A DNA stretch of 29,898 bases, taken from assembly GCA_038143065.1 (NCBI GenBank), contig JAYQLI010000008.1, forward strand, positions 1 through 29,898, given 5' to 3'. A program made the position numbers and the translations under genes. Numbering within the stretch: the first letter of the stretch is position 1; each line of letters begins with the position of its first letter. Below, in pieces: positions 1-29,898 of the stretch. Under the pieces are notes generated by a model that saw only the letters and a list, made by a program, of their open reading frames with translations, did no database searches and had not been told where the DNA came from. The stretch comes from Rhodospirillales bacterium. Its GTDB lineage: Bacteria > Pseudomonadota > Alphaproteobacteria > Bin95.

Positions 1-13
1 TTTCAGGCTTAAA

Positions 14-95
14 CACCGTGTCTTAAACCTATTGGGAGAACAAAGTCTTTGGTCTTTGGATTTCTTCTAATCAAAAACGCAGTTTGGTATCCTTG
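14..95 (+). repeat. Imperfect direct repeat, copy A (partner 881-963)
   Basis: Manual alignment to 881-963 gives about 68/83 identical positions with one gap. Confidence 0.9.
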
Positions 96-161
96 AAGAT
101 GTTTTGATCCTCAATAATGAAATTGAAACGAGCAGGTGGCGTCCTGCTCGCTCTTTTTCTT

Positions 162-624
162 CTAATTTGTGGGTGTGAACGTGTATACTGTGCCGTTTTC
201 ACCAGCTTGGATAGTTGTTTTTCCAATCCAACTGGCTCCAACATATGCGGCCCATTTGCCAGTTGCTGCAATGCTCGTAATCATAGCTGAACCATCTGGT
301 TGAAACGCCCCAGTATTGAGCGTTACGTCACCGTCTGGATCTACTGATCTGCATACAAACGTTCCGCCAATAGGCTGCGGTGTGGCTCCAAATGCGATGT
401 ATTGGTTGCATGTAGCGGTCGATGCTGCTGGAAACCCTTCTGGTGGATTGTCCCAAATCCATACATCCTGAGTAGTCTGCATAACTAGACCGCCAGTCTT
501 TTCCCTCCATGACATGGGTATCAATTGTAACTCCAGTTCCATGTCCGCCTAAGCTTCCATGTCCACCTGCAAATACCAACGCAGGAAAGCATGTTAATAG
601 TGCCGCAGTAGCTAAATTCTTCAC
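162..624 (-). CDS. Secreted hypothetical protein (one frameshift near 500)
   Basis: GTG at 624 after a GGGAGA RBS. Signal-peptide-like MKNLATAALLTCFPALVFA (ORF 328-681 frame) continues in the ORF 162-542 frame (GGLVMQTTQDVWIWDN...YTFTPTN). Confidence 0.65.
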
Positions 625-880
625 GTTCCATCTCCCTATTTGAAGTAACCGAATTGCAACCCTTATCCAAGAAGCCGTCAATATTTACGTTGCGGGAATT
701 TGATCTCGCCATAGTCCACTTGATAAGGATGCCCTTTAATTGAGCAAAGTAGATATTGAGGTCAAAAATTAGGTAAACGCCCTCAGGGTGTTATTGTAGG
801 CATGAGAGATGCATCGGTGTTCCGAAGTCGCTTGAGTTAGCTGCTGATTGTAAAACTGTGTTTGCGCTATTGAATGCCAC

Positions 881-963
881 CACTGTGTCTTAACCCTAGT
901 GAATGAACAGAAGTCTTTGCTGTTTGGATTTCTCCCAATCAAAAACACACTTTGGTAGACTTG
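881..963 (+). repeat. Imperfect direct repeat, copy B, upstream of the integrase (candidate att arm)
   Basis: About 82% identical to 14-95 and ends about 40 bp before the integrase start. Confidence 0.9.
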
Positions 964-1002
964 TCGGTGTTGCGAGCCATGTAATTTGGTAAGGAGATTG
1001 GC

Positions 1003-2236
1003 GTGCGACACTTGCGAGATGATACTGTTTTGATCTTGGATGGTGAAGTTCGTGTGTATCGCCGCGAACGTAGTCGTAGATGGCAGGCTGCATTTAGCAT
1101 TGATGGCAAAGCTATACGGATCAGCACTGGGAAAAGATCTGGATGAAGCCAAAGAAATCGCCCGTGACACCTACCTAGAATATAAGTTCCGACACAAGAA
1201 TGATCTCCCTGTGATTACCAAGAAGTTTGCAGATGTAGCGCGACTTGCTATTGCTGATATGCGCAAGCAGTTGGACGCGGGCTTGGGCAAGAAAGTCTAT
1301 GCAGATTACATCGTTTGCATCGAGCGCTACCTCATTCCCTATTTTGGCTCACAGTACGTAACCTCTGTTGATTATGAGAAGGTGCAAAGCTTCTATGAGT
1401 GGCGCAGAGCAAAGATGGGTAGGGAGCCCAAAGCAAGTACGCTCAACACACATAACTCTGCGATGAACCGCGTGTTTGATGAAGCTGTGGCACGGGGGTT
1501 TCTGGCACATAAGAACGTTCCAATGCTTGTGAACAAAGGTGAGAAGAGCGAACGGCGCCCAGATTTTACGCGCGAAGAATACGCAACCATGATCCGCAAA
1601 CTACCGCACTGGATCAAACAGGGCAAGGCTGGGCAAACCCACCGACATGCGATATCTCATGCGGGATTATGTGCTCATATTGGCCAACACGGGTATGCGC
1701 CATGGGACTGAAGCGCTTAACCTAAACTGGAAACACATCACGCTGTTTGAGGAAAATGATCTTCAATACCTTGAAATGAGTGTGAGAGGGAAAACGGGCA
1801 GGCGGGATATCATCTGCCGTAGCGGAACCATCAACTATCTAAAACGCATTCATGAGCGGGCAGAGGACCTGAATCACATGAGCTTCGAGCAGCTCCTAAA
1901 GAGCGCGTAGATCTGCCAGTATTTAGACTGCCCGATGGGACCGTGAGTAAAAACATCCACCAGACCTTCCGCGCATTCATGAAAGAGAGCGAGCTGATCA
2001 AATGCCCACGCACAGGCCTTAACAGAACGCTCTACAGCCTGCGCCATACTTACGCGACATTTGCATTAATCAACGATGGAATGGATATACATGCACTGGC
2101 CATACAGATGGGCACAAGCATTGGCATGATTGAACGCCACTACAGCCATCTTACACCAAGGCTTAAGAAAGACATGCTCACGGGCAAACGATATGAACTC
2201 AGCAGAGCCGAGTATCAGGAAAAGGCTTTAAAATGA
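1003..2236 (+). CDS. Tyrosine recombinase / phage-type integrase (frameshifts near 1135, 1640, 1905)
   Basis: AAGGAG RBS then GTG. Arm-binding-like N-terminus VRVYRRERSRRWQAAF...RISTG. Catalytic motifs NTGMR, GKTG, YSLRHTYAT and MGTSIGMIERHY lie across ORFs 1040-1711, 1647-1910 and 1943-2236. Confidence 0.92.
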
Positions 2237-2781
2237 ACGACACGGTTGATGCCTCATCTAAATACCAACACAGCCTTCAATCTCATCAGATGCGATAATG
2301 GAACAGCTGGATAATTGGGCGATTGCGTACACACGCGCTGATCATGTGCCTCTAAGGACCGTAGAAGATTCCAAGAAGGTTCAAGGGCAATTCTTATCTT
2401 CTGAACAGGGTGGAGGTCATATTAAAAATCTCTATTTGCGAGATAATAAAAAAGCGCAACGTGCTTTTAGTCGCCGAGCAGGATAGACAGATAGATCTCA
2501 AAACTCTGAATGCGAAACTGGGAACTGGGCGGGCTTTCTTTTGGCTCTGCCGAACGCCTAATGGAAAACCTAGGTGTTCGACCTGGGCTGTCACACCGCT
2601 TGCCATGATTAATGGTGCTGGAACGGGAGTTCAGCTGTTCATTGATAGTGGATTAAAAAGCTGCCAGCAGATCTATGTGCACCCTTTGGTTAATGATCGT
2701 ACATTGGGCATCACGTTGGAAGGCTTGCAGGTGTTCTTCGAAAAAATCAAAGTAGACCCTGTTTGGGTAGATTTAGAGTAA
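2233..2781 (+). CDS. YbaK/ProXp-ala (PrdX-like) aminoacyl-tRNA deacylase (frameshifted)
   Basis: Motifs HVPLRTVED, HIKNLYLRDNKK, GRLSFGSAERL..LGVRPGAVTPLA and HPLVNDRT. Start overlaps the integrase stop (ATGA). Confidence 0.85.
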
Positions 2782-2848
2782 TTCCTCCGCCTGACATAGC
2801 TGATAACAGTGCACATCAATAGATCACTGCTTAAATGATAAAATATTA

Positions 2849-2907
2849 CAAAGCTGACCTTCGGGGCTGAAGACGTAAATGTCTGCTATGCGGACAAAGC
2901 GTAATTT
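2849..2907. repeat. Array of 13-bp imperfect inverted elements (R-16-L-4-R), candidate recombination site
   Basis: CAAAGCTGACCTT (2849-2861), 16 nt, AATGTCTGCTATG (2878-2890), 4 nt, CAAAGCGTAATTT (2895-2907). The first pair is 10/13 complementary. Confidence 0.55.
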
Positions 2908-3009
2908 TGCGCCTACTTAATAAGTTGCTAACTTCCAGTCCTAATAACGTTTTAATTTCAAAAAAAGGCGCCGAAGCAATACGCAGCCATTGGCAAAAAA
3001 TATTTGCAA

Positions 3010-3903
3010 TTAAGTCGCCTGGATAATGCTTTTTCTGACGGTTTCAACGAACCTTTTAACAGTCTCGGAGTTACCCGACTTTCGAAATGCCACATATAAA
3101 TCGATCAGGTTTTCGGAGGGTTCAAAGGGGACGAAAGAGATCCCAGGCGGTGCAATATTCTTGACCCAGGCTGGTGCCAAGGCGATTCCTAGCCCATGGG
3201 CGACAAACTGCAGCAGGGTGGATTTGTCAATAATCTCACAAACTATATTTGGCTGGGCACCAATTTTTCGAAAACCACTCCACAAAGCCTCGTGCAGGAT
3301 TGGTCGCGCGTGCTTAGGGTAACCCACGATTGGTTGATCCGCGATGTCTGCTATGGACAGGGATACCGATCTTGAAAGAGGATCGTCTCGGCAAGGACCA
3401 CTACGATGGGTTGACGATGCAAAAGTTCGCTGGAAATAAAGTCATCTTCTAGGCGCGTCCGTACGAAGGCCACATCAGTTCTATGGGCAATCAACTCGTG
3501 GGAATGTTGTTCGGATGACGATATTTCCAGAACCTGTACATGCACCTTAAAATCGGTCTGCCGAAATGTTAGTAGAACCTGCGGTAGTAACATCGAAATT
3601 GCCTCATCAACACCGCTTACGCGAATGTGGTGAAGGTCCGACTCGGCGGTGTGGCGAACATTGGAAACCGATTTATCAATATCGGTCAGGATCCTTTTTG
3701 CATCTTGTGCAAATTCAGATCCGGCTTGGGTCAGACTGACTTGTCGAGTAGTTCTAAAAAACAGTCGGGCGCCCAGTTCGTGTTCCAACGAAGAAACCCG
3801 TTCAGAGAGAGCGGATTGGCTTAGCCCCTAGGCGTTCGCTTGCTTTCCTGAAATGAAGTTCTTCGGCGACAGCGATGAAACACTCCAGTTGTCTTATGTC
3901 CAA
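3010..3903 (-). CDS. LysR-family transcriptional regulator (frameshifts near 3830 and 3370)
   Basis: TTG start. MDIRQLECFIAVAEELHFRKASERLG..SQSALSERVSSLEHELGARLFFRTTRQVSLTQAG HTH; C-terminal VAHGLGIALAP. Confidence 0.92.
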
Positions 3904-3922
3904 TCCAATATCCTCTGCAGGT

Positions 3923-4543
3923 TCATTTTATAACGCTTATCCGCATTTTTTCATCCAATCCAGTCTCAAATTCGCGGATTGCAGAAGCGTAGCTCAACGT
4001 GTCAAGCGTATCGTCGCGGCCTCGGATCAGCGCTATTCGCGTGGCATCATCCATCTCGAACGGCACCGAACTTTCACCTGCGGCAATCATACGGCGCTCA
4101 AGGTTTATGGAAATCTCTGCGCCGCTTTGATTATCCGAAAATTGTAAAAGTAAGTCTCGCACTTCAGGAGATACGACCGGCAAAGCAAGACCATTTTTAC
4201 GCGCATTATCATAAAATATCCCAGCGAACCCTGTTCCTATACAGGCATCAATCTTCAATTGGCGCATTCCCCAGACGGCATGTTCTCGGCTTGAACCGCA
4301 TCCAAAATTATCTCCGACAACTAAGATTGTTGCTTGCGTCCAAGGCGTTTTATTTAGAATAAATTCTTGCCGCTTTTGGCCAGCTGCGTCAAAGCGCAGA
4401 TCGGCAAAGGTACCATCTGCCAAGCCTTCGCGGCTGATTGTAATCAAAAACCGTTTCGGCATGATCACATCCGTATCAACATTCGCCAGTGGCAAGGGGG
4501 CGGCGATTCCTTTAATAGTTTTTATCATTGGTTTGTCTTTCAC
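3923..4543 (-). CDS. leuD: 3-isopropylmalate dehydratase small subunit-like (LeuD paralog)
   Basis: Motifs NVDTDVIMPK, NFGCGSSREHAVW and FAGIFYDNARKNG. 4-bp overlap with the large subunit gene. Confidence 0.9.
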   Translation of the reverse strand: MKDKPMIKTIKGIAAPLPLANVDTDVIMPKRFLITISREGLADGTFADLRFDAAGQKRQEFILNKTPWTQATILVVGDNFGCGSSREHAVWGMRQLKIDACIGTGFAGIFYDNARKNGLALPVVSPEVRDLLLQFSDNQSGAEISINLERRMIAAGESSVPFEMDDATRIALIRGRDDTLDTLSYASAIREFETGLDEKMRISVIK

Positions 4544-5919
4544 TCAAAATCTCGTATGTCAGCCAGATGCCCACAAACGGCTGCTGCAGCGACCATTGCG
4601 GGTGACATTAGATGGGTGCGTGCGCCTCGGCCCTGCCGCCCTTCAAAATTCCGGTTAGTCGATGAAGCTACCCGTTCCCCCTCCATAGCAATATCGTCAT
4701 TCATCGCTAGACACATCGAACAGCCCGCCTCAGGGCGCCAATCAACCCCTGCGGTCTCGAAAATGGTGCGAAGGCCTTCGGATTCCGCCTTTAGGCGTGT
4801 CATGGCGGACCCAGGAACTACGATAGCTTCAACCCCCTCAGCCACTTGCCGGCCTTCCAATATTTTGGCTGCCTCTCGTAGATCTTCGATACGACTATTG
4901 GTACACGAGCCGATAAAGGCCGTGTCGATTTTGATCGATTGGGCCGCTTGCCCTTCTGTCAGCCCCATATACTGCAATGCGCGCTGCAGTGCCGCCTTAG
5001 CTTTGGGAGAGACGTAATCGAGAGCAGAAGGTACGTTCGCTGTTATCGGTACTGATTGGTCTGGACTGGTGCCCCAAGTGATCAAAGGCTCGATATCGGC
5101 CCCTGAAACGGTAACTTCCTTGTCAAATATGGCTCCGGAATCGCTGACCCAGTCTTCACCGCTAAATGCAAATTGACCGCTGTGCGGGTATCCTGTCAGC
5201 GCCGCTTCGGTGGTTTCATCTGCTGCGATTAAAGCCGCGCGGGCGCCCAGCTCGACTGCCATATTGCACACGGTCATACGGCCGGCCATATCAAGACCGA
5301 CAATAGCTGAGCCTGCAAACTCAACAGCAAAGCCGTTGGCTCCACCTGCACCCACGACTTGGACCACCTTCATTATGATGTCTTTTGCCGTGACGCCTGG
5401 TGCTGTAGTGCCTTCGACCGTAACGCGCATTGTCTTCATACGCTTATATCGTAGCGTTTGCGTTGCCAAAACATGTTCAACTTCAGAAGTACCAATGCCA
5501 AACCCCAAAGCCCCGAAGGCTCCATAGGTTGTTGTGTGGCTATCGCCGCATGCTATCAGCATGCCTGGCGCGACCAAGCCCTGCTCTGGAACTATAACAT
5601 GCTCAATGCCTTGGCGGGGATCACCCAAACCGTAAAATGCGATTTGATGCTTGGTACAGTTTTTTTCCAAATTATCGATCAGCAGCTTTGATTGTGCATC
5701 CGGTGCTTCGACACTGCGGGTGGCGTTAACATGATCGACCACGGCCAGATGTGCCTCCGGACGCCAGACCTTTAACCCCTTACTTTCCATACCAGAAAAC
5801 GCCTGCGGACTGGTATATTCATTCATGATGTGAAAATCGACATAAATCAGCATATCGCCATCGGGCAGATCACAAACCTTATGGTTATCCACCAGTTTAT
5901 CGTAGAGCGTGCGGGTCAT
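4540..5919 (-). CDS. leuC: 3-isopropylmalate dehydratase large subunit-like [4Fe-4S] hydro-lyase (LeuC paralog)
   Basis: TLYDK, TSPQAF, CGDSHTTTYGAFGALGFGIGTSEVEHVLATQ, cluster cysteines in IGSCTN and AGCSMCLAMN, STNRNFEGRQG. Confidence 0.93.
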   Translation of the reverse strand: MTRTLYDKLVDNHKVCDLPDGDMLIYVDFHIMNEYTSPQAFSGMESKGLKVWRPEAHLAVVDHVNATRSVEAPDAQSKLLIDNLEKNCTKHQIAFYGLGDPRQGIEHVIVPEQGLVAPGMLIACGDSHTTTYGAFGALGFGIGTSEVEHVLATQTLRYKRMKTMRVTVEGTTAPGVTAKDIIMKVVQVVGAGGANGFAVEFAGSAIVGLDMAGRMTVCNMAVELGARAALIAADETTEAALTGYPHSGQFAFSGEDWVSDSGAIFDKEVTVSGADIEPLITWGTSPDQSVPITANVPSALDYVSPKAKAALQRALQYMGLTEGQAAQSIKIDTAFIGSCTNSRIEDLREAAKILEGRQVAEGVEAIVVPGSAMTRLKAESEGLRTIFETAGVDWRPEAGCSMCLAMNDDIAMEGERVASSTNRNFEGRQGRGARTHLMSPAMVAAAAVCGHLADIRDFE

Positions 5920-5932
5920 TGAGCAGTTTCCT

Positions 5933-6824
5933 TCATATGGATCGGATTGCGGAAAAGAAGTCAGACATGCGCTCTGCTATGTCTTCAGGGCTCTCTTCAG
6001 CCATATAGTGAGAGGTATCGAGCGCCTCGCCCTCAACCTTTTCTGCCCGCTGCCGCCAGAGGCTAAGTGCGTCAAAGCATGTTTCGATTACTCCGCGTTT
6101 TGCCCAGAGCGTCAAGAGTGGCATGTCGAGTTTTCGTTCCCTGATCTGCGTTATCATGTTCAATATCGATGCTCGCGGCGGCACGGTAGTCTTCGCAGCT
6201 TGCATGAATGACCTCGGGGTTCGCGAAGGCGCTCAGGTATTCAGTCAGAGCTTCGCAGGAAAACGGGTTTTTTGCCCTTTGCCTGTTTAAAGCATTTCAT
6301 CTTCCAGAACGTTTCGGGATCTGCTCCGATCATTTTTTCGGGCAGCGGGTCTGGCTGTGTCAGAAAAACCAGTGCCAGTAAGCCCGCGCAAATTCGACGC
6401 TAGTATTGGCATACATTTCGCGGGTAGGTGCGATGTCAAGCAAAGTCATGGCAGCAACACGATCAGGATGATCCAAACCCATCCGATGCGCCACCCGCGC
6501 CCCCCGATCATGGGCGCCAACCAGAAACCGTTCATGACCCAAATACCGCATCACAGCGACAACATCATTGGCCATAGCACGTTTTGAATAGGGCTGATGC
6601 GATGCATTTGACGCTGGTTTATCTGATTGACCATATCCGCGTAAATCGGGACAGACGATTTGATAAGAGCGTGCCAGAATTGGTGCCACACCGTGCCACA
6701 TAGCAGATGTCTGCGGATAACCGTGAAGAAGAACAAGCGGAGGTGCATCTTGAGGTCCAGCGCGGCGAACAAACAAAGTCGCACCGTCTCCTTCGATACG
6801 CTCGCGCACGAAACCCTCAAACAT
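5933..6824 (-). CDS. Alpha/beta hydrolase, fluoroacetate/haloacetate dehalogenase type (frameshifted)
   Basis: LLHGYPQT, PDLRGYG, YSKRAMA, GAHDRGARV, LLDIAPT, YWHWFF, CEDYRA (read in an intermediate frame near 6180-6197) and SHYMAEE. Confidence 0.88.
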
Positions 6825-7006
6825 TTTGAACTCCTTGGGTATGTTTAACTTTTATCCATTATTTCAGATTAAACCTGAATATTTAATCGTAAAAACTGAA
6901 CAGTTTTGCCGACTAATTCTTGCGTCAATCCCATGTAGTCTTTTTCAACAGAAGCCGCGCCAGAAGAAATCAGGGAACGCGGTAAAAAGAACCAAAGGAG
7001 GATATC

Positions 7007-7999
7007 ATGAAATTTCTGTTGAACACCGCATTATCTCTTACGTGTGCATTAGGTGCCACATCCGCGTTTGCCGCCTGCGATACAGGCGAAACCGTTATTA
7101 AATTTAGCCATGTTACCAACACTGACAAACATCCAAAGGGAATAGCAGCCACGTTGCTAGAGCAGCGCGTCAATGATGAGATGAACGGCAAGGCCTGTAT
7201 GGAGGTTTTTCCAAATTCAACCCTTTATGACGATAATAAAGTTCTTGAAGCATTGCTTCAGAATGATGTGCAGCTAGCAGCGCCTTCGCTGTCAAAGTTT
7301 GAGAAGTTCACCAAACAGTTCCGTATCTTTGACTTGCCTTTCATGTTCGAGAACATCGAAGCCGTCGATGCATTCCAAGGCTCTGATGCTGGGCAGGCTT
7401 TGCTAGACAGTATGCAAAAGCGTGGTCTTCAAGGTTTGACATTCTGGCATAACGGTATGAAACAAATGTCTGCTAATGTACCGTTGATGTCACCAGCAGA
7501 CGCTAATGGTCTTAAATTCCGTGTGATGTCGTCAGACGTTTTGGTTGCCCAAATGGAAGCACTCGGAGGAGCTCCACAAAAAATGGCCTTCTCTGAAGTC
7601 TATGGTGGGTTACAGCAAGGTGTCGTTGATGGGCAAGAAAACACGTGGTCAAACATTTATGGTAAGAAGTTTTTCGAAGTACAGGACGGTATCACGGAAA
7701 CCAACCACGGTATTATTGACTATCTGGTTGTGACCAGTGTTGATTGGCTTGATAGCCTGGAAGCCGATGTCCGCGACCAGTTTTTAACGATCTTGAACGA
7801 GGTAACTGAGCTTCGCAATGCTCAATCCTTTGCTGTAAACCAAGCCAACCGGCAAGCTATAATTGAGGCGGGCAGCACAGTTCGGACTCTAACGCCTGAA
7901 GAGCGTCAGGCATGGGTTGATGTTATGAAACCAGTCTGGGATCAATTCGCGGATGATGTTGGTCAGGACATGATCAACGCAGCACAATCCCTTAATTAA
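7007..7999 (+). CDS. dctP: TRAP transporter substrate-binding protein, C4-dicarboxylate type
   Basis: Signal peptide, IKFSHV, HPKG, VFPNSTLY, FDLPFMF, GLKFRV, FSEVYGGLQQGVVDGQEN; AAGGAGG RBS. Confidence 0.95.
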   Translation: MKFLLNTALSLTCALGATSAFAACDTGETVIKFSHVTNTDKHPKGIAATLLEQRVNDEMNGKACMEVFPNSTLYDDNKVLEALLQNDVQLAAPSLSKFEKFTKQFRIFDLPFMFENIEAVDAFQGSDAGQALLDSMQKRGLQGLTFWHNGMKQMSANVPLMSPADANGLKFRVMSSDVLVAQMEALGGAPQKMAFSEVYGGLQQGVVDGQENTWSNIYGKKFFEVQDGITETNHGIIDYLVVTSVDWLDSLEADVRDQFLTILNEVTELRNAQSFAVNQANRQAIIEAGSTVRTLTPEERQAWVDVMKPVWDQFADDVGQDMINAAQSLN

Positions 8000-8021
8000 A
8001 GTCACTTGATTCAACCTGTTC

Positions 8022-8042
8022 GGAGGCGTTTTAGACGCCTTC
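8022..8042 (+). terminator. Stem-loop after dctP (mRNA stabiliser or partial terminator)
   Basis: GGAGGCGT-TTTAG-ACGCCTTC, 8-bp stem with one G-U pair. Confidence 0.5.
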
Positions 8043-8065
8043 TAACATGCTTGGAAAGTTAAATT

Positions 8066-8731
8066 ATGAATCACTCAAAATCGTTTACCGATCGTATTGA
8101 GGAGACGTTGATCTCAGCCATTCTTGGCGTAATGACATTGATTACATTCGCCAACGTCGTGGCGCGGTATGGGTTCAACAAAAACATTCTTTGGGCTCTT
8201 GAGCTAACTGTCTTTCTCTTCGGTTGGTTGGTACTCCTCGGTGCCTCTTATGCCGTCAAAAAGGGTTCACATCTTGGTGTTGATATCGTCGTCAATATTC
8301 TAACTTCGAAATCACGCCGCGTCGTGGGTTTGGTTGCTGTGGCTGTATGCGTTGCCTTCAGCTTTCTAATGCTGAAAGGAGCTTGGGACTACTGGGCGAA
8401 TTTCGCCAATCTGCCGGGCACGGAGGGGCGTTGGTTTCCGCTCGGTTTTGAAGAAAAGTACCGCGACAAAGGATGGTACGAGGTCAATGACATCCCGCAT
8501 CCCGCCATATTAGGATGGATGGAAACGGTCTTCAATGAGGGCGAAGAATATGAGAAGATCCCACGCCTTTTGCCATATTTCGTTCTGCCATTGTCAATGG
8601 CGTTGATGCTTTTCCGGTTTCTACAAGCTGCATGGGCTCTCTGGGTCGGCGCGGCTGACCGTTTGGTGGCCAGTCATGAGGTTGAAGATGAAATCCAAGA
8701 TGCTCGTGAGCAGTTGAGAAAGAAATCCTGA
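8066..8731 (+). CDS. dctQ: TRAP transporter small permease
   Basis: IEETLI, FANVVARY, WALELTVFLFGWLVLLGASY, HLGVD; four hydrophobic segments. Confidence 0.93.
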   Translation: MNHSKSFTDRIEETLISAILGVMTLITFANVVARYGFNKNILWALELTVFLFGWLVLLGASYAVKKGSHLGVDIVVNILTSKSRRVVGLVAVAVCVAFSFLMLKGAWDYWANFANLPGTEGRWFPLGFEEKYRDKGWYEVNDIPHPAILGWMETVFNEGEEYEKIPRLLPYFVLPLSMALMLFRFLQAAWALWVGAADRLVASHEVEDEIQDAREQLRKKS

Positions 8732-10141
8732 TGGAAGTTGTTCTACTTTTTACCTTAGTCATCGGCATGCTGGTTATCGGTGTACCGATCGCGGTCGCAC
8801 TTGGCATGTCCTCCCTGCTGTTTTCTGCTAGCCTTTTCTGACAGTTCACTTGCATCAGTGGCCCAAACCCTGTTCAGCGCCTTCGAGGGCCACTATACGC
8901 TTCTTGCGATCCCGTTTTTTATTTTAGCCTCTTCGTTCATGACAACTGGCGGCGTTGCCCAGCGGATCATCCGGTTTTCAATTGCCTGTGTCGGACACTT
9001 GCCCGGTGGGCTGGCCATTGCCGGCGTTTTTGCCTGCATGCTGTTTGCAGCCCTGTCAGGTTCTTCACCAGCAACTGTCGTGGCAATTGGAACGATCGTT
9101 ATTGGAGGAATGATCCAAGTTGGCTATTCAAAGGATTTTGCTGCAGGTGTGATCTGCAATGCAGGTACGCTGGGAATTCTTATTCCGCCCTCTATCGTGA
9201 TGGTTGTCTATGCGGCTTCGGTGGAAGTTTCGGTTGGACGGATGTTTCTCGCTGGCGTCATCCCGGGGCTTTTGGCTGGCTTTATGCTTATGACCGCGAT
9301 TTATGTCATGGCAAAGGTGAAAAACTTACCCAAAGGCGAATGGCAAGGATGGAGAGAGGTTTTTGCCTCGGGACGCGAAGCCGGTTGGGGCCTTTTCTTA
9401 ATCGTGATTATCCTTGGCGGTATCTATGGCGGGGTATTCACCCCAACCGAAGCGGCCGCGGTTGCTGCGGTCTATGCATTCTTCATTGCCAACTTTATCT
9501 ACAAAGATATGGGTCCACTTGCCGAAAAAGGCCCGCGCGATCTTTCCGCTGCCTATGTAGAGGGTCCAAGAGGGACCACTTCTTTATGGCGTCAGCCTTG
9601 GGCGCTGGTGACAGCTTTCTTCCATCCCGATACAAAGCACACGCTGCTGGAAGCAGGCAAACTCACCGTTACGCTCTTATTTGTAATCGCAAACGCGCTC
9701 ATTCTTAAGCATGTTCTGACGGATGAACAAGTTCCACAACATGTGGCTAATGCAATGTTATCGGCGGGCTTCGGACCGGTTATGTTCCTTATCGTCGTGA
9801 ACATCATCCTGCTGATTGGTGGGCAGTTCATGGAGCCTTCAGGATTACTTGTGATTGTCGCTCCACTGGTCTTTCCAATTGCGATAGAACTGGGCATTGA
9901 TCCGATTCACCTCGGTATCATTATGGTTGTTAACATGGAAATTGGTATGATCACGCCACCGGTTGGGTTAAATTTATTTGTCACTTCAGGCGTTGCTGGC
10001 ATGCCAATGATGTCGGTCGTCAAGGCTGCGCTTCCATTCCTAGGCGTTCTTTTTGTTTTCTTGATCTTGGTAACCTACGTGCCTTGGATTTCGACCTTTC
10101 TACCCAACCTCATCATGGGGCCGGAAATCATTTTGAAGTAG
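8731..10141 (+). CDS. dctM: TRAP transporter large permease (frameshift near 8820)
   Basis: ATG overlaps the dctQ stop (TGATG). LLAIPFFILA, FAALSGSSPAT, GTLGILIPPSI, FTPTEAAA, EIGMITPPVGLNLFV. Confidence 0.95.
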
Positions 10142-10312
10142 TATTATTGGCCGAAACAGACTGGTGGCACCTGAAGAGGTGCTGCCTTGTTTTCTGCCGA
10201 ACTGAAGACGCTTCTCATTTAGCTTTTGACGGCTCAGGCCAATCACTATGTTCTGCACTTTTGAGGAAAGGATTTAGCCTCCCGCTTATTCCTTCAGTCG
10301 ACGCTTTGCAGC

Positions 10313-10373
10313 AACGGCTACTTTGGGCTCATTGCCAGTCATTTCGCTGCGCTTTGAATGAATGTCCGCTCTG
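10313..10373. repeat. Array of 13-bp imperfect inverted elements (L-4-R-17-L), candidate recombination site
   Basis: AACGGCTACTTTG (10313-10325), 4 nt, CATTGCCAGTCATT (10330-10343), 17 nt, AATGTCCGCTCTG (10361-10373; 11/13 identical to 2878-2890). Confidence 0.55.
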
Positions 10374-10388
10374 GTTAGCTCCTGCGTG

Positions 10389-10954
10389 TCACAGCAACTC
10401 CACTGCCTGACTAAGCTGATCACTATTCACATCAATATATCTCTGCGTTGTGCTGATATGCGAATGCCCTGCAAGTTCGGCGAGTAACCGTACTCCCACG
10501 CCTTTGTTTGCTAATCGGGTGATATATGTGCGCCGTCCACTATGGCTGGATGCATCTTTAAGACCGCAGGCTTTATAGATGTCCAAAAATAGCTGGCACA
10601 TTGTGTTTGCCGAAAAGTGCCCGCCTTTTTGACTCTCAAATAGAGGACGATCTAACTCTTGCAAACATATACTTTTGGCATAGGTGGCAAGCGCTTTTCT
10701 TAAGCGCTGATTGAGATACACAGTTCTGCGCTGCCCACCTTTGCTTTGATCCACGCCCAGAATAAACTGATCTCGCACAGCGCCTGTCTCATCAAATACG
10801 TCTCCTAGTTTAAGTGCCGCAATTCTTTGGCGCGTAGGCCTGCATAAAAGCTAACCATGAATATTGTCGTGTCACGAACTGGATGACGGCGACTGCGGCA
10901 GTAGTGTAATACTCTGCGAAACTGTGCTTCATTTAGTGTTTGTGCCTGCCGCAT
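10389..10954 (-). CDS. Short (~188 aa) catalytic-domain-only tyrosine recombinase (frameshift near 10825)
   Basis: AAGGAG RBS. MRQAQTLNEAQFRRVL...RDTTIFMVSFYAGLRAKE, SKGG, SSHSGRRTY, LAGHSHISTTQRY: complete R-K-H-R-H-Y set. Confidence 0.92.
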
Positions 10955-11212
10955 CTCAAAGCTCCTTAAACATAATGTTTTGTTAGCTCTGAGTATAAAG
11001 TCTGAGGTTTAGGTTGGGCGACCGAAATCTGTCAATAAATATATCAAATGATTTCAATGGGATCAGCTATAATCTCATACAATATGTTCTATGAGGTTTT
11101 TTACAGAGAACCAGTTTTGAGGTGTTTTTCTGATAAAGTTGATAAATAAACATATAGGCAAAAACACAGGCTGAATAAGGCAAAGTAAACGAGATCAAGA
11201 TTGGCGCGTCGA

Positions 11213-11639
11213 TTATAATAGCGCTGTGGTGATGTACTTTGAAAACGTTAGCATAAATCGAACTGCCCGTTGTTCGTCTTCAAATGCACTACCCCATGCT
11301 GCTGGCAGGATGCCTGAAACGCACTTATCTAAACAACTTGGAGTGAACGTTTGCAAAGTCGTAATGGTTGAGAAGGAACGCCTTTTAAAAGTGAGACGGA
11401 AGACAACCCCGCAAGGGATCCGTCACTGCACAGGGGTGCCTGACCGTATAGGTCCTGTGTAGGCGTGTGATACGCCAGTAATAGAGATGATCGCAAAACC
11501 TGCTCTTCCCTGCAAAGGGTTTGGTGATACGGGCTGACAAGCGATGTGCAATAGACGCATTGAGCAGTTTTAGATTGATGCCTTTACAGGCGTTGATCTG
11601 ACTGCTCTTTGCAATCTCGAATAAAGGAAACGAACTCAA
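11213..11639 (-). CDS. Possible small hypothetical protein (frameshifted)
   Basis: ORF 11385-11639 plus a downstream frame ending AFEDEQRAVRFMLTFSKYITTALL*. Same strand as its neighbours; no recognised family. Confidence 0.3.
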
Positions 11640-11750
11640 TTGAACTTAATTAGTTAAGACGAAGTATCTGAGTTCGGCGATAGCTGAACGCTCGTAGATG
11701 CGAAGCAGATGCGATTGACGATAAAGATATTCAAACAGCTCCAACTAAGC

Positions 11751-12089
11751 CTAATATTCTTCTCCAAGCATAATCGTGAGCACACGTCTGGTCACATGTG
11801 GATCACTTGGATCAGGACTGTGGTGCATCAGATCAAGGTCGTAGTAATCGATCTTCCAAAAGACAGTATTGCCCTCATACTCAATTGCTCCAAAGTCGTG
11901 TTCGCCAAATGGATCATTGCGCTCAGAGAAGTCATCAAAACCTTTCACCAAATTTAAGATGCAATCCACTGAGTCCAATGCAATGAATCTATGCCTTGTG
12001 TGATGATGAGTTTGCAATTTGGTGATGGTGCGGGTTTGATCGTTTAGAAGGGCAATGGATTGGGCTGTTCTGTCAACGTCGGGCTGCAA
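11751..12089 (-). CDS. DUF3768 domain protein
   Basis: AAGGAG RBS and TTG start. Signature FDDFSERNDPFGEHDFG...FWKIDYYD...SPDPSDPHVTRRVLTIMLGEEY. Confidence 0.85.
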   Translation of the reverse strand: MQPDVDRTAQSIALLNDQTRTITKLQTHHHTRHRFIALDSVDCILNLVKGFDDFSERNDPFGEHDFGAIEYEGNTVFWKIDYYDLDLMHHSPDPSDPHVTRRVLTIMLGEEY

Positions 12090-12150
12090 GCCTAGCTCCT
12101 TTTACAAAAGCATATGCTCAACGGTAAGTTTGGACGACTGATAATATAGA

Positions 12151-12178
12151 AAGAGCCACCAAAAAATGAGCGGCTCTT
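12151..12178 (-). terminator. Probable terminator after the AAA+ gene
   Basis: AAGAGCC...GGCTCTT inverted repeat followed by T-rich sequence on the minus strand. Confidence 0.4.
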
Positions 12179-12198
12179 CAGTAAGCTAGTAAGAAGCT

Positions 12199-12865
12199 TT
12201 AGGATCCAGTGCGGGCTTCAAGAAGCTGATCAAACCCAGACTTGTCCGAGGTAAAATCCAAAATTGTATCTTCCAACCAATCCATCATTTTACGTCCACT
12301 GCCTTCAAACCCTTTGTAATAGCTGGGTTTGAACTTCAGTTAAAAAGATACCGTTAGTATCTAATATGGCTTTGGCTCGGGAAGCCGTGATCTACGGTTG
12401 GATAGGTAAACTCTAGGCATCGACAACGATCTTGAGTGGCTGATCAATCCAGTGCAGGTTATTTGTGGTACAGATGATAATGCCAAAAGTATGCTCATCG
12501 ACGATTGCGCGCAATGCTTGCTTTCGCATGCCGGGCTTTAGTTGATCCACTTCTTCTATGATCAAACATCCGTGCAACATGCCAAAGGCGCGTTGGTAGT
12601 TCCAATTACCGGTGAGAATATCCAAACTCTTATCTTCTAACGCGCTTGCACGCACCGAGCATTTGCTGATGTTCGTCTTCTTCTGCATATCTACCCTTTC
12701 GCGATCAGGTTTTGCGGTCTCGCTCTTACCAGCGCCGCGTGGTCCGTGCAGAATAAGATGCTTGTGCCTTTGTTGGCAGTTTCTTTGACGATACGTTCGA
12801 CATAAGCGTCCACAAAGATAATATCGTCCAAAGTTTTGGGGGCGATGCTTTTCTTCAAACTTCAT
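12199..12865 (-). CDS. RFC/clamp-loader-clade AAA+ ATPase (several frameshifts)
   Basis: Rebuilt across frames: EKHRPKTLDDII (RFC box II-like), Walker A HGPRGAGKS, Walker B IIEEVD, sensor-1 ICTTN, DRC arginine finger, GSGR, ending LLEARTGS*. Confidence 0.75.
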
Positions 12866-12890
12866 TTAATTGTTCCTTTCGAACAGAAAT

Positions 12891-12916
12891 AGTGAGCAGT
12901 GCAAAGACTGCTCACT
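12891..12916 (-). terminator. Perfect 10-bp stem-loop between the hypothetical gene and the AAA+ gene
   Basis: AGTGAGCAGT-GCAAAG-ACTGCTCACT. Confidence 0.6.
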
Positions 12917-12928
12917 TATCAAGGCTGA

Positions 12929-13759
12929 TTATTCCGCAGGGATAGCTGCGCCATTTAACTCAGTGACATCGACATGTAAGGCAGGTTGAAACGACTGTGG
13001 CTCCATTCTTCACCAAACTTTTAGATTGGCTTTGCGCTGCTCTTTTCATTGCGCTTTGCAACGCCCGCTTGCTCTGTTTGACTTGCCTGCTCTTTAAGTT
13101 GACTGCCTGCCAATGTGAGAACAGTTTTAATTGGAACCAATTTATCTGTGCCAAACACAATAGTGCCGGTTCCATCCGTATTTTTGCGAATAAGGGCCAG
13201 GCTGAATTGTTCTGTCTGCGGGCTGCAGCTCGTCTTTCATCTCGATCTGCATAATACCATTTGCATCGCTTAATACGGTTTCTGCATAGTCTTTGTTCTG
13301 CTTGGCTTTATCCGCTTCGCTCAGCCCTTTCTTTATTGGCGCGACGGATCTCATCAATACCGTGATTGTCAGTAATGAACGTCTCAAGCGCATCGCCGGT
13401 TTGTCCTGTGTCAGAAGCGACTTTAAGAACGCGCGCATGAGAATGCGCGGCTTGCAATTGTTTGCTCCATATTAGGCCCAACAAATACAAGGCGGATGAT
13501 CTTCAAAGCTAGGTTGGTTTGAGCTGTTATATCCAATACCGCGCTCTTCCAATTGCTCCGTAATGGCTTTGGCTAAACCAGTTTTAGCGTCTTTGGCTTT
13601 GTTAAAAAGCTCAAGCAGCGTTTCTAGAATTGCATAGAGCTCTGCATTGCTTGCTGCATAGGTGCTTGAATTTTGCCATTTGATGCGGTTTGCAATCATC
13701 TCATCGATAACGGACGTTAGGCTTGGTGCTACATTTGTGTTTTGAGTTACGTTTGTCAT
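12929..13759 (-). CDS. Hypothetical protein (~275 aa, frameshifted)
   Basis: GGAGA RBS, MTNVTQNTN start. Protein-like reading runs across ORFs 13472-13855, 13308-13490 and 13142-13438 (ASNAELYAIL, LALKIIRLVF, HGIDEIRRA). The 3' end is approximate. Confidence 0.65.
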
Positions 13760-13894
13760 TTTTAGTTCTCCAAAGTTTAAAACTATGACTGGCGTGATTG
13801 TCGTGTCGATGAAAAAACAAACGTAATTCAAAGTTTGATGCGATATAAAAAGCATTAATATATATTATGATTGGCATCATTTTGGATTGATTTA

Positions 13895-14655
13895 ATGGAA
13901 AACTTTAAAGATCGCCCATTGCACTTTGCTTATGCGTGGCCCGTAAAGATCCCAAACGCAGCAAAAGAGTACTACCGCCGCACCTTTTCCAGAGGCAGAG
14001 CCTTGGCAATGTTCGGTCTATTACTACTGGTGGGAGTATCTAAGGCGCCATGAGGATTACAAAACTACCTGTGCGCAGGGTGGGCGTGGGCGCCATGCCA
14101 AGCTCTATGCAGACTTTGGCAATGTGCACGAAGGTGAATTCTGGGATTGGTGGCGTGCGCATAACTGGATCTTTGCTGAGCCACCCATAAGACAGGTTAA
14201 AGCTGTTGAGGCAGGGGAGCTTGCAGATGATCACACGCTCATCATAAAGGTTCCTTTGGAAACATCGCTTGCTATTACAACACGTCAGTTCAAACGCTTA
14301 GTGAAACCTCAAATAAAAGGCGGCGCGCCAGAAGTTGCCAAGCCGGGCGAAGTATCCAGTGGCAACGAAGCCTATCCTCTCTGCATTACATGAACATCTT
14401 CTCGTTTGGGATGCAAAGCAGAGGCATCCAAACTTCAAAGATGCAGAGTTGGCCGATCTAGTGGGTCTTCGCATCAATCACGTTGTGGATGGTGAAACTC
14501 TTCAATCCAGACGAGTCTTCAACTTTCAACAGACAAAATTGAAAAGAAGATTTATCGGCGAAAGCAATTGGCTGTGCAGCGTCACCTGCGCATTGCGGAG
14601 CAGTATATAGAGAATGCGGGGCAAGGGGCAGTTTCCACTGAGAGATAAGCGATAA
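13895..14655 (+). CDS. Hypothetical island protein, possible transcriptional activator (frameshifted)
   Basis: Rebuilt SVYYYWWEYLRRHEDY...LYADFGNVHEGEFWDWW...IFAEP...DAELADLVGL...YIENAGQG.FP across ORFs 13871-14053, 14124-14393 and 14335-14610. Confidence 0.65.
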
Positions 14656-14746
14656 TTCCACTGTGGGGCTTTGATCAGTCGGTGACTCCCAGTATGGGCC
14701 AACATTGTATCTCCGAGTCTTTGCCGGTTTTGGTGTGCCCAGAGTT

Positions 14747-14794
14747 TCTCATTGTAAACAGCGCAATGAGATAAATAACTGTATAAGTTATTTA
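14747..14794. promoter_or_regulatory. Two adjacent inverted repeats abutting an RBS
   Basis: TCTCATTG-N9-CAATGAGA (14747-14771) and TAAATAACT-N5-AGTTATTTA (14772-14794), followed by GGAG and the ATG at 14805. Confidence 0.55.
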
Positions 14795-14804
14795 GGAGTT
14801 AATT

Positions 14805-15134
14805 ATGAGCATAAGATTATTGGAACATATACGGGATGAGTTGAGAGGTTCTGAATGCAGTTCAAAACACACAGAGTTTTCAAGCTGGCTGGGGAAAAGT
14901 GAAAGTTACATTAGAACACTGCGTTTCCATCAGCTAGAACCCAGTGTGGAAGCGTTAAGTGTGTGTTCCCACAAACTTTGGACATTATGCAGACAAGTTT
15001 GAAAGGCAGCGATACGGACACTCTCACAAAATCTGGGTTCAAAGTTTTGACCGTCTTAAAGACTTGTGTGATCAAGCAATCTTGCCAAACAAGCCCATAA
15101 AATATGGCAAGAACCAGATAGGATGAGAGCGTGA
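14805..15134 (+). CDS. Small putative HTH-like protein (resembles DUF6626; frameshifted)
   Basis: AGGAG RBS; LLEHIRDEL...EFSSWLGKSESYIRTLR...PSVEAL. The family name is from memory and unverified. Confidence 0.55.
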
Positions 15135-15452
15135 GAAATTATTATCATGGATGATGCAAGAGAGGATATGCGAGGAAGCATTGATGTGATTGAGAAAGGG
15201 GCCAAGAGCACCAGTGATGAGCAAGCTGTGGATGACATCAAACTTTTTGCAAACACCACAAGCTTCCTTCGATGCTTTAGACACGCGCCTCCAAGTCCAA
15301 GGATGCCAAACCAAAGAAGAGGTCAAAACCCGCAAAGACTGTGTGACAGCAAAACCACCAATGTCTGTAATCCCAAAACCTCAAAACGGACCAAAGTCGC
15401 AAGGCACTACAACCGGCATGCCCTGCCATCAGCACGGCAATCTCACAGGTGA
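15131..15452 (+). CDS. Hypothetical protein (frame and end uncertain)
   Basis: Probable GTGA overlap with the previous gene and a protein-like N-terminal half (MDDAREDMRGSIDVIEKGA). Confidence 0.35.
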
Positions 15453-15734
15453 TTATGATGGCTCAAGCCACAGGCTGCACAAGCACCTCTCAGAACCAGT
15501 TAGAACCAACATGCGTTAAAAACTACGTCGCAAACTCCGCTGAAACACTACAGTTTGTGACGCCTGTAAGTGAATTTATCACTCGTTCCTTTATGTCTAG
15601 AGATGCATAGTTAAATGCGAATTAGAACAAACATGGCTGAATTAAAATGAGACAATTTTGACCGCTTTATTCACAATAAACAAAACTTTAGCTTAAGTCT
15701 CTCCCAACGTTGTCACTTACGACTATCCATATTT

Positions 15735-16473
15735 TTAAGCTGCTTCCAATGCTCCAGTAATTAATCCTGTAATTTCTTCTGGGCTGGTTTGGCTTATGGC
15801 CTTATCTGCGACTTTACTACCTCTTCTTAACACCGCAACTCGGTCACATACTTCAAAGACGTCTGGCATACGGTGACTCACTAATATTACCGCATGCCCT
15901 GTGTCTTTTAATTGTTTGATGCGTGCTAAAACTTCAGCTACCTGGCGTACGGAAATGGCCGCAGTAGGTTCGTCCATCAATACAATCTTGGGGTCTGACA
16001 GGCGTGTTCGCGCTATTGCGACAGCTTGCCGTTGCCCACCTGACATCTGTGCGACCAAGTCGCGAGGTCGAGTTTCAGATTTTAATTCCTTAAACAATTC
16101 AGCCGCACGGTTATACATTGCTGTGTGATTTAGCTTTGAGAAAAACCCTACTCCTGTTTCTAATTCCCTACCGAGAAATACATTCGCTGCAGCAGTAAGG
16201 TTGTCGCAAAGTGCCAGATCTTGATATACAATTTCAATTCCACTTTTGCGGGCATCTACCGGACGATTAAAGACAACTTTTTACCTTCCAAAAAATTTCT
16301 CCAGCGGTTGGAGCAAAGTTTCCAGCAATGATTTTCATTAAAGTGGATTTCCCAGCGCCATTATCGCCCATTAGGCCCAATGCTTCGCCTGGAGCGATAT
16401 GTAGATTAACTTCTTGAAGGGCTTGGATTGCCCCAAAGTTCATTTTTATAGATTTTAATTCGAGCAGCTTCAT
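15735..16473 (-). CDS. Sugar ABC transporter ATP-binding protein, single domain (frameshift near 16280)
   Basis: [10 protein letters not shown] Walker [14 protein letters not shown] signature, VLMDEPTAA Walker B, VSH. Confidence 0.92.
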
Positions 16474-16576
16474 AAATTCTCCCTAGATCTGTCAATTTTC
16501 AAATAATCAAGTGACGATTTGGTTGTGGTTCTTTTTATATTTTAACGCTATTTTAGAACTAGATAAACATTTTTTT

Positions 16577-16610
16577 GCAAAATTATTTGCTTTATGGCAT
16601 AAAAAATTGC
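16577..16610. promoter_or_regulatory. Two GCA-N8-TGC candidate operators
   Basis: GCAAAATTATTTGC (16577-16590) and GCATAAAAAATTGC (16597-16610) in the divergent ATPase/regulator promoter region. Confidence 0.6.
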
Positions 16611-16646
16611 ATATATACGTTTTTTATTGTGTTTAAAAGGATGGAA

Positions 16647-17807
16647 ATGACAGAGAAACAATCTTCTAAATTAGACTTTGAAAAGTTGATGTCTGATATA
16701 GAAAACGGTATGCGCGATATGGGTCGGAGCGCGCGCAGAATTGCTGAATTTCTGTATTCCAACACTGATGAAGCAGCATTGTTATCTACTGCTGAGGTGG
16801 CGCAAGCCTGTCATGTGCACTCTTCCTCAGTAGTCCGCTTTGCTCAAACTTTAGGATTTAGTGGATATAAACAGCTGCAGGGTGTTTTGAAAACGCAATA
16901 TAAGTCAAATCTAGAACGTCTAGAGACACTGCAATCGTCTGAGCCAATTGAAACTTCGGGAAGACGCTTCAGTATTTTTGTTTTGGCCGACTCAGGGCGA
17001 TCATTCAACGAGGCATTGCGGACTGCAGCACTGAAGTTTGCGGAAACCGATAATGAAATCACTATTGAAGGCGATTATGTGGTTTCTAATGAAATAGAGC
17101 CGAAAGAGTTCGCGAATAAAATCGAAAAAGCTTCAAAAAAATATGATGCAATATTTTTAGTTGCGAGAGACCACCCTTTGATCAATGACGCTGTGCGAAA
17201 GGCCGTCGAGCATGGCGCATTCGTAATTTGTTTAACGACAGATTTGCCAGCTTCTGGCCGCACTTGCTACGTTGGTTCTGATCAATACGCTTCCGGGTCT
17301 TCTGCCGCTTGGTTAGTTGGTAAAATGGCCCATAATCCGCAACGCAGCCGTGTTCTTCTGGTTTATAGTGTGCCGTTTCGATGCCAACAAGATAGAGAGC
17401 AGGGATTTCGGCATATATTACGAACTGAGTTTCCTCATTTGATACTAGACGAACGCGTATCGTCAAATGAAGATTCGTTAATTACCCACAAATCAGTCAG
17501 GCAATATATCGAAAAAAATGGACCTCCTGCAGCAATTTACAATGTTTCAGGTGCCAATTTAGGTATTGGGAAAGCATTGGACGAGCAGAATTTGCTTTCT
17601 GATGTAGTTTTCATCGGTCATGAGCTGAATGTGAATTCTAAGCAGTTGCTGCGGATAGGCGCCATGGACGTCACGATTGGTCATAATATGGATGCAGAAA
17701 TCTCCTTGGCAGTTGATGCGCTGAGACAGGCGCGGTCGGGTAAAGTGCCTCAAAACGCGATTGTGGAAAGTCAAATATATACGCGCTACAACATCCCTGA
17801 ACTTTAA
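16647..17807 (+). CDS. Transcriptional regulator: RpiR/MurR-type HTH fused to a LacI/periplasmic-binding-protein-like sensor domain
   Basis: N-terminal RRIAEFL...STAEVAQACHVHSSSVVRFAQTLGFSGYKQLQ. C-terminal VICLTTDLP..R..YVGSDQYASGSSAAWLVG, DREQGFR, IYNVSGAN, FIGHEL. Uninterrupted ORF. Confidence 0.88.
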   Translation: MTEKQSSKLDFEKLMSDIENGMRDMGRSARRIAEFLYSNTDEAALLSTAEVAQACHVHSSSVVRFAQTLGFSGYKQLQGVLKTQYKSNLERLETLQSSEPIETSGRRFSIFVLADSGRSFNEALRTAALKFAETDNEITIEGDYVVSNEIEPKEFANKIEKASKKYDAIFLVARDHPLINDAVRKAVEHGAFVICLTTDLPASGRTCYVGSDQYASGSSAAWLVGKMAHNPQRSRVLLVYSVPFRCQQDREQGFRHILRTEFPHLILDERVSSNEDSLITHKSVRQYIEKNGPPAAIYNVSGANLGIGKALDEQNLLSDVVFIGHELNVNSKQLLRIGAMDVTIGHNMDAEISLAVDALRQARSGKVPQNAIVESQIYTRYNIPEL

Positions 17808-18630
17808 CTTGGTAGAGCCATGGGTTCTTCTGGTGTGGGAGGAGCGAATGAATATCCTCCCCAAACAGATTGATCAAACTGGATGACTGAACCGGTCATC
17901 ATACCGCTATCTGATGACGACAAGAAAGTCACAGCGCGCGCCACCTCGGCCGGATCTATTAATCGTCCAAATGGTTGCTCGGCGGCGGCTTTTTCCAGCC
18001 AATCTGCATCAGCTCCGTGATATTCACGTTGAATGCGGTCTTCGCCATCAGAAGCCATCCAGCCAATATTCAATTGGTTAACTCGAATTTTATTGCGCAT
18101 AAGCGCATAGCCTGAATTACGTGTCAAGTGGCTAAGGCGCCTTTGAGGCACAATATGGCGCGATAAATGGCTGGCCGGCAAGTGCCGAGGTGGACCCGAT
18201 ATTGACGATGGCGCCTTCTGATAGACTTTCCCCGGCGTATCATTATCTTTACCGCTTCTTGCATCAAAAAGAATGGGCTTTGGTATTAGTGCAAACATCC
18301 GATCGAACAACTCTCTTCGCTGGTGTCTAAAAAGGTTGCCTCGATCCGTTAAGCTGGCGGCATTGACCAGCATCATGCCCGTAATTTCGGTCACCTTCGG
18401 GCAATCAACTTGCGGCATGTGGTAATGTCCGCCAAATCAGCTTCAATAAAATATACTGGAACGCCGGTTTGATCTTGAATATTTTTCGCTACGCTTTGAC
18501 CTTTTTCGACATTTCGTCCAGAGGTAAAGACTGCTTTGGCGCCAGAAAGTGCAAATTGCCAAGCGATTGCTGCTCCAAGCCCTTGTGTGCCACCTGTAAC
18601 AATGGCGACTTTTTGATCAATTCTATTCAT
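17804..18630 (-). CDS. SDR family oxidoreductase (frameshifted)
   Basis: KVAIVTGGTQGLG, LVNAA, IRVNQLNIGW, PFGRLIDPAEVARAVTFLSS..SGMMTGSVI. Confidence 0.9.
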
Positions 18631-18680
18631 TTTTATCTCTTTCTTTTATTTCAATATTTTCTCTAGCTTCACGTATCGTT

Positions 18681-19576
18681 TCAACACAGAAAGATAGCTT
18701 CTACCGAATAGCCTGCGTTTTTCATCACGCGCAGCCTTCTTGATGGCCCGTTTGGGCCATTTTGGGGGCGGATTTTTGATCGGGTCTTGCTCGGCTTCTA
18801 CGACAAACCAGCCTTCATAGCCATGGGCGGCCAGGCGTTGAACGATGGCGTCAAAATCCAAGCTGCCATCGCGGGCACGGTAAAGGCGCCTTTGATCACC
18901 GCGTCAAAAAGCTGTGCCGGCTGCGATCAGCCCGGCGATCACATCTCCGCGTATATCTTTGGTATGCACATGGTTGATGCGGGCATGGTGCGTGTCGATC
19001 ACCCGCAAAACATCTCCGCCGGCAAAGGCCATATGCCCGGCGTCAAAAAGCAGGGGCAAGGCGGCGCCGGAATGGGCCATCAGAAGGTCCACCTCGGTTT
19101 CGATCGGAGCCGCCATATGATGGTGATATCAACGGCATACCCTGCGCGGCGCACCATTCGGCGAACGCGGTCATTTTGCGCCCATATTCTCTTGATCTGC
19201 GCCTCATCCAGCTTCAGTTTGCTGGCAAGCGGCAGATTGATCGCCTTGGATTGTACCGCGGTTTCGCCATAAACAATACAGGGTGCCCCCCATGGCTTTG
19301 AACAGCTCAAGTTGCAGGGCAATCCGGTCTTTCTCGGCTTCGATCTCGCCGCTCAGCAGTAGCCCCGAGAACCAGCCCCCGCAGATCGAGATCCCGTAGC
19401 GCTCAATCAGCATTTTCAAACCGGTGATCCATTAAAACGCGCCGCCCGGTTTCCATGCCGCTATAGCCGGCTTCGCTGGCTTGGCGCAGGCATTCTTCCA
19501 GCGAAACATCATCGCTGAGCTCTTCTAAATCATCATTCCACCAAGCAATAGGGGCGATGCCAAGCTTTGCTTTCAT
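18681..19576 (-). CDS. iolE: myo-inosose-2 dehydratase (many frameshifts)
   Basis: KLGIAPIAWWNDDL, AGYSGMETG, GGWFSG, LLFDAGH, INHVHTKD, GYEGWFVVEAEQDP; directly downstream of iolD. Confidence 0.9.
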
Positions 19577-19580
19577 TTGC

Positions 19581-21412
19581 TTATACTCCGATGCGTTGTT
19601 TGGCGCGGATCGCATCATGATCTTTGCGCGCTTCATTAACGCTGTCACGGGCAGAGATTTCGGGCACGCCGACATCCCAAGACGCATCCCCCGGGGTCCA
19701 TTCATAAGCATCAGAGGGAATGGTCAAAACGGTGGTTTTGTCATTGGCTTGGGCCCATTTCATCGCTTCATCCAATTCACCCAGCGTTTCCACGCGGCGC
19801 CCATAAGCGCCCATGGCTTCGGCATGTTTGGCAAAATCAACCGAAAATGGCGCTTTCACGCGGCTGTCTTTGATCAGGTTGTTAAAGGAGGCTCCGCCTT
19901 TGTAATTCTGCAGGCGGTTGATGATCGCATACCCGCCATTATCGGGCACAATCACGATAATTTTATGCCCGCTCAGCACGGTGGAATAAATATCCGAATT
20001 CATCATCATATAGGTGCCATCACCGATAATCACGATAGGGGTGCGGTTTTCATCGGCCATTGCGGCGCCCCAACCCGCGGGGATTTCATAGCCCATGCAC
20101 GAAAACCCAAATTCGGTATCTACCGTATTGGGGGCTTTGACGCGCCAGCATTTATTCACTTCGCCCGGAGGGCCGCCAGCCGCGGTGATCACCAGATCTT
20201 CTGTTTTGGCATTGTCTTGCACCACTTTAATCACCTGCGCGTAGGAGGGTATATGCGCATTGCTGGGTTTTTGCAGCTCATCAATCAAGCTGTCCCATTT
20301 GGCCATTTCATCGCGGCCTTTCTCCATCCAAGTGCCAGGGGCCGACCAGTCGCCCAAAGCCGCATCCATTTCGCGCAGGCTTTCGCGGGCATCCCCGACC
20401 ACCGAGATGGCGCGGTGTTTGGTGGCATCAAAGCGCGCTGCATTGATCGAAATGAATTGGGCATCGGCTTTAAAGCTGGTCCAAGACCCAGTAGTGAAAT
20501 CTTGCAAACGGGTGCCTATCGCCACAATCACATCTGCCTCGGCGGCCATGGCATTGGCGGATGCTGATCCGGTTACGCCGATGCCCCCGACATAGGCGGG
20601 GTGCTCGTGCAGCACGGCACCTTTGCCGGCAATGGTTTCGCAAAGCGGAATGCCGCGGGCTTGCGCAAAATCACCCAACACCTCTTCAGCCAATGAATAG
20701 CGCACCCCGCCGCCCGAAATAATCAAAGGCTTTTTGGCGGCTTTGAGGGCTGCGATCGCCTTATCAAATTGCTGTAAATCGGGGCGCGCGCGCGGAATGT
20801 GATGCAGCGTGGGTTCAAAAACGCGGCTGGATAGTCAAAAGCGATTTCCTGCGTGTCTTGGCACAGGCCGATAAAGGCCGGCCCGCAATCGGCTGGATCG
20901 AGCATTGCGGCAATCGCTTGTGGGAAGGATGAGATGATCTGCTCGGGATGCGTGATGCGATCCCAATAGCGGGTGACGGCTTTGAAGCTTTCATTCACGG
21001 TCAGGGTTGGGTTGTTGAAATGCTCAACTTGTTGCAGCACCGGATCTGGGCGGTTTGAAAATGTATCCACCCGAAAGCAGCAGCACCGGTAGGCTGGAAT
21101 GGGCCACGCCGGCCGCAGTGACCATATTGGTGGCTCCGGGCCCCACAGAGGAGGTGGCGATCATCAATTGCCGCCGCCGTTTAGCCTTGGCATAATCGCA
21201 GCAAGCGCCATCGATTGCTCGTTTTGTCCGCGCCACGTTGGCAATTGATCCTGCACCGCTTCTAAAGCTTCGGCCAAACAGGTCACATTGCCATGCCCGA
21301 AAATTGGAACACGCCGGCAAAGAGTGGCACGCGCTCGCCCTCGGTGAATTGATTGCACAGATATCGAACAACAGCCTGCGCCATCGTCAATCTGATTGTG
21401 TTTTGCGGCCAT
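19581..21412 (-). CDS. iolD: 3D-(3,5/4)-trihydroxycyclohexane-1,2-dione acylhydrolase, ThDP-dependent (frameshifted)
   Basis: IFGHGNV, WRGQNEQSMA, SSVGPGATNMVTAA, RPDPVLQQVE, GTRLQDFTTGS, EFGFSCMGYEI, GDGTYMMMNS, DNGGYAIINRLQ, WDVGVPE. Confidence 0.95.
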
Positions 21413-21469
21413 GTTTGATTCTCCGATGCCATAGATTTTAAATATTGTTAACTCTATTTCTCTAGACTT

Positions 21470-21631
21470 GCAATTAAAATTGCAAAAATAGTATGCTATA
21501 ACGCAATTATTTTTGCAGAATGGTTCAATGTTTTTTGGTATTTTTCTTACTAAAGTATGTTGAACCATATTTTTTGAAATGTTTTGAAAATTTAATTGAC
21601 AAAATAATTTCAATTATGCAACATTTATTGC
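21470..21631. promoter_or_regulatory. AT-rich iolD/iolG divergent promoter with three GCA-N8-TGC candidate operators
   Basis: GCAATTAAAATTGC (21470-21483), GCAATTATTTTTGC (21503-21516), GCAACATTTATTGC (21618-21631); TTGACA at 21596-21601. Confidence 0.65.
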
Positions 21632-21662
21632 AAATTAGAAATTTAAGGGTTTTAGGGGTGAC

Positions 21663-22674
21663 ATGGTTAATATCGCTGTGCTTGGCTGCGGAAGAATAGG
21701 CGCTATGCACGCCGCGAATGTAGCAGCTCATCCACGTACAAACCTTTGAAATGGTTTTTTGACGTTAAACGAAATGGCCGTTACGAATGTTGCTAATGCC
21801 CATCAGCTTCAGGGCGGCGCGAAGTGCACAGGAGGTGTTCGCTTCAGATCGTGTACAGGCTGTATTAGTAGCTACAGCGACACCCACACATGCTGATTAT
21901 ATCGAAATGGCCATTGCTGCGGGCAAGCCGGTCTTATGCGAAAAGCCAATTGACTTAAATCTGGAGCGAGTGAACCGGTGTGCTGAAGTTGTTTCGAAAT
22001 CTACTGTGCCCATCCAGTTGGGGTTTAATAGGCGGTACGATCCGGGTCATGTGGCTGCGCGAGAGGCCTGCTTGGCTGGTAAAATTGGTGATTTGCATCA
22101 GGTAATTATCACGGCTCGCGATCCTGCTTTGCCACCGCGGGCTTATCTCGAGGAGGCTGGTGGTTTATTTCGCGATATGACTATTCATGATTTTGACCTC
22201 GGCAAGGTTTATGTTGAATGAAGAGCCTGTAGAAGTTTTTCGCTCTTGCTAACGCCTTAATTGACCCTGTTTTGGGGCGCGAGTTAGGTGAGGTCGACAG
22301 CGCTATGATTATTTTACGCACTGTGTCGGGTAAGCAATGTCATATAAATAATTCTCGAACAGCAGTTTATGGGTATGATCAACGAGTTGAGCTCATGGGT
22401 AGTTCAGGCATGCTTATATCTGATAATCGAAAGCCTCATGAACTAAAGCACTATGGCGCTTCTGGAGTAGAAACTGCCGAGCCTTATCAATTGTTTTTTT
22501 TGGCGCTATGAAGAAGCGTTTATGGCTTCAATTGACGGATTTGTTAATTGCATCGAGAATGGGGCAACACCACTAGCGGGTTTCGAAGATGGTCGGCGAG
22601 CCCTTATTCTGGCAGAAGCGGCCTATCTTTCAATGGCTGAGAAGCGCATTGTCCAAGTATCGGAAATTGGATGA
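21663..22674 (+). CDS. iolG: Inositol 2-dehydrogenase, Gfo/Idh/MocA family (frameshifted)
   Basis: IAVLGCGRIGAMHA, ATPTHAD, CEKPIDL, GFNRRYDP, ITARDP, GGLFRDMTIHDFD, NSRTAVYGYDQRVE. Confidence 0.9.
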
Positions 22675-24104
22675 TGACCATTTACGATAAATTTGGCTAT
22701 TTGTTGGCGGAGCTTGGGCGGACTCTAGTTCTGGTGAAATACCGGTATATAGTCATGATACCGAACGCGTATTGGGCAAAGTGCCGACTGCCGATATTGC
22801 ATTAACGCAACGCGTAATTTCTGACGCGCAAGCAGCTTTTTTAGTTTGGTCAAAAACACCAGTTTGGGAGCGCGCGACACGGTTGCATAAAGTCGCGGAC
22901 GAAATGTCATCCCGTAGCGAGGAAGCTGCGCGCATGATAGTGTTAGAAACTGGCAAGCCCATTACTCAAGCTCAACGTGAATGGAGCTTAGCTGTAGACC
23001 AATTTCGATGGTATGCTGAGGAAGCGAGGCGAGTTTATGGGCGTATTGTTGAAACACGTGTGCCAAATGGCGAATTTAGTATTACGTGAGCCTGTAGGAG
23101 TTGTTGCTGCGTTTACGGCTTGGAACTTTCCTGCTGCTTTAGATTGTTCGTAAAGTCGCTCCAGCTTTGGCTGCTGTGTTCTGGTTATTCTGCGTCCGTC
23201 TAACCAAACCCCAGGTGTTTCCATGGTGCTCTTTGACTGTTTGCATTCCGCTGATCTCCGAGTGGCACAGTCAATTTATTGGTTGGCGCGGCGCAGGATA
23301 TTTATTCCCCCATTATGGAATCCAGCGTGGTTCGTAAAGGTGTCGTTGACTGGTTCAACCAAAGTGGGTCAACAGATGATCCGTGACCCGCTCGAACACT
23401 AAAAAAGGTATCAATGGAACTTGGTGGAAATGCACCGATGATCCTATTTGAAGATGGAGACACTAAAGCGCTGCTTTAGATGGATGCGTTGCTGCAAAAT
23501 TTGCGAATGCGGGGCGCGTGTCCTCCAGATAGGTTTTTCATTCACGAGCAACATTACAAAGAATTTGTTGAAGGTTTCAGGGACAGCGCAACTAAGTTGC
23601 GTCTTGGAGATGGTCTTGATCCGGCTACTGATATGGGGCCCTTGATCAATGAACAAAGAAGAACAGATATTTCCATCAAAGTAGCTCAAGCCCTTGATAG
23701 TGGAGCTCATCTAGAATGTGGCGGAGGACCCGCCGAGGAATTCGATACAGGATATTTCTATAAGCCTACCGTATTAACGAATGTTTCGGATGAGATGCTT
23801 GGTCTGGCTGAAGAGAACTTTGGCCCAATTGCTGCCATTACAAGCTTTTCCAATGAAGACAGTGATAGAGCGGCAAATAGCTCTCCCTATGGGTTTGTCA
23901 GCATATGCTTTTACTTCAGACCCCGCACGCGTTCGCCGAATTCAATCAAATCTCAAAGCCGGTATGGTTGGTGTAAACAGCTTTGCCTTAGCCGCGGCCG
24001 AAGTGCCTTTTGGCGGAACGAAATACTCGGGCATGGGCCCGCGAGGGCGGAATAGAAGGTCTTGCGGTTATTTAGATACCAAATTAACACAATGGGTAAT
24101 GTGA
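22674..24104 (+). CDS. NAD(P)-dependent aldehyde dehydrogenase, GabD/SSADH-like (many frameshifts)
   Basis: ETGKPITQA, WYAEEARRVYGR, AFTAWNFP, SLTGST, SMELGGNAP, EENFGP, PFGGTKYSG. Confidence 0.88.
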
Positions 24105-24111
24105 GGGATAG

Positions 24112-24928
24112 ATGATTAAAATCGCCTTAAAAGCTCATTGGATTGATAATAAAGCAACTTTGAACGGCTGGCTTTCGATAAACTCTGCTTTTGTAAGTGA
24201 AATTATGGCTGATCAAGGGTTTGATAGCCTAACGGTAGATATGCAGCATGGGGCCGTGAGTTATGAGGGTATGCTCGCGATGTTACAAGCGATGCGCGCC
24301 TCGCAGGTTGTTCCAATGGTGCGTGTGCCTTGGAACGAACCTTCAGTAATTATGAAAGCTTTAGATGCAGGTGCGTATGGAATAATTTGTCCCTATGATC
24401 AACAGCGCAAGTCAGGCAGAGGAATTCGTGGCATCGCTGCGATATCCCCCTGATGGCATAATGCATTTTGGATCCCTACGAGAGCAAATTTTCTGCAGGC
24501 TCAAACTATGCACAAGAGGCTAATGGCGAAATCGTCGGCCTTGCGATGATTGAAAACAGCAGAAGCATATACGCAGATATACAGGAAATTGTAAAAACGC
24601 CTGGGTTGATGGTGTTTATATCGGTCAGCTGGATTTAACCCTTGGATTAACAAAAGGGCGTTTGATACAGGATTTGACCGAACAGAACCTGAGATGGTTG
24701 AGGTCATTAAAGATATCTTAAACATAGCAAAAAGTGCTGGAATTTATGCTGAATCCATTGTGGTTCAGCAAAATACGCCGCCAAAGCAATTAGTTGGGGG
24801 TTTAATTTTACCACGATTTCTAATGATGTGCGTATTCTGCAACAACTGCTTCAAATTTGACTGCTGAAGCACGAGAACAAATAGGTGTTTGTGAAGGACG
24901 TAGCCGCCAAGATCGAGGAGGCTATTAA
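24112..24928 (+). CDS. HpcH/HpaI class II aldolase (frameshifted)
   Basis: NGWLSI, GFDSLTVDMQHG, VRVPWNEP, KALDAGAYGIICP, AMIE. Confidence 0.88.
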
Positions 24929-25194
24929 TATGAAAACTTACTTTTCTGGCGTGGCTGATAGAAACTCTAGTTCAAATTCGAGTAGGGGTAAAATTCAGCA
25001 GAAACTGAACGAGAAATTTGTGGTCTTGTGTCGGCTTTGAGTTCGAGCTGGCCTACTTTTTGCGCAGCATGAAAGCGGCTCATTGCCGTTTGTTTGTTGT
25101 TCAGAACCGGTTCTGGGATGAAAACATCACAGAACCATCCTGCTTGATTACGTATAAAAATAAGATCCTGTTTAAAAATCCAGTGGAGGACTAA

Positions 25195-26197
25195 ATGAAA
25201 CAGACGATCAAAACACTCGCTGCAAGCGCAGTGCTTGGCTACGGCCGGAGCGAGCTTTGCGGATAACTCAGATATTCGGGTTGGTTTTTACCCCAAAATT
25301 TTGAAAGATGACTTTCAAACTTTGATGACATCGCTGTCCAAAAAAGCATTTGCAATAAAGGCTTTACACTTGTAGGCGCGCCTGACCCTAATGGTGATAT
25401 TACGCGCAAGTGGATGCGTTGCAAAATTTATTGGCAAATGGAGCGAATGTAATTGTGTTTGCGCCGTTAGATGCTGCAGGCGTTCCTGCTGTTAAGCGCG
25501 CTAACGAAAAAGGAGCGTTGGTCTTCTCAATTGATGATGGCCCTGCGGGCAGTGAGGTTACAGCGGGCGTGCTGATAATCTGGTCACAGGCGTGAGCGCG
25601 GAAAGATGGTGCGTCGTTTAAGGGGAAAACTTGCTGGTCTGATAATAGTTAGCGTTCTTGAACTTCAGGGAGGGTTAACGACACCGACGAGATTAGACCG
25701 TTCAGATACTTCTGACACCATGCGAGCATTAGCACCAGATGTAAAGGTAATTCAGCGTCCGACAGTGGACAGCAGATATGGCAACAGATACAGCTCAAAA
25801 CGTACTTACCCAAAATCCTTCGTTGACCAGGATCTTTATGGCTTCTGAATTAATGGCGACGGCGTGAATGCGCAGTTGAAGCGGGCGGGAAAAGATGCCG
25901 CCAGTAGGTGATCCGGACTTTCTGAATTCGCGCGTGGCAATCGATGGAACGCCGCAGGGTTTACAATTAATCCGTGACGGAGCGTTGGATGCGACTGTTT
26001 CGCAGCCATTAAGCGCATATGCAACGAAGACGGCGGAGCTTATAGAGCTGGTGTCAAATGGTGGTACAATTGAACTTGGTCCAAAACCGGATGGTCAAGT
26101 GATTGATACGCCCGTCCGGGCCTCATATCAGCTTAACGCAACATTGGTGACTAAGGAAAACGTGGATGCGCCTGGTCTTTGGGCAAATCAGCTTTAG
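25195..26197 (+). CDS. Sugar ABC transporter substrate-binding protein (many frameshifts)
   Basis: GGAGGA RBS, signal peptide MKQTIKTLAASAVL, NLLANGANVIVFAPLD, VLELQG, AIDGTPQGLQLIRDGALDATVSQP. Confidence 0.85.
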
Positions 26198-26276
26198 CAT
26201 AAATTAGGCTTTGAAGTTAGCTCAGCAAAATAAACATAATTCTCCGTGAGCTAAGTTATTTCTGAGCTTTGAATGT

Positions 26277-26301
26277 TTTTGGGCCCTTTTGGGGCCCAAA
26301 A
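26277..26301. terminator. Perfect 10-bp stem-loop after the binding-protein gene
   Basis: TTTTGGGCCC-TTTTG-GGGCCCAAAA. Confidence 0.65.
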
Positions 26302-26488
26302 GATCAACGAGTTTATACAGCATAAACTTCATCGTAAAAATCATTTTAACTGACGATGCTTTTGTTGAAACTCGGTTGGCAAAGGAAGATCAAAATTGTC
26401 GGAATTATTTTCGACAAAAATTTAAAATTTGATCGTATTTTTTTAGTGATACGATATCTCAATTAAGACATCTTTGGAAACGAAAAAA

Positions 26489-27534
26489 ATGAACTCAGAA
26501 AATAATTCCCACATGGATTTAGATCTAAACGAAAACAAATCGTCAAAGCTAGCTGCTTTTGGCAACACTTTCGTTGCAAATGGTTATGTATCCGGTTCTA
26601 ATCCTGTTACTTGTTATCGGGGCAATTGTCGCGCCACGATTTTTAACAAGTTATAATTTATTAAATATTCTCGAGCAGGTCAGTGTTTTAGGTCTTACCA
26701 CAATCGGACTTACATTTATTCTGCTCATTGGCAGATTGGATTTATCGCTTGAAGGTTTAGTAGGTTTTGCGCCCATGTTGCGGCAGTTTTACTGGTGCCA
26801 GTAGCTTCTGGAGGATTTGGAACTGAATTGCCTGGTTGGACCGGTCCTTTGATTGCGCTGGGTGCTGCAGGATTTATGGATGGTTAAATGGATTTATGGT
26901 CGTTAAAATAGGCCCGAACCCGTTTATCTCCACTTTAGGGCTGCTAGTTTTGCTGCGTGGGGGTGTTCTGATAATATCAAATGGCCGTTCTATTTATTCA
27001 CCAGGCGATGCGCTGACCTGTTAGGCTCCGAAAGGTTGTTAGGTATACCGCTTGCGGTTTTAGTGTTCGCTGTAATAGCTTTAGGCGTTGGTTTGATGCT
27101 CCAATTTCATCGTTTTGGAAGAGCTTTATATGCTGTTGGTGGCAATAGAGTCTGCCTTAAAAAGGGCCGCTGGAATAGATGTAGATAGGGTTATTTGGAG
27201 TGCTTTTTGTCGTTTCAGGTTTGCTTGCAGGGCTCGCTGGAATTTTGATGACAGGTAGATTGGATTCAGCTGTAACTACCCAAGGCCAAAATATAATTTT
27301 TTCAGCTTTCGCAGCTGCTGTTATCGAGTGAATTATGTAAGTTTGGGAGGTGGTCGAGGCACTGTGACGGGGTGATTAGTGGTGTGCCTTAGGAGTCATT
27401 GCTGCGCCTACTTACATTAGCTGATGTTCCCTTCTTTCTATGTGCAAGCTACTACGGGCGCGGTTATTATAATTGCGGCTGTTTTAACCACTTTAGCAAA
27501 TAAACGGTCTTCTGTCGCGCAAACTAGAACTTAG
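26489..27534 (+). CDS. Sugar ABC transporter permease, RbsC-like (many frameshifts)
   Basis: FLTSYNLLNILEQ, ILLIGRLDLS, NPFISTLG, FGRALYAVGGN, hydrophobic segments. Confidence 0.85.
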
Positions 27535-27548
27535 ATTAAGGGGCCGCG

Positions 27549-28499
27549 ATGACGAAACATATTTTGGTTGCGGGAAAATTACATCCGTCTGCGCTGCGCG
27601 TGCTGGACAGCGCCGAAGGCGTTTCGTTCGATTACGTTCCCGATGCGGATCCCACCGCTTATTTGCCACTGCTGCCCAAGGCGCAGGGATTGGTGCTGCG
27701 CACGCAAACTTTAAATGCGGCTCATATCGCAACCGCGCCTGATTTGCAGATCGTTTCCCGCCATGGTGTTGGGTATGATGCGGTTGACGTGCCGGCGTTA
27801 ACCCAGCGCGGTATTCCTCTGGCGATTGTGGGAGATGTAAATTCGCGCACCGTTGCCGAACATGCGATGCTGCTGCTTTTGGCCGCCTCGCGCTGTTTGG
27901 TAAAATCGGTCACGGGGTTTCGCGCTGGCGATTGGGCGCAGCGTAATATGTTTGAACCGCGGGAGCTCTACGGAAAAACGCTTTTAATCGTTGGCTATGG
28001 GCGCATTGGGCGGCATTTGGCGCAAATGGCCAAGGCTTTTGGGGTGCATGTTCTGGCCTATGACCCTTATCTAGGCGCGGATCACTTTGCCGGTGCCGAA
28101 CAGGTGGCCGATATTTCGACGGGTTTGAAACGGGCCGATTTGGTGTCGCTGCATATTCCAAAAGCGGATGGCCCAATATTGGGCGCGGCTGAATTGGCAT
28201 TGTTGTCGGCGCATGCCGTGGTGGTTAACACGGCGCGCGGTGGTTTGATTGATGAGCCGGCCTTGGCGCAAGCTTTAAAAGAAGGTCGTTTGGGGGCTGC
28301 CGGTTTGGATGTGCTCGAGGTTGAGCCTCCCTCTTATGATCATCCTTTATTTGGCCTCGACAATGCGATTATCACGCCGCATGCGGCTGGTCTTACCGAA
28401 GAATGTGCCGAGCGGATGGGCATGGTTTCGGTGCAGAATGTTTTGGATTATTTCGCTGAAACGTTAAATCCGGATCTTGTGGTCAATGGTCCCTTTTAG
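27549..28499 (+). CDS. D-isomer-specific 2-hydroxyacid dehydrogenase (SerA-like, no ACT domain)
   Basis: SRHGVGYDAVD, VAEHA, GYGRIG, VSLHIP, VNTARGGLIDE, AGLDV..VEP, TPHAAG. Intact ORF. Confidence 0.93.
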   Translation: MTKHILVAGKLHPSALRVLDSAEGVSFDYVPDADPTAYLPLLPKAQGLVLRTQTLNAAHIATAPDLQIVSRHGVGYDAVDVPALTQRGIPLAIVGDVNSRTVAEHAMLLLLAASRCLVKSVTGFRAGDWAQRNMFEPRELYGKTLLIVGYGRIGRHLAQMAKAFGVHVLAYDPYLGADHFAGAEQVADISTGLKRADLVSLHIPKADGPILGAAELALLSAHAVVVNTARGGLIDEPALAQALKEGRLGAAGLDVLEVEPPSYDHPLFGLDNAIITPHAAGLTEECAERMGMVSVQNVLDYFAETLNPDLVVNGPF

Positions 28500-28508
28500 G
28501 AGAATGCA

Positions 28509-28571
28509 ATGAAGGTTGGTTTGATTGGATCAGGGTTTATGGGCAAAGCCCATGCGTTTGGCTCTGATTAA
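28509..28571 (+). pseudogene. 20-codon N-terminal remnant of a Gfo/Idh/MocA oxidoreductase
   Basis: AGGAG RBS, then MKVGLIGSGFMGKAHAFGSD* (Rossmann GxGxxG motif); no continuation in any frame before the next gene. Confidence 0.7.
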
Positions 28572-28612
28572 CTGTATCCAATCAACCCAGGATGGCAAAT
28601 GGCGAACAAGGG

Positions 28613-29668
28613 ATGAAAAAAATGCAGCATCAAAAAGCAATTCGAGTTGGGCTGATTGGATGCGGATTTTATGCACAAAATCACCTCCATGCGTGGGATT
28701 ATTTGAAGGCTCGTGGGGTTGAGTTAGTTGGCGTGTGTGATCTTGATGAAGACAAGGCACAGCGAGCGGCTAAGGAATTTGGAACAAATTTTTATACGAA
28801 TATCGACAAGATGCTCGCGTTAGAGGACCTAGATCTCATTGATATCGTTACACAGGCTGAGCACCATAAAGATCTTGCTTTTGCTGTTTTAGAAAAAGGC
28901 ATTTCCGCTATTGTTCAAAAACCCTTTGCTCCCACCTTGCCTGACTGTATCGAAATAGTTGACAAGGCAAAATCTTCCGAAGCTTGGCTTGCCGTTCATG
29001 AAAACTTTCGGTTTTCCCGCGTTATGCGATGCGTAAAAGAAATTATCACCAGTGGTGAAATAGGCGATTTAAATTGGGGACGGCTTACATTCAGGACTGG
29101 ATTTGATATCTATAAAAATCAACCATACCTGGCTAACGAAAAACGGTTCTCTATTTTGGATTCAGGAATTCATATTTTAGATTTAGCACGTTTCTTTTTT
29201 GGCGAAGTCGAGCGTCTTCATTGTGAAACACAAAAGCGGAATCCTCGCGTTTTGGGAGAAGACACAGCTACAATTATGTTAAGACATGACACGGGCGCAG
29301 TAACTGTCGTTGAAACAACATATCAGGCCAAGCGATTACCTGATTACTTTCCACAAACATTGTTAGAAATTGAGGGAACCTCAGGATCAATACTACTGAA
29401 ACCTGATCAAGTGATTACAGTTACTGCAAATAATAAATCCTATGATCGCGTTATCGAAACACCGATGCTCCCCTGGTTCTCGAAAGAATGGTGCGTCTCA
29501 CAGGAAGCCGTTCTGAACACAAATTCGCACTTAATCGACTGCTACAGACAAGGTGTAGACGCTGAAATATCTGGTAGAGATAACTTAAACACATTTGCGC
29601 TTGTTGAAGCTGCTTACGATGCCGCAAGCTCGAATGGAAGCGTCCAGCCTTTAAGGTTTTCAGGTTAA
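28613..29668 (+). CDS. Gfo/Idh/MocA oxidoreductase resembling D-apiose dehydrogenase (ApsD)
   Basis: IGCGFYAQNHLHAW, QKPFA, VHENFR, WGRLTFRTGFD..QPYLA...RF, GIHILDLARF, GEDTATI, SGRDNLNTFALVEAAY. These match ApsD as I recall it. The start could be 28592, 28613 or 28622. Confidence 0.85.
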   Translation: MKKMQHQKAIRVGLIGCGFYAQNHLHAWDYLKARGVELVGVCDLDEDKAQRAAKEFGTNFYTNIDKMLALEDLDLIDIVTQAEHHKDLAFAVLEKGISAIVQKPFAPTLPDCIEIVDKAKSSEAWLAVHENFRFSRVMRCVKEIITSGEIGDLNWGRLTFRTGFDIYKNQPYLANEKRFSILDSGIHILDLARFFFGEVERLHCETQKRNPRVLGEDTATIMLRHDTGAVTVVETTYQAKRLPDYFPQTLLEIEGTSGSILLKPDQVITVTANNKSYDRVIETPMLPWFSKEWCVSQEAVLNTNSHLIDCYRQGVDAEISGRDNLNTFALVEAAYDAASSNGSVQPLRFSG

Positions 29669-29861
29669 CTTTGTCTAATTTTGATTTGTGTTGTCTTTCT
29701 AAGAGAAAGGTTATTCATGACTGAAGGGGTGCGTTTCCGGCATTGGTTCAAGACACAGTGGTTCCTCTAATCCAAACGAAGCAGTAAAACACACTTTGTT
29801 GCACACCTAATTAATTATTATATAACTTATTGTAATTGAATATTAATCTAATACCATCGCT

Positions 29862-29898
29862 ACTGAAAATCCTCGTGTCGGTGGTTCAAATCCGCCCC
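29862..29898 (+). tRNA. 3' half of tRNA-Phe(GAA), from the anticodon loop onward; att-site duplication, not an intact gene
   Basis: ACTGAAAATCCTCGTGTCGGTGGTTCAAATCCGCCCC contains the anticodon loop CTGAAAA, the variable loop and the T arm (GGTTCAAATCC). Upstream sequence has no D arm or acceptor 5' strand. Confidence 0.88.

What the first reader, a model, noticed from the sequence alone, without database searches (positions are those of the whole stretch)
2849..10954. Candidate cassette system: 7-kb cargo bracketed by related 13-bp inverted-element arrays, one next to a minimal tyrosine recombinase
Seen: both borders of the LysR-leuDC-dehalogenase-dctPQM block carry alternating inverted ~13-bp elements (left-type consensus about AAYGKCYRCTHTG) with similar spacers of 4 nt and 16-17 nt (2849-2907 and 10313-10373). 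A further partial element, GACATAGCTGA, is at 2793-2803. The right array ends 15 bp from the stop of a ~188-aa recombinase that has all catalytic residues but no N-terminal binding domain. The L-4-R unit is about 30 bp, the size of a tyrosine-recombinase core site. Inference: these are recombination sites that load or exchange whole catabolic modules, an integron-like mechanism that uses neither attC nor IntI. This is my best structural candidate for an undescribed system. The elements are degenerate and there are only two arrays.
Basis: partly seen in the sequence, partly recalled or inferred. Interest (0 to 1): 0.8.

Follow-up and report, generated by a model that had tools for sequence, protein, structure and literature searches.

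The report
Mobile cargo module beside mini-recombinase gene
A 7.6-kb block of transport and catabolic genes in a marine Roseobacter-type bacterium is a swappable module inserted into the tail end of a small recombinase gene and bordered by short repeats, which fits known genomic-island accretion better than a new integron-like system.

Summary
Both repeat arrays are at the stated coordinates. The left one (2849-2900) is the best copy of a ~55-nt repeat family "E" (nhmmer E 4e-14). The right one (10308-10373) is a diverged relative that the model misses. The cargo is a discrete module. 2881-10355 recurs on contig C12 (96.5%) with other flanks. The left flank plus E precedes three other cargos (C7, C23, IMCC1909). 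IMCC1909 has int-E-other cargo-E'-recombinase.

The clearest integration signature lies elsewhere. A displaced 57-nt copy of the recombinase gene's 3' end (2774-2830) sits beside the YbaK-like gene, and in HTCC2083 the intact recombinase gene abuts that gene (empty site). Metagenome contigs from two studies carry the predicted circle or tandem junction. Four other loci have inserts flanked the same way (7 solo 3' remnants, 0 solo 5').

In 44 of 80 homologous loci the 188-aa recombinase faces a P4-type integrase, with 0-5.6 kb of variable DNA between them.

Best reading (0.55): an integrase-less module accreted site-specifically at the recombinase gene's 3' end, with E repeats as conserved module ends and exchange points. 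The acting enzyme is unknown. New variant of a known kind.

The parts
1003..2236 (+). P4-type tyrosine integrase (about 410 aa), read in three frames here
   Evidence: Phage_int_M hit. 77% identity to the HIMB11 integrase over residues 44-410, with internal stops. A homologue lies convergent to the 188-aa recombinase in 44 of 80 loci.
2410..2781 (+). YbaK/tRNA_edit-domain gene, the original downstream neighbour of the recombinase gene
   Evidence: PF04073. In HTCC2083 (L038) its 3' end abuts the stop of the intact recombinase gene.
2774..2830 (-). displaced 3'-terminal fragment (about 57 nt) of a 188-aa recombinase gene; left direct repeat
   Evidence: nhmmer with a 75-nt model of 51 gene ends gives E 3e-4. 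42 of 54 positions are identical to 10392-10446. The flank beyond it equals the empty-site flank of L038. The same fragment is present in IMCC1909.
   Evidence: Best hit of the family profile, E 4.4e-14. Alignment of 19 copies. Homology with C7, C23 and IMCC1909 ends at about 2898-2910, and homology with C12 starts at 2881.
2881..10355 (.). cargo shared with contig C12 (56940-49478), 96.5% identity
   Evidence: A public 8370-letter contig (run X16) bridges 957-9327 at about 98%.
3010..3788 (-). LysR-type regulator (two ORFs here)
   Evidence: HTH_1 and LysR_substrate hits. A one-base insertion after 3382 is supported by all 4 runs.
3923..5919 (-). LeuD- and LeuC-type dehydratase subunits
   Evidence: NF002458 198 bits and NF009116 676 bits, both over cut-off.
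5933..6824 (-). alpha/beta-hydrolase (split)
   Evidence: Abhydrolase_1. No NCBIfam family reaches its cut-off.
7007..10141 (+). TRAP transporter DctP, DctQ, DctM
   Evidence: Read. 10307-10355 is shared with both C12 and IMCC1909. Not detected by the family profile.
10389..10954 (-). 188-aa catalytic-domain-only tyrosine recombinase ('rec188'), one frameshift in this assembly
10392..10446 (-). regenerated 3' end of rec188; right direct repeat. The 10-nt stretch 10428-10437 is identical to 2812-2821.
   Evidence: The metagenome joint 10406, 21 nt, 2812 keeps this register.
11074..11095 (.). palindrome S (9-6-9 in most loci) about 150 nt upstream of rec188. Homology among gene copies starts here, and a 1.1-kb insertion polymorphism lies next to it.
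11385..12865 (-). genes upstream of rec188: 84-aa ORF, DUF3768, AAA fragment; conserved in IMCC1909

Best explanation
Window 2831-10388 is an integrase-less cargo module. It carries a LysR regulator, a LeuCD-type dehydratase, a hydrolase and a TRAP transporter. It was integrated site-specifically into the 3' end of the 188-aa Xer-like recombinase gene, in a conserved insertion hotspot between that gene and a convergent P4-type integrase (here followed by a YbaK-like gene).

The incoming DNA brought its own copy of the gene's last ~57 nt. That copy regenerated the gene (10392-10446). The old 3' end (2774-2830) was displaced and stays beside the old neighbour.

The two 'arrays' lie just inside the module's ends. 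They belong to an island-associated repeat family built from ~20-nt units in alternating orientation plus a 10-4-10 near-palindrome. I read them as the conserved terminal arms of such modules, that is, accessory or secondary recombinase sites. Cargo diverges at them and has been swapped at them.

Shown: the anatomy, the repeats, the second copy, the alternative cargos, the empty site and the junction contigs.

Inferred: that a tyrosine recombinase (the neighbouring P4-type Int or rec188, acting in trans) does the integration; that the crossover is near the 10 nt shared at 2812-2821 and 10428-10437; and that the E units are protein-binding sites.
For: Displaced fragment and regenerated end:
- nhmmer finds 7 solo 3' fragments and 0 solo 5' fragments in the same search space.
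- The window fragment is followed by the same YbaK flank that follows the intact stop codon in HTCC2083.
- L003, L009, L027 and L059 each have an insert of 0.9-2.1 kb flanked by the intact gene end and a same-strand fragment.
- Partial copies that are not at contig edges all keep the 3' end: L065, L074, L080, G001:C3, G001:C2:809763 and C10.

Junction:
- Contigs in runs X2 and X8 (two studies) join 10406 to 2812 through 21 nt. That is the length of 10407-10427, as predicted for a circle or tandem junction. Depth is about one fifth of the block's.

Hotspot:
- 44 of 80 loci have a convergent integrase. The gap is -35 to +9 nt in 8 loci, 149-650 nt in 13 and 0.8-5.6 kb in 23.

Module behaviour:
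- The C12 copy.
- The same left end with other cargos on C7, C23 and IMCC1909.
- IMCC1909 has int-E-(MarR, MFS, racemase)-E'-rec188.

Repeat family:
- 11 of 19 copies lie on homology breakpoints against 0.77 expected.
- In HTCC2083, 6 of 12 copies lie within 3.3 kb of one of 24 recombinase genes in 4 Mb.
- The family is present in 26 of 121 sampled genomes at 1-12 copies, and the copies are clustered.

Other:
- No integrase is found among the block's ORFs.
- The left junction is bridged by an independent 8370-letter contig.
Against: - The displaced fragments differ in length (57, 57, 65, 72, 74, 131 nt). They are only 67-79% identical to the resident gene ends. There is therefore no single proven crossover point, and they could be decayed gene copies.
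- The 21 nt in the junction contigs match neither repeat exactly (12 of 21 against 10407-10427). The contigs are not a fresh excision product of this locus, and a tandem array is not excluded.
- The empty site is in another genus, at about 77% DNA identity.
- The C12 copy has neither the gene fragment nor the outer halves of the arrays, so the cargo also moves or recombines by a route through the arrays themselves.
- E repeats are not detected in the four other fragment-flanked inserts.
- In this assembly the repeats are only weakly closer to recombinase genes than chance: 7 of 19 within 3 kb against 3.6 expected, P about 0.05.
- No listed public contig bridges 10330-10490.
- The assembly is a mixture of at least three organisms and this contig is error-rich.
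Confidence: 0.55

Rival explanations
1. The arrays themselves are the crossover sites of a cassette system run by the 188-aa recombinase. E would act like attC and the recombinase-proximal site like attI, and operon-sized modules would be loaded and exchanged at the 10-4-10 core.
For: - The core is a near-palindrome of the size of a simple tyrosine-recombinase site.
- Every resolvable homology switch falls in or at the edge of the ~20-nt core, and none falls in the upstream unit.
- The C12 copy is bounded by the core on the left and by mid-E' on the right.
- 14 of 25 weak profile hits in 757 kb lie within about 130 nt after the recombinase stop. 10 of those 14 loci have no integrase within the flank.
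- A 1.1-kb EamA gene with a core-like sequence at its far end is inserted next to palindrome S in L002 and in runs X15 and X16. That topology is integron-like.
Against: - Nothing links the enzyme to the site.
- The core is the best-conserved part of the repeat, so any recombination would tend to map there.
- The block lies 3' of the recombinase gene, holds genes on both strands and has its own regulator.
- The integration hallmark uses the gene's 3' end.
- S, not E, is the site always found with the gene.
- E copies also lie beside P4-type integrases and beside a 227-aa recombinase family.
Confidence: 0.2
2. The arrays are REP/BIME-like intergenic repeats with no dedicated recombinase. Modules are operons separated by such repeats, and mosaics arise by homologous or illegitimate recombination at the only sequence that unrelated modules share. 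The gene fragments are relics of decayed recombinase copies in tandem islands.
For: - The ~20-nt units occur in alternating orientation in intergenic DNA, often after stop codons.
- Fragment lengths vary and identity is low.
- In HTCC2083 a 99.9%-identical duplicated segment ends at such repeats but carries IS110- and IS5-type transposases, so other agents use these places.
- No conserved secondary structure is predicted.
Against: - Copy number is low and patchy: 0-12 per genome, and 95 of 121 sampled genomes have none at E<=1e-4.
- Copies are clustered near tyrosine-recombinase genes.
- No RAYT-type gene is found in the assembly.
- There is a strict 3' polarity: 7 solo 3' fragments against 0 solo 5'.
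- The fragment keeps the exact empty-site flank.
- The junction contigs have the predicted register.
Confidence: 0.2
3. Assembly artefact: chimeric joins in a noisy mixed assembly created the bracketed block.
For: - The contig has many single-base indel errors.
- The assembly holds three rRNA types.
- 23% of the small contigs resemble one another.
Against: - An independent 8370-letter contig bridges integrase, YbaK, the left array and the block.
- IMCC1909 has the same YbaK-fragment-E junction and the same E'-recombinase junction.
- 20 runs from 10 studies hold 67-82% of the sampled words.
Confidence: 0.03

Closest known systems
Tandem site-specific accretion and cis-mobilizable elements (CIMEs) beside ICEs/IMEs (review PMC5704250; I read the passages on CIME and accretion)
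   Same: [quoted passage not shown]
- It lies next to an element that encodes an integrase.
- The newest insert sits next to the regenerated gene end.
   Different: - The target is the 3' end of a small tyrosine-recombinase gene that is itself multicopy.
- The host is a marine Rhodobacteraceae.
- The cargo is a self-regulated catabolic and transport operon set.
- An extra repeat family sits at the module ends.
- No conjugation genes were seen.
Genomic islands in the 3' ends of tRNA/tmRNA genes (Islander, PMC4383910, abstract seen in the listing; Dehalococcoides ssrA islands, PMC3146451, abstract read)
   Same: - A regenerated target and a displaced fragment mark the endpoints.
- There is an integration module plus exchangeable catabolic cargo.
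- Repeated use of one site gives strain-level diversity.
   Different: The target is a protein-coding recombinase gene. The displaced fragments are only 67-79% identical to the regenerated ends.
Integrons (IntI, attI, attC cassettes; features recalled, not taken from a call)
   Same: - A recombinase gene sits beside a place where variable DNA is loaded.
- Modules are bounded by imperfect inverted-repeat elements.
- Homology breaks fall at a short core.
   Different: - rec188 scores 32.9 bits against a cut-off of 265 for the integron-integrase model.
- The modules are multi-gene, on both strands, with their own regulators.
- The block lies 3' of the recombinase gene.
- No GTTRRRY-type core can be read in E.
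Acinetobacter plasmid dif modules (abstracts of PMC13141974 and PMC6449649 seen in the listing)
   Same: Discrete accessory modules are bounded by short Xer-type palindromic sites and shuffled between contexts without an integrase of their own.
   Different: - There the sites are XerC/XerD sites on Rep_3 plasmids.
- Here the bracketing repeats are direct and longer (55-80 nt), they lie in chromosomal-island-like DNA, and they were not compared with the host dif site.
REP/BIME repeats and RAYT transposases (recalled)
   Same: Short imperfect palindromic units in alternating orientation, in intergenic DNA.
   Different: 0-12 copies per genome, clustered near tyrosine recombinases. No Y1 transposase in the assembly.

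Membership tests
CIME / tandem accretion at a gene-3'-end att site | [quoted passage not shown] | tested here: met
   2774-2830 against 10392-10446: 42 of 54 identical, same strand
CIME / tandem accretion at a gene-3'-end att site | the target gene is regenerated intact | tested here: met
   Homologues at 96% identity are 188 aa. The one frameshift coincides with a single gap in a public contig over 10491-11011.
CIME / tandem accretion at a gene-3'-end att site | no integrase or transfer genes inside the element | tested here: met
   Pfam and NCBIfam scans of the block's ORFs. The ORFs are fragmented by assembly errors, so small genes could have been missed.
CIME / tandem accretion at a gene-3'-end att site | an unoccupied site exists | tested here: met
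   HTCC2083 L038: the YbaK 3' end abuts the recombinase stop. Eight further loci have the integrase abutting. All are in other genera.
CIME / tandem accretion at a gene-3'-end att site | excision to a circle with a hybrid att site | tested here: inconclusive
   The joint 10406-21 nt-2812 is seen in runs X2 and X8. It has the predicted register, but it is a sequence variant and a tandem array would look the same.
CIME / tandem accretion at a gene-3'-end att site | a resident integrase mobilises it in cis or in trans | not testable with these tools
   Candidates: the P4-type Int (1003-2236) and rec188 (10389-10954).
Integron | IntI-type integrase | tested here: not met
   TIGR02249: 32.9 bits against cut-off 265. 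NF011946: 16.8 against 435.
Integron | single promoterless ORF cassettes ending in attC, in one orientation, upstream of and divergent from the integrase | tested here: not met
   The block has at least 7 genes on both strands with a LysR regulator, and it lies 3' of the recombinase. No dedicated attC model was run.
REP/BIME with RAYT | many copies spread over intergenic regions of the whole genome | tested here: not met
   0, 0, 2, 5 and 12 copies in five named genomes. 26 of 121 sampled genomes have any copy. The model was trained on one subfamily, so diverged copies are missed.
REP/BIME with RAYT | cognate Y1 (RAYT) transposase | tested here: not met
   PF01797: 0 matches in the assembly. 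This organism's part of the assembly is incomplete.
XerC/XerD, XerA, FimB/FimE-type invertases (for the 188-aa protein) | score over the curated family cut-off; two-domain architecture for Xer | tested here: not met
   XerA 89.8 against 220, XerC 76 against 335, XerD 71 against 330, invertase 29.5 against 221. It aligns only to the catalytic halves of 4a8e, 5hxy and 1a0p. Longer fused forms were not searched.
dif modules | modules bounded by XerC-6-XerD sites related to the host dif | not tested
   The host dif site was not identified. The E core is 10-4-10.

The most novel reading that the evidence does not exclude
The 188-aa catalytic-domain-only recombinase is the engine of a two-sided capture platform that is widespread in marine Rhodobacteraceae. 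Its own 3' end and the 9-6-9 palindrome S at -150 would serve as landing sites. The E repeats would be the module-borne partner sites. Operon-sized, self-regulated catabolic and transport modules, and single genes such as the 1.1-kb EamA insert, would be loaded and exchanged in an integron-like way without IntI or attC.
Probability: 0.15. Interest if true: 0.85.

Novelty: new variant of a known kind. Interest (0 to 1): 0.5.

Why it matters
Roseobacter-group bacteria are abundant marine heterotrophs, and their strain-level differences lie largely in transport and catabolic operons.

This locus shows a concrete, repeatable route by which such operons are added and swapped:
- The hotspot lies at the 3' end of a mini recombinase gene with more than 2,600 homologues.
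- That gene is paired with a P4-type integrase in 44 of 80 loci.
- Its modules recur in metagenomes of 10 studies.

If the enzyme and sites are confirmed, displaced gene fragments could be used to delimit islands automatically in this family, as is done for tRNA genes. If the mini recombinase proves to act on simple palindromic sites, it would be a compact recombination tool and a new example of operon-scale capture.

Tried and rejected
- Rfam scan of the window: no family.
- RNAalifold on 19 E copies: no consensus pairs. I read hairpins by eye, but they were not in a common register.
- RAYT search: none.
- Same-genus relatives of the assembly lack the block. This proved uninformative, because the assembly is a mixture and its classification follows the 2.86-Mb contig C35. 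For the same reason, 'no E copy on C35' says nothing.
- Downstream DNA of the recombinase paralogues in the assembly is not conserved. Only C10 shows an E'-like sequence.
- Proximity of E to recombinase genes inside this assembly is weak: 7 of 19 against 3.6 expected, P about 0.05.
- The HTCC2083 99.9%-identical 5.2-kb duplicate ends exactly at an E core. It carries IS110- and IS5-type transposases and a DUF6538 integrase, so it does not show which agent moved it.
- Palindrome S as a paired site: only one copy per recombinase gene was found in the assembly. The L002 insert is not flanked by two S sites.
- Public contigs: none of the listed pieces bridges 10330-10490. Loose ends at 10331 and 10343 show alternative contexts there.
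- Earlier notes of this scan: nothing by place or by sequence.
- Literature: searches for Rhodobacteraceae or Roseobacter with tyrosine recombinase, genomic island, repeat, tRNA and tandem listed no paper describing this recombinase family, its pairing with the integrase or the repeats. Supplements were not available.

Full report
**Context.** The window is the whole of contig C8 of an assembly of 52 contigs. That assembly is a mixture. One 2.86-Mb contig (C35) holds 46 tRNA genes and two rRNA operons. Contigs C39 and C49 carry rRNA operons only about 83-88% identical to those and to each other. The 51 small contigs share no DNA similarity with C35, and 23% of their length resembles other small contigs. 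They are poor in long ORFs. Public contigs contradict the window at many single-base indels in 3-4 of 4 runs. The split ORFs, including the recombinase, are therefore mostly assembly errors. By protein and DNA similarity the window belongs to a Rhodobacteraceae. The closest named record is strain IMCC1909, at 94% for the recombinase and 91% over 3 kb of DNA.

**The observation.** The 13-nt consensus alone is weak evidence. Its 3 exact matches all lie in the arrays it came from. With one mismatch there are 5 matches against 1.5 expected.

A search with the 20 nt at 2881-2900 showed that the left array is one copy of a longer repeat. The repeat has three parts:
- a unit close to CAAAGCAGACCTTCGCTGCG;
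- about 10 nt of spacer;
- a near-palindromic core, GTCTGCTWTG-CGGA-CAAAGCGGAC.

A profile scores the window copy best (E 4.4e-14) and converges on 19 copies in the assembly. The right array contains the same ~20-nt unit twice, once inverted (10308-10330) and once direct (10333-10352), plus half a core (10361-10373). The profile does not find it. They are sub-units of a repeat family, not two isolated arrays.

**The block is a module.**
- 2881-10355 recurs on C12 at 96.5% identity (189 mismatches and 72 gap positions in 7,505 columns), with unrelated DNA on both sides.
- The left flank together with the repeat recurs on C7 (92%), on C23 (78%) and in IMCC1909. Each time different DNA follows after the core.
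- IMCC1909 has the same architecture with other cargo. The integrase is followed after about 29 nt by an E copy. Then come 3.8 kb encoding MarR, an MFS transporter, a permease fragment and a racemase. Then comes an E'-like element and the recombinase.
- A second module there, after YbaK, the gene fragment and E, encodes LacI, a ComA-like enzyme and TctA.
- On other contigs a 5.5-kb module is bounded by E copies at both ends in two contexts.
- Over the assembly, 11 of 19 E copies carry a homology breakpoint within 25 nt. Randomly placed intervals give 0.77, and none of 2,000 trials reaches 11.

In every case I could resolve, the upstream unit goes with the DNA on its own side and the switch falls in or at the edge of the ~20-nt core. 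The core is also the best-conserved part of the repeat, so this does not prove a site-specific crossover there.

**The recombinase and its partner.**
- The gene encodes 188 aa. 2,698 database proteins match, and most of the 120 best hits are 188 aa long.
- It matches only the catalytic domain of Xer-type enzymes and reaches no curated family cut-off.
- It is multicopy in several genomes and often sits at contig ends.
- Copies share only the stretch from about -150 to the stop codon.
- At -150 nearly all loci have a palindrome, typically CTCATAGAA-N6-TTCTATGAG. In the assembly this palindrome occurs only beside these genes.
- In 44 of 80 loci a P4-type integrase lies convergent and downstream. 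The stop codons overlap or abut in 8 loci, are 149-650 nt apart in 13, and are 0.8-5.6 kb apart in 23.
- The pairing holds even for distant versions (63% and about 30% identity).

The space between the two genes is therefore a conserved hotspot for variable DNA. The window's 8.1 kb is the largest filling among the loci examined.

**The integration signature.** Between the YbaK-like gene and the left array lies a 57-nt copy of the recombinase gene's 3' end (2774-2830). It is on the same strand as the intact gene and identical to it at 42 of 54 positions. The DNA beyond it is the YbaK 3' end. In HTCC2083 the same YbaK 3' end directly follows the stop codon of the intact gene. That is the pattern of site-specific integration into the 3' end of a gene. 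The incoming DNA regenerates the end, and the old end is displaced together with its old neighbour.

The pattern recurs:
- IMCC1909 has the same fragment.
- L003, L009, L027 and L059 each have a same-strand fragment 0.9-2.1 kb downstream of an intact gene.
- A symmetric search found 7 solo 3' fragments and no solo 5' fragment.
- All larger partial copies away from contig edges keep the 3' end.

Contigs from two metagenome studies join position 10406 to position 2812 through 21 nt. That is exactly the length of 10407-10427, so they read E', gene fragment, spacer, E. This is the junction expected for an excised circle or a tandem array.

Points against this reading:
- The fragments vary in length (57-131 nt) and are only 67-79% identical to the resident ends.
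- The 21 nt are a variant (12 of 21 identical).
- The empty site is in another genus.
- The four other fragment-flanked inserts have no detectable E repeats.

**What the arrays are.** They lie 18 nt and 15 nt inside the ends of the inserted DNA. E-type copies also lie in these places:
- directly after integrase stop codons (C2, IMCC1909, L020);
- just upstream of integrase starts, inverted, so that the unit faces the gene (HTCC2083, L016, L042, L063);
- after a 227-aa recombinase plus an unknown 160-aa gene, in at least 5 copies;
- within about 130 nt after the 188-aa recombinase stop, in 14 of 80 loci.

In clean genomes the family is rare and clustered:
- 0 to 12 copies in five named genomes.
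- 26 of 121 sampled genomes of the family have any copy.
- In HTCC2083, 6 of 12 copies lie within 3.3 kb of one of 24 recombinase genes in 4 Mb.
- One genome has 6 of its 10 copies within 57 kb, around a recombinase gene.

No RAYT gene is present in the assembly. I therefore read the arrays as conserved terminal arms of island modules, most likely protein-binding sites. The C12 copy shows that they are also places where cargo has been exchanged.

**Mechanism and comparison.** The most likely course is as follows. A module carrying a junction of about 230 bp (E', gene fragment, spacer, E) recombines with the 3' end of the resident recombinase gene. The crossover is probably near the 10 nt identical at 2812-2821 and 10428-10437. 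The reaction is catalysed in trans by the neighbouring P4-type integrase or by the 188-aa enzyme. Repeated rounds stack modules next to the gene. This is the known logic of tandem accretion and cis-mobilizable elements (passages of PMC5704250) and of islands in tRNA and tmRNA genes (abstracts).

What I did not find described:
- the target gene, a multicopy mini recombinase;
- its constant pairing with the integrase;
- the repeat family;
- the operon-scale, self-regulated cargo.

The integron-like reading remains possible. A 1.1-kb EamA gene with a core-like sequence at its far end is inserted beside palindrome S in one genome and in two runs. No step of that reading is shown.

**Verdict.** It is a new variant of a known kind. 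Interest 0.5.

Noticed in passing
window 11074-11105; L002 4735-5852: A 1.1-kb insertion polymorphism lies right beside palindrome S upstream of the recombinase. L002 carries an EamA-family transporter gene there, with a sequence resembling the E core at its far end. Runs X15 and X16 show 1,114 extra letters at 11086/11097.
   Followed up: partly
G000 contig C42: 40972 and 43962: Two similar palindromes (ATAGAAA..TTCTATAAT with the same flanks) lie 3 kb apart, next to a distant (38%) homologue of the 188-aa recombinase.
   Followed up: no
whole assembly (C35, C39, C49): There are three rRNA types only about 83-88% identical to each other. The assembly is a mixture of at least three organisms, and its taxonomic 'relatives' follow C35, not the window.
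   Followed up: partly
window 2277, 2448, 3382, 3825, 5952, 6139, 6268, 6363, 8821 and others: Single-base indels relative to public contigs are supported by 3-4 of 4 runs. They explain the split LysR, hydrolase, integrase and other ORFs.
   Followed up: partly
G000 C1:2744-4497; C12:29453-32838 and 67583-70129; C50:29936-32969; C2:30290-32926: A repeated unit consists of a 227-aa tyrosine recombinase, a 160-aa gene with no Pfam family, and an E repeat about 180 nt after it. There are at least 5 copies at 85-93% identity.
   Followed up: partly
G000 C12:38545-38680, C43 about 4730-4870, C2 about 28000-28150: A ~135-nt repeat begins with an E-like core and ends in a terminator-like hairpin with a T run. 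It has unrelated flanks.
   Followed up: no
L117 (HTCC2083 1,041,747-1,048,544) and L118: Two 99.9%-identical copies of a 5.2-kb segment end exactly at an E core, beside a 3' fragment of a 227-aa-type recombinase gene. The segment holds a DUF6538 integrase and IS110- and IS5-type transposases.
   Followed up: partly
L114 (HTCC2083 76,180-89,638): tRNA-Phe is followed after about 220 nt by an E copy, then a 13-kb segment, then a second E copy in the same orientation 74 nt upstream of the P4-type integrase.
   Followed up: no
window 3343-3355: GATGTCTGCTATG, a 12-of-13 match to the left core, lies inside the LysR gene at the place where the ORF is split. The split is explained by an indel error at 3382, so this is probably chance.
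   Followed up: no
window 113-2313 and 24057-29898: Both ends of the contig have paralogues on C9 (88% and 95%). The integrase region has paralogues on C2, C5, C7 and C47. A related integrase on C12 (266-1481) lies next to a tRNA-Met gene.
   Followed up: no

What the first reader, a model, noticed from the sequence alone, without database searches (positions are those of the whole stretch)
3010..10141. Fluoroacetate-dehalogenase-type hydrolase in an operon with a LeuCD paralog, divergent from a dicarboxylate TRAP transporter
Seen: hydrolase, leuC-like, leuD-like and lysR are tightly spaced on one strand (gaps of 13, -4 and 19 bp), and there is no leuB. Established: the hydrolase has the full fluoroacetate dehalogenase residue set. 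This includes the Asp nucleophile with two Arg (HDRGAR), the acid Asp (LDI), the halide-pocket His-Trp (WHW) and Tyr (CEDYRA), and the base His. Inference: a mobile pathway for uptake and breakdown of a halogenated (di)carboxylate, for example halo-maleate, -succinate or -malate, by hydration/isomerisation plus hydrolytic dehalogenation. I know no characterised pathway with this pairing; it could bear on natural organohalogen turnover and C-F cleavage.
Basis: partly seen in the sequence, partly recalled or inferred. Interest (0 to 1): 0.75.

Follow-up and report, generated by a model that had tools for sequence, protein, structure and literature searches.

The report
Conserved marine dehalogenase-type hydrolase–LeuCD operon
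A fluoroacetate-dehalogenase-type enzyme, a spare copy of the leucine-pathway isomerase, a regulator and a dicarboxylate importer form a gene cluster that recurs in many marine bacteria, and its substrate is still unknown.

Summary
On the minus strand lie hydrolase, leuC-like, leuD-like and lysR (gaps 13, -4, 19 bp), divergent from dctPQM, with no leuB on the contig. The hydrolase carries every fluoroacetate dehalogenase (FAcD) catalytic and pocket residue. Its best solved relative is an experimentally verified FAcD.

In the window the hydrolase (4 frame changes), lysR (2) and dctM (1) are broken. Near-identical contigs from three independent marine metagenome studies lack all seven indels, so the breaks are probably assembly errors.

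The linkage is strongly conserved. In 74 of 80 loci found with the LeuC paralog, the hydrolase sits directly upstream. leuD follows in 79 of 80, lysR in 64 of 80, and dctP is divergent in 49 of 74. The holders are mostly Roseobacter-group Alphaproteobacteria.

The LeuC is a separate clade from housekeeping LeuC. Other FAcD-like clades abut LeuB-like "tartrate dehydrogenase" genes.

Best reading: a mobile two-enzyme module for a C2-substituted (halo- or epoxy-) C4-dicarboxylate that passes through a (2R)-hydroxy-dicarboxylate. The substrate is inferred, not shown. My nine full-text searches found no paper describing the pairing.

The parts
2888..10333 (.). 7.45-kb module shared with locus L045 (88.4% nt identity over 7459 bp) and with a second copy on contig C12 (96.6% nt identity, 64 gap openings)
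3010..3903 (-). LysR-family regulator. It is read in three frames in the window, with breaks at 3825 and 3382. It is intact (297 aa) in L045 and in the metagenome contigs.
3923..4543 (-). LeuD-like small subunit (206 aa, intact; GCGSSREHA motif). It overlaps the end of leuC by 4 bp.
4540..5919 (-). LeuC-like large subunit (459 aa, intact; GDSHT, GSCTNSR and GCSMCLAMN motifs). It is a paralog, 52% identical to the housekeeping LeuC on C35.
5919..6824 (-). FAcD-family alpha/beta hydrolase. It has four frame changes in the window (about 6362, 6268, 6137-6139 and 5952). The intact ortholog, L045:5929-6837, is 302 aa.
6883..6916 (-). 34-bp near-palindrome in the divergent promoter region. Its core columns are invariant across 12 aligned loci from alpha- and gammaproteobacteria. 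It is a candidate operator for the LysR regulator (inferred).
7007..7999 (+). DctP solute-binding protein (330 aa, intact). Its best solved relatives are C4-dicarboxylate DctPs.
8066..8731 (+). DctQ small membrane subunit (221 aa, intact)
8731..10141 (+). DctM large membrane subunit. One frame change at 8821 cuts off the first 31 residues in the window. It is intact (469 aa) in L045 and in the metagenome contigs.
10163..10186 (+). terminator-like hairpin followed by a T-run, just after dctM (consensus scan only)
10389..10778 (-). fragment of a tyrosine recombinase (Phage_integrase catalytic domain) beside the module
1040..1711 (+). fragment with a weak match to the phage integrase central domain (21.8 bits, below Pfam's 27-bit cut-off), on the other side of the module

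Best explanation
**What it is.** This is one copy of a conserved, horizontally mobile catabolic module of marine bacteria. A LysR regulator controls a three-gene operon (FAcD-family hydrolase, LeuC-like, LeuD-like) and, in most versions, a divergent C4-dicarboxylate-type TRAP importer (DctPQM).

**Shown.**
- The gene set and order recur widely.
- The hydrolase has the complete Asp-His-Asp triad, two-Arg carboxylate clamp and His-Trp-Tyr pocket of FAcDs.
- The LeuCD is a dedicated paralog that exists beside a housekeeping LeuCD.
- The genes are intact in the natural population.

**Inferred mechanism.**
1. The transporter brings in a succinate-like dicarboxylate that carries a leaving group on C2. 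This could be a halide, or the oxygen of an epoxide as in epoxysuccinate.
2. The Asp nucleophile attacks C2 while the two Arg hold the neighbouring carboxylate. The ester intermediate is hydrolysed, which gives a (2R)-hydroxy-dicarboxylate of the D-malate or meso-tartrate type.
3. The Fe-S LeuCD paralog dehydrates or isomerises this product towards an oxo-acid. For example, meso-tartrate would give enol-oxaloacetate and then oxaloacetate.
4. In sister clusters a LeuB-like tartrate/D-malate dehydrogenase does the downstream step instead, or in addition.

The frame breaks in this window are most likely assembly errors.
For: **Linkage.**
- Of 80 loci retrieved with the LeuC paralog, 74 have the hydrolase directly upstream on the same strand. 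Three more have it within 3.3 kb, two are cut by a contig end, and one lacks it.
- leuD follows directly in 79 of 80 and lysR in 64 of 80. dctP is divergent and adjacent in 49 of the 74.
- In an independent sample of 151 Rhodobacterales genomes, 5 places matched the hydrolase at 82-84% identity. The 4 that I fetched all carry the full cluster. The fifth lies beside the cluster LeuC of locus L015.

**Family membership.**
- The intact ortholog matches 3QYJ at E 4.9e-94 and RPA1163 (3R3U) at E 2.1e-77, with all catalytic and pocket residues aligned.
- 3QYJ is NOS0089/Alr0039, listed as an active defluorinase in a review (PMC11022551, Table 2 passages).

**LeuCD is a paralog.**
- G000 has a separate LeuC at 52% identity on C35.
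- Four of 4 other cluster-bearing genomes also have a 52-54% housekeeping LeuC.
- The cluster LeuCs form a starred clade (SH-aLRT 99) apart from the housekeeping ones (quick tree).

**Evidence for a dicarboxylate, hydroxy-acid logic.**
- DctP matches succinate/malate-type DctPs at E 1e-100 to 1e-95.
- Related hydrolases abut "tartrate dehydrogenase" genes on Jannaschia and Ruegeria plasmids.
- Of the 40 best Rhodobacterales hydrolase loci, 18 have a LeuCD and/or LeuB-like neighbour.
- Variant clusters add a TctCAB transporter and a LeuB-like gene.
- Main-cluster genomes G042, G043 and G167 have no TtuC-like gene, so hydrolase plus LeuCD must suffice there.
- The LeuCD-linked hydrolases share a clade-specific cap-loop motif with two Lys, at positions 175 and 177.

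**The genes are intact in nature.** All seven frame-breaking indels are absent from near-identical contigs of three studies.

**Mobility.**
Against: - There is no biochemical evidence at all.
- The halide pocket is fully conserved, and the closest solved relatives are genuine fluoroacetate dehalogenases. A plain haloacetate substrate therefore remains possible.
- I know of no abundant halo- or epoxy-succinate in seawater (own knowledge, not a call).
- dctP is not adjacent in 22 of 74 loci that had room for it.
- In two loci dctPQM sits beside a DctB/DctD-type two-component pair, which suggests an ordinary C4-dicarboxylate importer.
- An aconitase-family tartrate dehydratase has no precedent that I know of.
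- Fourteen hydrolase loci at 52-60% identity have no leu-like neighbour. The association therefore belongs to particular clades and not to the whole family.
- Placing the two Lys near the pocket rests on a sequence alignment only.
Confidence: 0.5

Rival explanations
1. The hydrolase is a true haloacetate (fluoro-, chloro- or bromoacetate) dehalogenase that makes glycolate, used for detoxification or carbon. The LeuCD paralog serves a linked but different purpose. One possibility is an aconitase-family enzyme that copes with halo-citrate-type poisoning. Another is that it handles a second substrate of the same regulon.
For: - The FAcD residue set is complete, and the best matches are verified FAcDs.
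- Source annotations call close relatives "haloacetate dehalogenase".
- Marine organohalogen exposure of Rhodobacteraceae is discussed in the literature for another dehalogenase class (PMC5437341, passages).
Against: - A monocarboxylate substrate explains neither the C4-dicarboxylate-type DctP nor the repeated pairing with LeuCD, LeuB-like tartrate dehydrogenase and an enolase-superfamily gene.
- No glycolate-utilisation gene is conserved in the 80 loci.
- The clade has its own cap-loop signature.
Confidence: 0.22
2. In this particular strain the cluster is a decaying relic. The frameshifts are real, both copies are pseudogenised, and nothing is expressed as working protein.
For: - There are seven frame breaks in the C8 copy and many more in the C12 copy.
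- ORF cover is low on all small contigs (0.07-0.91, mostly 0.3-0.7) against 0.84 on C35.
- Integrase and IS remnants lie nearby.
Against: - Every one of the seven indels lies in or beside a short homopolymer.
- Every one is absent from contigs of three independent studies that otherwise show only a few differences per kilobase in their long pieces.
- leuC, leuD, dctP and dctQ are intact.
- Low ORF cover confined to small contigs is what poorly polished, low-coverage contigs look like.
Confidence: 0.12
3. The LeuCD is simply a second isopropylmalate isomerase for leucine synthesis, and its position next to the hydrolase has no functional meaning.
For: LeuC and LeuD pass NCBIfam's LeuC/LeuD cut-offs. 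TIGR00170 scores 579.1 against a cut-off of 560.25, and TIGR00171 scores 149.8 against 116.25.
Against: - A housekeeping LeuC coexists in G000 and in 4 of 4 other carriers, including a 2.3-Mb genome.
- The paralog forms its own clade.
- It stays next to the hydrolase in 74 of 80 loci across Alpha- and Gammaproteobacteria.
- There is no leuA or leuB in the core cluster.
Confidence: 0.04

Closest known systems
Fluoroacetate dehalogenases of the alpha/beta-hydrolase fold (RPA1163 / PDB 3R3U; FAc-DEX FA1 / 1Y37; NOS0089 = Alr0039 / 3QYJ; DAR3835 / 8SDC)
   Same: - It has the same fold and full-length similarity (E 4.9e-94 to 3.4e-75).
- It has the Asp nucleophile in HDRGAR with both Arg, the acid Asp, the base His, the His-Trp pair and the Tyr of the halide pocket.
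   Different: - It belongs to a distinct clade, at least 60% identical within itself and roughly half identical to the solved enzymes by eye from the alignments.
- That clade has its own conserved cap-loop motif (W-K-L-K-C-F-N-Q-A).
- It has a fixed genomic partnership with LeuCD, LysR and DctPQM. My nine full-text searches found no such partnership described for any FAcD.
- Its activity is untested.
3-isopropylmalate dehydratase LeuCD (EC 4.2.1.33) and its catabolic relatives such as maleate hydratase (the latter recalled, not tested here)
   Same: - It has two subunits with the aconitase and swivel domains.
- It has the Fe-S cysteine motifs and passes the NCBIfam LeuC/LeuD cut-offs.
   Different: - It is not the leucine-pathway copy. 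It is 52% identical to the housekeeping LeuC and sits in a separate clade.
- It has no leuA or leuB partner in the core cluster, and it is regulated with a hydrolase and a transporter.
Tartrate / D-malate utilisation enzymes of the LeuB family (tartrate dehydrogenase TtuC, D-malate dehydrogenase DmlA; functions recalled from the literature)
   Same: Sister clades of the hydrolase abut genes annotated as tartrate dehydrogenase. Variant clusters carry a LeuB-like gene after leuD.
   Different: The window's cluster and its closest relatives have no LeuB-like gene, and three of their host genomes have none of the TtuC type.
Epoxide hydrolases of the same superfamily (PA2086 / PDB 4BAT) and the epoxysuccinate hydrolases (the latter recalled)
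   Same: An Asp-nucleophile alpha/beta hydrolase. 4BAT, deposited as a probable epoxide hydrolase, is the next-best solved group after the FAcDs (E 2.3e-67).
   Different: The known cis-epoxysuccinate hydrolases belong to other folds (recalled). No epoxide activity has been tested for this clade.
DctPQM C4-dicarboxylate TRAP transporters
   Same: DctP matches entries deposited as C4-dicarboxylate DctPs (4O94, 9DSY, 4O7M, 4MX6) at E 1e-100 to 1e-95. DctQ and DctM are typical.
   Different: Here it is placed divergently from, and moves together with, the hydrolase operon and a LysR regulator. In 2 loci (L013, L024) it keeps the classical sensor-kinase and sigma-54 regulator pair as well.

Membership tests
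Fluoroacetate dehalogenase (alpha/beta hydrolase, EC 3.8.1.3) | alpha/beta-hydrolase fold | tested here: met
   Pfam Abhydrolase_1 at E 5e-28 on the N-terminal piece. The intact ortholog aligns over its full length to solved FAcDs.
Fluoroacetate dehalogenase (alpha/beta hydrolase, EC 3.8.1.3) | Asp nucleophile followed by two Arg that bind the substrate carboxylate (D-R-x-x-R) | tested here: met
   HDRGAR is in the window. It aligns to the DRGAR of 3R3U, 3QYJ, 9C9F and 8SDC.
Fluoroacetate dehalogenase (alpha/beta hydrolase, EC 3.8.1.3) | catalytic acid Asp and base His | tested here: met
   LLDIAPT and SHYMAEE (window) or THYMAEE (L045) align to the LDI and GHF motifs of 3R3U.
Fluoroacetate dehalogenase (alpha/beta hydrolase, EC 3.8.1.3) | halide pocket His-Trp plus Tyr | tested here: met
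   YWHWFF and CEDYRA align to the YHW and CEDYRA of 3R3U.
Fluoroacetate dehalogenase (alpha/beta hydrolase, EC 3.8.1.3) | one uninterrupted reading frame | tested here: inconclusive
   The window has four frame changes. All four are absent from near-identical metagenome contigs of three studies and from L045.
Fluoroacetate dehalogenase (alpha/beta hydrolase, EC 3.8.1.3) | hydrolytic release of fluoride or chloride from haloacetate | not testable with these tools
   This needs an enzyme assay.
3-isopropylmalate dehydratase LeuCD of leucine biosynthesis | aconitase-family large subunit and swivel-domain small subunit that pass the curated LeuC/LeuD models | tested here: met
   PRK12466 scores 675.7 bits (cut-off 531). 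TIGR00170 scores 579.1 (cut-off 560.25). TIGR00171 scores 149.8 (cut-off 116.25).
3-isopropylmalate dehydratase LeuCD of leucine biosynthesis | being the genome's leucine-pathway copy (orthology with housekeeping LeuC) | tested here: not met
   A separate LeuC/LeuD lies on C35 at 52%/40% identity. Four of 4 other carriers also hold a 52-54% housekeeping LeuC. The paralog forms a separate starred clade.
3-isopropylmalate dehydratase LeuCD of leucine biosynthesis | activity on 2-/3-isopropylmalate | not testable with these tools
   This needs a reconstituted Fe-S enzyme assay or complementation.
DctPQM C4-dicarboxylate TRAP transporter | three components DctP, DctQ and DctM | tested here: met
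   Pfam DctP E 2.3e-102, DctQ E 9.1e-28, DctM E 2e-106. TIGR00787 and TIGR00786 are above their cut-offs.
DctPQM C4-dicarboxylate TRAP transporter | binding protein of the succinate/malate/fumarate-binding group | tested here: inconclusive
   The best solved relatives are entries deposited as C4-dicarboxylate DctPs (E 1e-100 to 1e-95). I did not compare ligand-contact residues, and no binding was measured.
LysR-type transcriptional regulator | N-terminal HTH_1 domain and LysR substrate-binding domain | tested here: met
   HTH_1 and LysR_substrate match on the window's pieces. The ortholog in L045 is intact at 297 aa.

The most novel reading that the evidence does not exclude
The hydrolase of this operon is not a haloacetate dehalogenase in nature. 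Instead it is an epoxy- or 2-substituted-succinate hydrolase. It could be the gene for the long-orphan trans-epoxysuccinate hydrolase activity (EC number and history recalled, not checked here), which makes meso-tartrate.

On this reading the LeuCD paralog is a new aconitase-family (meso-)tartrate dehydratase that yields oxaloacetate. Together they would form a previously unrecognised two-enzyme route that is common in pelagic Roseobacter-group bacteria. The sister clusters would send the same intermediate through a LeuB-like tartrate dehydrogenase.
Probability: 0.15. Interest if true: 0.8.

Novelty: new variant of a known kind. Interest (0 to 1): 0.62.

Why it matters
FAcD-family enzymes are studied almost only as defluorinases, for fluoroacetate and PFAS work, and their natural roles are poorly known.

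This work shows that one large marine clade of the family is locked into an operon with a non-leucine LeuCD and a dicarboxylate importer. Sister clades are locked to tartrate-dehydrogenase-like genes. Close relatives of the hydrolase fill the protein search: 8000 of 8000 scored candidates passed E 1e-30, and many come from ocean surveys.

This gives a concrete, testable hypothesis for the native chemistry of these enzymes. It also points to an uncharacterised carbon route in abundant ocean bacteria. If the substrate turns out to be halogenated, the cluster bears on natural organohalogen turnover. If it is an epoxide, it redefines part of the "dehalogenase" family.

Tried and rejected
- **Literature.** Nine full-text searches found no paper on the hydrolase-LeuCD pairing.
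  - paired haloacetate or fluoroacetate dehalogenase with isopropylmalate or TRAP.
  - paired dehalogenase terms with Roseobacter-group names.
  - One search covered FAcD, difluoroacetate and Nostoc. One search covered epoxysuccinate and tartrate terms. One search covered maleate hydratase with isopropylmalate.
  - The single hit was only a reference-list entry.
- **Earlier notes of this scan.** Lookups by place, sequence and words gave nothing relevant.
- **Same-genus relatives.** The hydrolase was not found in 9 of 9 same-genus genomes searched at E 1e-20 (completeness 87-100%). They gave no synteny information.
- **More distant relatives.** The 50-57% homologs in family relatives (L002-L010) had no leuC within their roughly 1.5-kb flanks.
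- **Plasmid contexts.** Four plasmid contexts showed no informative partner: Pacificitalea, Sphingomonas, a Comamonadaceae isolate and Acetobacter.
- **D-malate as the common hub.** I considered it and rated it lower for the main cluster. Three carriers lack any TtuC/DmlA-type gene, and to my knowledge maleate hydration is not usefully reversible.
- **LeuD substrate loop.** I did not try to read specificity from it, because I could not map it reliably onto solved IPMI or homoaconitase loops.
- **RNA run X15.** Its contigs overlap parts of dctP, dctQ, dctM, leuD and lysR and the start of the hydrolase gene. Contigs cannot show strand or level, so I do not count this as evidence of expression.
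- **Structure tools.** I ran no structure prediction or complex prediction. Sequence similarity to solved FAcDs already settles the fold, and the tools return no coordinates for pocket analysis.


Full report
**1. What is in the window**

ORF listing and family scans show the following layout.
- Minus strand: an alpha/beta hydrolase (6824..5933), a LeuC-like gene (5919..4540, 459 aa), a LeuD-like gene (4543..3923, 206 aa) and a LysR regulator (about 3903..3010).
- Plus strand, divergent: dctP (7007-7999), dctQ (8066-8731) and dctM (to 10141).

A LeuB-like query matched the assembly only on contig C35, in 5 of 5 matches. The window is the whole of contig C8 of a 4.63-Mb, 52-contig assembly.

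**2. The hydrolase belongs to the FAcD family by sequence**

- The N-terminal piece matches solved FAcDs at E 8e-51 to 5e-41.
- The intact ortholog L045:5929-6837 (302 aa; 94% identical to the window's N-terminal 154-aa piece) matches 3QYJ at E 4.9e-94, 9C9F at 2.9e-90, 8SDC at 8.6e-85, 3R3U at 2.1e-77 and 1Y37 at 3.4e-75.
- In those alignments the nucleophile Asp with both Arg (HDRGAR), the acid Asp (LDI), His-Trp (WHW), Tyr (CEDYRA) and the base His all line up.
- A review lists 3QYJ as NOS0089/Alr0039 with measured fluoroacetate and difluoroacetate defluorination (PMC11022551, passages from Table 2 and text).

Entries deposited as probable epoxide hydrolase (4BAT group) are the next-best solved relatives (E 2.3e-67).

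**3. The frame breaks are probably not real**

- Three-frame translation shows four frame changes in the hydrolase. lysR has two and dctM has one.
- All seven lie in or beside short homopolymers.
- I laid Logan contigs from three DNA metagenome runs of three different studies, plus one RNA run, on 3000-10200.
- The only indels listed were at 3382, 3825, 5952, 6139, 6268, 6362/6363 and 8821. These are exactly the seven breaking sites. At five of them the corrected form carries full depth in all three DNA runs. At 6268 and 8821 it carries full depth in two runs and about half the depth in X1. At 6362/6363 two alternative one-base insertions share the repair, with about half the depth there in X5.
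- The long pieces differ otherwise by only a few letters per kilobase (for example 3 in 1434).
- ORF cover is 0.84 on the 2.86-Mb contig C35 but mostly 0.3-0.7 on the small contigs.

The simplest reading is poor polishing of the small contigs. A truly decayed strain remains possible (rival 2).

**4. A second copy and mobility**

- The whole block recurs on contig C12 at 96.6% nucleotide identity, with 64 gap openings and many more frame breaks.
- A dctM fragment recurs on C50.
- Locus L045, a MAG labelled Gammaproteobacteria, shares the block at 88.4% identity over 7459 bp. This sets the module limits at window 2888-10333.
- L045 also shares IS sequences with several small contigs of this assembly.
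- Integrase fragments lie on both sides of the module. The match on the left side is weak (21.8 bits, below Pfam's 27-bit cut-off).
- The hydrolase was not found in 9 of 9 same-genus genomes searched.
- In a quick maximum-likelihood tree, the window's LeuC and L045 sit inside a starred clade with Amylibacter and HTCC2255 sequences (SH-aLRT 96). They lie deep among Roseobacter-group Alphaproteobacteria (the careful search did not finish).

This is the pattern expected for transfer from Alphaproteobacteria, provided contig C8 is correctly binned with C35. I could not verify the binning.

**5. The linkage is conserved**

A scan of one genome per species with the LeuC paralog found 274 relatives, of which the best 80 were kept.

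| Feature | Count |
|---|---|
| Hydrolase directly upstream, same strand | 74 of 80 |
| Hydrolase within 3.3 kb, opposite strand | 3 of 80 |
| Locus cut by a contig end at leuC | 2 of 80 |
| No hydrolase (a Brocadiaceae MAG) | 1 of 80 |
| leuD directly after leuC | 79 of 80 (the other is cut by a contig end) |
| lysR directly after leuD | 64 of 80 (7 of the rest end at a contig end) |
| dctP divergent and adjacent | 49 of the 74 (22 not adjacent with room, 3 unknown) |

- No other enzyme is conserved in the flanks.
- The holders are mostly marine Roseobacter-group genera, including Planktomarina, Amylibacter, HTCC2255, HTCC2083, HTCC2150, Octadecabacter, Ruegeria and Sulfitobacter. Other holders include Kordiimonas, Enterovibrio, Pseudomonas marincola and Pseudomonadales MAGs.
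- The hydrolase has thousands of close relatives in metagenomes: 8000 of 8000 scored candidates had E <= 1e-30. Where a source names them, they are called haloacetate dehalogenase or alpha/beta hydrolase.
- A 34-bp near-palindrome in the divergent promoter (window 6883-6916) keeps its core across 12 aligned loci from both classes. It is a plausible LysR operator.

**6. The LeuCD is a dedicated paralog**

- It passes the curated LeuC/LeuD models and keeps the Fe-S and catalytic motifs.
- G000 has another LeuCD at 52%/40% identity and a third LeuC-like gene.
- Four of 4 other carriers, including a 2.3-Mb genome, hold a separate LeuC at 52-54% identity.
- The cluster LeuCs form a clade apart from the housekeeping ones.

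**7. Clues to the chemistry**

- DctP is closest to the succinate/malate-type DctPs. In two loci dctPQM keeps a DctB/DctD-type regulator pair.
- Variant clusters (LeuC 61% identical) replace DctPQM with TctCAB. Two of the three add a LeuB-like dehydrogenase after leuD.
- On a Jannaschia plasmid, a 60.7%-identical hydrolase lies between an enolase-superfamily gene and a "tartrate dehydrogenase". On a Ruegeria conchae plasmid, a 46% homolog directly follows a tartrate dehydrogenase.
- I drew a sample of 151 Rhodobacterales genomes without regard to LeuC and fetched the 40 best hydrolase places.

| Hydrolase identity to L045 | Loci | Neighbours |
|---|---|---|
| 82-84% | 4 | all 4 carry the full cluster |
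| 52-60% | 23 | 5 abut a LeuB-like gene (most with lysR and TctCA); 2 carry TctCA plus LeuCD |
| 47-51% | 9 | 7 follow a LeuB-like gene |
| 45% or less | 4 | none has such a neighbour |

- In total, 18 of the 40 loci have a LeuCD and/or LeuB-like neighbour.
- Of the remaining loci at 52-60% identity, nine lie near a LysR gene and an MttB-family methyltransferase gene, six of them also with a hydroxyacid-dehydrogenase gene. The hydrolase is convergent to these genes.
- Three alphaproteobacterial carriers of the main cluster have no TtuC-type gene, so hydrolase plus LeuCD must reach central metabolism alone there.
- LeuCD-linked hydrolases share a cap-loop signature with two conserved Lys. It is partly shared by the Jannaschia enzyme.

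**8. Interpretation**

All the partner families act on malate-type (2R)-hydroxy-dicarboxylates. This is established knowledge of the LeuCD/LeuB, TtuC/DmlA and D-tartrate dehydratase families, recalled and not tested here. An Asp-nucleophile enzyme with a carboxylate clamp makes a hydroxy acid by displacement at the carbon next to a carboxylate.

The most economical scheme is as follows.
1. A C2-substituted succinate is imported.
2. The hydrolase converts it, with inversion, into a D-malate- or tartrate-type product.
3. LeuCD and/or a LeuB-like enzyme carries the product on.

With trans-epoxysuccinate the product would be meso-tartrate. Meso-tartrate has the same relative configuration as (2R,3S)-3-isopropylmalate, and dehydration would give enol-oxaloacetate. 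That would explain why two enzymes suffice.

A plain haloacetate fits the enzyme but fits its neighbours poorly. None of this has been tested biochemically.

**9. Novelty**

My nine full-text searches found no description of this pairing. Supplementary files could not be read. The enzyme families are known. The conserved operon, its sister architectures and the implied pathway appear to be undescribed.

Noticed in passing
G000 contigs C1-C52 other than C35: Long-ORF cover is 0.84 on the 2.86-Mb contig C35 but mostly 0.3-0.7 on the 51 small contigs (1.77 Mb in all). The small contigs look either badly polished or heavily decayed. Their link to C35 rests on binning only.
   Followed up: partly
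G000 C12:49505-56932 and C50:58884-59913: C12 holds a second copy of the whole 7.45-kb module (96.6% nucleotide identity, 64 gap openings, many frame breaks). C50 holds a further dctM fragment.
   Followed up: partly
window 6883-6916: A 34-bp near-palindrome lies between the hydrolase and dctP. Its core is invariant in 12 aligned loci from Alpha- and Gammaproteobacteria. It is a candidate LysR operator.
   Followed up: partly
L026, L027, L028, L030, L033: Five records labelled as different genera (Loktanella, Tateyamaria, Shimia and two unnamed) carry near-identical clusters. Four of the LeuC proteins are identical. Percent identities and coordinates match except in the short contig L028. Possible causes are very recent transfer, shared contamination or mislabelling.
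   Followed up: no
L034 and L052 (both Pelagimonas varians DSM 23678): One genome holds two diverged copies of the hydrolase-LeuCD cluster (LeuC 87% and 77% identical to the window's). The second copy lies next to an ABC peptide-type transporter and an M20 peptidase gene.
   Followed up: no
L102-L105, L107, L111-L113, L115: A FAcD-like clade at 55-59% identity has no leu-like neighbour. It lies convergent to a LysR gene and an MttB-family methyltransferase gene, with a 3-hydroxyisobutyrate-dehydrogenase-like gene in six of the loci. It also lies beside dynamin-like GTPase genes.
   Followed up: partly
L045:1275-1979 and G000 C48, C10, C38, C12: A transposase gene (my guess: IS6 family, not scanned) next to the module in L045 has copies at 80-91% nucleotide identity on several small contigs of this assembly. 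A 140-bp element at the end of L045 recurs on C4 and C10 (95-96%) and on C50 (87%).
   Followed up: no
window 16575-17807 and 19581-21613: One ORF joins an RpiR-type HTH to a periplasmic-binding-protein domain (410 aa). Beside it, a thiamine-pyrophosphate enzyme gene appears to be split into several fragments. This is consistent with further frame errors elsewhere on the contig.
   Followed up: no

Follow-up and report, generated by a model that had tools for sequence, protein, structure and literature searches.

A decayed, recently acquired copy of a conserved second iol cluster in a Rhodospirillales bacterium

Introduction

Canonical myo-inositol catabolism employs IolG, IolE, IolD, IolB, IolC, IolJ and IolA in Bacillus subtilis, and is encoded in alphaproteobacteria by iolCDEB together with idhA and iolA. 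Thermotoga maritima uses an oxidative variant, IolG-IolM-IolN-IolO, that differs from the lower pathway of Bacillus in its extra dehydrogenases and is not known to involve IolE, IolD or an HpcH aldolase. Aldolases of the HpcH/HpaI family, such as GarL, HpaI and RhmA, cleave 2-keto-3-deoxy sugar acids in non-phosphorylative catabolism, for which a dehydratase makes the 2-oxo-3-deoxy acid.

Here, we analyze contig JAYQLI010000008.1 (contig C8; the window, 29,898 nt in its entirety) from assembly GCA_038143065.1 of a Rhodospirillales bacterium, a genome with 97.6% completeness. A sequence-only reading of this DNA had proposed that iolG, iolE and iolD operate there with an aldehyde dehydrogenase (ALDH), an HpcH aldolase and a 2-hydroxyacid dehydrogenase (2HADH) as a kinase-free route. 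Orthologs were assigned by comparison with the intact form of the cluster in Pseudopelagicola sp. nBUS_19 (genome G041).

Results

Origin and content of the island

Positions 15460-29873 of the window are 96-97% identical to the intact Pseudopelagicola cluster, whereas the contig outside this island (1-15400) matches at only 68-74% identity. The island thus represents a conserved 'second iol' regulon, a copy of which arrived here recently by horizontal transfer and is now decaying. Nine genomes of the same genus were searched, and neither a close relative of the island nor one of its flank was found among them. In its intact order, the cluster consists of an ABC ATPase gene and an RpiR regulator, followed by SDR-iolE-iolD on one strand and iolG-ALDH-HpcH-SBP-permease-2HADH-Gfo on the other.

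The gene families named by the sequence-only reading are confirmed by profile searches. Fragments match the NCBIfam models for iolE (TIGR04379), iolD (TIGR04377) and iolG (TIGR04380), and the remainder include a PRK06198-type SDR, an SSADH-like ALDH, an HpaI/GarL-like HpcH aldolase, a PGDH/glyoxylate-reductase-like 2HADH and a Gfo/Idh/MocA oxidoreductase. However, iolG, iolE and iolD are each split by frameshifts. Under translation table 11, the SDR, iolE, iolD, iolG, ALDH, HpcH aldolase, ABC binding protein, permease and ATPase genes are all broken, leaving at least 9 of the island's 12 genes with frameshifts and only RpiR, 2HADH and Gfo open (Table 1). None of the alternative codes tried (code 4, TAG=Q and TAA=Q) restores the broken genes. 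Therefore, the island does not support inositol breakdown by any route in this organism, contrary to what had been proposed.

Table 1. Genes of the island in window coordinates, with frameshifting indels counted against the intact ortholog; a further 12 frameshifting indels are intergenic.
Feature	Position	Strand	Frameshifting indels	State and evidence
ABC transporter ATPase	15736..16476	-		pseudogene; mapped from G041 L036:12984-13724; 1-bp indels at 16277, 16289
ABC ATPase remnant ORF	15735-16118			127 aa vs 246 aa in intact ortholog
RpiR/MurR-family regulator	16575..17807	+		intact, 410 aa; 98.7% identity over 392 aa to G041 ortholog
SDR oxidoreductase (PRK06198 type)	17804..18630	-		pseudogene, 2 pieces; profile positions 88-268 and 3-78 on separate ORFs
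iolE (myo-inosose-2 dehydratase)	18646..19711	-	11	pseudogene, at least 4 pieces; TIGR04379 fragments 2-49, 54-119, 162-224, 244-284
iolD (TPP-dependent ring-cleaving hydrolase)	19581..21371	-	5	pseudogene, 3 pieces; TIGR04377 positions 229-615, 114-215, 58-114
iolG (inositol 2-dehydrogenase)	21663..22674	+	7	pseudogene; TIGR04380 over 3 ORFs; 4 frame-shifted HSPs
SSADH/GabD-like aldehyde dehydrogenase (ALDH)	22697..24104	+	14	pseudogene, at least 3 pieces; profile matches
HpcH/HpaI class II aldolase	24112..24925	+	11	pseudogene, at least 3 pieces; intact ortholog 271 aa
Sugar ABC substrate-binding protein (SBP)	25240..26200 (ends approximate)	+	10	pseudogene, at least 3 pieces; ORF fragments; ortholog L023:6582-7607
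Sugar ABC permease	26474..27540 (ends approximate)	+	11	pseudogene, at least 3 pieces; ORF fragments; ortholog L023:7885-8943; final indel 27429
D-2-hydroxyacid dehydrogenase (2HADH; PGDH/glyoxylate-reductase-like)	27549..28499	+	0	intact, 316 aa; 97.2% identity to G041 protein
Gfo/Idh/MocA oxidoreductase	28592..29668	+	0	intact, 358 aa; 98.9% identity to G041 protein; 0 indels; start of G041 ortholog aligns at 28613

The G041 iolG, iolE and iolD genes pass the NCBIfam equivalog cut-offs (391, 391 and 815 bits, respectively), a feature shared with the canonical pathway. The cluster differs from that pathway in lacking iolB, iolC, iolJ and iolA, in adding ALDH, HpcH and 2HADH, and in having an IolD of a separate clade, and the window copies differ further in being pseudogenes. 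As had been noted, iolB, iolC, iolJ and mmsA are missing from the island by ORF, profile and tblastn searches. Across the whole genome, iolB gave no match to TIGR04378 at E<=0.01, none to the G041 IolB protein at E<=1 and none by local tblastn. For iolC, the sole match is to an iolC-aldolase fusion (NF047869) that is frameshifted into at least five pieces on another contig (C7:35333-37170), and only beside this pseudogene was an IolM-like fragment (59 bits) found. For mmsA/iolA, the best TIGR01722 match scores 250.9 bits, below the cut-off of 448.5. The genome search for iolB and iolC suggested earlier thus returned no iolB and an iolC only as a fusion pseudogene, and a functional canonical locus (intact iolG, iolE and iolD, iolB, intact iolC with DKGP aldolase, and iolA/mmsA) was not found here.

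The intact cluster in other genomes

In a survey of 80 HpcH loci, 33 hold iolD (32 carriers and G041), and the arrangement [SDR-iolE-iolD] facing [iolG-ALDH-HpcH-2HADH] is kept in these 33 loci of alpha- and gammaproteobacteria. The cluster is widespread in Rhodobacterales and Hyphomicrobiales and also occurs in a few gammaproteobacteria. Its core is formed by iolD, iolE (28/33), HpcH and 2HADH (31/33), usually accompanied by ALDH (22/33) and often by SDR and iolG, so the association of ALDH, HpcH and 2HADH with iolD/iolE noted earlier is borne out by conserved synteny. A literature search found no description of this gene arrangement. In the IolD tree, 30 HpcH-linked sequences stand apart from 19 iolC/iolB-linked ones, with good support for both clades.

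The Gfo oxidoreductase, counted in the gene set earlier as an 'ApsD-like' dehydrogenase, is no conserved member: a homolog (>=30% identity, within 10 kb) is found at only 1 of the 33 loci, and other carriers have a levoglucosan-dehydrogenase-like Gfo in its place. Among solved structures, the window's Gfo matches PDB 5UHW best (265 bits), named 'Oxidoreductase protein' in the PDB, which we take to be the D-apiose pathway dehydrogenase ApsD.

Among carriers of the intact iolD-linked HpcH cluster, iolB and iolC are each present in 32 of 33 above NCBIfam cut-offs (iolC by iolC_N). The sequence-only reading had asked whether the gene set recurs in genomes lacking iolB and iolC, and had named their constant presence elsewhere in carriers, together with enzymes inactive on 5-deoxyglucuronate derivatives, as evidence against itself; the first of these is largely what was found. 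The lone exception (G043), a MAG without a completeness estimate, lacks both genes and carries mmsA on the same contig as the cluster; it might be genuinely kinase-free.

The kinase genes occur in several arrangements. About 19 of the 33 carriers possess a separate iolC-iolD-iolB locus, and in 11 the sole iolD is the HpcH-linked one, iolC and iolB forming a bare pair that is either adjacent or located elsewhere. In two carriers, iolB and an iolC-aldolase fusion adjoin the module. Spiribacter embeds it within a complete iolG/E/D/B/C-aldolase/mmsA regulon (fusion 677 bits, iolB 332 bits, mmsA 664 bits), and a 2.1 Mb genome places it between iolD and iolG-iolC-iolB. G041 itself has a stand-alone iolB (333.8 bits) and a separate locus with iolG, iolD, iolC, an iolB-like gene and a class II aldolase. 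From this gene content, we infer that the module supplements the kinase route rather than replacing it.

It is possible, though doubtful, that the intact cluster is instead a self-contained regulon for some other cyclitol (a stereoisomer, or a methyl-, deoxy- or amino-inositol) whose ring-cleavage product is unsuited to IolB/IolC and needs ALDH-2HADH-HpcH. In many carriers the cluster includes an RpiR regulator and an ABC transporter of its own, further dehydrogenases and a gene for an IolE-like TIM barrel lie nearby, and the separate iolC-iolD-iolB operons and two clades of IolD paralogs point the same way. However, because 11 of the 33 carriers have the HpcH-linked iolD only, IolD and IolE there must also feed the kinase route, and the cluster's IolG, IolE and IolD pass cut-offs that are specific to myo-inositol equivalogs.

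The aldolase and a proposed chemistry

The G041 aldolase belongs to the HpcH/HpaI class II family, with 171 bits for the HpaI profile (positions 1-247 of 249 aligned), 143 bits for GarL and 21 relatives in the PDB. It falls below the equivalog cut-offs for HpaI (171 vs 369), GarL (150 vs 393) and RhmA (120 vs 441). A chromosomal HpcH paralog in the Rhodospirillales genome matches PF03328, and the window's own copy is fragmentary. The cluster resembles the GarL, HpaI and RhmA routes in its aldolase family and in cleavage of a 4-hydroxy-2-oxo acid without phosphorylation, but it has no conserved sugar-acid dehydratase and 2HADH adjoins the aldolase instead.

The nearest solved structure is that of SwHKA, the hydroxyketoacid aldolase of Sphingomonas wittichii RW1 and likewise of HpcH/HpaI class II (PDB 6R62; 198.9 bits, E 8e-58, residues 4-254 aligned). 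SwHKA converts hydroxypyruvate, and its F210 contacts C3 of this substrate (PMC10099721); in the sections of that paper drawn on here, no natural substrate is given. The G041 aldolase has His in place of F210, unlike a hydroxypyruvate-preferring HKA.

The accessory module would most likely oxidize an IolD product, either 5-deoxyglucuronate or, where another cyclitol is the source, one of its stereoisomers. The GabD-like ALDH would convert it to a deoxy-hexarate, 2HADH may then yield the 2-oxo acid (a 2-oxo-3,4-dihydroxy acid), and HpcH could cleave this to hydroxypyruvate (or pyruvate) and an aldehyde such as malonate semialdehyde. The 2HADH-HpcH pairing, which recurs outside iol contexts, fits the order of 2-hydroxy acid, 2-oxo acid and aldol cleavage. 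Drawn from synteny and family-level homology, the scheme is a plausible candidate.

The SwHKA substrate hydroxypyruvate is the product predicted by the earlier scheme. On the opposing side are the absence of ALDH from 11 of the 33 loci and the F210 to His change.

Gene decay and consensus error

Compared with its intact 96%-identical ortholog, the window carries 93 indel events in 11.3 kb, of which 81 are frameshifting. They are unevenly placed: the stretches 16620-17800 (RpiR) and 27430-29784 are free of indels, whereas the broken parts have 5-10 events per 500 bases. All five frameshifting indels of iolD lie in its 5' part, and its C-terminal 381 aa remain open. Substitutions fall mostly at third codon positions in iolD (46 of 54) and in 2HADH (28 of 40), and are spread evenly over codon positions in ALDH (6/10/5).

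A second copy of the island, on contig C9, decayed independently of the C8 copy. The two have 59 substitutions in common and just one indel, of 49 in C8 and 34 in C9, and the C9 copy has eight frameshifts in 2HADH and six in Gfo. An intact-like form also appears in contigs of four public runs, against which 130-132 gaps are seen over 21.4-27.6 kb and none over 2HADH and Gfo.

The frameshifts were judged as decay by their distribution along the sequence and not from raw reads. They might alternatively reflect errors of assembly or consensus in small contigs of low quality, in which case the organism itself would have an intact, functional cluster. Coverage by long ORFs reaches 0.84 on the 2.86 Mb contig vs mostly 0.3-0.7 on the 51 small contigs, 45% of the 1-bp indels fall within runs of at least three bases, and at most 54% of the window's 31-mers are found in any public run. 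Two error-laden consensus sequences would also resemble C8 and C9, with common substitutions and private indels. However, this explanation is improbable. The indels halt at gene boundaries, leaving the RpiR, 2HADH, Gfo, LeuCD-like and TRAP genes clean beside heavily broken neighbors, and roughly one event in three spans 2-6 bases. Every duplicated pair combines an intact copy with a broken one, and duplicate identities span 73 to 99% with no single error level. Homopolymers are also as frequent on the small contigs as on the chromosome contig.

Discussion

ALDH, HpcH and 2HADH may be unrelated to inositol, making up a small module for hydroxy-dicarboxylates or sugar acids that simply lies next to iolD/iolE. 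The 2HADH-HpcH pair does occur outside iol contexts, beside a TRAP transporter on chromosome contig C35 and at Geminicoccaceae and Burkholderiales loci. Within the iol-containing HpcH clade, 24 of 61 sequences have no iolD in the fetched flank, one of them adjoining an NMT1-type ABC system, and the aldolase subfamily is therefore not iol-specific. We nonetheless regard chance adjacency as quite unlikely, as gene order and short intergenic gaps are kept across at least 10 alpha- and gammaproteobacterial families, the 2.1 Mb genome has the module between iol genes, and HpcH-linked IolD sequences group in a clade of their own.

A working ATP-independent oxidative lower pathway replacing IolB/IolC/IolJ/IolA in this organism, suggested by the missing lower-pathway genes of the island, the lack of a detected iolB in the genome and the widespread synteny of ALDH, HpcH and 2HADH with iolD/iolE, is scarcely credible and already largely refuted for this genome by the frameshifts in iolG, iolE, iolD, ALDH and HpcH, the iolC-aldolase fusion pseudogene on C7, the occurrence of iolB and iolC in 32 of 33 intact carriers each, and the near-absence of the 'ApsD-like' Gfo from the 33 loci.

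The alternative raised alongside it, in which the extra enzymes supplement a standard pathway whose genes lie elsewhere, accounts for the data no less well. Only tentatively, the intact cluster might constitute an undescribed ATP-independent oxidative branch for inositol or other cyclitols, leading via ALDH, 2HADH and an SwHKA-like HpcH aldolase to hydroxypyruvate and malonate semialdehyde beside the IolB/IolC route. Overall, we favor, with a probability of roughly 70%, an account in which this bacterium carries a decayed acquired cluster, whereas the intact module of other genomes would serve as an accessory that oxidizes an IolD product beside the kinase route.

State of the island genes and its intact counterpart

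The window is the entire contig C8 of a 4.63-Mb assembly in 52 contigs (genome G000). At 15.5–29.9 kb, NCBIfam profiles recover exactly the families named by the sequence-only reading, but the genes it counted as present are mostly broken. Only RpiR, a 2-hydroxyacid dehydrogenase (2HADH) and a Gfo/Idh/MocA oxidoreductase (Gfo) are intact, and the remaining island genes are spread over several open reading frames (ORFs). Alternative genetic codes (table 4, TAG=Q, TAA=Q) were tried as a rescue and did not restore long frames.

Features of the window and related loci (unprefixed positions refer to the window; frameshifts are relative to G041, Pseudopelagicola sp. nBUS_19; island genes annotated with NCBIfam)
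Feature	Position	Strand	Frameshifts	State or remark
LeuCD-like dehydratase subunits, TRAP DctPQM transporter	3000-10200			Intact
Region without ORF >150 aa (about 5.7 kb)	10800-16500			Small fragments only, e.g. AAA_22 piece at 12413-12865
Transferred island	15460-29873			Left edge near 15460; most genes not open
RpiR regulator, upstream	16620-17800 (indel-free run)			Intact, 410 aa
SDR (PRK06198-type)		minus		2 ORF pieces
iolE		minus	11	4 ORF pieces
iolD		minus	5	3 ORFs (profile positions 58-114, 114-215, 229-615)
iolG		plus	7	3 or 4 ORF pieces
SSADH/GabD-like aldehyde dehydrogenase (ALDH)		plus	14	Several pieces
HpaI/GarL-like HpcH aldolase		plus	11	Several pieces
Sugar ABC substrate-binding protein (SBP)		plus	10	Several pieces
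Sugar ABC permease		plus	11	Several pieces
PGDH/glyoxylate-reductase-like 2HADH	27430-29784 (indel-free run, with Gfo)	plus	0	Intact, 316 aa
Gfo/Idh/MocA oxidoreductase	27430-29784 (indel-free run, with 2HADH)	plus	0	Intact, 358 aa
Intergenic			12
Second copy of 24057-29668	C9:20052-25683 (L021)	minus		95% identity; 8 frameshifts in 2HADH, 6 in Gfo
Second LeuCD-like/TRAP copy	C12:49632-56822			96% identity; broken into several frames
5-Dehydro-2-deoxygluconokinase/DKGP aldolase fusion (NF047869)	C7:35333-37170 (L009:16334-18170)			Frameshifted, at least 5 pieces
Chromosomal 2HADH-HpcH pair	C35:2703509-2705189 (L118:9510-11274)			40-53% and 48% identical to the island's proteins
Third iolD of G041	G041 C1:2704544-2706373 (L138)			800 bits

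A protein search with Gfo revealed a 99% identical protein on the complete chromosome of Pseudopelagicola sp. nBUS_19 (G041). The whole island matches this chromosome at 96–97% DNA identity, and every gene is whole there, in the order ATPase, RpiR, then SDR-iolE-iolD, then iolG-ALDH-HpcH-SBP-permease-2HADH-Gfo. The G041 IolG, IolE and IolD proteins score 391, 391 and 815 bits, all above the NCBIfam equivalog cut-offs. Over 11.3 kb, the window differs from G041 by 340 substitutions and 93 indel events, 81 of which shift the frame; the broken parts carry 5–10 events per 500 bases. Substitutions fall predominantly at the third codon position in iolD (46/54) and 2HADH (28/40), and are evenly distributed across codon positions in ALDH, HpcH and the permease.

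Outside the island, the contig is only 68–74% identical to G041, and other G041 loci match G000 at 65–76% identity or not at all. No close match to the island or to its flank was found in nine genomes of the same genus. This contrast in identity, together with the missing same-genus match, marks the island as recently acquired by horizontal transfer and subsequently duplicated and degraded. Both contig ends (1-46 and 29862-29898) align to a single short segment of G041, at about 838.8–839.0 kb and some 3.7 kb upstream of the G041 island (85% and 100% identity). This segment may be a repeat or the end of a mobile element where the assembly broke.

Decay of duplicated genes

We conclude that the breaks in the window are true pseudogenes and that single copies of a few genes have been kept by selection. 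The pseudogene assignment follows from the distribution of indels, the pairs of intact and broken copies, the identities of the duplicates, the homopolymer counts and intact-like contigs from public data. Uniform sequencing or consensus error stays an unlikely rival explanation for the frameshifts, as it disagrees with an indel map in which RpiR, 2HADH and Gfo are indel-free amid dense indels. Moreover, in a three-way comparison of C8, C9 and G041, the two copies have 59 substitutions in common but a single indel event (49 in C8, 34 in C9), so that indels are nearly all private. Identities between duplicates on the small contigs span 73–99%, the LeuCD-like/TRAP copy on C12 is broken while that on C8 is intact, and homopolymer frequencies are equal between the 2.86-Mb contig C35 and the small contigs. 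A third, partial LeuCD-like/TRAP copy lies on C50.

Long-ORF coverage is 0.84 on C35 and mostly 0.3–0.7 on the 51 small contigs (1.78 Mb). Of the small-contig DNA, 21% is duplicated on another small contig, and almost none of the small-contig DNA matches C35. The 51 small contigs thus resemble a sizeable accessory fraction in which many duplicates are decaying.

The intact-like form is found on contigs from four public runs (three DNA libraries, one RNA library); against the window, these contigs have 130–132 gaps over 21.4–27.6 kb and no gap in 2HADH or Gfo. The highest share of the window's sampled words in any of the listed runs is 0.54, which neither supports nor refutes the frameshifts. 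Joints skipping 21403-27546 in three runs were rejected as unreliable, their shorter side spanning only 18–30 letters. The runs matching 17800-29700 (X1, X4, X5 and X15) are salt-marsh, estuary, marine and seawater metagenome and metatranscriptome libraries from many studies; their sampled-word shares are all about equal (0.53–0.54 for the DNA runs), and the intact-like version occurs at similar depth where examined.

A conserved module on a distinct IolD/IolE pair

We retrieved 80 loci centred on HpcH homologs, at 49–63% identity except for two that match at 100%: the G041 locus and a near-identical contig from a metagenome-assembled genome (MAG). The cluster's type of iolD was found in 33 of the 80. 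These 33 iolD-linked loci contain 2HADH (31), iolE (28), ALDH (22), SDR (13) and iolG (11), counts that are lower bounds where contigs end. The order is near-invariant, with [SDR-iolE-iolD] facing [iolG-ALDH-HpcH-2HADH-(Gfo)]. Carriers belong to the Roseobacteraceae, Paracoccaceae, Brucellaceae, Aurantimonadaceae, Aestuariivirgaceae, Rhizobiaceae and other families, as well as to Pseudomonas and Spiribacter. The association of ALDH, HpcH and 2HADH with iolD/iolE suggested by the sequence-only reading is therefore real and broad. The window's own types of Gfo, SBP, permease and RpiR are common to only one or two of the 33 loci, and thus represent local additions rather than the core. One 6.3-kb contig (L039), from a MAG labelled Porticoccaceae, carries iolG-ALDH-HpcH-SBP-permease with 99–100% protein identity to the Pseudopelagicola cluster, reflecting either mis-binning or very recent transfer.

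In a tree of 52 IolD sequences, from which three short rows were omitted, all 19 IolDs from iolC/iolB loci form one well-supported clade and 30 HpcH-linked IolDs form another, with the same genomes represented in both. The third iolD of G041 is placed inside the HpcH-linked clade, beside a Thalassococcus sequence. In the HpcH tree, all 33 iolD-linked aldolases fall within one 61-member clade. No iolD lies within the fetched flank of 24 of these 61 members, and the aldolase subfamily is therefore not exclusive to iol contexts.

The cluster represents a variation on iol clusters rather than a novel type of system. Full-text literature searches, which lie mostly outside subscription journals, returned no paper combining iolD, iolE and HpcH, or HpcH, inositol and iolG. 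The same searches found no mention of 5-deoxyglucarate or its variants, and nowhere tied inositol or 5-deoxyglucuronate to hydroxypyruvate, describing known inositol routes only. 'Undescribed' is accordingly provisional, because most subscription journals and supplements fall outside such searches.

Kinase genes in the carrier genomes

The window had been proposed to encode a kinase-free route. To the contrary, a genome-wide search of the 33 carriers against profile cut-offs placed iolB and iolC_N each above cut-off in 32, and iolD in all 33. The presence of iolB and iolC elsewhere in carrier genomes, which the sequence-only reading had itself named as evidence against its proposal, thus holds in 32 of 33. 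About 19 carriers possess a second iolD in a standard operon of its own, where it is flanked by or adjacent to iolC and iolB. Another 11 have the HpcH-linked iolD only, most with an iolC and iolB pair elsewhere, and at two loci (L051 and L075) iolC and iolB adjoin the HpcH-linked cluster. In Spiribacter onubensis (2.1 Mb), an ABC transporter-SDR-iolE-iolD run is followed by ALDH-HpcH-2HADH-Gfo-RpiR-iolG-iolC fusion-iolB (677 bits for the iolC fusion, 332 bits for iolB), with mmsA (664 bits) alongside; here the module is therefore embedded in a complete kinase-dependent regulon.

Matches to both iolB and iolC were missing in one carrier alone, a MAG (G043); provided that this MAG is complete, it may represent a genuinely kinase-free arrangement. 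Its contig C23 (L043) also carries mmsA (678 bits) about 6.5 kb from the HpcH-linked iolD.

G041 itself possesses mmsA and a stand-alone canonical iolB (333.8 bits; cut-off 205). At another of its loci, iolG, iolD and iolC (310 bits; cut-off 300) occur together with IolE-like and iolB-like genes, a LacI regulator and a class II aldolase. Whole-genome searches of G000 found no iolB, no mmsA above cut-off and no second iolD or iolE. Contig C7 holds the remains of a kinase/aldolase fusion gene, in a region with no DNA match in G041; beside it lie a GntR regulator, pieces of a TRAP permease and a Zn-ADH fragment that weakly resembles IolM (59 bits). The missing iolB and iolC in G000 reflect loss or non-acquisition, not a new route.

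Possible chemistry of the module

The 2HADH-HpcH pair also recurs without iol genes, in Geminicoccaceae and Burkholderiales loci and beside a TRAP transporter on C35. Such a distribution fits a pair of successive steps, in which the dehydrogenase would make a 2-oxo acid that the aldolase would cleave. The chromosomal pair adjoins TRAP DctM and DctQ; its 2HADH seems to be split between two HSPs, and the ORF of DctM spans only 364 aa. The nearest solved structure to the aldolase is SwHKA (PDB 6R62; 198.9 bits), for which conversion of hydroxypyruvate has been demonstrated (PMC10099721), though Phe 210 of SwHKA is a histidine in the cluster's aldolase. The 2HADH matches only generic PGDH and glyoxylate-reductase relatives in the PDB, which are uninformative on substrate, and the ALDH had no PDB match at E<=1e-120. 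A related HpcH in Paracoccaceae (L084) sits in a non-iol context with an NMT1-type ABC system and gives no substrate clue.

By family-level chemical reasoning, ALDH would act first, then 2HADH, then HpcH, yielding hydroxypyruvate and malonate semialdehyde as originally proposed. This order is coherent, since only oxidation of its aldehyde would give 5-deoxyglucuronate a 2-hydroxy-acid end. Judged from gene linkage, the module is plausibly an accessory of inositol or cyclitol catabolism; that functional link is the part of the earlier interpretation that stays plausible, whereas 'kinase-free' and 'active here' are unsupported. It is equally possible that the cluster serves another cyclitol, consistent with its own RpiR regulator, its own ABC transporter and several extra dehydrogenases. 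A relative of the window's Gfo (PDB 5UHW) is presumably the ApsD of the apiose pathway; a literature search on PDB 5UHW, 5UIA and 5UHZ found no relevant paper.

Implications

The island in G000 is an ordinary decaying transferred island, in which most pathway genes are split by frameshifts. As it is the pseudogene relic of a transferred cluster, no inositol use is to be inferred for this organism. Its comparison with intact relatives exposes a conserved and apparently unstudied ALDH/HpcH/2HADH module that accompanies a separate pair of IolD and IolE paralogs and is present in at least 33 species-level genomes. Inositols and related cyclitols, which occur in plants and algae and as osmolytes, are carbon sources in plentiful supply. 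Should the module form a second, oxidative branch or serve a different cyclitol, iol genes in marine and rhizosphere genomes would have to be reinterpreted, and the hydroxyketoacid aldolase family, to our knowledge mainly known so far from biocatalysis, would gain a natural role.
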